Source: Octopus sinensis
Taxonomy: Eukaryota
Direction of reading: 5' to 3'
Assembly: GCF_006345805.1 (NCBI RefSeq)
Contig: NC_043011.1
Span: 34,546,464 to 34,610,463, forward strand
Length of the DNA stretch: 64,000 bases
Shown piece by piece: positions 1 to 64,000 of this stretch. A model generated the notes under the pieces. It ran no database searches, was not told where the DNA came from, and was given only the letters and a program-made list of their open reading frames with translations. The translations under genes and the position numbers were made by a program. How positions within the stretch are numbered: position 1 is the stretch's first letter; the number at the start of each line of letters is the position of its first letter.

Positions 1-349
1 CACAACTCGCGTGTCGCCAGATCAGAAGCACAGGCGTGCGGCTATGAACTCATCCCCCATCACCTGACCTGCACCCTCTGATTTTCACCTCTTCCCAGCC
101 ATGAAGTTGTTTTTGAAAGGAAAGCGTTTCCCAGATGATGCAGCCTTGATTTCTGAAGTCACGTCGTGGTTGGAGGACCAAGCTGGGGTCTTCTACAAAA
201 ACGGTCTTCAGAGCTGCATCAAACGATGGGAGAAATGCATAACTCTGGGTGGTCCCTATGTAGAAAAAGACTAATAACTGTGCCAAGTTTCGTTGCTCTA
301 CTGCTATGGGAAGTGGGTCAGGGGCATTACTTATTGAACGCCCCTCGTA
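1..349 (+). mobile_element. Mariner transposon 3' end: frameshifted transposase C-terminus plus terminal inverted repeat
   Basis: Translation gives HNSRVARSEAQACGYELIPH / PDL.PSDFHLFPAMKLFLKGKRFPDDAALISEVTSWLEDQAGVFYKNGLQSCIKRWEKCITLGGPYVEKD* (stop 272-274), with the mariner YSPDLAPSD motif damaged. Ends in ...TTATTGAACGCCCCTCG-TA, a mariner-type TIR plus TA target. Confidence 0.9.
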
Positions 350-409
350 CAATATTTATAGTTTACGGCGATTTTGCTGGGAACCAAACAGCTGTGTAAA
401 TATCTCTCT

Positions 410-561
410 CAACACTTATCTTTAATTTACTTGGTTCAGTTGATTTCATTAAGTTTACAGGGATATGAGAAAATACAGATGTTAGTCAAAATTAATTTAC
501 TATATAAAACCTTTTGCTTCCCTTTTTTAACAAATTGTATCCCCCATGCATTTCAGTGAGT
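410..561 (+). promoter_or_regulatory. Promoter and short non-coding first exon of gene A1
   Basis: TTATCT 416-421, CAGATG 476-481, TATATAAAA 501-509, donor GTGAGT 556-561. Same motif order upstream of all six paralogues. Confidence 0.65.
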
Positions 562-650
562 TTTATTTGTAGTTTCTAGTACATTTCAATGACTTTCCTT
601 ATTTCTTCTCTCTAGCCTAGAACTTCATATTGACATACTCTAACAAGACC

Positions 651-1092
<442 letters not shown>

Positions 1093-1113
1093 CGTTTACT
1101 TTATATTTTAGAC

Positions 1114-4100
1114 ATGAAGCTCGTCCTTTTGTGTTTAGTGTTGCTTCCCATCGTCTTCTCCGCCAGCCTCTATGATGAGGAGGTCGACAAAAGACTTTCA
1201 AGTAAGTAAAAGCAAATCCTTATATAAACATTTTGTGTATCAGAATGACAGTTATGATATTGTTGTTGTTGTTTAACCCTAGGTCAACGCTGGTCGGGCA
1301 GATTTGCCTTTTACCAAAAGTTTTTGCAGCTGTGACAAAATAATGGTCTTCTCGAATTTGCTAGTCCATCACGCTTACAATAATAATGTTTGAGACGGTA
1401 GCCTAGCAGAATCGTTAGCATGCTAAACAAAATGATTAGCGGCATTACTTCCGGGTTTATATTCTGAGTTTAAATTCTGCCGAGTTCTACTTTGCTTTTC
1501 ATCATGTTAGTGTTGATAAAATAAGTACCAGTTGAGCACGGGGCTCAATGTAATCGACTAGTCCCTTCTCCTAAAATTTCAGGCTTTTTACCAATTGTAG
1601 ATAGTATTATTACTATTATTATTCTAGTTGTCATATTTTTATTGCGTGCTTCAACTGTGCAACCAATCGCATTTCTGTATTTGTTGTAGGAAATTAGTAA
1701 TAATGGTACACCACACTCACAGGACAGATGGAATAACCTAGTCACTATAAACGAGGAGAGTACATAGTAGGCAGTCAGAGAAAGTTGTGTATAAGTGTTT
1801 TATGTTATGTTTAATAATATCGGAAAATAGAAGAACAATTTTAGAGCACATATAACGGTTCAAATAATTGTAATGGTAGACGATAATTAATTGTTATGTA
1901 AATACATGATAAAAACGGACAGTTTAAAAAGATTAATGGTAATGCATGTGATGAGAGGCGCATGCAACCATTCATAACCCCATTATTGCATAATCATCTA
2001 TTCATATAGATGTATTGTCTCCTATGTGGTGTCCTAACTGCCCTTGTTTGCCTCACTCTATGTTGGGCCCTTGTGACTTCATTCTGTGGCTTCCTTATTC
2101 GATTTTCTTAGGGCTCTCTTCAAAGTATCGACGAAGCGTTCTGCCTATCCATTAGATCTGGGATGGTTTGGCGCAGTGGTCATATGTTCTACTGCGAACG
2201 TTTCACAAAATATTTCAAATTCGCTAGACACAAATTGCGTTCCATTGTCAGACACTATCACGTCCGTGATGCCAAATCTCGCAAACAGTTCGTGTAGAAA
2301 ACTTATCACAGTTGAGGAGGTTGTATTTTTTTACACTCACAAATTTCAGACCATTTACTTTATTAGTAACCTTCCGTTTTTTTCTAGCGTCACTGGCCGT
2401 TTGGCTATTGTTATAGTATACGAGTTCGACTACTTTTCGTTCTAGCATTCAGTGCGAGGCTAGCTATCTCTGATGATGGGACGAAATGGTGAAGTCATGT
2501 TATAAGGTAGTGCCACACACGGGTGCGGACGGTCATTTCATCAGTCGACATAGTCAGTGATTAATTAGTATGCATCGTCAACATGAGATGGTATCTCTGG
2601 ACGTATACACCAGTTAAAAGTGTACTAAACAACACATCCAGTTTAGGTTGCATATAGTAATATCATTCGTTCAAACGCTACTAATTTATTAGTAGCCCGT
2701 CGGATTTTTGCGGCATCACTGGCTGTTTGACTATTACTATTATATACACATTCGACTGTTTTCCGTTCTGGCAATCGGCACAAGGCTGGCTATCGCTGGT
2801 GATTCACAAAATTGGTAAAATCACATGATACGGTAACACCATCCACCGGTGCAGACGATCATTTCATTAGTCGATATAATCCGTGCTTTTAGTCGGCGTG
2901 CTGGTAGAATCGTTAGCACGCCGGGAAAAATGCTGAGTGGAATTTTGTCCGTCCTTATTTTCTGAGTTCAAATTCTGTCGAGACCGACTTTACCTTTTTT
3001 CCTTTCGGGGTCCACCAAATAAGTACCAGTTGAGCACTAGGGGCGTTGTAATCGACTTAACCCCTACTCTAAAATGTGCCAACATTTGAAAACGACGTAG
3101 TCGGTGCTTTAATGAACGCTTATCGTCAACACAGGACGGGATCTCTGGACGTATTCTATCAGCGTTTTTCGTAATATGCGTACGATTTCTAATGATGGTT
3201 TTCTTTGTCTAATGTTTATGTGTAAATTTTGTTTGTGTAAAGTCTGCATGTCTTAAAGTTACATCATTGTATTTGTGAGCACGGTAATGCTTTGTAGGAG
3301 ATTATTCTGTTTATAAAGGCAGCAGGCCGGCAGAATCGTTACCACGCCGGGCTTAGCACATTTCTAGTCTCGCATACCGACAAGGTCGACTTTGTCATTT
3401 ACCCTTCCTCTATTGATAAAATAAAATATCAGTCAAGCACTAGACTCGATGTAATCAATAAGACCCTCACCTCAAATTTCAGTTTTTGTGCTTTTAGTAA
3501 AAAGAATAGTTAGCACACCAGATAAAATGTTTAACGATATTCCTTCCGACTTAAAGTTCTAAGTTCAAATTCTGCTGGGGCTACTTTGCTTTTCATCGGC
3601 TCGGAGTCGATAAAACAAGTACTAGTTGAGCACTGAGGTTGACATAATCAACTTCCTTTTTCCCTCAACAATTTGCTGGCCTCGTACCGAAATTAGAAAT
3701 AATTATTCTGCTTATCACTAAAACCCTGTAAATCGCCAATATTTCATATCATTGATTGCAGATTCGATTACATTCCTTACTACCTAACTTATGACGTCGA
3801 GAATGGCATGAATGTCATGAAATCTCATACACTTCTCCGTTATAAATGCCATATTGACTTTCCCTGTGTTATAATTAAAATTCTCGAAGTCACTCAATTA
3901 AACATAAAAAACAAATTATGTTCTATTTAGTTACATTATCTTAAGTTCTGCTGGCTTCCAATATAAAATGCCGCAGTTTTCGATTCTATTTTCCGTTCTC
4001 CGACTTCATTCTCTCTCTCAAACTGTTTCGATTCCTTCTACTTATGTTAAAATCCAACATTAGAAACATTATTTCAACATTTGTTCTAATTTCTCTTGCA

Positions 4101-6048
4101 GTCACCGATGTAATTAATCACATTAAACATCTGAATCTGGGTGACGACTGTGTACAAGCTTGTGAAGATAACGTTCCAAATTTCTGGGCGTTCTTGTGTG
4201 GAGCAGCCTGTAGAATGTAAGTCAATACACAATGTATACACACACACGCACGCACAAAATTTGTTATTTTAATGACAGTACTACGGAACACGTTTCAACG
4301 TAAAATTTCTCTGCCCGTGTTACTTTAGCGTCCCTTCAATTTTTTGTAAAATTGATACATTGCTAAAGCAGGGTCCATTTGATATTTATTAATCCGTATA
4401 AATTCTTAAATCACGTTATACTGCACCATGTACTCAGCATAACGTTTATACGATGTTGTTGTATTTAGGAATGGTCATTTTGCCAGTTTAGCCAATAAAA
4501 ACACACGCACTATATATTTGGTGTTAATTTGGTTCAGCTTTATTTATTTTTTACATTAATCTTAATCTTATTTCGGCCAGAGTTCTTTCGTCACACTTCT
4601 GTGACCTCATCAGTGGTCCTTTGCTTTCTTCTTTCTTTCTTATTTGTGTGTTTCTCCTTACTAACGGTCAGCTCAAGCAAATTAACACCAAATGTATAGT
4701 TCGTGTGTTTTTATTGGCTAAACTGGCAAAATGACCATTCCTAACTACAACACCATCTGTTTCAACACACGATTTCACATCGAGAATCTTGCAAAACAAA
4801 TATATAAACGTTTATACGATGGAAATTAAACAAAGAAAATTAAAAAATAAAGTGAAATGTTTAGTTTTCTATTCTTAACCAGAAATCGAAACCTTAGTCT
4901 AAATTTTTCTGTAGGTTTCTATTGTTCTCAGAATTCTTACTTGGAAATTCATACTCCATTCAACTTAGATAAGCCTTATTCGTTTACTGAACATCTTAGG
5001 TTAAATTTAGTCCATCTCACAATAGCTTTTACCTTCTCTGTTCTTCGGACCTACTTTTGGCTTTGAAACATGTATAAATACAGAGCCCCAAAAGAATTCT
5101 GTCAACCAGTACCTTGCCGGAAGAACATGGCTCTCTTTTACCGGCCACCTTCTCGGAGGGACATCTGCCTTTCACCCGACAACCTGCTGGAGGAACATCT
5201 CTCGCATCTTGCCGGAAAAACACGCCTCTCTTTTGTCCAGCATTTCGGCGAATGGATATGTCTATCTCTTTCTCGTACGTCTATCTCTTTCTAGCACAAA
5301 TTTCTCTCTTTCACGCGACACCTTGCCGCAGGAATATCTCACTGTCTCTCACTGGGCACCTTGCGAGAGGAACATGACTCTCTTTCGCTGGGCACCTTGC
5401 CAGAGGAATATCTGTCTTTCACTCGGGACCTTGCCAGAGGAACATGCCTCTCTCTTTTGTGCGGCATTTAGCAGATTTAACATGCCTGTCATTCTCTCAC
5501 CCCTGGAAAACAGCCAACTACTATAGATTCTGTACACTGTCTCTAAGAAGACGAATAAGAGTTATATGTATAAATTAATACACTTCTAAAACAGCAGATT
5601 TAATCTTGGTCAATCTTCATAGAAAAAAAAGAGGTGAAGAACAAAGCTACTTCTAATACACTGCTTGTAAATTAATCAACTTCAAAAATATGGTCTGTTT
5701 ACTTGATACGAACTGCTGTCTATTGTACAATATAGCACAATATTCCAGGATTTCTGTAAATACCGGATTACTGGAAGCTAGATATCTTTTAGGAAGCGCT
5801 CTTGCTTCCAACTCGACATCAGACCACGGACATTTATACAACCAACGTGAATTAAAAGGAGACTAACGTTTTAGAAGAATTTTAAGAATTTCAATGTAAA
5901 AGATAAATCTTGTGCTAAACGTTACGATACATGACGGCATTTCTTATCCGATAAACAATGCAAAAAGTACAATATTTGGTAAACTTTAGTCTAAACACTT
6001 TTTTCTTTTATTCTTTTCAGTATCTTGGGCAAAGGAGACGGAAACTAA
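1114..6048 (+). CDS. Gene A1: secreted four-cysteine prepropeptide, 76 aa; join(1114..1201,4102..4216,6021..6048). [76 protein letters not shown]
   Basis: Canonical GT-AG boundaries (A|gtaagt, ttgcag|TC, AT|gtaagt, ttttcag|T); phases 1 and 2 join to an open frame. Hydrophobic signal peptide, KR site, AATAAA at 6102-6107. Exon sizes identical in five paralogues. Confidence 0.9.
1395..1600 (+). mobile_element. Octopus-type SINE in A1 intron 1 (equivalent copy at about 16455-16660)
   Basis: GGCAGAATCGTTAGCA...GAGTTTAAATTCTGCCGAG...ATAAGTACCAGTT...GTAATCGACT family motifs, repeated many times in the window. Confidence 0.8.
2085..2356 (-). mobile_element. Inverted fragment of Gypsy integrase core
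   Basis: Reverse complement of about 18480-18750; encodes ...HELFARFGITDVIVSDNGTQFVSSEF...HPRSNG*AERFVDTLKRAL. Confidence 0.85.
4456..4806. mobile_element. Insertion with about 75-bp inverted arms and 15-bp flanking direct repeat, probably Penelope-like (second copy 20853-21203)
   Basis: Arms at about 4458-4532 and 4678-4751. AACGTTTATACGATG at 4441-4455 and 4807-4821. Centre has CTGATGAG...CGAAA on the minus strand. Confidence 0.55.
5085..5470. repeat. Degenerate minisatellite of about 36 bp (CCTTGCCAGAGGAACATG...) in A intron 2 (second copy about 21480-21870)
   Basis: About nine recognisable units; explains the overlapping ORFs called here. Confidence 0.75.
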
Positions 6049-6231
6049 TCGGAACAAAATCGCTGTAAATTCTGTTAATCGTAATGTCTAACATAAAATG
6101 AAATAAAATGCATCACACACACACACACAGATGGTGATTTTATATCTCCTTGTGTTTTAAATAAAAATTGTTTGTTACTTGTTGCTTTGTTAGTTTTTTA
6201 ATATTTTATTTCTTTATTCATTTATTATATA

Positions 6232-7030
6232 CTAGCAGCATAGCCCGGCGTTGCCCCGGTATGTAAGAGCCCCTAGTAGGCAACGACTAATCCCAATCTA
6301 GTCCTTTCCCTCTAGGGAACGAAGTTGCATGTGTAGGTTGCAATGTCTTCTCTTCACTCCCAAATAACTATCAAACAGCTCTCGATAATTCAACCCAACC
6401 AATTCCTACCAGGAAGAAATTACATTCGAGACTTTACCCCCAACACCGCCACTTCTGCTAATAGCTGCTGCAGCCGCAAGTTATTCGAATACTTTTTTTG
6501 TTTACACTTTCTTTATAACTACCACCCCAAACGTTTTACCTTAAATTTTTGACGTACCCTTGGACGCTACTTGCAAACTCTTGGTTTATTATAAACCGCT
6601 TTTGTCGTGTGCATCAAAAAACCTTTTCCATTCGTTTGTTCAGTTTGGTCACTTTTGACTTTTTCGTTGTTGTCACTCACATTGCTGCCCGCTTTTTTTG
6701 CCGTTTTTGTACATTTTTATACATTTTGGGATACTTACCCCACGTGTTCCGAGAGTTAAAAAGGTTGAGTTGCGTCCCCTAGACAGTCTGTAGAAAATGT
6801 GTTGCATATAAAAAGCTTAGATTCTCGACCCATGTCGAATTTATCGATTCTTTTTCAGAACTGGGGGAACTTTTCAAAATTTTCGCTGCGTTAGTTTTGA
6901 ATTATGACATTGGGCTATGTGTGTGTCAAATTTCATCAGAATCGGTTGAAAGCCGTGGTCAGGGTGAGGGTACAACCTGACAGACACACAGACACACAGA
7001 CAGACAAACTGCCGTTTATATATAAAGAGA
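6232..7030 (-). mobile_element. Non-autonomous Helitron, 799 bp
   Basis: Minus strand starts TCTCTTTATATATAAA and ends with a GC hairpin (CCGGGGCAACGCCGGG) then CTAG. Inserted between A and T with no TSD; the empty site is at about 22618 in the duplicate unit. Confidence 0.85.
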
Positions 7031-10000
7031 TTGTTATTGCCGTGAATAAGTCAGTTGAATACAAGAGTTATCGAATGGATTGCTGATTGAGTATCCAATA
7101 GATCAAACCACGCCACTGAATCTGCTCGTTTCTGTGACGGAGACATGACATCGGTTAAGAATGAAACAGTTACATGAGTTCCTAGAGTATTTTAAAGCCT
7201 ACATATATATTACTGACCCAGCTGTTAAAACTGATATATTGAAAACATTCCACTTTCTACACCAATGCCAGTTTTCCAATTTTCCTAAGACATATCTTTC
7301 TGAATCATACGAATATACGCTGAGCAGTTCTTGCAAGGTGCCAGTAAGCTTGCCTGGCGACCGCGTGAGCTTCTTATTTATTTTGAAGTGAATTCTAAGG
7401 CGAGGTTATATAACCACTACTCTAGCTTTCGGTTGGAGGAAATGGCTAATTGTACTTCTTTATCTTGGCTACTCCACTATTTAAATTTGAAGTTTATTTA
7501 AATTTGTGCAGATTATAGGAGGCTCCGTACAATCAATGTCCATAAAGTCGATGTTGTACGTGTATGTATTCAAAACTCTCCACCTTCTAATTTCATGTCA
7601 GTTTTCCAATGCCCCAAGACATACCTTGCTAAATCGCACAAGTAAAATCGAAGCAGTTCGTAGAAACGATGTACTACTTTTCAGGCAAGCAAAGGCAGCA
7701 GCAAAGGACAGAACGGTTACTTTATATAGGGCGTGTTTGCTGTATTCGAAGGTATATTAAGTTTATGAAAGGAGCAGCCTATTTGGATGCCGCAGTTGGC
7801 GGCCGGCGGCCAAGTGTAATTCTTTAAACACTGGTGTTTTCTGAAGATTGCAATAAGCCATATCAACCGGTGTCAAATTCATATCTGAAATTTTCACATT
7901 AAACGAGCCTCTACACAGTTGCACCGCTTGTTAGAAATAGCCGCCAAATTTGCTTTGTCTCATTCTTAAAGAATGTGGGTAGACAACTAAAGCTATAGAT
8001 TATTTTCAGACATTATTGAAGTACTTGAATCTAAAAGATCTAACATAAATTGTAAATGATATCGCAGATAAGATAGCTAGTTCATAGCTGGAATATTTGT
8101 TGAATCGGCACTAACTTGGAACGAAATAACAAAACGTCAACAATAACAAAAATAACAACAAAAACAAAGATAACAGCAAAAACATTTCGGGATGGAGAAC
8201 ATTTATTATAATTTTAAAGTTTTTCGGGGCGCGAAGTGACAAAAGAATTAGAGCGTCGACAAAAAGCTTTGTGGTGTATTTGTCCCGTGTTTACGTCCGT
8301 GGTTGCAGTCTCGCTGAGGTCACGTTTGTTTTCATCTCTCTTATGTCAAGTATAGGATCAACTGTAGGGACTAACTCCCAACCGCCAAAAATTGCTGATC
8401 TTGTGCTTCAATCAGAAACAATAATGACGATCTGGTTGAATTGTTAGTGCGCCAGACAAAACACCATGAGGCATTTCTTCCGACTCTTCATGTTCTGAGT
8501 TCAAAATCCGTCGCTGAGTATTCTTTCGGTGTCGATAAAATAAAATACCTGTCATATACTGGGGTTAACATAGTCAGTTAACCCTCTCCCTTCAAAATTG
8601 TTGGCTTTGTATCTAAACTAGAGACAAGTCATTCTCAGATGAGTTTTCCTGGGATGTTTCCAGCCATGTAGGTCCTCTCTCTATATATTCCTATTAGAGG
8701 CACAAGGCCTGACATTTCAGGGGAGCAGAGCTAATCGATTACATCGACCCCAGTGTGCAACTGGTACTTATTTAATCGACTCCGAAAAGATGAAAGGCAA
8801 AGTCAACCTCTGCAGTCCATGTATGGATATGTCTTGGCGTCACTCAACCACTGCACCTCCTATGAGCATACAGAGCTCAACAATAAGTGATAACCTATCT
8901 AGAATAAGATCAACTCGAGGCAAAAACGAAGGTTGTTGATCTTCCCTACTTCAGTGTTATGTATCTGTGTTATGTATCATCTAAAATGCACAGAGTTATG
9001 GGAAGATGCATTCTACTGTCTTTAAGCAGTTTTGAGGAGACAGTTGTTTGCATCCTATACTTCCAGCAGTAGGAGTCTGTAAGAATTACATGGCAAGCGG
9101 AAACAACTGAAAAGCTAGCAATATCGGGAAAGGACCTAAAAGGAGGCAAGCAGGCAGAGTCGCTAGCATGCCGGACAAAATGTTTAGTGGCATTTCGTCT
9201 GTCATTACACTCTGATTTCAAATTCTGCTATGGCTGATTTTGTAGTGTAATATATGGATACATAGTAATCTAATTCGGAGGAATGCATTGCAGACACCTA
9301 TGCAGTTGAAATCCATGAGATCTGAGCGATGAGCTTATTTCATGAGGAGTATAGAAAGTAAGGAGGTACGAGAGGAGGAGGTGAATATATTTATTTAACC
9401 ACTTGTCGTCTTGAAGGTTACGGCTGTTTCGCAGCCTTTGCCATTTAGTTATAATTTCAATGTAGATTACATTTACATTTCTGCAATAATATGCGTGCTA
9501 CTCTAGATTTCTTTATCTGTTCTGATTTGTAAATATACAATTGTATTTTATAATGCCTCCCCCACACGCACACACATGAGTGTGTGTCGCAAAGATTGAA
9601 CTACGTTTAGCAAGAAAAACTTTTAAGAAACAATAACAAAATTAAGGAATGGTCAAACCTGTTCATAAGGACTTACAGTTTATTGGAGATATCTTGGTTC
9701 AAATTCAATCGCAATAAAAATTGTGGATTTCTACCCATCAGCATCGGAATCACTGCTACGTAATGTATTAGAGTTTTCCCGTTCATTTATAACCATAGGT
9801 GAACAAAAAATACAGCTCTTTATACGTAAGGCATTGTTATTTAGTAACAGATCTATTTGGACTAAAACAGATAACCAAAGCAAACTATTCGATGTCATAA
9901 TAGGTTCGTATCATAGCGTGGATATATGAGATTTAGTTGGTTTATACATATTAAATCATCTTAATTCGAAATTCCCCAGCTATAACACCGGGATATACTG

Positions 10001-10353
10001 CGACGATGCTTTAGTTGTATCACACAATTGAGATGGCCATGCTATGGAATCCTTTAGAAAGTAATTAATTTCTACCTTCAAATGTGTGCGACATAAAATA
10101 TGTATTGATACCAACCTTGTTAATACTGGCTTTTTAAATGTTTCCTAAGATCTCGAAACTAATTCATATAAGTCCTTCCACAAAACTAAAGATTGGTTAA
10201 TGGGTTCAGCCTAATCATCATTCATGGATATCAATCATTAGCTTAGAAAATTCCATTTTCGCCACTTAGAGAGGAAATGAAGCTTAACTGATGTCATGTT
10301 TCCGCTGTAAGAACGAGTTGGAGACTCGGTCAAAAATCCACTCGGTAAGTCAG

Positions 10354-11208
10354 TCATGCATTCAATTGGCTGACATTCAGGAAAGTAACAAAAAAAAAGA
10401 AATTAAATTAAATTAGAAATAGAAAAATAAACTGACTAATCAACAAGTGACAAACAAATTATTACTATTTAAAACACAAGGTAGAAAATAAATAAGTACA
10501 GAAGTAAATAAATAAAATACACTTTTTTGTATAATACAGTTTATTTCCTCTTACGTTACATATTATGGAAAACAGGATTTAGAGTGATGTTTTTCCGGTT
10601 ATTTTCCGCTGCCAGTTTTCTTTATACTGAAAGAAAAAATCAAAGAAAGAATCCATAATTTATCGAATTGTTGTGAGGTTTGGCGGGAGAATTTATGCTT
10701 TAAATTGGAATTTTCTTATTTACCTCAAAATCAGTCTCCAGTTAAGTGCCAGTTACACACTGGGGTCGATGTAATCGACTTAATCCCTTTGTCTGTCCTT
10801 GTTTGTCCCCTCTATGTTTAGCCCCTTGTGGGCAATAAAGAAATAAGAAACGTTAGCACGCCGGCGAAATGCGTAGCGGTATTTCGTTTGTCTTTACGTT
10901 TTGAGTTCCAATTCCGCGGAGGTCGACTATGCCTTTCAGCCTTTCAGGGTCGATAAATTAAGTTCCAGTAGCGAACTGGGAGCGATGTAATCGACTGGCC
11001 CCCTCCTCAAAAATTTCGGGCCTTGTGTCTTGAGTAGAAAACAATATTTCATTCACATAGAAAGGCATGGTCGTGTGGTTAAAAAGCCTACCAGCAACCA
11101 CGTAGCTTCGGGTTGTGTTCTATTGCGCGACACGTGAGGTAAGTGTCTTCAACCAGATCCTTTAGTTGACAAATGCCAGTTGACCGACGGAAAATGTCAG
11201 GAGGTTTG

Positions 11209-11264
<56 letters not shown>

Positions 11265-12196
11265 GTTGTGTAAGTTGTGTAGTAACTTACAATTGACAAG
11301 CTGCTTTGCAAAAGAAATCCGGGAAAAGGGGTATTTCTTTGTGACAAACTTTCTCACAACCTTCACTCAGATCCAGGTTTTGGAGATGCTGAATTAGATC
11401 GTTGACTGCAATAATAAATTAGAAGAGATGTTGAATAATCATGTCTACAATGCTGAATTTTAGCATAAGCACAATGAATTAGCACAATTATGGGAAGAAT
11501 ACTGACCGAGAGGCTAAAATTGAGCGAAAACCAGCAACATTTAAATTACTGAAAGGCAGCAGACCTTAAGACACGACTAAATGCTAAACTTGCTTTGTCA
11601 TTCATTATTGTGTGATGTGGAGGAGCGGGATTATAAGACAGGGTTAATCATAATGGTATATACTGTGGGAGATCTTATGAGATTGTATGATATTGTAATG
11701 GTATTTAATTATGAGATTGTATGATATTCGTGCCTATTTCAGCGTCACCAGTGAAGTAGCGAGAAAAGTCATCGAATTTGCTATCGATAATACGAAATAT
11801 TGGTGGCTTACAAGTTTCACGGTGACAAGCAGAATAATTATTTCTCATTGTGGTAGAAAGCCAGCAATGTTTTGAGGTAAAGGAAAGTTGATTAAATCGA
11901 AGGTATTGTTCAACTTGTACTTGTTTTTTTCTCCACCCTGGAAGGATGAAAGGTGTAGTCGACTTAGCTGTATTTCGCTATGTTCTGATTTCGAATTCAG
12001 CCGACGCCGACTTTGCGTCTCGTCCTTTCGGGGTCGCTGAATCTAAGTACCAGTTGATCATTGGGGTCGATGCAATCGACTCTACCCCTTCCTCCAATTT
12101 CCGACCTTGATCCCATAGTAGGAAGGGATATTGTAAACGTAGCGAACTAGAAAATTCTAGATCATAGAAAAATAAAAATAAACGACAGACAGACAA

Positions 12197-12248
<52 letters not shown>

Positions 12249-12249
12249 G

Positions 12250-12299
<50 letters not shown>

Positions 12300-12576
12300 T
12301 ATTAGAATTATACAGACTTTTTGTTAGAGTCTGTTTTGTCACAGCTGCAAAAACCTTCGGTAACAAGCAAATCCGCACGACATTTCTTCACCTGGAGTTA
12401 AGCAACAACAACAACAACAACAATAACTGCTCTCATACCTATCATTCTGACACAGAAAATATTTCCATAAGGCTTTGTTTTTACTTACGATCCATTCTTT
12501 TGTCGACCTCCTCATCATAGAGGCTGGCAGAGAAGACGATGGGAAGCAATACTAAAAACAAAAGAACGACCTTCAT
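10354..12576 (-). CDS. Gene B1: secreted four-cysteine prepropeptide, 72 aa; complement(join(10354..10369,11291..11405,12489..12576)). [72 protein letters not shown]
   Basis: GT-AG sites, 88-nt and 115-nt exons as in A1. Last exon assignment is supported by an in-frame QL(N/D)A* conserved in three copies, with a silent first-base change in B3. Confidence 0.87.
10760..11040 (+). mobile_element. Composite SINE copies in B1 intron 2 (equivalent at about 26440-26730)
   Basis: Family motifs CTGGGGTCGATGTAATCGACTT and GGAGGTCGACTATGCCTTTCA. Confidence 0.8.
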
Positions 12577-12603
12577 GTCTGAAAAATAAAAATAAACGAC
12601 AGA

Positions 12604-12610
12604 CAGACAA

Positions 12611-12672
<62 letters not shown>
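12604..12672. repeat. (GATA)n in the 5' UTR intron of B1
   Basis: Direct reading; a second copy lies in the duplicated segment 12166-12332. Confidence 0.95.
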
Positions 12673-12673
<1 letters not shown>

Positions 12674-12751
12674 TATTAGAATGTTTACAGAATTTTTGTT
12701 AGAGTCTAGGGAAGAAATAAGAGAATTTATCACAATGCACTAAAAAACAAA

Positions 12752-12911
12752 ACTTACTGAATTGTGTATGGGACATGTTAAAAAAGAAAGAAGGCATTAT
12801 ATATCGTAATTCGTGGCTGGGTAACATCTGTGTTGCTCTCATCTAAGACAGAAACCAATGAAATCGATTGAAGAGAAGCGGAAAATGCTGACATAACCAA
12901 TTTAAAGATAA
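12752..12911 (-). promoter_or_regulatory. Promoter and micro first exon of B1
   Basis: Plus-strand AGATAA 12906-12911 and CATCTG 12825-12830; minus-strand TATATAA 12797-12803 and donor GTAAGT 12752-12757. Confidence 0.65.
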
Positions 12912-13039
12912 GTGTTGAGGAAAAATATACACAAACCATTTTGATACCAATAATTACGTTCTGAGTCATAAACGTTTGACTATGTAACTTTAACGAATTA
13001 TCAAATGAGTTGTTTGTGTTTCTCGCTTTTTGTGTGTGT

Positions 13040-13800
13040 AGGTGTTGCCCCCAGGTGCCTTCAAATAATATTTGAGATTTTCAAAACTGAGACAAAGTCA
13101 GCCGGTCTGACATGGCAGTTGCTATCCTTGTTTCTTCTATGGACCAGAATCATGAGTAATCTACATCTGATATCCGACCATACTGGAGTATTTCCACCAA
13201 CACATGACCCATTGAAACACACCATGGATGTGTTTCATGAGGTCTGTCTTAGGCACTTAAGCAAGGAACTATTCTGTTCTTTTGAGCAATATATCAAGTG
13301 GTATATAGGTAGCTCTGATCGGAAAGGATTTAAGATCATGACCAGTCAAATGTACACGTTATGGGACGGGATTGTTATTTCCCACTGATTACCTCTGGCA
13401 CTGGACATGATGTTAAACTTCCTCCGTGAGTGTGTCTCTGGATTGTGGTTCTAGGGATTTGACAAGAGAACAATCTGTTAGACACCCTTGTTTCCAGGTC
13501 TACACATCATCGGAAGAGAACTTGCTAGGGTCGCAGTTGTGGATTATTCAGTATGTCACGAAATTGTCTCAAGAACATCACAATGGACTGGGGACTGTTA
13601 GCTCTTTAGCTCCCCCTCAAAGAAAGGTATTCTCCATACAAATCCTGCATCTTGATAAGTACTGGATTCGTCACATTCGTTGCATCGGACCAATACATGC
13701 GTGAAGGATGAGATAATGGTTTGGTTCTGTATAAAACATGCCTACTATAATAACATTTATCGTGCAGTTTGTTCATTAAACCAAGACACCAGCATTAAGT
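13040..13800. repeat. Conserved upstream block, possibly an old LINE remnant; direct copies at about 29320-30180 and 44920-45690, inverted copy at about 14985-15720
   Basis: Recognisable sequence similarity by eye. Only weak, stop-ridden resemblance to reverse transcriptase, so the LINE origin is uncertain. Confidence 0.6.
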
Positions 13801-15840
13801 TTTAAGAGAAAAAGGTTATGAAGTGTTTGTTTCCCAAATTTGTGGGTGATAATATAGTTCTGTACTTTCTTATGAATAGTTCTATAAGGGAACTTTTAAT
13901 ATATGTCACCGGCGTCATTGAGGTGAGGAAAAATATCAATGACACCTCTAATTGACACATTTGATATATTATTAATCAGTATAAAGGCATAGCTTGGAAA
14001 AACTTACATGTAAAAATTTTCTTGTTCTGTACTTTACCAAATGTAATAAGTTGTCCTGAACTTTTCTAAGTGTAAAAGCTTGTCCTGTGGTTTTCCAGGT
14101 TTATAATCTCAAGAATACTATTTCCCTTGCTCGCATTTTGCCATGTAAGGAAATATGGGTGAGAATAGAAAGCATTGATTGTATAACATCTGCAATCGTT
14201 TTGGTTGGGTTTTGCAGCATTCGAGATAAGAGGAGATTGCTTACCCCTCACTCAGCTCTCCTTCATGTCTTTGATGAAAGAGACAGTGTATGTGTGGGCT
14301 TTCGTAACTATTTCGCAATGCAATATAGAGAATTCGTGAAGAAAAAGAGAAAGAAGAATCAACACCAGTTGATTTGGATAGCAGTACTTTATTTATCAAC
14401 CCTTGAAGAATGAAAAGCAAAGTAGACCTTGAAAGCAAATTTGCTCATCCTTGTGTTCTGCATTTAATATAAATCATAAAATAAAAGTACTAGCTTGTTC
14501 TGAGATGACGGCATCATGACTCTAGTATTAATATAATACAATGTTGTGTAAAAATAATAATTCATTTTAAAATCGCAAACTCCCAGAACACTGAAAATAG
14601 ATTTTTTTAGTATAACACCACTAAACTGTCAAACAAAGTATTGCTTTCAAATTTTTGACACAAGGCCAGCAATTTCGAGGGCTGGGTAAGTCAATTATAT
14701 CTGCCCAGTACTCAACTGGTACTTAATTTATCGGCCTCCGAAAGAATGAAAGACAGAGTCGACCCCGGTGGTATTTGAACTCAGAACAGAAGCATTTTGT
14801 CCGCGCGGTTTCGATTCTGACAGTTCGCCGCCTTACTGTAAAACAGAATGTTAATATCAAACCTTGGAACCGAAGCAAAACTCAGAGCTCATTTTATCTT
14901 ATATTCTCTCGTCGCTCCTACGAATAAGGATTAAACAAGATACAGTTGCACGAAGTCCTTCGCCACGAGAATTATGAAGGCAGTTTGAAAGCGTTTTGTG
15001 TTGGTGTCTTGGTTTGCTGAACAATCTGCACGGTGAACGTTATAGTAGGCATGGTTTGTGCAGAGCCAATCCATTCTCTCGTCCCCCACGCTTGTATTGG
15101 TTTGGTGCAACTAGTGCAACGAACTCAGTAGTTATCAAGATGCAAGATTTGTATGCGGAGTTACCTTCTCTTAGATGGTAATTGGCCAGCATATACTTGT
15201 GTAGAATATGGTCAGCTTCGACTGATCGTCGCCTTATGTAAACACTAGACACACTATATGCGAAAGGCAAAGAAGATGAGATAATCATGGTCGGAGCGCC
15301 TTTTGATCACAGGGCTTCATGATGCGGGTTAATTAGCGGTAAACCACCATGCCATCTCACAACGCGTACTTTGTAAGTGGACTGGATATGTTATGAGCCT
15401 CTGTAATCCTTTAAGCTCAGAAATCATATAAACACCATTTGATGTATCGCTCAAGGTGCGTAGCAGAACAGAGTAGTTCCTTGCTTAAGTGCCTACGACA
15501 GGTCTCAAGAAACATCTCCATGATGCACTAAATAGGTCATATATTGGTGGAAATACTCCAGTAAGATCAACTGTGGGATGTAGATGACTCAAGTTTCTGA
15601 TCCATGCAGGACAATGAGGGTGACAACTTCCTTATGCACGAGTAACTTCATGTCAGTCCGGTTGACTTTGTCTCGGTTCTGAAAAACTCGACTTATATTT
15701 GAAGACGCCCAGGGGTAGTTTGTACACCAGAGAAAAACGAAACAAACACGACTGATTAACTCTTTTAAAGTTGCGAAACCAAAAACTTATAGTTTACGGC
15801 GATATTGCTGGGAACCAAACAGCTGTGGGTCTATTTCTCT

Positions 15841-15992
15841 CAATACTTATCTTTAATTTACGTGGTTCAGTTGATTTCGTTAAGTTTACAGGGATATGAG
15901 AAAATGCAGATGTCAGTGAAAATTAATTTACTATATAAAACCTCTTGCTTCCCTTTTTTAACAAATTGTATCCCACATGCATTTCAGTGAGT
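15841..15992 (+). promoter_or_regulatory. Promoter and short first exon of A2
   Basis: TTATCT 15847-15852, CAGATG 15907-15912, TATATAAAA 15932-15940, donor GTGAGT from 15987. Confidence 0.65.
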
Positions 15993-16081
15993 TTTGTTTG
16001 TAGTTTTTAGTACATTTCAATGACATTCCTTATTTCTTCTCTCTAGCCTAGAACTTCATATTGACATACTCTAACAAGACC

Positions 16082-16171
<90 letters not shown>

Positions 16172-16192
16172 CGTTTACTTTATATTTTAGAC

Positions 16193-19100
16193 ATGAAGCT
16201 CGTCCTTTTGTGTTTAGTGTTGCTTCCCATCGTCTTCTCCGCCAGCCTCTATGATGAGGAGGTCGACAAAAGACTTTCAAGTAAGTAAAAGCAAATCCTT
16301 ATATAAACATTTTGTGTATCAGAATGACAGTTATGATATTGTTGTTGTTGTTTAACCCTAGGTCAACGCTGGTCGGACAGATTTGCCTGTTACCAAAAGA
16401 TTTGCAAAATAATGGTCTTCTTGAATTTGCTAGTCCATCACGCTTACAATAATAATGTTTGAGACGGTAGCCTAGCAGAATCGTTAGCATGCTAAACAAA
16501 ATGGTTAGCGGCATTACTTCCGGGTTTATATTCTGAGTTTAAATTCAGCCGAGTTCTACTTTGCTTTTCATCATGTTAGTGTTGATAAAATAAGTACCAG
16601 TTGAGCACGGGGCTCAATGTAATCGACTAGTCCCCTCTCCTAAAATTTCAGGCTTTTTACCAATTGTAGATAGTATTATTACTATTATTATTCTAGTTGT
16701 CATATTTTTATTGCGTGCTTCAACTGTGCAACCAATCGCATTTCTGTATTTGTTGCCGGAAAATAGTAATAATAGTACACCACACTCACAGGACAAATGG
16801 AATAACCTAGTCACTATAAATGAAGAGAGTACGTAGTAGGCAGTCAGAGAAAGTCGTATTTTTACTGGTTTTACTAAGTACACTGCATACTGAAGTGGGC
16901 GTTATATCAATCCAAAATTTTAAGGACTGTAACAGTGGCAACGCCGATTTAAACAACTCACGAGGAATTAAAAAAACTCGACGAGGATTTAAACAGCTCT
17001 CAAGGAATTAAGAAACTCGAAGAGGAGTTAATAAACTCATAATGTTGGTGTAAGAATTTTACTAACATCGTAAATGCATGGAATATTTGTTGGCAGGTTT
17101 GCTCGAGTTGTAAAAACAGCAACAACAACAGCTGAAAGAAACAACAACAACAGCAAGAGCAACAAAAGAAGCAACAACAACAAATCATATTTCGGCAACA
17201 AATGCTGCAATTACTAAAGTCGTCAGGAAAGTCAGAAAAAGTGTTCTCGCCAGACTGTTTCGCGAACTCCATAAAAGAGTTCAAATACGAACCTGACGGA
17301 GGAGTTACCTTTCGAAGCATACTACTGAAGATATGAGCAAATCTTCGAGAAAGAATGTAAAGATTGGGACGGCCGAGATTAAAACGCGCTTAATCTTGAA
17401 ATAAAAACCCCCAGATGCAACAGAACATGAACGTTGCATACAAAATGGATTTAGATGGATAAGTGCCAGAAGGAATTCGATGAATTGAAAAGTATTTTAA
17501 CCTCGGACCGACCATTGATACAATTTAATCCAAAGTTAGAAACTATATTGGCTGAAAATGCAAGTGAGTACGGTATAGGAGCCGTACATCTGCATAAATA
17601 TGGCGATGGTAGTACAAAGGCAATAGGCAATGCGTCAAGGTTGTTATTGCCAGCTGAAAAGAATTATAGCCAGGTAGAAAAAGAGGCGTTGGCAATCATA
17701 TTTGGTGTCAAGAAGTTCCATAGATTTATCCATGGAAGACGTTTCTGTTTTCAAACAGATCATCGCCCTCTTCTGACTTTATACGCGTCCAAAAAAGAAA
17801 TCCCAAGACATACAACAAATAGTTTACAGCGAGTGGGGCACTGCATCATTAAATTATGACTACAGAGTGGAGTATTTACCGTCGAAAAACCTAGGGCACG
17901 CGGATGGTTTGTCCAGACTGACACCAAAACACTGTGAGCCATTCGAAGATACGGTAATCGCAGCTCCAAGAGCTGAAGGTGAACTAAAAAAAAAACGTAA
18001 TGTAGAACGTGATACGAGAATTACCGGTAACCGTAGAAGAGATAAAGCGGAATGCAGTAAAACACTAGTTTATAAAGGAAACAAAAAGAACACTGTGGTC
18101 AATAAAAGAAAATAGAAACAGTTTGCTACGAAACGAAACCAAGACGTGAACCTATACTCAATGTGTGATGGCATACTTATGTATGCGCAGTGAGTAGTGA
18201 TGATGGAAACACTACAAAAAAAAAATGTGAGAATTTTACGTCGGATATCTTGGTATTTCAAGGCCGAAAGCTTTAATGCACAGTGACGTATACTGGCCGA
18301 AAATGGACAGAGAAATCGAAAATTTGGTGAAAGGCGGTAGAGGATATGCTCTAGCAGCAAAATTGCTCACTATAAAATATGAAAATTGGCCACACGTAGA
18401 TGTTACATGATTGAGACTACACATCGATTTCGCTGGTCATTTAAATTGTTCATACTGCTTAGTGGTAGCTGATAGTTTTTAGAAATGGTCTGAAATTTGT
18501 GAGTGTAAAAAAAATAACCTCCTCAACTGTGATAAGTTTTCTACACGAACTGTTTGCGAGATTTGGCATCACGGACGTGATAGTGTCTGACAATGGAACG
18601 CAATTTGTGTTTAGCGAATTTGAAAAATTTTGTGAAACGTTCGCAGTAGAACATAAGACCACTGCGCCATACCATCCCAGATCTAATGGATAGGCAGAAC
18701 GCTTTGTCGACACTTTGAAGAGAGCCCTAAGAAAATCGAATGAGGAAGTCACAGATATGGTAACTCTACAACAATTTTTAAGAGTGTACCGTGTAACACC
18801 AAATCAGAATACAGCTGCAGGTAGCTCACCAGCGGATCTGATGTTTACAAGGAAAGTAAAATCAGTCTTTGATAAATTGCTACGTGGCAAGAAAAGAAAA
18901 AGTTTGTATGTGCTAATTATTATTATTGCAAACACTGCTCCTGTTGCTGATACTTTATTCGTAACATTCCGGCTTTTTGTAGCGTCACTGGCCGTTTGGC
19001 TATTTTTATAGTATACGAGTAAGTGTACTAAACAACAGTTTAGGTTGCATATAGTAATATCATTCGTTCAAACGCTACTAATTTATTAGTAGCCCGCCGG

Positions 19101-22100
19101 ATTTTTGCGGCATCACTGGCTGTTTGACTATTACTATTATATACACATTCGACTGTTTTCCGTTCTGGCAATCGGCACAAGGCTGGCTATCGCTGGTGAT
19201 TCACAAAATTGGTAAAATCACATGATACGGTAACACCATCCACCGGTGCAGACGATCATTTCATTAGTCGATATAATCCGTGCTTTTAGTCGGCGTGCTG
19301 GTAGAATCGTTAGCACGCCGGGAAAAATGCTGAGTGGAATTTTGTCCGTCCTTATTTTCTGAGTTCAAATTCTGTCGAGACCGACTTTACCTTTTTTCCT
19401 TTCGGGGTCCACCAAATAAGTACCAGTTGAGCACTAGGGGCGTTGTAATCGACTTAACCCCTACTCTAAAATGTGCCAACATTTGAAAACGACGTAGTCG
19501 GTGCTTTAATGAACGCTTATCGTCAACACAGGACGGGATCTCTGGACGTATTCTATCAGCGTTTTTCGTAATATGCGTACGATTTCTAATGATGGTTTTC
19601 TTTGTCTAATGTTTATGTGTAAATTTTGTTTGTGTAAAGTCTGCATGTCTTAAAGTTACATCATTGTATTTGTGAGCACGGTAATGCTTTGTAGGAGATT
19701 ATTCTGTTTATAAAGGCAGCAGGCCGGCAGAATCGTTACCACGCCGGGCTTAGCACATTTCTAGTCTCGCATACCGACAAGGTCGACTTTGTCATTTACC
19801 CTTCCTCTATTGATAAAATAAAATATCAGTCAAGCACTAGACTCGATGTAATCAATAAGACCCTCACCTCAAATTTCAGTTTTTGTGCTTTTAGTAAAAA
19901 GAATAGTTAGCACACCAGATAAAATGTTTAACGATATTCCTTCCGACTTAAAGTTCTAAGTTCAAATTCTGCTGGGGCTACTTTGCTTTTCATCGGCTCG
20001 GAGTCGATAAAACAAGTACTAGTTGAGCACTGAGGTTGACATAATCAACTTCCTTTTTCCCTCAACAATTTGCTGGCCTCGTACCGAAATTAGAAATAAT
20101 TATTCTGCTTATCACTAAAACCCTGTAAATCGCCAATATTTCATATCATTGATTGCAGATTCGATTACATTCCTTACTACCTAACTTATGACGTCGAGAA
20201 TGGCATGAATGTCATGAAATCTCATACACTTCTCCGTTATAAATGCCATATTGACTTTCCCTGTGTTATAATTAAAATTCTCGAAGTCACTCAATTAAAC
20301 ATAAAAAACAAATTATGTTCTATTTAGTTACATTATCTTAAGTTCTGCTGGCTTCCAATATAAAATGCCGCAGTTTTCGATTCTATTTTCCGTTCTCCGA
20401 CTTCATTCTCTCTCTCAAACTGTTTCGATTCCTTCTACTTATGTTAAAATCCAACATTAGAAACATTATTTCAACATTTGTTCTAATTTCTCTTGCAGTC
20501 ACCGATGTAATTAATCACATTAAACATCTGAATCTGGGTGACGACTGTGTACAAGCTTGTGAAGATAACGTTCCAAATTTCTGGGCGTTCTTGTGTGGAG
20601 CAGCCTGTAGAATGTAAGTCAATACACAATGTATACACACACACGCACGCACAAAATTTGTTATTTTAATGACAGTACTACGGAACACGTTTCAACGTAA
20701 AATTTCTCTGCCCGTGTTACTTTAGCGTCCCTTCAATTTTTTGTAAAATTGATACATTGCTAAAGCAGGGTCCATTTGATATTTATTAATCCGTATAAAT
20801 TCTTAAATCACGTTATACTGCACCATGTACTCAGCATAACGTTTATACGATGTTGTTGTATTTAGGAATGGTCATTTTGCCAGTTTAGCCAATAAAAACA
20901 CACGCACTATATATTTGGTGTTAATTTGGTTCAGCTTTATTTATTTTTTACATTAATCTTAATCTTATTTCGGCCAGAGTTCTTTCGTCACACTTCTGTG
21001 ACCTCATCAGTGGTCCTTTGCTTTCTTCTTTCTTTCTTATTTGTGTGTTTCTCCTTACTAACGGTCAGCTCAAGCAAATTAACACCAAATGTATAGTTCG
21101 TGTGTTTTTATTGGCTAAACTGGCAAAATGACCATTCCTAACTACAACACCATCTGTTTCAACACACGATTTCACATCGAGAATCTTGCAAAACAAATAT
21201 ATAAACGTTTATACGATGGAAATTAAACAAAGAAAATTAAAAAATAAAGTGAAATGTTTAGTTTTCTATTCTTAACCAGAAATCGAAACCTTAGTCTAAA
21301 TTTTTCTGTAGGTTTCTATTGTTCTCAGAATTCTTACTTGGAAATTCATACTCCATTCAACTTAGATAAGCCTTATTCGTTTACTGAACATCTTAGGTTA
21401 AATTTAGTCCATCTCACAATAGCTTTTACCTTCTCTGTTCTTCGGACCTACTTTTGGCTTTGAAACATGTATAAATACAGAGCCCCAAAAGAATTCTGTC
21501 AACCAGTACCTTGCCGGAAGAACATGGCTCTCTTTTACCGGCCACCTTCTCGGAGGGACATCTGCCTTTCACCCGACAACCTGCTGGAGGAACATCTCTC
21601 GCATCTTGCCGGAAAAACACGCCTCTCTTTTGTCCAGCATTTCGGCGAATGGATATGTCTATCTCTTTCTCGTACGTCTATCTCTTTCTAGCACAAATTT
21701 CTCTCTTTCACGCGACACCTTGCCGCAGGAATATCTCACTGTCTCTCACTGGGCACCTTGCCAGAGGAACATGACTCTCTTTCGCTGGGCACCTTGCCAG
21801 AGGAATATATGTCTTTCACCCAGGACCTTGCCAGAGGAACATGACTCTTTCTTTTGTGCGGCATTTAGCGGATTTAACATGCCTGTCATTCTCTCACCCC
21901 TGGAAAACAGCCAACTACTATAGATTCTGTACACTGTCTCTAAGAAGACGAATAACAGTTACATGTATAAATTAATACACTTCTAAAACAGTAGATTTGA
22001 TCTTGGTCAATCTGCATAGAAAACAAGAGGGGAAGAACAAAGCTATTTCTAATACACTGCTTGTAAATTAATCAACTTCGAAAATATGGTCTGTTTACTA

Positions 22101-22435
22101 GATACGAACTGCTGTCTATTGTACAATATAGCACAGTATTCCAGGATTTCTGTAAATATCGGATTACTGGAAGTTAGATATCTTTTAGGAAGCGCTCTTG
22201 CTTCCAACTCGACATCAGACCACGGACATTTATACAACCAATGTAACTGATTTTTTAGATGAATTTTAAGAATTACAATGTAAAAGATAAATCTTGTGCT
22301 AAACGTTACGATATATGACGGCATTTCTTATTTGATAAACAATGCAAGAAGTACAATATTTAGTAAACTTTAGTCTAAATACTTTTCTTTTCTTTTATTC
22401 TTTTCAGTATCTTGGGCAAAGGAGACGTAAACTAA
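16193..22435 (+). CDS. Gene A2: secreted four-cysteine prepropeptide, 76 aa; join(16193..16280,20499..20613,22408..22435). Identical to A1 except C-terminus GKGDVN
   Basis: Exons 1 and 2 identical in nucleotide sequence to A1, one GGA>GTA change in exon 3, splice sites intact. Confidence 0.9.
16760..18900 (+). mobile_element. Degenerate, internally deleted Gypsy LTR retrotransposon in A2 intron 1 (leader, gag-like Q-rich part, RNase H, integrase)
   Basis: 17455-17859 reads ...ASEYGIGAV...NYSQVEKEALAIIFGVKKFHRFIHGRRFCFQTDHRPLL (RT/RNase H). HADGLSRL motif at about 17900. Integrase core IVSDNGTQF...HPRSNG*AERF at 18500-18720. Many stops and frameshifts. Confidence 0.92.
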
Positions 22436-25400
22436 TCGGAACAAAATCGCTGTAAATTCTGTTAATCGTAATGTCTAACATAAAATGAAATAAAATGCAT
22501 CACACACACACACAGGTGGTGATTTTATATTTCCTTGTGTTTTAAATGAAAATTGTTTGTTACTTGTTGTTTTGTTAGTTGTCTTAATATTTTATTTATT
22601 TATTCATTTATTATATATTGTTATTGCCGTGAATGAGTCAGTTGAATACAAGAGTTATCGAATGGATTGCTGATTGAGTATCCAATAGATCAAACCACGC
22701 CACTGAATCTGCTCGTTCCTGTGACGGAGACATGACATCGGTTAAGAATGTAACAGTTACATGAGTTCCTAGAGTATTCTCAAGCCTACATATATATTAC
22801 TGACCCAGCTGTTAAAACTGATATATTGAAAACATTCCACTTTCTACACCAATGCCAGTTTTCCAATTTTCCTAAGACATATCTTTCTGAATCATACGAA
22901 TATACGCTGAGAAGTTCTTGCAAGGTGCCTGTAAGCTTGTCTGGCGACCGCGTGGACTTCTTGTTTATTTTGAAGTGAATTCTAAGGCGAGGTTATATAA
23001 CCACTACTCTAGAATGTGGGTAGAAAACTAAAGCTATTGATTATTTTCAGACATTATTGAAGTACTTGAATCTAAAAGATCTAACATAAATTGTAAATGA
23101 TATCGCAGAAAAGATAGCTAGTTCATAGCTGGAATATTTGTTGAATCGGCACTAACTTGGGACGAAATAACAAAACGTCAAGAATAACAAAAATAACAAC
23201 AAAAACATAAATAACAGCAAAAACATTTCGGGATGGAGAACATTTATTATAATTTTAAAGTTTTTCGGGTCGCGAAGTGACAAAAGAATTAGAGCGTCGA
23301 CAAAAAGCTTTGTGGTGTATTTGTCCCGTGTTTACGTTCGTGGTTGCAGTCGCGCTGAGGTCAAGTTTGTTTTCATCTCTCTTATGTCAAGTATCGGATC
23401 AACTATAAGGACTAACTCCCAACCGCCAAAAATTGCTGATCTTGTGCTTCGATCAGAAACAATGATGGCGATCTGGTAGAATTGTTAGTGCGCCAGACAA
23501 AATACCATGAGGCATTTCTTCCGACTCTTCATGTTCTGAGTTCAAAATCCGTCGCTGAGTATTCTTTTGGTGTCGATAAAATAAAATACCTGTCATATAC
23601 TGGAGTTAACATAGTCAGTTAACCCTCTCCTTTCAAAATTGTTGGCTTTGTATCTAAACTAGAGACAAGTCATTCTCAGATGAGTTCTCCTGGGATGTTT
23701 CCAGCCATGTAGGTCCTCTCTCTATATATTCCTATTACAGGCACAGGCCTGACATTTTAGGGGAGCAGAGCTAATCGATTACATCGACCCCAGTGTGCAA
23801 CTGGTACTTATTTCATCGACTCCGAAAAGATGAAAGGCAAAGCCAACCTCTGCAGTCCATGTATGGATATGTCTTGGCGTCACTCAACCACTGCACCTCC
23901 TATGAGCATACAGAGCTCAACAATAAGTGATAACCTATCTAGAATAAGATCAACTCTAGGCAAAAAAGAAGGTTGTTGATCGTTCCTACTTCAGTGTTAT
24001 GTATCATCTAAAATGCACAGAGTAGAGTTATGGGAAGATGCATTCTACAGTCTTTAAACAATTTGTAAAAATTAAACACTTGAGGAAACAGTTCTTTACA
24101 TCCAATACTTCCAGCAGTAGGAGTCTGTAAGAATTACATGGCAAGCGGAAACAACTGAAAAGCTAGCAATATCGGGAAAGGACCTAAAAGGAGGCAAGCA
24201 GGCAGAGTCGCTAGCATGCCGGACAAAATGTTGAGTGGAATTTCGTCTGTCATTACACTCTGATTTCAAATTCCGCTATGGCTGACATTGTAGAGTAAGA
24301 TTTTGTAGTGTAATATATGGATACATAGTAATCTAATTCGGAGGAATACAGTGCAGAGTCCTATGTAGTTGAAATCCAGGAGATCTGAGCGATGAGCTTA
24401 TTTCATGAGGAGTATAGAAAGTAAGGAGGTACGAGATGAGGAGGTGAATATATTTATTTAACCACTTGTCGTCTTGAAGGTTACGGCTATTTCGCAGCCT
24501 TCGTCATTTAGTTATAATTTCAGTGTAGATTACATTTACATGTCTGCAATAATATGCGTGCTACTCTAGATTTCTTTATCTGTTCTGATTTGTAAATATA
24601 CGACTGCATTGTATAATGCACGCGCGCGCGCACACACTCACACGCAGACGCACAGACACACACACTCTCACGCACACACACGAGTGTGTGTGTCGCTAAG
24701 ATTGAACTACGTTTAGCAAGAAAAAAAATTAAGAGACAATAACAAAATTAAGGAATGGTCAAACCTGTTCATAAGGACTTACAGTTTATTGGAGATATCT
24801 TGGTTCAAATTCAATCGCAATAAAAATAAACTGAAGTTCACACAAATTGTGGATTTCTATCCATCAGCATCGAAATCACTGCTACGTAATGTATTAGAGT
24901 TTGCCCGTTTATTTATAACCATAGGTGAACAAAAAATACAGCTCTTTATACGTAAGACATTGTTATTTAGTAACAGATCTATTTGGACTAAAAAAGATAA
25001 CCAAAGCAAACTATTCGATGTCCCAATGGGTTCGTATCATAGCGTGGATATATGAGATTTAGTTGGTTTATACATATTAAATCATGTTAATTCGAAATTC
25101 CCTATCTATAACACCAGGATATACTGCGATGATGCTTTAGTCGTATCACACAATTGAGATGACCATGCTATGGAATCCTTTAGAAAGTAATTAATTTCTA
25201 CCTTCAAATTTATGCGACATTAAATATCTGTTGATACCAACCTTGTTAATACTGGCTTTTTAAATGTTTCCTAAGATCTCGAAACTAATTCATATAAGTC
25301 CTTCCACAAAACTAAAGAAAACCTTAAATATATTAACAAGCACTCTTGTCACCCACATTTTGCTTTTAAAAAGATAGTTCCAAGTATTAGCCGTTGGATC

Positions 25401-25998
25401 ATTCCTTTCTTCTACAGAAATATTCGAAAAGGCTGGCCATTATTATAATAAGGCCCTACAGAATAGCTGCTTTATGATAAAATCCTACAACCCTCACCTC
25501 CTCTATCATCTAGTTGTAAGAATAGGCCTCAGAAAGTTTTATGGTTTGGCCACACTTTCTCCCTTAAATGTAGAAATGAGTTGTGATATCACTGGTGCCA
25601 AGCTATATCAGCCTTTGTCTTTCCCTTGAATAACATTGGTAGCGTGGAGATCGGGTTTAGTGTACGCAAATGTATTGAATGTTTCTGATCATAGGTCTGC
25701 TTGATCAAGATTTTGCTACCTTAATTGCTGGGTGTATTTATTTTACGGTCATTTACATTGTAAGTTCAAATCCGGCCGATATCAACTTTACCTTTCATTC
25801 TTCTTAGGTTGAGCAAAACAATTAGTGCCTCATTCATGGATTGGTTAACGGGTTCAGTCTAATCATTCATGGATATGAATGATTAGCTTAGAAAATTCCA
25901 TTTTCGCCACTTAGAGAGGAAATGAAGCTTAACTGATGTCATGTTTCCGCCGTAAGAACGAGTTGGAGAATCAGTCAAAAATCCACTCGGTAAGTCAG

Positions 25999-27632
25999 TC
26001 ATGCATCCAATTGGCTGACATTCAGGAAAGTAACAAAAAAAAATTAAATTAAATTAAAAATAAAAAAATACACTGACTAATGAACAAGTGACAAACAATT
26101 TATTACTATTTAAAACACAAGGTAGAAAATAAATAAGTAAATAAATATGTACAGAACTAAATAAATAAAATACACTTTTTTGTATAATACAGTTTATTTC
26201 CTTTTACGTTACATATTATGGAAAACAGGATTTAGAGTGATGTTTTTCCGGTTATTTACCGCCGCCAGTAGCCCTTATACTGAAAAAAAAAATCAAAGAA
26301 AGAATCCAGTGTAAAGTTTAGCAATTATTGTGTTCATTGCATAATTTACCGAATTGTTGTGAGGTTTGGCGGGAGAATTTATGCTTTAAATTGGAATTTT
26401 TCTTATTTACCTCAAAATCAGTCTCCCGTTAAAAGTGCCAGTTACACACTGGGGTCGATGTAATCGACTTAATCCCTTTGCCTGTCCTTGTTTGTGCCCT
26501 GTATGTTTAGCCCCTTGTGGGCAATAAAGAAATAAGAAACGTTAGCAAAGCCGGCGAAATGCGTAGCGGTATTTCGTTTGTCTTTACGTTTTGAGTTCCA
26601 ATTCCGCGGAGGGCGACTATGCCTTTCAGCCTTTCAGGGTCGATAAATTAGGTTCCGGTAGCGAACTGGGAGCGATGTAATCGACTGGTCCCCTCCTCAA
26701 AAATTTCGGGCCTTGTGTCTTGAGTAGAAAACAATGTTTCATTCACATAGAAAGGCATGGTCGTGTGGTTAAAAAGCCTACTCAGCAACCACGTAGCTTC
26801 GGGTTGTGTTCTGTTGCGCGACACGTGAGGTAAGTGTCTTCAACCAGATCCTTTAGCTGACCAATGCCATCAGAAGGAATTTGACCGACGGAAAATGTCA
26901 GGAGGTTTGTATTGTGTGTGTGTATGTGTGTGTGTGTGCGCGAGCGCGCCTTCGTCCGCCTTCGCCCGCCTCCGGACGTCCGCCTTCGCCCGCCTCCGGA
27001 CGTCCGCCTTCGCCCGCCTTTCAGACGCCGCTGCGTTCTCCCCGTCCCTTTTGACGCACGCGTTTGCCCGCCTTCGCTCGCTCGCCCGCCGGCATCCGCC
27101 GCACAACAGCTCTTTATGTAGGGTCGTGGCCGAACGGCATAGGTGACCACCTGGAAGGAATGTTGTCGTCGCTCCTTTCTGCCAACGGTTAGCTCCCCTA
27201 TTGCCGGTGCAAGGTCGACTCTACACGGCTGGCGCGTCCTCGAATCTCTGCCGCCGTCGCACACCGCCCGCCTTTCAGACGCGTTCCCTCGACGCCCGCG
27301 TCTGCCCGCCTCTTCACGCCCGCCTTTCAACGCTCGTAGGTTCGTCCTCTCGCAATCGAACCACTTTTCGTTACCACATTTTCTCTCGCCTCCTCCGACC
27401 CCCGGCCTCGTATTCGCAGGCGAGGACCCGATCAGGTTACGCCGCTGACCTCGTGTCGCGTCGCCGCTGGCGCGGCGGACGGGCTAGCCGTCGCTTCCCG
27501 TTCCGCCACAGGCGACGCGGCGTCACTGAAAGAGAGCGGTGCCGTGTCTGTCCCTTCTTCCCTGGACAGAACCGTGGCTTCAACTCCGGGTTTCGCTGCC
27601 TCGTAGCGTTTCTACCTCTTCTGCAGCTTCCC

Positions 27633-27689
<57 letters not shown>

Positions 27690-28834
27690 TTGTGTAAGTT
27701 GTGTAAATTGTGTAGTAACTTACAATCGACAAGCTGATTTGCAAAAGAAATCCGGTATAAGGGGGAAATCTCTGTGACAAACTTTCTCACAATCTTCACT
27801 CAGATCCTGCTTTTGGAGATACCGAATTAGAAAGTTCACTGCAATAATAAATTAGAAGAAATGTTGAATACTCATGTCTACAATGCTGAATTTTAGCATA
27901 AACACAATGAATTAGCACAATTATGGGAAGAATACTGACCGAGAGGCTAAAATTGAGCGAAAACCCCCAACATTTAAATTACTGAAAGGCAGCAGACCTT
28001 AAGACACGACTAAATGCTAAACTTGCTTTGTCATTCATTATTGTGTGATGTGGAGGAGCGGGATTATAAGACAGGGTTAATCATAATGGTATATACTGTG
28101 GGAGATCTTATGAGATTGTATGATATTGTAATGGTATTTAATTATGAGATTGTATGATATTCGTGCCTATTTCAGCGTCACCAGTGAAGTAGTAAGTAAA
28201 GTCATCGAATTTGCAATCGATAATACGAAATATTGGTGGCTTACAAGTTTCACAGTGACAAGCAGAATAATTATTTCTCATTGTGGTAGAAGGCCAGCAG
28301 TATTTTGAGGTAAAGGAAAGTTGATTAAATCGAAGGTATTGTTCAACTTGTACTTGTTTTTTTCTCCACCCTGGAAGGATGAAAGGTGTAGTCGACTTAG
28401 CTGTATTTCGCTATGTTCTGATTTCGAATTCAGCCGACGCCGACTTTGCGTCTCGTCCTTTCGGGGTCGATGAATCTAAGTACCAGTTGATCATTGGGGT
28501 CGATGCAATCGACTCTACCTATTCCTCCAATTTCCGACCTTGATCCTATAGTAGGAAGGGATATTGTAAACGTAGCGAACTAGAAAATTCTAGATCATTG
28601 TTTTGTCACAGCTGCAAAAACCTTCGGTAACAAGCAAATCCGCACGACATTTCTTCACCTGGGGTTAAACAACAACAACAATAACTGCTATCATATCTAT
28701 CATTGTGACACAGAAAATATTTCCATAAGGCTTTGTTTTTACTTACGATCCAGTCTTTTGTCGACCTCCTCATCATAGAGGCTGGCAGAGAAGACGATGG
28801 GAAGCAACACTAAAAACAAAAGGACGAGCTTCAT
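25999..28834 (-). CDS. Gene B2: secreted four-cysteine prepropeptide, 72 aa; complement(join(25999..26014,27724..27838,28747..28834)). [72 protein letters not shown]
   Basis: GT-AG sites, conserved exon lengths and phases, all four cysteines and KR retained. Confidence 0.87.
26939..27634. mobile_element. GC/CpG-rich insertion of about 700 bp within the (GT)n tract of B2 intron 2; class unassigned
   Basis: Absent from the equivalent uninterrupted (GT)n of B1 and B3. Contains three 24-bp tandem repeats TCCGCCTTCGCCCGCCTCCGGACG. Confidence 0.65.
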
Positions 28835-28868
28835 GTCTGAAAAATAAAAATAAACGACAGACAGACAA

Positions 28869-28908
<40 letters not shown>

Positions 28909-28909
28909 C

Positions 28910-28978
<69 letters not shown>

Positions 28979-29054
28979 TAGAATGTATTCAGACTTTTTG
29001 TTAGAGTCTTGGGAAGAAATAAGAGAATTTATCACAATGCACTAAAAGACAAAA

Positions 29055-29209
29055 GCTTACTGAATTCTGTGACAAAATAAAAAGAAAGAAGGCATTATAT
29101 ATCGTAATTCGTGGCAGGTTAACATCTGTGTTGTTCTCATCTAAGACAGGAACCAATGAAATCGATTGAAGATAATCGGAAAATGCTGACATAACTAATT
29201 TAAAGATAA
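29055..29209 (-). promoter_or_regulatory. Promoter and micro first exon of B2
   Basis: AGATAA 29204-29209, CATCTG 29123-29128, minus-strand TATATAA 29095-29101, donor GTAAGC 29055-29060. Confidence 0.6.
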
Positions 29210-30997
29210 GTGTTTGGGGAAAATATACACAAACCATTTTGATACCAATAATTACGTTCTGAGTCATAGACTTTTGACTTATGTAACTTTAAAGAATTAT
29301 TAAATGATTTCTTTTTGTTTCTCGCTTTTTGTGTGTGTAGGTGTTGCCCCCAGGTGCCTTCAAATGATATTTGAGATTTTCAAAACTGAGACAAAGTCAA
29401 CCGGTCTGACATGGCAGTTGCTATCCTCGTTTCTTCTATGGACCAGAAACTCGAGTAATCTACATCCAATATCCGACCATACTGGAGTATTTCCACCAAC
29501 ACATGACCCATTGAAACACATCATGGATGTGTTTCATGAGGTCTGTCTTAGGCACTTAAGCAAGGAACTATTCTGTTCTTTTGAGCAATATATCAAGTGG
29601 TATATAGGTAGCTCTGATCGGAAAGGATTTAAGATCATGACCAGTCAAATGTACACGTTATGGGACGGGATTGTCATTTCCCACTGATTACCTCTGGCAC
29701 TGGACATGATTTTAAACTTCCTCCGTGAGTGTGTCTCTGGATTGAGATTCTAAGGATTAGAGAAGAGACTTGTTCATTCCACATTCATCGAATCGACAAG
29801 ATAGTCTAGGTTAAGATAACCTCTGATAAAGCAACCCTATTAACGAAAGTCACCCTTGGTCCCTGTTAGATACCCTTGTTCCCAGGTCTACAAATCATCG
29901 GAAGAGAACTTGCTAGGGTCGCAGATTATTTAGTATGTCACGAAATTTTCTCAAGAACATCACAATGGACTGGGGTCTGTTAGCTCTTTAGCTCCCCATC
30001 AAAGAAAAGGTCTCTCCATATAAATCCTGCTTCTTGATAAGTACTGGATTCGTTGCATTCGTTGCATCGGACCAATACATGCGTGAAGGATGAGATAATG
30101 GTTTGGTTCTGCACAAAACATACCTACTATAATAACATTGATCGTGCAGTTTGTTCATTAAACCAAGACACCAACACAAAACGCTTTCAAACTTTCTTCA
30201 TAATTCTCGTGGCGAACGACTTCGTGCAGCTTTGACTTGTTTATTCCATATTCATCGAATCGACGAGATAATCTAGGATAAGATAACCTCTGATAAAGCA
30301 ATTCAGCAGTGAGCGATTTATCTTTGTTTTTTTTTTTGACACATATCGTATAAGTCTTCTACAGTCGAAGTTAACAATGCACCTCATGCATTATATATCA
30401 GCTGACCATGGCAAGATATTTTCTATATGACTGGATCTTAATTATACGCACATGTATCTCTTCTCCACGCCAACGATGGTTATTAAAAAAAAAAAAGCTG
30501 TCGATTTGGGCTGAACCATCATTCTGATTCATGTCACTATGCAATGAACCAGAGATGATAACAGAAGATATATTGCCTGTTCTTCTCACAGTTCCGTCAA
30601 TCTATTGTTCTCGTTCGGTACATTTGTATGGAGACCGAAAGTAATAAAGATAACAGGATTGTATCCTACATTATCTTTTTGTATTTTGAAATGGTAACCT
30701 CATCGCACTTAACAAAATTGTGGTGAAAGAATCAATAGATACATAGACATGATTCTACATTTTCTTGCGAAGGAAAATCCAGTGTTTTAAAGGGCAAATA
30801 ATTCTATTACGCCATGTATTGTATAGGCGTCTGTATACTAGAGTTTTCAAGTTCAAATCCTCTCTGATTGAACTTCCAGTTATCAACTAAATCGCATGAA
30901 TGCGGTTTGAAAATTTGCGTTAAATATTTAACGTGGATATTAGAAATGTTCTAATTATCAAACTAGAATTTAGGTACATACATGCATGCATACAAGG

Positions 30998-31109
<112 letters not shown>

Positions 31110-31182
31110 GAAATTCAAATACCTGTGGCCATCATGACAATTTTACTGGCACCTTGCACAAAATACCACCTAGCGTAATACA

Positions 31183-31204
31183 TCTCTATATATAAAACAG
31201 AAGA

Positions 31205-31239
<35 letters not shown>

Positions 31240-33000
31240 TGGTTATGCATTTCCACATTTTTCAACCGATTTCGCTCATGCTTGACTTATGCTCCAAGGG
31301 TGGTCACGACCTACTTTATATTTTTCAGACCCCATCCTGCGTATAATAAAAAACTGGAAATAACTGTTCAGAAAACCAGCTTTTTGCCCATTACTCCCTG
31401 TTGTTTCGAGCGATTTCCTCCAAATTTGTCACAAACATTATTCATGACATAAGAATTTTTTTCTGAAAATGTTTGTCAAGGTCATCTTCGTTCATTGTGT
31501 AAAGTCCGCGAATAACCTCGTAAAAATCGGGTTTTTTCGCCAATAACTTCCGCAGTTTACAACTAATTCCCTCCAAATGTGACAAACTTTACTCATGATT
31601 TAAGAATAGTTTTAAACTTATGTTTTTGTCAAGTCAATCCGCGTTGAAAGGGAAAAGTCTGTGAATAACTGCGTAAAATACGGCGTTTTGCCAATAACTT
31701 CCGCAGTTTCAAAACCAATTCGCTCCAAATTTAGCAAGAATATTAACCATACTTAACTGACTGTTTTAAACTAATGTTTTGTCAAATTTATTTGCATTAA
31801 ATTTGCAATTTACTGGATTGAACTTGGTTTTTGCTTACAGCTTCTGCCATTTATACACATGCCAAGAATTGGATTGTTGGGCAGTTTTACCTTTCTGATT
31901 TGATCTGTGTACATTAGTGTTTAGTTAACCCCACCTCCTATTATCGCCTACGGCCATGATGCCCCTCCACTTCAGCTCATTGTGTGGGATGAATGAACAC
32001 AGGCCAATAAGGATCCCTCGAGGTCACAGTCCAATAGGGGGAGTATATACCCTACTATCTGGCGATTTTAGGCAAACTCTCCCAGTTATTCCCAAAGGCA
32101 CCAGGGCGGACGCTGTGTGAACTTGCATTAAGTCTTCTCTATGGCAGCAGGTAAGAATTTTATGCCTTAAATCCAGCATGAGAGCTCAGCTGTTCGGCGA
32201 TCTCTCATCAACCGATTTTTCCAAAGACCTTCTAACAGTTGACAACGGCAATGCATCTTTGGATGCAGCTGGAGAGATGCCAGTCTCACAAGTATTGTTC
32301 ACACTGTTGATGATCTCACGGCTGCTGCATTTCCCAATCTACCGATAATTTACAAAAGCCCAAGTTGGTTGAGTGATAGGGCCATAGTAGCTCCGAAAAA
32401 CAACTTTGTGACGAAACTCATTGAAGATTTGTTGCAGTGCCTTCCAGGAAGTTTACATACCTACAAGCCCGTTGACACTGTTGTGGATCCAGAAGAGGTT
32501 GTCAATTTTCCAATAGAATTCATCAAGCCCTTGAACCCCTCCGGTCTGCCACCTCATATATCGTGTCTCAAACTTGGAGCTCCAGTGATGCTGCTGAGGA
32601 GTCTGGAACCACTAAGGCTCTGCAATGGAATCCGGTTAGAGGTGAAAGACCTGCTGTCGCATGTCACTGAGGCCGCGATTCTCACGAGATGTGGCATGGG
32701 ACAGGATGTGTTCATGTCTAGGATACCTCTTATTCCATCAGGTAAGCAATTTCCCAGTCTGCGGCGCCGATTTCAGTTTCCTTTTCGACTTTGCTTCGCC
32801 ATGTCAGTCATTAATCCCTCGGCCAAACCCTTACCACGGCAGGCCTCCATTTAGGCGAGTTATGTTTCTCTCGTGGCCAGAAATATGTCGGATGCTCCTG
32901 AGTTGGAAGCAAACAAAATCTGTTCGTACTTTCCCCTAATGGCAAAACGAAAAAATGTGGTCTACAGAGAGGTGTTGTAGGTACTTCATGCACCAACTGC
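31183..33000 (+). mobile_element. Degenerate Helitron with PIF1-type helicase remnant
   Basis: A|TCTCTATATATAAAA 5' end at 31183. GDFRQTLPVIPKG at about 32060; ORF 32369-32854 has ...LNPSGLPPH..CLKLGAPVMLLRSL..LRLCNGIRL...RIPLIP...FQFPFRLCFAMS, the Helitron helicase signature. No clear 3' CTAG found. Confidence 0.9.
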
Positions 33001-33688
33001 TTTCAAATCCGTGAATCTCGGTGCCTCCACTACACTTACCACATATCAACCTTGCAGACCTGATATGTGGTAAGTGAGTGCTACTGTAGTCATGCTTTCA
33101 ATGTTATTAACTTTCCCAACCATGTTTCCTTTCCTCTGTCCAACCTAGGTTTGTCATCTGTTTTCACGGAGTTTCACATTTCACAGCAACAATTCCGTTG
33201 CTTTCGGTGTAAACGAAAGAAAAAGGCCCTTTTCAGGGCCACTTTACATACGATTGTTACACCACCTGAGGACACATTACAGCACTTTTCAGGGCTACAT
33301 CACCCGTGATTCTTACCACCATCCGAGAATGCATTAAAGCCTTTCTCAGGACTTCGTATCAAACAGTTACCGCTTCGCTTCAATGCCGTGACACCGCTTT
33401 CGAGGGTTTAGTCATTCAAATCGACACAGTATATATATTTTTATGTGTGGTATTTATTTCGTTGGTTTCCTTTTGCCGAACTGTGGAACGTAAACTAAGC
33501 AATATTCGCCGAGGTCGACTTTGCCTTTCGTCCTTCCGGGGTCGATAAATTAAGTACCAGTTGCTTACTGGGGTTGATCTAATCGACTGGCCCCCTCCCC
33601 CAAAAATTCTTGTCTTGTGCCTTGAGCAGAAAAGAATATTGTAGTATATACGTATAAATGTTTAGCCGATACGCTACACACACACAAA

Positions 33689-33746
<58 letters not shown>

Positions 33747-33906
33747 TAATTAGAGACAAAACCACTATTTTGCAAATCAAACAAAGAAAGACTTAATCCA
33801 ATACATAAAAAAATTTAATATAATATAATATAATATTTATTTATTTATTTATTTTTTTGAATGTGTGTATTTTTATATATATATGTGTATGTGATGATAT
33901 GTGTGA

Positions 33907-33958
<52 letters not shown>

Positions 33959-34577
33959 GGATGTATATGTATTTATTTATTAATCTATATGGGTGTGGGG
34001 TGAATATATTGGTGTATATATCGAGTATAGTACGTATGTATATGTATGTGTGAGTGTGCATATGTATATGTTTGTGGGTGTGCGTAAATATGTGTGTGTA
34101 TTTGGGTGTATTGTGTATTTGGTAAAGGGGGGTTTATCATTATATTTGTATGTATGGGTTTCGTTTATCATGATTGTTTTATTAAAGAATTTTTAGTAAA
34201 TTCAGTCCCCATGTATTATACTTGGTATGTTGATCATGGTAGTTTTATTTTTTATTTGGGTATTGTTTGTAGCCATATATACGTATATTTAGATGTTTAG
34301 GAGGGTGTCCGTGAATATGCATGTGCATGGGTGTGTGTGCATGTGTGCGCGTGTATAAGTGCATGTGTAGATGCGGGAGTGCATGAGTGCACATGTAGAT
34401 GCGTGTGCTTGTGCATGCACTTGTATACATGCATGTTTGAATGTGCGTGAGATTGCACCCGTTTGCGTGTATACACTCATATATACATAAAATAAATATT
34501 TATTTATTTATTTTTTGTGAATGTGTGTATTTTTATATATATGTGTATTTGATGATATGTGTGAGTGTATATATATA

Positions 34578-34615
<38 letters not shown>

Positions 34616-34867
34616 TAAAAATTAAGGGTAAAAATTGATATTAGTCAATTAAAACCAGTGGTCTAGCACATTAAAAAGAATCCGAAGATTAAAATATTTA
34701 TATATACCAATTAAGGACTGAGCACGAAAAGGTGGTCAGTCAACATGCTAGATATAGACGTCAAATCGCCATTCTCCACAAAGATTTTGTTCTCAAATAA
34801 AAATAAAATTCAGCACGACCTAAAGCAATGGATAAGGCAAAAGAAATATACGAAATGGAATAATCAC

Positions 34868-34929
34868 CTACGTACCGAGCGGTTTCAGCTATTAATATCA
34901 CAAGGATATCTGTAGCTTCGTCAGCGTAG
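34868..34929 (-). ncRNA. Type I hammerhead ribozyme motif (left arm of inverted repeat)
   Basis: Exact reverse complement of 35077-35138. Confidence 0.78.
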
Positions 34930-35076
34930 TTTTGTTATGAGCATAATATGCTGTACTAGATGAAAAACGGTACCGGAGTCTCGTATGCAAAAAATACAAC
35001 CTATTACGTTCGGATGTATCTTTCAAATGCCTCTACTTTTGGCGCGCTGAGTACAGCATATTATGCTCATAACAAA

Positions 35077-35138
35077 CTACGCTGACGAAGCTACAGATAT
35101 CCTTGTGATATTAATAGCTGAAACCGCTCGGTACGTAG
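35077..35138 (+). ncRNA. Type I hammerhead ribozyme motif (right arm of inverted repeat)
   Basis: CTACG-CTGACGA-AGCTA..TAGCT-GAAA-CC(GCTC)GG-TA-CGTAG: 5-bp stem I, CUGANGA core, stem II of 5 bp or more, GAAA, 3-bp stem III, GUA cleavage site after 35133. Pair 10.1-11.1 is A-U rather than G-C. Confidence 0.78.
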
Positions 35139-35297
35139 GTGATTATTCCATTTCGTATATTTCTTTTGCCTTATCCATTGCTTTAGGTCATGCTGAATTT
35201 TATTTTTATTTGAGAACAAAATCTTTGTGGAGAATGGCGATTTGACGTCTATATCTAGCATGTTGACTGATCACCTTTTCGTGCTCAGTCCTTAATT

Positions 35298-35388
<91 letters not shown>

Positions 35389-36538
35389 TATATTTATGGA
35401 TGTATATATATTTATTTATTTATCTGTATGGGTGTGGGTGTGAATATATTGGTGTATATATCGAGTATTGTACGTATGTATATGTATGTGTGAGTGGGTA
35501 TATGTATATGTTTGTGGGTGTGTGTTATATGTGTGTGTATTTGTGTGTGAATGTATAGATTAGGGGGATTGCTATATAGGTTTGTTATTGTGTATGGTAA
35601 AGGGAGGTTTTATCATTATATATGTATGTATGGGTTTCGTTTATCATGATTGTTTTATTAAAGAATTTTGTAGTAAATTCAGTCTATTTACGTTGATTAA
35701 CATATTATTCCATTCTATTCCATTCATAATCTTTAAAATAACGTTCGTTCATCACGCGCAAAGAATTTATTAAAAATATGTTCTATTTCTATAGTAACGT
35801 AATTTTGTAAACGCTGTAACAGTTAGACTTTTAAATTCACTTCATAACTTAAAATTGAATAGAAGGTATGTATTTTTTTCTCCTTATGTTAATCTTGTTG
35901 TTTATGTAGTGTTCTATTTATCGTACTTTTCTTTGTTATTAATTATTAAATAATTTAGACATACTTTGATAAATAGATAGGTTCGTTTTTAAATGGTTTA
36001 TGTTTAATAATAGAATAATTCTATATAAGTTATTATTCACATTCATAAATTTGTTTTAGAGTGGTGTTGGGGTTTTTAATAGTATATTGCTGAGTAGGGA
36101 ATGTTACTGTATGTATGTGGCTGAGTGTATGTATCTGCTGAATTTGTTACTCCTCTGTGTTGGAGTGGCGGTAGGAGTGCGGTTGTATGTGAGTGATTGT
36201 GTGTGAGTGTGTGTGGGTGTGCATTGTTTATGTGTGTATTTAGATATGTTTATATATACTTAGATATATGTGTATGAGCATGTGTGTATATATATTTTAT
36301 TTTTATTTTTTGTTTTTTGTTTTTTGAAATTAGATTCTTCATCTTTAAATATGAGAACTTTAATACTAGGTTTCTTTATATTCAATTGTTTATAGAGGTT
36401 ATTTTAGTTCTTGATTATATATAGATTATATATAGATTATATATATATATTTTTTTCATTGATAAATTTATATTATTTATAGTTTTAGTCATTTTAAATT
36501 TATATCTTAAAAATATTGATTATTTTTAGATCTGAAAT

Positions 36539-36584
36539 CCACCTGATGAATGTCCTTTGAAGAGACACGAAACAATTGTAGTGG
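36539..36584 (+). ncRNA. Minimal type I hammerhead motif of Penelope-like element type
   Basis: CCAC-CTGATGA-ATGTC(CTTTGAAGA)GACAC-GAAAC-AATT-GTA-GTGG: 4-bp stem I, palindromic mini stem III, GUA site. A-C mismatch at 10.1-11.1. Confidence 0.7.
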
Positions 36585-36765
36585 CAAATTTAATTTTATT
36601 TAATTTATATTAAATTTTTTTCTGTATTGGATTAAGTCTTTCTTTGTTTGATTTGCAAAATAGTGGTTTTGTCTCTAATTAATATTATATAATATTTTAC
36701 TATAAAATTGGATTCAATCCTAAATCTGATTTTTCCCTGTAAATTTGGATTTATTCCCTAATATT

Positions 36766-36937
<172 letters not shown>

Positions 36938-37243
36938 TTTACGGGAAACGTTTTGATTATGCAGATAAAGCTTCTAATCTATTATCCTGGCCACAATTTT
37001 AACGATGCTGTTTGGTGAACTAGTTTTGGGGATTGCATCGATAGACATCGCTCTGGCAAACGTCTATTAATGTTTATATCGCCTTAAGAAATTAACCCAT
37101 GAAGATGTTCAACGGACTACACTGCAATCATCTCAGGAATACAGACTGTGACCTTAAGAAACAAGTGGTCTGTTGAAACATGCATAGCGATACATTGGTT
37201 GCTTATAAATTCCATCCAAGGATTATTGTTATTATATATATAT

Positions 37244-37316
<73 letters not shown>

Positions 37317-37391
37317 AAATATTAGGGAATAAATCCAAACTTACAGGGAAAAATCAGATTTAGGATTGAATCCAATTTTATAGTAAAATAT

Positions 37392-37759
37392 TATATTATA
37401 TTAAATTAGAGATAAAACCACTATTAGGCAAATCATACAAGGAAAAACTTAAGCCAATACATAAGATTAATTAATTTATATTATTTTAAATATATATCAA
37501 AATTATTAAAAAAAGATAATTAGTATAACACTACGATCGTTTCATGACTGTCCAATTCTTAAAATTTCGAGTTACAGTCATTCGAAATTTTAAAAATTGG
37601 ACAGCCATGAAACGATCGTAGTGTTATACTAATTATCTTTTTTAATAATTTTGATATATATTTAAAATAATATAAATTAATTAATCTTATGTATTGGCTT
37701 AAGTTTTTCATTGTATGATTTGCTTAATTGTGGTTTTATCTCTAATTTAATATAATATA
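37392..37759. repeat. Near-perfect palindrome with about 179-bp arms and an 11-nt loop
   Basis: Arms 37392-37570 and 37582-37759, a handful of mismatches. Confidence 0.9.
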
Positions 37760-38271
37760 TATATATGTGAGTTGATGTAAGCACTTTATCTCTGTATGCT
37801 ATAGCTCTGTGGACGGAAAATGAAGGAACATCCGATGAATGACATCATAACAGGAATGTAACCATTCCGAGGAGCACATTAGACAATGTAGTCCATGATA
37901 ACTCCTGAAAAGTGGCAGTGGTTTCCCTCGGAATGTTTCTGATCATAGGTCTGCTCGATCAAGATTTTGCTACATCAACTGCTGGTCGTAATTATTTTAC
38001 GATCATTAATATTGTAAGTTCGAATCCGGCCCAAGTCGACTTTACATTTTAATTCCTGCAAGGTTGAGCGAAAAAATTAGTATCTGATTAATGGGTTCAG
38101 TCTAATCATCATTCATGGATATGAATGATTAGCTGAGATTGAGGAATCAAAATTTCCTTTGAAAATAATTCCCCCTTATCCACTTAGAGTGGAAATGAAG
38201 CTGAATCGATGTCATGTTTCCGCCGTTGGAACGAATTGGAGACTCAATCAAAAATCCACTCGATAAGTCAG

Positions 38272-39316
38272 TCATGCATTCAATTGACTGAAATTCAGGG
38301 AAGTAACAAAAAAAAAAAAAGAGAAATGAAATGAAAATAAAAATAGAAAAATAAACTGACTAATCAACAAGTGACAAGCAATATATTACTATTTAAAAAA
38401 TATATATATATAAATAAATAAATCAATACATAATTAAATAAATAAAATACACTTTTTTGTGTAATACAGTTTATTTCATTTTACGTTACCTATTACGGAA
38501 AACAGGATTTTGAGTGATATTTTTCCGGTTAGTTTCCGCTGCCAGTTTTCTTAATACTGAAAAAATTCAAAGAAGGAATCCAGTGTAAAGTTTAGCAATT
38601 ATTGTATTCATTGCATAATTTAATCAATAACAAATGCAGTCAATTGTTGTGAGTTTTAGCGGGAGAATTTATGTTTTAAATTGGAATTCTTCTGATTTAT
38701 ATCGAAATCAGCCTCCTGCTAATATTTCATGTACACAAAGACGGCGACCTGGCAGAAACGTTAGCACGCCGGGCGAAATGCTTAGCAGTATTTCGTCTGC
38801 CGTTACGTTCTGAGTTCAAATTTCGCCGAATCGACTTTGCCTTTCATCCTTTCGCGGTCGATAAATTAAGTACCAGTTACGCACAGGGGTCGATGTAATC
38901 GACTTAATCCCTTTGTCTGTCCTTGTTTGTCCCCTCTATGTTTAGCCCCTTGTGGATAATAAAGAAATAGGTATTTCGTCTGCCATTACGTTCTGAGTTC
39001 AAATTCCGCCGAGGTCGACTTTGCCTTTCATCCTTTCGGGGTCGATAAATTAAGTACCAGTTACGTACTGGGGTCGATCTAATCGACTGGCCTCCTCCTC
39101 CGAAATTTCGGGCCTTGTGCCTAGAGTAGGAAAGAATATTTCATGCACAGAGGAAGGCATGGTCGTGTGTTTAAAAAGCTCACTTGCCAACCACTTAGCT
39201 TTGGGTTCTGTTCTGTTTTATTGCGCGACACGTGAGGTAAGTGTCTTCAACTAGATCCTTCAGCTGACCAATGCCATCAGAAGGTATTTGGCCGACGGAA
39301 AATGTCAGGACGTTTG

Positions 39317-39412
<96 letters not shown>

Positions 39413-40485
39413 GTGTGTGTAAGTTGTGTAAGTTGTGTAGTAACTTACAATTGACAAGCTGCTTTGCAAAAGAAATCCGGGAAAAGAGGTACTTCTTTGT
39501 GACAAACTTTCTCACAACCTTCACTCAGATCCTGCTTTTGGAGATGCTGAATTAGATCGTTTACTGCAATAATAAATTAGAAGAAATGTTGAATAATCAT
39601 GTTTACAATGCTGAATTTTAGCATAAGCACAATGAATTAGCACAATTATGGGAAGAATACTGACCGAGAGGCTAAAATTGAGCGAAAACCAGCAACATTT
39701 AAATTACTGAAAGGCAGCAGTCCTTAAGACACGACTAAATGCTAAACTTGCTTTGTCATTCATTATTGTGTGATGTGGAGGAGCGGGATTATAAGACAGG
39801 GTTAATCATAATGGTATATACTGTGGGAAATCTTATGAGATTGTATGATATTGTAATGGTATTTAATTATGAGATTGTATGATATTCGTGCCTATTTCAG
39901 CGTCACCAGTGAAGTAGTAAGTAAAGTCATCGAATTTGCAATCGATAATACGAAATATTGGTGGCTTACAAGTTTCACAGTGACAAGCAGAATAATTATT
40001 TCTCATTGTGGTAGAAAGCCAGCAATGTTTTGAGGTAAAGAGAGTTGATTAAATCGATTGTATTGTTCAACTTGTACTTGTTTTTTCCACCCTGAAAGGA
40101 TGAAAGGTTTAGTCGTTTACGAGAACATAAAACCCAAAGAAATGCTGCCGTGCATTTTGTTTGGCGTGCGAACGATTCTGCAAGGTCGCCACGTCAAATA
40201 GTACTATTAAAAACACGAAGGATTAGGAAATTTGGGAAGACTAATGATTTGACACAGTGGAAAAACCTTTGCTGACAGGCAAATGTATTCGACCGCTCTT
40301 GACCTAGCGTTAAACATCAATTACAACAACAATATCATGTTATTATATCTCTCATTATGATATACAGAGTATTTCCAGAAGATTTTGTATTTCTTACTTG
40401 AAAATCTTTTTTCGATCTCTACATCATACAAGCTGGCAGCGAAGACGATGGGAAATAACGCAAAAAGCAAAAGGACGAGCTTCAT
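38272..40485 (-). CDS. Gene B3: secreted four-cysteine prepropeptide, 72 aa; complement(join(38272..38287,39449..39563,40398..40485)). MKLVLLLFALFPIVFAASLYDVEIEKR-FSINDLIQHLQKQDLSEGCEKVCHKEVPLFPDFFCKAACQFQLNA
   Basis: GT-AG sites (ttttccag|tcATG, A|gtaaga, ttgcag|TA, TT|gtaagt, atttcag|T), conserved lengths and phases, open frame. Confidence 0.85.
38745..39135 (+). mobile_element. Tandem double SINE in B3 intron 2
   Basis: Two consecutive copies of GAGTTCAAATT..GTCGACTTTGCCTTTCATCCTTTCG..GTCGATAAATTAAGTACCAG. Confidence 0.85.
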
Positions 40486-40991
40486 GACTGGAAAACGAAA
40501 ATAAACTACAGTTAGAAAGCTAGATAGCAGTGGCGAAGGGTGACTTGGAAACTAGGGCATGCAATCCAACTCCCCCAACCCACTTTTTTTCTTGAGTTTA
40601 TAGAAAAGATCTGGATCCCCTTTTTCTAATAAAAATTATTATCTAATAAAAATAAAAAGCTTTTCGCCCGTAACTACTGCTCAAAAACTTTGAAACGGAA
40701 ATACTCCCATTTCTAATATCGTAGCCTTATTGAGAAGGCGAGCTGGCAGAGTTGTTAGCAAGTCGGACGACACGCTTTGCAGTATTTCGTCCGCACTTGC
40801 GCTCTGCGTTCAAATTCCGCTAGGGTTGATTTTGCCTTTCATCCGTTCCGGGTCGGTAAATTAAGTACCAGTCAAGCAGTGGTGTCGATATAAACGACTA
40901 GACCCATCCCCCACCCCAAACTTCATTCCTTATGGCTGTATTAGAAAGGAATATCGTAACCATATTGAATCATGCCCATTTTTAAAGAACA

Positions 40992-41508
40992 TCTATATAT
41001 ATAAAACTGTAGTTGTGTGAGTGTTTGTCTCCTACGATTTAGATTCCTAACTCCTCCCACATTTTGCGGTGCAGTTTAACCAAATTCGGGTATCTTATAG
41101 TCGTGATTAATATCGAGCCCGTCTGGCTATTAGCGCGCGTCTACGATGAGTCTACGATTTTAAAAATAATTTAACATCATTTTTTATTCCATTTTAATGC
41201 ATAATTTTTCGTGTGTCGATGGCGGCGGAGTTGGCGTCCACGCTCAAACACCTGCACCTGTGTTTGCTTCTCCCCCTTCTTCCCTCCCTCGTGAAGCTGT
41301 GGGGAAGGGAGTTTAAGGAAATCAACGTCGTAATGCGTTGTCAAGGAGACCAGCGTTCTTTTAGAACAACGACTTCATGGCTTGAAGACACCAAAACAGA
41401 AATGGCTAAGAAAGCCCGAATTGGCATCTATAAAGGAAGTAACTCTCTAAAAATGCTTATATAGTTATTTCCCTTACAAACCCGAGCAACACCGGGCGAT
41501 ACTGCTAG
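40992..41508 (+). mobile_element. Non-autonomous Helitron, 517 bp, in B3 5' UTR intron
   Basis: A|TCTATATATATAAAA 5' end; CCCGAGCAACACCGGG hairpin then CTAG|T 3' end. Confidence 0.82.
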
Positions 41509-43439
41509 TTTTATATAGAAAGAAAATTAGAAAAAAAAATTCTAAAAACGAAGCTGATTGCGAGAGCACCAAATTAAGTGAATGTGTATAATAATGTACA
41601 ACTTCTATCAGTGATGCAGTTTTTCTGTCTTTACTGATATCGACTTATCCCCAAAACCTTTCTAGAAGCTTAACCTTTTCATCAACCAATCGTAAAACGT
41701 GTGACAGTTATGATTTCATTCGATGGTCTGTAGTCTCACCAAACATAACAGCCTCAAATGCTGTTTCTTTTGATCATTGGCTTAATTACACCTTCACTCC
41801 TAACAGCTATACAATTAAATGAGTTCGTTTTGAATATCACTTGAAAGAACACATTTTCTCAGCTTTCAAGTGATGTTTCAATATCACTTCAAAGCCGAGA
41901 AAAGGTTTTCTTATACTGACAAACTAACAGACACGGGAAACAGAAAAAAAACTGTTCAGAATGGGTCATCTCCTCACTCACTCAGACTATTCATAATACT
42001 TTCATTCAATCAAATAACGGTGAGATTCTTTGCTGCCTACTTCGGTTTTGATTTTCAGTTTAAGCTTTGCTTTCCCTTTTCTGAGAATGATAATATTCTA
42101 TTTATCTGTTTCAAAACTGGGCAAAGTAGAGAGAGAAAACTGAAATAATACACTCTTTTGCCATCCTGGGGGCAATTAAAGCATTAGAAACACTACTGTG
42201 TTATAACATTTTTGAATGAATGTAAGCTTTATGCTAATAGATAATTTAGGTGCTAGTCTACTTTTTTATGTAACCTTTCTCAGATGACTTTAGATATTTA
42301 AAATTAAGTTTTAAAGCATTGGTATGAACGAATGGATGAAAGCTTTGCTTTGTAATCACACGCACACACACACAAATTGGTTGTTTTTTTTTCTTTTCGC
42401 TCTATGTGTTAAATAGTCAAGAAAACTCTGGGGTCACATGACTGAATTCAGGCCTTAAGAAGTGATCAAAAATACTCTCTCCATTGGCTAAATCTTTTTA
42501 GAAAGCAAACGTGAATGTGTGGTAAGAAGTTTGCTTCCCAATCACATGGTTTCGGGTCCAGTCTTCTACTAGTGTTTTCTACTATAGCGTTGGGCTGACT
42601 AAAACATTGTAAGTGGATTTGGTAAAGGCAAACTGAAAAAAACCCCGTCGTATTTACATATGTGTGAGTGTGTGTGCATGTGTGTGTGTGTGTGTGTGTT
42701 TGTCTATGTGTGCATGTGTGTGTGTTTGTGTCTGTGTTTGTCCTCCACTAATGCTTGACAATCGGGGTTTGTGTGTTCCTACGTAACTTAGCCTTTCGGC
42801 ACGAGAGACCAAAGGAATAAGCACCAGGCTTTAAAAATGTACTGGGGTAGATTCATTAGACTAAAATTACTTAAGGTGGTGCCCCAGCATGGCCATAATC
42901 TATTGAGAAAAACAAGTAGAATATAAAATATAAAAACTGTACTCTTCGGTATCGAATATTAGTACGAAATACATCAGAAAACAATAAAACAAACTTGTAA
43001 ATTGACTAATTATGCATTTCTTGTCTCAATCTGTCCGGCTATGAGGAAAGCCTCGTGGAAGTCCTCTGAATAGGCAAGTTTATGATCTCTGCTGCACAGG
43101 ACAGTAAAAACATCAGCACTTCACGAGAGAGAAAATAGTTGACAACATGTCTGCTGGATTAAGACGGCTGGAAGCCAAGTAGTAAAATATTTGCTTTCTC
43201 TGCCTTTCTCTTTGCTGACCGACCACTCACTGTTTTGTCCCTCTTTTTGAAACTCCCTTCTCGAAAATAATAGAATGCAAAGAAAATAAGACCACTGCTC
43301 TTACTATGACTGAAAGCAAGCAGTAGAATAATTTGCTTTCGTTTGCCTTACATTTTCTTCACCACTCACCCGTTTATTTTGTCTTTCTTTTTGACGCTCT
43401 ATTCTCGAAGAGAATAAGAGAATATGAAGAGACTGATAC

Positions 43440-44090
43440 CATTGCTCTTACTGACTATGAAGCCTGCACGTGATTGTGCAATGCCCCCAAAGTGACTGGG
43501 CTCTGGGCTTATGTCGAACACCTGCTGTCGCATTCGAGAAGAGTACAACTGTCGAGCGAATCTGTAATTAAGATCGTTCCGCCGACCTCCCTGAATAGGG
43601 AGGAGCGAGCCTGTTTTCTCTCGGTAGTTGCTGTGGCGAAAGAAGTAGTATGGAAGACGAGAGTGAAAGGAATTGCAACAGGCATGTTTATCTCCAGTCT
43701 CGAGCTAATCGACTTTTTCGTTTTCCACATGAAACGGAAAATAAGGCTGGAGAAGAAATGCCTGTCGCAAAGTGTGTTTCGTAAAAGATAGAAGTCTATA
43801 GCAAATATGTTGCGAGTGAAAGAACCTATTTAAACGAGAATATAAAAAGGAGAAAGCAAAGTCTTCAGTGTGAGTATGTTGTTTGTGGGGGTCGACCGCG
43901 TCCTCCTCTTCATTTTTTATAAATCACTCATTCTCATTTAATTGTATATATTTTAATTGTTTGTTTATTCATACATTTCGTCTCATTCGATACCCTGACC
44001 CCAATGTTTGTTTTGTCCGTCCTCGTATCCTCCCCTCTTTTTCTCAACCTCATGGTTAATAAAGAAAGCAAGCAAAAAAATTTGCCTTTT
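43440..44090 (+). mobile_element. 3' end of an L1/Tx1-like LINE
   Basis: ORF 43474-43791 (...LWAYVEHLL...FLSVVAVAKEVVWKTR...) resembles the C-terminal region of Tx1-type ORF2, followed by a pyrimidine-rich tail and AATAAA at about 44058. Confidence 0.6.
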
Positions 44091-44537
44091 TCTCTGGTGA
44101 CCAGTCACTCGTTTGTTTTGTGTTTCTTGTTGACGCTCGCTCTTCAAAAGAGGTGGAAAGCGGATAATTCACTGCTTTTCCTTTTTTTTCTCGCAAAGCA
44201 AACAGGAGCTTTCACTACTTAAACATATTAAATAATAGCGATTGTTTACAATTTATACTAAGAAATAAAGGAATGAGAAATAAATGTAAATATGGCCACA
44301 ATGAATCTAGTGAAAATTATCAATAATCAATTATATATTTCACAAAATTTATTTATCGACGAAAAATAGTAAGGCATGCAATGCATGCATTGCATACTTA
44401 GACCTTCCGCCCTGCTAAGTTGGTAGACAGACAGATAGGGATATAGACAGACTCTTGTTACAGAATTTGAATATGAAGTCCTAATTAAAGTCTGGAGAAG
44501 AAATAAGAAAATACATACGAATGCATTAAGAAACAAT

Positions 44538-44692
44538 ACTTACTGAATTGTGTATGAGACGTAGTGTATTAAAAAAAGGACTAAGGTGTTTTATATGACT
44601 GAGTGCCATCTGTGTTGTTCTCATCTAAAATAGAAACCAATGAAATTGATTGAAGCCAAACGGAAACGCTGCGATAATCAATTGAAAGATAA
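44538..44692 (-). promoter_or_regulatory. Promoter and short first exon assigned to B3 (first intron about 4 kb)
   Basis: AGATAA 44687-44692, CATCTG 44607-44612, minus-strand TATAAAA 44589-44595, donor GTAAGT 44538-44543. No ATG exon between here and 40487. Confidence 0.6.
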
Positions 44693-44854
44693 GTGTTGAA
44701 GGAAATTATATATAAATCTGTTTTGATATTAGTGATTACGCTGCGAGCTATAAATATTTGGTTATGCAACTTTAAAGAATTATTGAATAAGTCGTTTTTG
44801 TTTTTACGTTTGTGTGTGTGTTTGTATGTGTATGTGTGTGTGTGTGTGTGTGTG

Positions 44855-44892
<38 letters not shown>

Positions 44893-46493
44893 GCGTCTGT
44901 GTAAGAATTGCTCACGGGCGTCTTCAAATAAGATTTGAGATTTTCAAAACAGAGACAAAGTCAACCGGTCTGACGTGAATTTGCTAATGCACAGGGCAGT
45001 TGTTCTCCTCATTCTTCTATACGAATCAAAAATCTGAGTCATCTACATTCGATATCTAACCTTCGTGGAGCGTTTCCACCAACATATGACCTATTTAGTT
45101 CGTCGTGGATGTATTTCAGGAGATCTGTCATTGGCACTTAAGCAAGGAACCGTTCTGTTCTGCTACGCACTTTTGAGCAATATATCAAATGGTGTATAAG
45201 TAGTTCTGATTGGAAAGGATTAAAGACCATGACCAGTCAAATGCACACGTTGGGTGACAAGATTGGCATGATTCTAAGCTTCATCCGTGTGTTTGTCTCT
45301 GAAGTGAGTTCCCAGGGTTTTAATAAGAGGAGAACAATCTGTTAAACTCTCTTGTTCCTAGGCCTACACATCCTCGGAAAACAACTTGCTAGGGTCACAG
45401 TAATCGAATATTTAACACGTCATGAAATTGTCTCAAGAACATCACAACATACTGAGGGCAGATGAGGCCTTCAGCTCTTTAGCTTCCCATCAAAAACATG
45501 TCCCTCCACAAAATTCCTGCATCTTGATAAGTACTGGACTCGTCGCTGTCGTTGCATCGGTCCAATACATGCGTGAAGGACGAGATAATGGTTTGGTTCT
45601 GCACAAACAATACCTACTATAATAACATTCATCGTGTGGATTGTTCAGCAAAGCAGGGCACCTTGTGTAAACTCTTACAAATATTCTTCATAATTCTCGT
45701 GACGAATGACTTCGTGCAGTTGTCTGTTGCAGTATCCTATCTCCTCTAATCGATGAGAGAGTCTAGGATAACATAAGCTGGGATAGAGTAACCCTATGAA
45801 CGAAAGGCAATTCTGCAGTGACCGATTCATCTTTGTTTTTCACACAGTGCGTATTTGGGATTACAGACGAAGTTAACAATGCACCTCTGCACATGTGTAA
45901 GCTGATCTTGGCAAGATATTTTTTATATGATTGGATCATAATTATACGTAAAAGTCTCGTTTTCACGCCAACGATGATCCTTCAAGGAAAAAAGCTGCCG
46001 ATTTGGGCTGAACCATCATTCTGATTCATGTCACTATGCAATGAACCAGAGATGGTAACAGAAGATATATTGCCTGTTCTTCTCACAGTTCCGTCAATCT
46101 ATTGTTCTCGTTCGGTACATTTGTATGGAGACCGAAAGGAATAAAGATAACAGGATTGTATCCTACATTATCTTTTTGTATTTTGAAATGGTAACCTCAT
46201 CGCACTTAACAAAATTGTGGTGAAAGAATCAATAGATACATAGACATGATTCTACATTTTCTTGCGAAGGAAAATCCAGTGTTTTAAAGGGCAAATAATT
46301 CTATTAAGCCATGTATTGTATAGATATCGCTATTTCGGAATTTTTATGATCAAATCCTACCTGTTTGGCCTTCCAGTTATCAGATAAACCGCTTGCATGT
46401 CGTGTATAAAAATATGGTGTTAAATATATTTAACGTGGATATTAGAAATGTACTATCTATAAACCGCAATCCAGGTACACAACGCATGTACAC

Positions 46494-46606
<113 letters not shown>

Positions 46607-46739
46607 TTAAAATTACCCATGATCAGAACTTTACTGGTACCTTGCACAAAATAATACTTTGCGCACTAAGAAACTTTACTAATGTACAGGTACATGGATT
46701 TCAGTTAATTGTTTATGAAAACATAATATTTGCTTAATT

Positions 46740-49000
46740 TTGAGTCAGTTGATCAAGGGGGTGAATCTGGGTTTGGGAAAGTCAGGGATCCGGTGAAAGT
46801 CCAATTTTTTGCACTGTATAACAGAACTAACAATACAGCGGAGACAATCAACCTAATTTTCAGTTTACTATTTGTGACACGTTGTCCATGCAAGTGCTTT
46901 CCGTATGGCAAAGTCCCTTTCACTACTTTCCATCTAAGCACCAAGCTATTGAAGTCAGTAACTTCGTTAAGTTCTTTTCTGTATCTTGCAATGAGGTGAC
47001 CTGGTTGCTCCTGAGCTTGATCGAATGTCTTGTATTCAATCTTATCTCAGTTACAATATAGGCTAGCCTTTCTAACTTCAAATTTCAATATGTGGAGCCC
47101 TTTCTGTACCCGGTGTATTTCTACAGAGATAAGAGCGATATCGTCTGCAAACATCTCAAGTATTTTTTGGTGTAAGTCGTCTCCTCCTTTTTTCCAACTT
47201 AAATCCTAGTTCCTCCACGTCACTTAGTATAGTAACCAGGACAAGAAGATATAGTGTAAATATATATCCTTGGAGTAGTCCCGCTGATATTTCACATAAA
47301 CCTGACTCTCTATCAGATATTATAATTCTTACTTTTGTATCTTCATAAACCTTTGCTATAGCATTGAGATTTGGAGATGTATCAGACGCTTTTAGGATTT
47401 TGGGCATCTTGCTTCAGTAGGTAGAATCAAAAGCCTTCTTAAAATCAACATATAGAATGACGGCTTTCCTTTTGTGTGCTTTTATATCGTCAATTAACCT
47501 TCTCAGAGTGTGCGTCGCAGTGAATCTACCAGGTCGGAATCCATTTTGATTTTGTGATGATGTTTATCGATGCTTGACTGTAGTCTCTTACGTATCATTT
47601 TGTTGATGAGTTTCACTATTAATGAAGATAATGCAATGTTTTTATTATTCTAGGTATTGCTGAGATCTCCTGATTTGGGAATAAGAAGCAAGTCAAATTC
47701 TGATAGTTGCTTTGGCATTCAGTTCTCTTTCAACAGTTCTCTTGCAAGGTATAGTACGATTTCTTTAAAATACTTCGGGTGGATCTGGGCCCGAAGATTT
47801 ACCTTCTTTGATAGATTTATTCGCCAACTGAAATTCTTTATATGTAAATTCGGTAGTATTAATGTTATAGTTATTCAGTGCTTTTGGGAAAGTATGCATC
47901 GTTATCATCAGTTGTTTCTGACACATTTTCAAGCAACTTTCCGAAATGGTCATTCCACTTTCCGGAGTTTTCTTCCCGTGAATTGCCTTCAATAATTCCT
48001 TCCTGTGTTGCTTTTCGACCAGTTCTTGAGTTGATCAATCTCCAACATTCCTTGTGCCTATGTCTTTTACTAGCTTCTTCCACCTCAGCCACCATACTGT
48101 CCGACATTTCCTCTTCGACTTGCACATATACACGCTCCAAATTGTTTTTAGCATTTTGAAGTTTTTCTCAATTTGTTCCACAAGGAACTTTCTGGCAATC
48201 ACAATAAAAGTACTCTACACTTTCTTCCTCGCCTCTTCTACACGACAGTCTGCTGATACTCATTTCTCATTATCCCTTGGATTTTTTTGTTGAATCTGCA
48301 TTGGCTTGCTCATATTTACTAAATTTCTCAGACATATCTCCTTTCTCATTAGATATGAGCATATCGGTTCTTGACAGCGATAGTATAAACTTACTGGAGT
48401 TCTTCATTACGACACATTGATCAGTCGTAATGAATCTTTCTGATAGGCGTTTTACTCGTTCGTAGGATTACTTTGATCCTAGCCGTAAAAAGTCGATTAT
48501 CACTCCCCATACTGCTGAAGCAGCTATGCACCTCAGTGTTCTGCACTGAATTACACCATTTCTTGTTTATATGTATAAAATGTATTTGAGATTTGCTACC
48601 ATTGATAAATGCAATAAACATCCCGATTTTCCCAGGTGTTTGGCTACAAGAAAACCAGTTTTACATAAAGTTCAAATAGGTGTTGCAAGCGAAATTATTC
48701 GTCAGCGTGCACAATATTGTGATCTTCTATACCCAATACACTCAAGTTAAACCTTTTGAAATTCTCAGTTAGTTCGATTCCTTTCTCATTCTTTCTGTGC
48801 GTTCTTACATTATGAATTGCCATGACAGAAAATTACTGGTATTTAAAGTTCATTCCTTTCATTGTTGCTACGATCCGCCGTATCCCTTCCATCAGGATTT
48901 GAAGGTACAACTCCATCCTTCTTCTTTGGTTGAGAACAAGCTCGGAGGTCAGGAATGGTTAACGCAGGGACTTTATGGTGTCCTTATCGTTATTTTTCAT
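46740..49000 (-). mobile_element. Degenerate RTE-like LINE (endonuclease/RT region)
   Basis: Fragments ...PIPKSGDLS.., ISAGLLQG..TLYL, LGFKLEKRRRR, FADDI-like segment at about 47140; many stops. Confidence 0.8.
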
Positions 49001-49127
49001 TGAGGTTTCAGTAGCACGTAAGTTGTCACTTAATGTGCCAATATATATGCGACCGCAGTAGTGTACGACACCCCTACGAGAATAGAATCACCGAACGACT
49101 ATAAATAGCAGCGGTCTGTGTGAGATA

Positions 49128-49378
49128 GACGACAGTAGGCTTTGAAAGGCGGCGGGCTGGCAGAAACGTTAGCACGCCGGGCGAAATGCTGAGCGATATT
49201 TTGTCAGCCGTTACGTTCTGAGTTAAAATTCCGCCGAGGTCGACTTTGCCTTTCATCCTTTCGGGGTCGACTAAATAAGGACCAGTTACGCACTGGGGTC
49301 GATATAATCGACTTAATCCGTTTGTCTGTCCTTGTTTGTCCTCTCTGTGTTTAGCCCCTTGTGGGTAGTAAAGAAATA
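49128..49378 (+). mobile_element. Near full-length young Octopus-type SINE inserted in the LINE 5' region
   Basis: GGCGGCGGGCTGGCAGAAACGTTAGCACGCCGGGCGAAATG...CCCCTTGTGGGTAGTAAAGAAATAG, closest to the window consensus. Confidence 0.88.
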
Positions 49379-50589
49379 GACAGTAGGCATTAATCGCAGG
49401 AAGTCGTATGGTGTCGTTTTGGTAGTTTGTCGGAATATCATTTTGTTGGTTCGTGTATAATTCGTGGAGAGTTTGTTGGATTGTTACGTTGTTTTTACCG
49501 TGTTTCGTTATATATTTTATTGTTACTGCACGGTTACAGTGTAACAATTGGCGATACAACGTATCTAGCGATGTGGTTTGGAAATTCACGCCGGTCAATT
49601 AACAAATTTTTGTGATGCAAAGTTGTCACCCCCCCCAGCTACGCTAGTGCTAACAGCTGCACAAATATTTTGTGTTTACACACATTATCGTTGTGTATAG
49701 AATAGGATTCAATTGAATTGGTTTCAGTCCTATATTGGGATTTCACTAGTGATTGAGGACTCGATTTGAGTATTCACGTTGATACTGTTTGTAAATCCCC
49801 TCCTACCTATCAAATGTAAAATAATTAGGGTGATTTAAATTTGTAACATTCTAGATAATTAATTCGATTACTAAGTTATTCGTGTGTTAACAGACTTTTA
49901 TTTCGATGTTATATTGTATTGCAGTATGTAAAAGTGTTTAACTCAATATTATATGCCTGTTTGGGTAGATGTAACTACTTTGTCTTTCTGGCATTCGTGG
50001 AAAGCGAACCAAAGAAGTTGAAGGAACCGATGGAATGCTTGTAAGATACGTTCCAAGTACCAACGCCACTGCATGTGATTGGACCCAGGTGTACAAGTGA
50101 GAGGAAAATAAAACATGCAGAGTTCCTGAAAATAGATGCCAAGCGCAAAAAGCATTACATTGTACGAAAAAACGGACTAAAATGCGGGAGGTGGGGGTGA
50201 ATAAAAAATTATTGCTATATAAAATGACACTTCCTCAGAAAAACTTAAAAGGGAGTGGTGCACCATTATTACTAGTAATAATGGTACACCACTCCCACGG
50301 GGCGAATGGAATAACCTAGTCTCTATAAGTAAAGAGGAGTATGTGAAGTACCAGAGTACACAGGAGGCGGTCAAAGATAGTCGTGTCTTTACTGGTTTTA
50401 CTAAGTATACTGTATGCCGAAGTGGGCGTTATATCAATCCAACATTTTAAGGATTATAACACTTACTCAATGACCACCAACTCTCATTATTTACTGCTGA
50501 ATCTTCTCAGTCACTTTGGATAGATTTTGAGAAAAGATATTTGTTGGTTAAATGAATATGTAATTTTCAGGACCATTCTTAACATCCTT

Positions 50590-51640
50590 GTATAAAAATT
50601 ATCTTTTTAGCTTTCAGGCTTTTTTGGTGACGGTCCAAGTTTCAACACCGTATAACAAAACTGACTCCACCGTGGACACAAACGACCGAATTTTAAGTTT
50701 ATTGCCATCTTAGAACTCCCGGTTTTACGCAGTTTGCGACAAGCTCTCCAAGAAAGTGCTTCCCGAACAGCAAAGTCGTTTTCCCTACTTTCCATTCAAG
50801 CACCAATGTATTGAAGCCAATTACTTCGTTAAGTTCTTTACCGTGTCTTGCAAAGAGGTGATTTGGTGGCTTGTGATCATGATTTAGTGTCTTGTATTCA
50901 GTCTTATCTGAGTCACAGTACAAGACAGCCTTTGTAACTTCAAGTTTTAGTCTGTGGAGCACTTTCTGTGCCCGATGTATTTCTTCAGAGATACGAGCAA
51001 TATCGCCTGCAACATCTGTAATTATCTTTGCTATAACTCGCCTATTTCTCCTTTTTTCTAATTTAAACCCCAGTTTCTCCTCTTTTCCTTCTAAGATCTT
51101 GCCCGTCACATAGTATAGTACCAGAACAAACAGATATAGTATAAGTGTATAGTGTAGTGTAAGTGGAACATTTTTGCTATTAATTCACAGAAACCTATCT
51201 CTCCATCAGGTGTTATAATTGTTGCATTTGTATCTTCGTAAACCTTAGCTATTGGATTGAGAAAATTTCGGGGCATATCATACGCTTTCAGGACTTTGAT
51301 GTGTTGGATGCTATTAAAGATAACGCAATGTCTCTATAGTTCTTAGTATTGCTGAGGTCTCCCAATTTGGCAATAGGGAGCAGGTCGAACTCTGAGAATG
51401 GCATTGGCTTCAAGTTCTCTCCCAACAGTTTGATTGCAAAGTATAACAAGATTTCATTGAATTTGCATCTTTTCAGAAATTCGGAAGCATCTGGGCACGA
51501 AGATTTATCTTCTTTGATAGATTTCTTCGCGAACTGAAGTTCTTCACCTATATATGCGGTATTATTGATATCAAAGTTATTCAGCACCTTGGGAAGATCT
51601 ACTTCATTTTTATCAATTATTGTGGCTCTCTGTGTGTGTA
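50590..51640 (-). mobile_element. Second degenerate RTE-like LINE fragment, same family as 46740-49000
   Basis: LLPIAKLGDLSNTKNYRDIAL and KLGFKLEKRRNRR segments. Confidence 0.8.
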
Positions 51641-52361
51641 AGTATTTATTGAATATTTAAATTTTTTACATGTTTGTATTTATACATCTGGCTAAGCACA
51701 CTGCCGTGGTGTGGCGGTGTGCGGGCTTCTGTGACTCGGAGAGCTATGCTGGTGACAGCAAGCCTCCTGCCAAGTACAATCCAGCCAGTGAGGTCACAGG
51801 GTGGGAGCCAGACAAAATCAAAAATCAAATATCTAAACTGTAATACAAAATTTGTGATATATAGTGTTACTACAGTATATAATTATTTATGCTTAGCCAA
51901 CTTTATATATGTACGAATGGATGTACAAATACTTTGTGCTTATACACGTTATCGTCGGAGATAGAATAATAGGAATCGATTGAACTGGCTTCTATCCCGT
52001 ATTGAGATTTTAGGAGTTATTGGGGACTCGATTTGAGTGTTCACGTAGTTACTGTCTTCAAATCCCCTCCTACCTACAAAATGCTTAAGTAAAACAATTA
52101 TTGTAATTAAAATGTTTTACATTCTAACTAGTTATTTCGACCACTAAGTTATTCGCGCGTTAACTGATTTTTATTTCGATGTTAGGCTGTATTCTAGTAT
52201 ATATGTATAAGTGCTTAAGTAATTATATTTATTAGTGTGGGCAAATGCAAATAATTTGTCTTTCTGTACAATGACTGTGTGAGTGGAAAAAGGAGGATCG
52301 TCCGTTGAATGACAGTCCAATATGGAATTGAAACTATTCCGAAGAATATATTGGATACCAT

Positions 52362-52487
<126 letters not shown>

Positions 52488-52891
52488 GACCCGTAAAGAG
52501 TAGTTGCTGTGCAATGTTTTTGATTAGAGGTCTGCTACCTCAAGGTTGTTCTGGGGTTAAATAAGAACAACAATTCTTGTTTAAAGTAATTTCCATTATA
52601 ATTTTAAATCCGAACAAAGTTCACTTTACCTTTCGATTTTCGAGATTGAACAAGAAAAGTTAGTATCTGATTCCCGGGTTCAATCAAGTAGCCCAGTGTT
52701 ATGGAGGATTAGATAAGGTTGAAGAATCAATATTTGCTTGAGAAATAATTATTCTCCCGTCCACATGGAGTTAAAATTCAGCTTAACGATGTTATCTTCT
52801 CTGCCATAGGTGCGAGCAGAGTCACTGACATGATGGAGGCTCAGCTATTGGAGATGCAATCGGCAATCTACTCGATGACTCAAGCATTCAA

Positions 52892-54207
52892 CTAACTGAC
52901 ATTCACGGGAATAACAAAAAAAAAAAAAGAAATAAAAAACTGACAATTCAACAAGAAACGATTTATAGCCATCTAAGACACAAAGTAATATATGAATAAT
53001 TAAATGAATGAATAATATACACCATTATTTTTTACTTATTTAATACTGTTTATTTCATTTTATGTTAAACATTATGAATTACAAAATTTTGAGTGATGTT
53101 CCCGTTAGTTTTCACTGCTATTTCCCAAGATACTGAAAAGAATAAAAGGGAAAAGAAGAAATTAGACAAAAATGCGCCAAATATTGTATTTATTGAATAG
53201 TTTATTGAATAAAGAATGCTGCCGCTTTCGTAACGTTTAGCGGGAAATTTATCTTTTCAAGTGAGTTTCTTAAGATTTAGAAAAAATACAACTTCTCTTA
53301 ATATTTCATTTACAGACGTGTTATAGCTTTCTGGTTAAGAAGATCGCTTTCTAACCATGTGGTTTCGGTTTCAATCCCGCTGGACGGTTCTTAGGTCAAA
53401 TTGCTTCAACAATAGCCTGAGTCAACTGAGTCAACCTCTGCGTTGTGAGTGAAATTAGTAGGCAGAAACTGTGTCTAAATCCGTCGCGTGTGCGCGGGTA
53501 TATATATATATAAATGGGAATATGATTCCAAACTTACAGGGAAAAATTCAATTTAGCAATACTAAATCAAATTTCACAATATATAATACATATATATAAA
53601 TTAGAGAAGAACCACCATGTTGCTATTCAACAATGACATAATTAAATCATAACATATAGAAAAAAAATTAAATTATACGATAAAACATTTACCTAGAACT
53701 AGATAAAGTACAAAATAAGAAATGGATAGTATATAATTAGTAAATAGACAACACGTGTTTCGTGGTTATATTTTCAAACTGATAACAGTAAAATCAATTA
53801 ATTTTAAATATAGTCACTCTCCAGGTCCAAGAATAAAACAATAAAATAATTAAATATATGTACGCATATTATCTTATAAGAAAATATAAATATATATAAA
53901 AATAAGTAATTTTTCAATAAAAAATCGAACGAAATTCAATAACATATCTTAAAATAAAAGCACGAAATATCTTAACAAATATATTCTGTTAACTAAATCT
54001 TTAACCTTAATATGTAGGACTTATTGTTTATAATAAAATTATCTCGTTAAAAACGTGGTATAAATAAAACTAGAATAAATAGATAAAAATGTTTATTTTA
54101 TCTATGAAAATATATTTTAGCTTATAGAAGGAAAGAATAACAAACTATAGTATATCATTACTGGAAAATTCAAATACAAGTAATTAAAACAAAATATTTA
54201 AAACAAT

Positions 54208-54264
<57 letters not shown>

Positions 54265-54761
54265 ATACATAATATACATTAAGTGACGCTAAAATACTAT
54301 AATTTAATCTATATACATTAAATTATTTATTTATTTATTTAATAAACAGCTAAGTTAAATCTTATTCTAATTAAGTGATATATACTAAAACCTTCATGTT
54401 AACTTATATACATAATACTACTACGAACTATAACTACAAGAATTGAAAATAGAAAAATGGTTCAAATATATACACACAAATTAGTTAAAGTTACTATATA
54501 ATTAATTTATATGTAGATTTAATATTACACTCACTTATAGAATTAACCAATGTTTCAATTAATATTAAAAGTATTTACTTAAATGCAATATTACATAACA
54601 AATAGAAATCGTACCTATTAGATAAGATTTTGTCTTACAAAACTATTTTACAATGTAAATTAGTTAATGTAATACGTTAATTCACAAGATAATAACAATA
54701 ATAAAATTAATAATCACATTTCCTATTATTATTATTTTTATTTTTATTTTTTTATTTTTTA

Positions 54762-54828
<67 letters not shown>

Positions 54829-55809
54829 GTGTGTGTGTGTGTGTATCTGTAAATTAGCGGTTCGGCAAAGCCACCGATAGAATAATTACTAGGCTTATAA
54901 AGAATAAGTCCTGGGGTCGATTTGTTCGACTAAAGGCTGTGCCACAGCATGGCTGCAGTCAAATGACTGAAACAAGTGAAAGAGTAAAAGAATATATGTA
55001 TATAGAGAGCACAGACGTATCCAGAGATTCTCAGTATTGAAGACACTTAGTAGTGGTCACATGATTCACACTTAAACTCCAATGTCTTTAGAGGAGGTTA
55101 ATTTCACGGGGTAAAGAATGGCCATAAGAGGGATCAGATTGAGCAAGATATAGAGGCAATTTAGCGGATAAACAAATTAGATATGTTAAATATAACAGTT
55201 TCGGTATGAAATACAAAATATGTGTATGTGTATACATGCAAAACGGAGGAAAGTAAAAAGTGGGATTTTCCGATGATGAAAATTTGTAAGTATGAATGCG
55301 TAGGTATTCATATTATTTCTACTCTTGGCAAAAGGCCCGAAATTTTTGTAGAGGGTGCCAGTCGATTAGATCGCAACTAGTACTTAATTTATCGACCTTA
55401 TTTATTAACCTAATTGTTCCTTTCTCTGTATCTTTCGCTCCCTTTCTCTCTCTCTCTCTCATTCTCTCCGTGTCTCCGTTCTCTCTTTATCTCTCTGTAT
55501 ATATGTATATATATATATGTATATAATGATAATTGAAGGTATTATTAATTATTATTGTTATTATTGTTGTCCTGAGGAGTGACTATAATTTTAAATTGAA
55601 CTGTTTTTCGACTAAATTTAAATTTAATTGTAATTCCAATTTAATTATAGCCATGAAACGTACGTTGTCTTTTTACTTATTATATAATGTTTATTCATTT
55701 TTGTTCTTTTTGTGATCTAAGTTATATGTTTTAAAATATATTTACTTTTTATTTATGATTTGGTTTATGTTGATCATTGCTTGAATTGCATACTAGTGGT
55801 TTTTCTCTA

Positions 55810-55872
<63 letters not shown>

Positions 55873-56887
55873 ATATGTGTGTGTGTGTATGTCATGAAAT
55901 AACTTACCTTTTGCAGGCTAATTCGCACATGAAGGTCCAGAACTTTTTTACGTTATCTTCACAAGCTTGTACACATCCTTTACTCAGATCCAGTTTTTTG
56001 ATGTGCTCAATTAGGTCGCTGACTGCAAAATAAATTAGAACAAATATTAAATAATGACGTTTGCTATTTTGAATTGCAATACATTCACTAGGAGTCCACA
56101 CATATTTTTAGCATAATCATAATGAATCTTTACATTTTTGAGGTAACATAACATCCGGGAAACGAAAAACAGAACCGAAACTGCGGCATTTAAAATATTG
56201 AAAGCCTGCAGAACTTAGAAAGACGGAACTAAATACCACAGCGTACCTTGTCATTTACGTTTTATTAAGTGTGTAACTGAGACGTTTAATTGTAATACAG
56301 AGAAAATCCTGATGCTAATTATTGTGGAAGTGTTTATGAAATTGTATGACATTCATGGCTTTCTCGACGTCATAAGCAACGTAACATGAAATGTAATTGA
56401 ATTTGGTGATTTATAAGATATTAGTGACAAGAAGAATAATTTTTGTCTAGTTTTGCTACGAAGCAAGCGATTATTTGAAAAGAAAGAAAATTCGAATAAA
56501 TCAACGTCATTGAACAACTGCTACATATTTTATCGTCCTCGAAAGAATGACAAGCAAAGTGCTCCGCAATGGAATATGAACTCTGACCGTAAAGCCGGAA
56601 GAAATGCCGCTAAGCATTTTGTCTGGTGTAGCAGCCAATTTGTGAAGGCCATTGATTTGTAGATATCTTTGATAAACGAGCAAATCAACTCGACTGATAT
56701 TGATTCGGTGTTAAACAATAACGACAACAACAACATCATAATATCATATCTCTAATTCTTATGGACAAAATATTTCCAGGAAATTTCGTTTTTACTTACG
56801 TGAAAACCTTTTGTCGTCGTCTTCATCATAGAAGCTGGCAGCGAAGACGATGGGAAGCAACACTAAAAACAAAAGGACGACCTTCAT
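52892..56887 (-). CDS. Gene C: secreted four-cysteine prepropeptide, 68 aa; complement(join(52892..52895,55908..56022,56800..56887)). [68 protein letters not shown]
   Basis: Exons 1 and 2 have canonical sites and lengths. The last exon is placed by homology to the B-type acceptor (GAATGTCAG) and gives an immediate TAG, so it is less certain than exons 1-2. Confidence 0.8.
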
Positions 56888-56989
56888 GTCTGAAAAATAG
56901 AAAAAGATACTCTACAGACAGACGGACGGACAGGCGAGCGGACAGACAGTCAGACAGATGTGTGTATATATATATATAATATATATATA

Positions 56990-57040
<51 letters not shown>

Positions 57041-57049
57041 AATACATAT

Positions 57050-57094
57050 AGATAGACTGATAGATAGATAGACAGACAGACAGAAAGACAGACC

Positions 57095-57164
<70 letters not shown>

Positions 57165-57174
57165 AAGACAGACC

Positions 57175-57268
<94 letters not shown>

Positions 57269-57290
57269 CAGACATAGATATAGATAGGTT
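57050..57290. repeat. (GATA)n/(GACA)n in the 5' UTR intron of C
   Basis: Direct reading, preceded by a (TA)n tract at about 56965-57045. Confidence 0.95.
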
Positions 57291-57374
57291 CTCGTTAGAA
57301 TGTTTGAACATGAAGTCCTAATTATCAGGTCGAGAGAAAAAATAGAAATTTCATTCGAAGACACTAAAAGCAAG

Positions 57375-57545
57375 ACTTACTGGAATGTCTATGAGATGCA
57401 GTGTGTTAAGAAGAGGAATAAGTCCTTTTATATGGTAATCTATGTCTGACTAACATCTGTATTGTTCTCATCTAATTGAGAAACCAGTGAAATCAGTTGA
57501 AAAGAGCATAAAGAGAAAATGCTGAGATAACCAATTTAAAGATAA
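57375..57545 (-). promoter_or_regulatory. Promoter and short first exon of C
   Basis: AGATAA 57540-57545, CATCTG 57454-57459, minus-strand TATAAAA 57426-57432, donor GTAAGT 57375-57380. Confidence 0.65.
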
Positions 57546-57781
57546 GTGTTGCAGAAGATATGCACCTACCCCTTCCAAAAGCAACAATTTCGCAGATACA
57601 GACATTCAAGTCACTATGCAAAGAACCGGAAGTGATAACATAAGACATATTGCATGATTCTCTCACTCCGTCAGTCTGTTGCTCTAGTTTAGTATGATTA
57701 TATCCACCCTGTAACGAATAAATGGAAGTGGATTGCATCCTACGTTATCTTTCTAAATTTTAAATCGGTAACGGTAATCGT

Positions 57782-60700
57782 ATTTAATAAAATTGTTGTC
57801 AAGGTATTGACTTACTAATCTTATTTGTTTTTCACATAGGGTGTCTCAAGGATTTATATAAGGCCTCAACGGTTGATCATGCACCTCAGCAAGATTATAT
57901 GCGGACCTTGTCAAGAGATTTTCATTTAATAAGATTGTTGTCAAGGTATAGATTTACTAATCTACTGTTTTTCACATAGGGTGTCTCAAGGATTTATATA
58001 AGGCCTCAACGGTTCATCATGCACCTCAGCAAGATTATATGCCGACCTTGTCAAGAGATTTTCATTTAATAAGATTGTTGTCAAGGTATAGATTTACTAA
58101 TCTACTGTTTTTCACATAGGGTGTCTCAAGGATTTATATAAGGCCTCAACGGTTCATCATGCACCTCAGCAAGATTATATGCCGACCTTGTCAAGATTTT
58201 CATTTAATAAGATTGTTGTCAAGGTATAGATTTACTAATCTACTGTTTTTCACATAGGGTGCCTCAAGGATTTATATAAGGCCTCAACGGTTGATCATGC
58301 ACCTCAGCAAGATTATATGCCAACCTTGTCAAGAGATTTTCATTTAATAAGATTGTTGTCAAGGTATAGATTTACTAATCTACTGTTTTCACATAGGGTG
58401 CCTCAAGGATTTATATAAGGCCTCAACGGTTGATCATGCACCTCAGCAAGATTATATGCCAACCTTGTCAAGAGATTTTCATTTAATAAGATTGTTGTCA
58501 AGGTATAGATTTACTAATCTACTGTTTTCACATAGGGTGCCTCAAGGATTTATATAAGGCCTCAACGGTTGATCATGCACCTCAGCAAGATTATATGCCA
58601 ACCTTGTCAAGAGATTTTCATTTAATAAAATTGTTGCCAAGGTATAGATTTACTAATCTACTGTTTTCACATAGGGTGCCTCAAGGATTTATATAAGGCC
58701 TCAACGGTTGATCATGCACCTCAGCAAGATTATATGCCAACCTTGTCAAGAGATTTTCATTTAATAAAATTGTTGCCAAGGTATAGATTTACTAATCTAC
58801 TGTTTTCACATAGGGTGCCTCAAGGATTTATATAAGGTCTCAACGGTTGATCATGCACCTCAGCAAGATTATATGACAACCTTGTCAAGAGATTTTCATT
58901 TAATAAAATTGTTGCCAAGGTATAGATTCACTAATCTACTGTTTTCACATAGGGTGCCTCAAGGATTTATATAAGGCCTCAACGGTTTATCATGCACCTC
59001 AGCAAGATTATATGCCAACCTTGTCAAGAGATTTTCATTTAATAAAATTGTTGCCAAGGTATAGATTTACTAATCTACTGTTTTCACATAGGGTGCCTCA
59101 AGGATTATATAAGGCCTCAACGGTTGATCATGCACCTCAGCAAGATTATATGCCAACTTGTCAAGAGATTTTCATTTAATAAAATTGTTGCCAAGGTATA
59201 GATTTACTAATCTACTGTTTTCACATAGGGTGCCTCAAGGATTTATATAAGGCCTCAACGGTTGATCATGCACCTCAGCAAGATTATATGCCAACTTGTC
59301 AAGAGATTTTCATTTAATAAAATTGTTGCCAAGGTATAGATTTACTAATCTACTGTTTTCACATAGGGTGCCTCAAGGATTTATATAAGGCCTCAACGGT
59401 TGATCATGCACCTCAGCAAGATTATATGCCAACTTGTCAGAGATTTTCATTTAATAAAATTGTTGCCAGGTATAGATTTACTAATCTACTGTTTTCACAT
59501 AGGGTGCCTCAAGGATTTATATAAGGCCTCAACGGTTGATCATGCACCTCAGCAAGATTATATGCCAACTTGTCAAGAGATTTTCATTTAATAAAATTGT
59601 TGCCAAGGTATAGATTTACTAATCTACTGTTTTCACATAGGTGCCTCAAGGATTTATATAAGGCCTCAACGTTGATCATGCACCTCAGCAAGATTATATG
59701 CCGACCTTGTCAAGAGATTTTCATTTAATAAAATTGTTGCCAAGGTATAGATTTACTAATCTACTGTTTTCACATAGGGTGCCTCAAGGATTTATATAAG
59801 GCCTCAACGGTTGATCATGCACCTCAGCAAGATTATATGCCAACCTTGTCAAGAGATTTTCATTTATAAAATTGTTGCCAAGGTATAGATTTACTAATCT
59901 ACTGTTTTCACATAGGGGCCTCAAGGATTTATATAAGGCCTCAACGGTTGATCATGCACCTCAGCAAGATTATATGCCAACCTTGTCAAGAGATTTTCAT
60001 TTAATAAAATTGTTGCCAAGGTATAGATTTACTAATCTACTGTTTTCACATAGGGTGCCTCAAGGATTTATATAAGGCCTCAACGGTTGATCATGCACCT
60101 CAGCAAGATTATATGCCAACCTTGTCAAGAGATTTTCATTTAATAAAATTGTTGCCAAGGTATAGATTTACTAATCTACTGTTTTCACATAGGGTGCCTC
60201 AAGGATTTATATAAGGCCTCAACGGTTGATCATGCACCTCAGCAAGATTATATGCCAACCTTGTCAAGAGATTTTCATTTAATAAAATTGTTGCCAAGGT
60301 ATAGATTTACTAATCTACTGTTTTCACATAGGGTGCCTCAAGGATTATATAAGGCCTCAACGGTTGATCATGCACCTCAGCAAGATTATATGACAACCTT
60401 GTCAAGAGATTTTCATTTAATAAAATTGTTGCCAGGTATAGATTCACTAATCTACTGTTTTCACATAGGGTGCCTCAAGGATTTATATAAGGTCTCAACG
60501 GTTGATCATGCACCTCAGCAAGATTATATGACAACCTTGTCAAGAGATTTTCATTTAATAAAATTGTTGCCAAGGTATAGATTCACTAATCTACTGTTTT
60601 CACATAGGGTGCCTCAAGGATTTATATAAGGCCTCAACGGTTTATCATGCACCTCAGCAAGATTATATGCCAACCTTGTCAAGAGATTTTCATTTAATAA

Positions 60701-63700
60701 AATTGTTGCCAAGGTATAGATTTACTAATCTACTGTTTTCACATAGGGTGCCTCAAGGATTTATATAAGGCCTCAACGGTTGATCATGCACCTCAGCAAG
60801 ATTATATGCCAACTTGTCAAGAGATTTTCATTTAATAAAATTGTTGCCAAGGTATAGATTTACTAATCTACTGTTTTCACATAGGGTGCCTCAAGGATTT
60901 ATATAAGGTCTCAACGGTTGATCATGCACCTCAGCAAGATTATATGACAACCTTGTCAAGAGATTTTCATTTAATAAAATTGTTGCCAAGGTATAGATTC
61001 ACTAATCTACTGTTTTCACATAGGGTGCCTCAAGGATTTATATAGGCCTCAACGGTTGATCATGCACCTCAGCAAGATTATATGCCAACTTGTCAAGAGA
61101 TTTTCATTTAATAAAATTGTTGCCAAGGTATAGATTTACTAATCTACTGTTTTCACATAGGGTGCCTCAAGGATTTATATAAGGCCTCAACGGTTGATCA
61201 TGCACCTCAGCAAGATTATATGCCAACTTGTCAAGAGATTTTCATTTAATAAAATTGTTGCCAAGGTATAGATTTACTAATCTACTGTTTTCACATAGGG
61301 TGCCTCAAGGATTTATATAAGGCCTCAACGGTTGATCATGCACCTCAGCAAGATTATATGCCAACTTGTCAAGAGATTTTCATTTAATAAAATTGTTGCC
61401 AAGGTATAGATTTACTATATACTGTTTTACTGTGTTTCACATAGGTGCCTCAAGGATTTATATAAGGCCTCAACGGTTGATCATGCACCTCAGCAAGATT
61501 ATATGCCAACTTGTCAAGAGATTTTCATTTAATAAAATTGTTGCCAAGGTATAGATTTACTAATCTACTGTTTTCACATAGGGTGCCTCAAGGATTTATA
61601 TAAGGCCTCAACGGTTGATCATGCACCTCAGCAAGATTATATGCCAACTTGTCAAGAGATTTTCATTTAATAAAATGTTGCCAAGGTATAGATTTACTAA
61701 TCTACTGTTTTCACATAGGGTGCCTCAAGGATTTATATAAGGCCTCAACGGTTGATCATGCACCTCAAAGATTATATGCCAACTTGTCAAGAGATTTTCA
61801 TTTATATAAATTGTTGCCAAGGTATAGATTTACAAATCTACTGTTTTCACATAGGGTGCCTCAAGGATTTATATAAGGCCTCAACGGTTGATCATGCACC
61901 TCAGCAAGATTATATGCCAACTTGTCAAGAGATTTTCATTTAATAAATTGTTGCCAAGGTATAGAGTTACTAATCTACTGTTTTCACATAGGGTGCCTCA
62001 AGGATTTATATAAGGCCTCAACGGTTGATCATGCACCTCAGCAAGATTATATGCCAACCTTGTCAAGAGATTTTCATTTAATAAAATTGTTGCCAAGGTA
62101 TAGATTTACTAATCTACTGTTTTCACATAGGGTGCCTCAAGGATTTATATAAGCCTCAACGGTTGATCATGCACCTCAGCAAGATTATATGCCAACTTGT
62201 CAAGAGATTTTCATTTAATAAAATTGTTGCCAAGGTATAGATTTACTAATCTACTGTTTTCACATAGGGTGCCTCAAGGATTTATATAAGGCCTCAACGG
62301 TTGATCATGCACCTCAGCAAGATTATATGCCAACCTTGTCAAGAGATTTTCATTTAATAACATTGTTGCCAAGGTATAGATTTACTAATCTACTGTTTTC
62401 ACATAGGGTGCCTCAAGGATTTATATAAGGCCTCAACGGTTGATCATGCACCTCAGCAAGATTATATGCCAACTTGTCAAGAGATTTTCATTTAATAAAA
62501 TTGTTGCCAAGGTATAGATTTACTAATCTACTGTTTTCACATAGGGTGCCTCAAGGATTTATATAAGGCCTCAACGGTTGATCATGCACCTCAGCAAGAT
62601 TATATGCCAACTTGTCAAGAGATTTTCATTTAATAAAATTGTTGCCAAGGTATAGATTTACTAATCTACTGTTTTCACATAGGGTGCCTCAAGGATTTAT
62701 AAGGCCTCAACGGTTGATCATGCACCTCAGCAAGATTATATGCCAACTTGTCAAGAGATTTTCATTTAATAAAATTGTTGCCAAGGTATAGATTTACTAA
62801 TCTACTGTTTTCACATAGGGTGCCTCAAGGATTTATATAAGGCCTCAACGGTTGATCATGCACCTCAGCAAGATTATATGCCAACCTTGTCAAGAGATTT
62901 TCATTTAATAAAATTGTTGCCAAGGTATAGATTTACTAATCTACTGTTTTCACATAGGGTGCCTCAAGGATTTATATAAGGCCTCAACGGTTGATCATGC
63001 ACCTCAGCAAGATTATATGCCAACTTGTCAAGAGATTTTCATTTAATAAAATTGTTGCCAAGGTATAGATTTACTAATCTACTGTTTTCACATAGGGTGC
63101 CTCAAGGATTTATATAAGGCCTCAACGGTTGATCATGCACCTCAGCAAGATTATATGCCAACCTTGTCAAGAGATTTTCATTTATAAAATTGTTGCCAAG
63201 GTATAGATTTACTAATCTACTGTTTTCACATAGGGTGCCTCAAGGATTTATATAAGGCCTCAACGGTTGATCATGCACCTCAGCAAGATTATATGCCAAC
63301 CTTGTCAAGAGATTTTCATTTAATAAAATTGTTGCCAAGGTATAGATTTACTAATCTACTGTTTTCACATAGGGTGCCTCAAGGATTTATATAAGGCCTC
63401 AACGGTTGATCATGCACCTCAGCAAGATTATATGCCAACCTTGTCAAGAGATTTTCATTTAATAAAATTGTTGCCAAGGTATAGATTTACTAATCTACTG
63501 TTTTCACATAGGGTGCCTCAAGGATTTATATAAGGCCTCAACGGTTGATCATGCACCTCAGCAAGATTATATGCCAACCTTGTCAAGAGATTTTCATTTA
63601 ATAAAATTGTTGCCAAGGTATAGATTTACTAATCTACTGTTTTCACATAGGGTGCCTCAGGGATTTATATAAGGCCTCAACGGTTGATCATGCACCTCAG

Positions 63701-64000
63701 CAAGATTATATGCCAACCTTGTCAAGAGATTTTCATTTAATAAAATTGTTGCCAAGGTATAGATTTACTAATCTACTGTTTTCACATAGGGTGCCTCAAG
63801 GATTTATATAAGGCCTCAACGGTTGATCATGCACCTCAGCAAGATTATATGCCAACCTTGTCAAGAGATTTTCATTTAATAAAATTGTTGCCAAGGTATA
63901 GATTTACTAATCTACTGTTTTCACATAGGGTGCCTCAAGGATTTATATAAGGCCTCAACGGTTGATCATGCACCTCAGCAAGATTATATGCCAACCTTGT
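57782..64000. repeat. Tandem satellite, 139-bp monomer, about 45 copies, runs off the window end
   Basis: Monomer AAGGTATAGATTTACTAATCTACTGTTTTCACATAGGGTGCCTCAAGGATTTATATAAGGCCTCAACGGTTGATCATGCACCTCAGCAAGATTATATGCCAACCTTGTCAAGAGATTTTCATTTAATAAAATTGTTGCC; spacing checked at 63842 and 63981. Confidence 0.98.

Follow-up and report, generated by a model that had tools for sequence, protein, structure and literature searches.

Accelerated divergence of the mature-peptide coding sequence in one copy of a duplicated octopus peptide gene

Introduction

The locus described here raises the question of why the exon encoding the core of a small secreted peptide should differ more between two neighbouring gene copies, B1 and B2, than does the intron beside it. 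In the original prediction, this exon was reported to diverge about ten times faster than adjacent intron sequence, almost entirely through amino-acid-changing substitutions, and the pattern was attributed to positive selection acting mostly on B2. We have examined this proposal across a 64,000-nucleotide stretch of the Octopus sinensis genome (hereafter the window), considering the gene models, the direction of the changes, and the processes other than selection that might generate such a signal.

Results

The window contains six related genes (A1, B1, A2, B2, B3 and C) arranged as a tandem cluster within 57 kb. In all six, coding exons of 88, 115 and 28 nt specify a 76-residue precursor consisting of a signal peptide, a short acidic propeptide with KR at its end, and a mature peptide ~49 residues long in which the cysteines are spaced as C-x3-C-x11-C-x3-C. 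The twin CX3C motif is invariant in 16 of 16 aligned family members, and the dibasic K26-R27 that follows the signal peptide, a neuropeptide/prohormone-type feature and predicted cleavage site, varies little or not at all within the family. The peptides are predicted to be secreted and disulfide-stapled. The cluster also has the makings of a toxin-like multigene family, namely a 16.4-kb tandem duplicate and a signal peptide, KR and four Cys in each gene. The family is octopod-restricted and uncharacterised. No Pfam family matched the peptide, an exon-2 pattern scan of metagenomes gave no matches, and nothing specific was found in the literature on the family, its accessions or octopus cysteine peptides. 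In O. vulgaris, members of the family occur at ~42.0 Mb of OX597831.1. The O. vulgaris loci of two family members contain more distant paralogues only, with the A, B and C genes absent and no overlap with the window. Rfam and tRNA scans of the window likewise found nothing. Its long reading frames are transposon-derived or repeats, with no unique gene outside the family, and microsatellites are abundant.

Between subfamilies A, B and C, dN is 0.09–0.13 in the signal/pro exon and 0.47–0.63 in the mature part, and the usual omega for the family is 0.6–0.9. A1 and B1 lie tail to tail in copy 1 (1003–13469) of a tandem segmental duplication of ~16.4 kb, with A2 and B2 in copy 2 (16082–29768). A1 (1114–6048, plus strand; exons 1114–1201, 4102–4216 and 6021–6048) serves with its pair in copy 2, A2 (16193–22435), as a control, the two showing one coding difference in 231 nt. 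C (53105–56887, minus strand; exons 56800–56887, 55908–56022 and 53105–53132) serves as the outgroup. The two copies are 2.9% diverged over 9.7 kb, with the A part at 1.1% and the B part at 3.4%. Non-coding divergence along the duplicate varies threefold (p = 1e-10), with 0% in some stretches of 300 nt, 1.1% in the A part and 4.5–7.8% at places in the B part; the upper value is the highest divergence of any clean non-coding stretch. A recent segmental duplication of this size gave rise to the pairs A1/B1 and A2/B2.

The three B genes all lie on the minus strand, with an in-frame stop at the exon-2 donor. In B1, the start-codon exon (12489–12576, 88 nt) encodes the signal peptide and the propeptide to the dibasic KR, with an acceptor (ttcag, followed by ac) before the ATG and a gtaagt donor. 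Beyond intron 1 (11406–12488) lies exon 2 (11291–11405, 115 nt), which encodes the mature-peptide core (CX3C...CX3C) and keeps the ancestral sequence, and the coding part of exon 3 (10599–10626) reads T, then IKKTGSGK and a stop, with AATAAA ~75 nt downstream. The equivalent segments of B2 are the start-codon exon (28747–28834), in which 4 of 88 nt are not those of B1, as originally noted (two silent changes, two replacements), exon 2 (27724–27838), and the coding part of exon 3 (26252–26279; T, then IRATGGGK and a stop). In B2 the frame is open, no splice site or family-invariant residue has been lost, and the KR site and the four Cys are in place. Its intron 2 carries a 711-nt insertion (26924–27634) within a (TG)n run, 89 nt downstream of exon 2, that has a G+C content of 64% and a CpG observed/expected ratio of 1.35 and is missing from B1 and B3. 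This insert matched no plasmid, and neither a reading frame that it contains nor the exon-2 reading frame of B2 returned anything when looked up.

B3 has a composite history. Its start-codon exon (40398–40485) differs from that of B1 at 21 of 88 nt and is that of an older paralogue, and the coding part of its exon 3 (38529–38556) differs at 2 of 28 nt, with flanks that differ by 12%. Exon 2 (39449–39563) differs from B1 at 5 nt, as had been reported, and from B2 at 15 nt. This exon and adjoining intron 1 are included in a conversion tract of ~750 bp (39370–40115, minus strand, equivalent to 11212–11961 in B1 and 27644–28394 in B2) that is 1–5% diverged from B1/B2, compared with 10–15% in the downstream and 20–50% in the upstream flanks. 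A gene conversion of ~750 bp, later than the duplication, linked B3 to the B1/B2 lineage.

With respect to the divergence of B1 and B2 themselves, a gapless alignment of exon 2 (11291–11405 against 27724–27838, minus strand) reproduces the 16 differences in 115 nt first described. Fifteen of these fall in 12 replaced codons (D>F, Q>R, H>Y, N>K, L>Q, G>D, K>R, E>D, I>F, F>I, A>S and Q>R), the other being silent (CTC/CTG), and all four Cys codons are the same in both genes. The 340 nt of intron 1 adjoining the exon contain five differences (11427, 11438, 11469, 11533 and 11534), which corresponds to an odds ratio of 10.8 (p = 7e-7, Fisher's test). The tenfold ratio therefore holds against this quietest stretch, but it drops to sixfold relative to the whole of intron 1 (21 of 908 aligned nt) and to fourfold relative to non-coding sequence pooled from around the B genes (3.4%, 3283 nt). 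When windows were slid across the 9.7 kb of alignable duplicate, only those misaligned at microsatellites came near the exon-2 count.

The same behaviour is seen in the third coding exon, a nine-codon segment overlooked in the original prediction. It is strongly diverged in B2 (6 of 28 nt relative to B1, all B2-unique), and this alone differs from non-coding sequence with p = 3.6e-4, providing an independent replicate of exon 2; its immediate flank shows about 2 differences in 140 nt. Taken together, the mature coding sequence differs at 22 of 143 positions as compared with 112 of 3283 in non-coding sequence (p = 1.6e-8), or 15.4% relative to 2.3–2.7% in the introns and 4.5% in the signal exon. 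The 664-nt intron separating B2 exons 2 and 3 is B1-like (2.7%), and at both exons the divergence forms an island whose edges fall within about 20 nt of the exon limits. A pattern of exons outpacing introns is absent from A1/A2 and from B1/B3.

A fault in the assembly might produce such islands, either through a B2 exon region that is chimeric, built with reads of another paralogue or haplotype, or through a haplotype falsely duplicated in tandem. The near-identity of the two units over long stretches, the wealth of microsatellites, and the odd GC-rich insert within a microsatellite 89 nt from the exon would all be in keeping with this. Nonetheless, B2 is collinear with B1 on both sides of exon 2, of exon 3 and of the insert, the excess occurs at two separate exons rather than at one junction, and numerous indels and transposon insertions set the two units apart, as is typical of true paralogues. 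We consider an artefact of this kind very unlikely.

The polarity of the changes places them on B2. Relative to the O. bimaculoides orthologue (A0A0L8GV61), 3 of 38 exon-2 residues differ in B1 and 13 in B2. At 18 B2-unique sites, the state found in B1 and B3 is common to paralogue C at 13 and to A1 at 9, and the B2 excess is significant in relative-rate (Tajima) tests (p = 0.002 to 0.0004). In the intron part of the conversion tract, unique changes on the three lineages number 6, 7 and 8, which amounts to equal branch lengths for B1, B2 and B3, whereas the corresponding counts for B1, B2 and B3 are 2, 12 and 1 in exon 2 and 0, 6 and 2 in exon 3. B2-unique changes affect 18 of 143 coding positions and 23 of 1523 non-coding positions (p = 8e-10). 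In view of the divergence of exon 3 and these lineage counts, the acceleration is real, B2-specific and limited to mature-peptide coding sequence. The specificity for the B2 mature peptide follows also from an omega of 0.38 for B1 vs B3, an omega of 0.26 for the signal exon of B1 vs B2, and the lone coding difference between A1 and A2.

The uneven non-coding divergence (0% over 300 nt to 7.8%) suggests a different reading, in which non-coding similarity makes B1 and B2 look younger than they are, repeated conversion having erased divergence almost everywhere and the two mature segments having escaped by chance or through selection against homogenised copies. This would accommodate a B2 branch that is 0.05–0.11 long when estimated from codons only and 0.014 from the intron. 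Chance escape, however, does not predict islands that fit exon limits within ~20 nt, and the mature excess persists even when neutral divergence is set at 7.8%, the highest value in clean non-coding sequence (P = 0.0017). The equal intron branches of B1, B2 and B3 in the tract speak against it as well, and escape maintained by selection would itself be a form of diversifying selection rather than a neutral alternative. Overall, homogenised introns appear a rather improbable source of the contrast.

The amino acid changes in B2 include those at H36, G45 and F57, residues that B- and C-type proteins conserve. None of its 15 replacements falls on any of the 7 mature positions that are invariant in the family (P = 0.054). 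The nucleotide changes are tightly grouped, as in GAAATA>GATTTC and AAGAAA>AGGGCT; clustering beyond the expectation from substitution density was not evident, and a transversion excess in the exon was not significant (p = 0.16).

Codon-based tests of selection gave a more reserved answer. Averaged over pathways, exon 2 shows 14 non-synonymous and 2 synonymous changes on 94 and 23 sites, respectively, where the neutral expectation is already ~80% non-synonymous. The NG86 omega for B1 vs B2 is 1.8 in exon 2 and 1.4 in exons 2 and 3 combined. Maximum-likelihood branch models place omega_B2 at 3.2 or 1.6, with likelihood-ratio p values of 0.32 or 0.53 against omega = 1, in tests that rest on 39–47 codons and three sequences. 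A far higher omega of ~12 (p = 2e-7 to 2e-9) is obtained only with the adjacent intron as the neutral yardstick, which is weakened by gene conversion in that same intron and by the threefold spread of non-coding divergence. The silent share of the changes is not unusually low (P = 0.17–0.23), although sequences that kept the frame and all Cys with so few silent changes made up only 1.8% of random neutral-substitution simulations. The part of the original prediction that assigned the excess to the B2 lineage is thus borne out by the orthologue, outgroup and relative-rate evidence, but a dN/dS above 1 was not demonstrated, and positive selection on B2 is plausible rather than proven.

An omega not different from 1 is also what would be seen if B2 were a decaying, unconstrained copy whose pattern reflects relaxed constraint and sampling noise, and the altered H36, G45 and F57 and the foreign-looking 711-nt insert in intron 2 could be taken in the same sense. 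Relaxed constraint cannot outpace the neutral rate, however, and at the intron rate ~1.7 non-synonymous B2 changes would be expected where at least ~15 are observed (P = 4e-10). The frame, splice sites, four Cys and 7 family-invariant positions are, moreover, intact. We give decay hardly any credence.

The synonymous changes are harder to place. On the B2 lineage, 0.44 would be expected at the intron rate, and 2 clear-cut or ~3.5 pathway-averaged changes are observed (P = 0.07–0.01), such that silent sites of the B2 exons are ~5–8 times more diverged than the B2 introns. This elevation is accounted for by multi-nucleotide mutations, or by an exon that is older or was imported, just as well as by selection. 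Specifically, B2 exons 2 and 3 might have been overwritten, by short conversion tracts or from a spliced cDNA template, with sequence from a diverged B-type paralogue outside the window, in which case the differences would be old and not fast. Conversion is active in the cluster, with the B3 tract spanning exactly exon 2, the changes are tightly grouped, and B2-unique intron changes are somewhat denser near exon 2 (4 within 130 nt, then 0 for 320 nt), all of which would suit an import. As a source inside the window, a donor was rejected, since the B2 states match A1 at 4 of 18 and C at 2 of 18 sites.

Against an import stands the need for two separate tracts to coincide with two coding segments across a 664-nt intron that is still B1-like. 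No B2-like protein is present among O. bimaculoides proteins, and a donor evolving at the family omega of 0.6–0.9 should have brought ~6–7 silent differences rather than 3.5. The donor's own exons would, in addition, have to outdiverge its flanking intron, and the acceleration would merely be relocated. Import is accordingly an unlikely account of the B2 exons.

Discussion

Our preferred explanation, to which we assign a probability of roughly 55%, is that selection favoured an altered peptide once the gene had been duplicated, in other words neofunctionalisation through directional or diversifying selection on the secreted product. Following the conversion event, B2 alone gained 18–20 substitutions in 143 nt of mature coding sequence, replacing 15 of 47 residues, during a period in which the introns and flanks of the same lineage changed by ~1.5%. 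Multi-nucleotide events probably contributed to this burst. That selection, and not sequence import, was the cause is an inference on our part.

If selection was indeed responsible, B2 captures the remodelling of a duplicated peptide gene at a very early and well-bracketed stage, with an ancestral-like B1, a conversion-dated B3 and the untouched control pair A1/A2 available as comparators within the same 60 kb. It would then offer a convenient system for studying the origin of new secreted peptides in cephalopods, and would single out a peptide family of octopods, so far unstudied, as a subject for functional studies. Were import or intron homogenisation responsible instead, the locus would illustrate how conversion in tandem clusters can mimic the signature of exons evolving faster than introns. 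A broader and decidedly tentative idea is that octopods possess an unrecognised, lineage-restricted arsenal of twin-CX3C helical-hairpin secreted peptides, for use as venom, antimicrobials or chemical signals, that diversifies like snake and cone-snail toxins by tandem duplication followed by exon-confined multi-nucleotide bursts under positive selection, B2 being a burst soon after duplication.

Twin-CX3C helix-loop-helix peptides are known from plants as alpha-hairpinins and vicilin-buried peptides and from animals as cystine-stabilised alpha/alpha peptides. In such hairpins two antiparallel helices carry one CX3C each and the disulfides pair C1-C4 and C2-C3. The octopus peptide shares their C-x3-C...C-x3-C motif. 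An AlphaFold2 model of low confidence (mean pLDDT 63) places each CX3C motif in a predicted helix (46–53 and 59–67). Unlike these hairpins, the octopus peptide is extended at its N terminus by a further predicted helix and at its C terminus by a tail that exon 3 encodes. A PDB sequence search returned non-significant matches only, including the 45-residue chain of a walnut vicilin peptide (7lvg, E = 1.9), and a Foldseek search with the predicted model found no meaningful relatives. Among molluscan cysteine-rich peptides, MgCRP-I of the mussel Mytilus galloprovincialis has six cysteines and three bridges (PMC4558851). The octopus family differs in having four Cys in a twin CX3C arrangement, and no sequence similarity between the two was found.

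Conotoxin superfamilies also encode the signal, propeptide and mature regions of a molluscan secreted precursor on separate exons. The likeness to conotoxins holds between subfamilies A, B and C, in which signal/pro dN is far below mature dN. It fails for B1 and its O. bimaculoides orthologue, which differ at 8 of 29 residues in the signal exon but at only 3 of 38 in the mature exon, so that the family as a whole cannot be called hypervariable. Conotoxins also have a different cysteine framework.

A close parallel is with the snake-venom multigene families, among them PLA2 and the three-finger toxins, whose accelerated evolution includes ASSET ('accelerated segment switch in exons') (PMC2474615, PMC2711939, PMC6062510). 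In contrast to those families, only one of three B copies is accelerated, purifying selection acts on the other two (omega 0.38), dN/dS in B2 is not significantly above 1, and the fold and phylum are unrelated. The shared features are tandem duplicates coding small secreted disulfide-rich proteins, mature-coding exons that outdiverge both introns and the signal exon, a retained cysteine framework, and short groups of multi-nucleotide changes found in exons only. B2 is in this respect a fresh example of an already known pattern, that of exons diverging faster than the introns between them.

Gene structure and a third coding exon

Six genes of the family were located in the window by tblastn, namely A1 (1114-6048, + strand), B1 (12576-10599, -), A2 (16193-22435, +), B2 (28834-26252, -), B3 (40485-38529, -) and C (56887-53105, -). 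In B1, exon 2 (11291-11405, minus strand) translates to NDLIQHLQNLDLSEGCEKVCHKEIPLFPDFFCKAACQ and lies between a ttgcag acceptor and a gtaagt donor, and the start-codon exon is found upstream on the same strand at 12576-12489, where 88 nt encode 29 residues ahead of a gtaagt donor. Not noted in the original prediction is a short third coding exon, which consists of a tttcag acceptor, 1 nt completing a split codon, eight codons and a stop, with AATAAA in the 3′ UTR ~75 nt further on. In B1 this exon follows exon 2 at a distance of ~660 nt (10626-10599, -), and homologous positions are occupied in all six genes (B2, 26279-26252, -; B3, 38556-38529, -; A1, 6021-6048, +; A2, 22408-22435, +; C, 53132-53105, -), such that each contains 88 + 115 + 28 coding nt and encodes 76 residues, with zero indels. 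Exon 3 is also under constraint, as B1 and B3 differ at only 2 of its 28 nt while the flanks are 12% diverged, and a matching C-terminal tail is present in most family members of other octopods.

Reading through the exon-2 donor (TT/GTAAGT) creates an in-frame stop (CAA TTG TAA), and the O. bimaculoides orthologue of B1, A0A0L8GV61 (68 residues, ending in QL), is therefore probably an incomplete model produced by such read-through. Two near-identical transcripts from one sequencing run, P0009 (ending in CKM) and P0017 (ending in CKIIFQQ), look like unspliced and spliced forms of a relative. Another O. bimaculoides protein, A0A0L8GVL7 (P0004), is apparently a mispredicted gene model, since beyond the signal exon it aligns with the A genes only after a shift of frame (22407-22475, in the exon 3 region of A2, and 6020-6088). 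Weak tblastn matches at 47879-47953 and 53087-53149, comprising a CxxxC-containing fragment (E = 0.05) and one that resembles the signal region but is interrupted by a stop (E = 0.08-0.13), could be remnants of additional copies that have decayed.

Divergence of B1 and B2

The original prediction held that the mature-peptide exon of B1 and B2 had diverged about ten times faster than the adjacent intron. Its counts were reproduced throughout: exon 2 differs at 16 of 115 nt, with exactly the twelve replacements listed, one silent change besides and all cysteines spared; the signal exon differs at 4 of 88 nt, the first 340 nt of intron 1 at 5, and exon 2 of B1 and B3 at 5 nt. The tenfold factor applies to those 340 adjoining nt (p = 7e-7, Fisher's test) and is the most favourable comparison available, as the ratio falls to 6x against the whole of intron 1 (21/908) and to 4x against the pooled non-coding sequence around B (3283 nt, 3.4% diverged). 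Across the 9.7 kb of alignable duplicate, other 115-nt windows with at least 14 differences occur only at microsatellite indels and reflect alignment noise, and the most diverged clean non-coding stretch has 10 differences in 128 nt.

Exon 3 replicates the signal of exon 2. B1 and B2 differ there at 6 of 28 nt (K>R, K>A through three adjacent changes, S>G and one silent change; p = 3.6e-4 against pooled non-coding sequence), with approximately two differences across the surrounding 140 nt. Mature coding divergence thus totals 22/143, or 15.4% (p = 1.6e-8). The excess of exon over intron divergence is confirmed, and exon 3, a tract shared with B3 and the polarity of the changes add to the original observation.

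Locus history and polarity

The A1/B1 and A2/B2 pairs occupy the units of a ~16.4 kb tandem duplication (1003-13469 and 16082-29768). These are 2.9% diverged overall (A part, 1.1%; B part, 3.4%), some 300-nt stretches being identical, and divergence so uneven along the duplicate (p = 1e-10) suggests conversion after duplication. B3 is an older paralogue, with flanks 10-15% diverged downstream and 20-50% upstream. Across B1 11961-11212 its divergence from B1 and from B2 drops to only 1-5%. This is a clear gene-conversion tract, which takes in the final 555 nt of intron 1, the whole of exon 2 and the beginning of intron 2. The tract measures ~750 bp and has sharp edges (B3 39370-40115, B1 11212-11961, B2 27644-28394).

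This tract was used as a three-way comparison of equal age. Unique changes in B1, B2 and B3 number 6, 7 and 8 in 552 intron nt, 2, 12 and 1 in exon 2 (where two more sites are three-state), and 0, 6 and 2 in exon 3; Tajima relative-rate tests gave p = 0.002 to 0.0004 for the exons and 0.8-1.0 for the intron. Polarity taken from the O. bimaculoides orthologue, C and A1 does not rest on B3: in exon 2, B1 differs from the orthologue at 3 of 38 residues and B2 at 13, and of the 18 sites unique to B2, C carries the B1/B3 base at 13 and A1 at 9, the B2 base equalling A1 at 4 and C at 2. The burst of substitution thus lies on the B2 lineage, as originally proposed, and the window contains no possible donor of the B2 exon states.

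A derived CAG (Q) codon is common to B2 and B3, and it was probably the B2 lineage, still in its pre-burst state, that took part in the B3 conversion. The ATG exon with ~400 nt around it is 86% identical between A1 (973-1382) and the oppositely oriented B2 (28978-28562), which suggests exchange of 5′ ends between subfamilies. Of the 18 changes unique to B2, six are A>G, and K>R, Q>R or S>G account for 5 of 15 replacements (27724-27838, 26252-26279). Recoding of these types results from A-to-I RNA editing, a frequent process in coleoid cephalopods; the resemblance may be coincidence, since the A>G share is close to that predicted from non-coding transition rates.

Tests of selection

That the differences are almost all non-synonymous was reproduced as a count, but as a sign of selection it lies near neutral expectation because ~80% of sites are non-synonymous; silent changes this few arise by chance in 17-23% of simulations with the non-coding transition bias. 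Nei-Gojobori estimates for B1 versus B2 gave omega = 1.8 for exon 2 (Sd 2.0, Nd 14.0; dS 0.092, dN 0.166) and 1.4 for exons 2+3 (Sd 3.5, Nd 18.5; dS 0.13, dN 0.19), and an MG94xHKY branch model on a star tree placed omega_B2 at 3.2 and 1.6, respectively (p = 0.32 and 0.53 against omega = 1). Codons alone do not show positive selection; the significant result is the rate contrast with the intron, and the original interpretation is partly supported. When the exons and the neighbouring intron tract are given common branch lengths, omega_B2 rises to ~12 and a value of 1 is rejected (p = 2e-7 to 2e-9). The B2-lineage non-coding rate (23/1523) predicts ~1.7 non-synonymous changes where ~15 or more are observed (P = 4e-10), and the mature coding excess persists even if the neutral level is set at 7.8%, the maximum in clean non-coding sequence (P = 0.0017). 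Controls behave normally, with omega of 0.26 for the B1/B2 signal exon and 0.38 for the B1/B3 mature part, and a single coding difference between A1 and A2 (G>V in exon 3 of A2).

Taken together, we give a probability of roughly 55% to selection-driven remodelling of B2. Relaxed constraint on a decaying copy is highly improbable, as it cannot yield a rate above neutral, and B2 retains its frame, splice sites, all cysteines and seven invariant mature positions. Under neutrality, intact frame, intact cysteines and few silent changes have a combined probability of 0.018, and the chance that the changes miss the invariant positions is 0.054.

Codon-only omega is modest because silent sites in the B2 exons also appear elevated, with 0.44 changes expected at the intron rate and 2 clear-cut, or ~3.5 pathway-averaged, observed (P = 0.07 to 0.01). 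Such elevation is expected if the exons are older than the introns, through import of exon sequence from an unsampled paralogue or homogenisation of the introns, and conversion demonstrably acts at this locus. Import would nonetheless need two separate tracts coinciding with both coding segments while the intron between stays B1-like (2.7%), and a donor, none being visible, whose own exons had out-diverged its introns; we consider it unlikely. Homogenised introns seem more doubtful still, as chance escape would have to leave divergence islands that fit the limits of both exons within ~20 nt. That the contrast is an assembly artefact we regard as very unlikely. Several multi-nucleotide events would equally be expected to elevate silent sites, GAAATA>GATTTC and AAGAAA>AGGGCT being candidates, and events of this kind are known to mislead branch tests.

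The peptide family

A protein search returned four O. bimaculoides proteins, all uncharacterised (top match A0A0L8GV61, 84% identity). Among 1.8 billion representative proteins, a profile search returned just 14 at E ≤ 0.001, every one annotated 'hypothetical'; 11 are clear family members and the three weakest (P0013-P0015) look spurious. Sources were O. bimaculoides, O. vulgaris, Argonauta hians and a sequencing run, along with the clam Mya arenaria, which gave the weakest match. Family-invariant features are a signal peptide, K-R ahead of the mature part, C-x3-C-x11-C-x3-C and A65, with L42 and F60 near-invariant across the alignment. AlphaFold2 predicts, at low confidence (pLDDT 63), a mature part of three helices in which the two CX3C motifs occupy separate helices, and we read the product as a predicted secreted, proteolytically released, disulfide-stapled helical peptide. 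The family matched no Pfam family, a PDB sequence search returned no relative, Foldseek with the predicted model gave zero matches, and a literature search on family accessions and octopus cysteine peptides found no description of it. No feature linking it to venom was found.

Other features of the window

Inside a (TG)n run of B2 intron 2 lies a 711-nt block (26924-27634), absent from B1 and B3, with 62-68% G+C (genome ~35%), CpG observed/expected of 1.35 and a short internal repeat, cgccttcgcccgcctccggacgtc; it is the sole stretch above 52% G+C in the window. Rfam and plasmid searches gave no match, and the block held no convincing reading frame, a look-up of its frame elsewhere being empty; candidates are foreign DNA, an unusual repeat or an assembly oddity. 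A satellite of 139-bp units (57782-64000; ~45 copies, up to 98-99% identical) lies directly beyond gene C and continues past the window end. A dispersed repeat of ~170-230 nt, which looks like a short interspersed element and in which ARAGORN found no tRNA-like head, has nine copies, of which the B genes each carry one in their second intron (10830-11091, 26520-26781, 38922-39183), and there are six more (including 1393-1565, 2891-3063 and 49147-49319). Transposon-derived reading frames occur at 17455-17859, which by eye resembles part of the reverse transcriptase/RNase H region of a retrotransposon and falls in sequence of unit 2 missing from unit 1 (16854-19021), and at 32369-32854, by eye a helicase-like fragment.

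Comparison with known systems

The genes of snake-venom PLA2 and three-finger toxins show, after duplication, accelerated change limited to protein-coding regions, with highly similar introns and short exon segments that are 'switched' (PMC2474615, PMC2711939, PMC6062510). The pattern of B1/B2 divergence, fast in coding sequence with similar introns, is the one known from these genes. Unlike in them, acceleration is confined to a single B copy out of three, the mature peptide of B1 is more conserved between species than its signal, and dN/dS is not significantly above 1 by codons alone. The locus is a new example of a known evolutionary pattern, in a new, unstudied octopod gene family.
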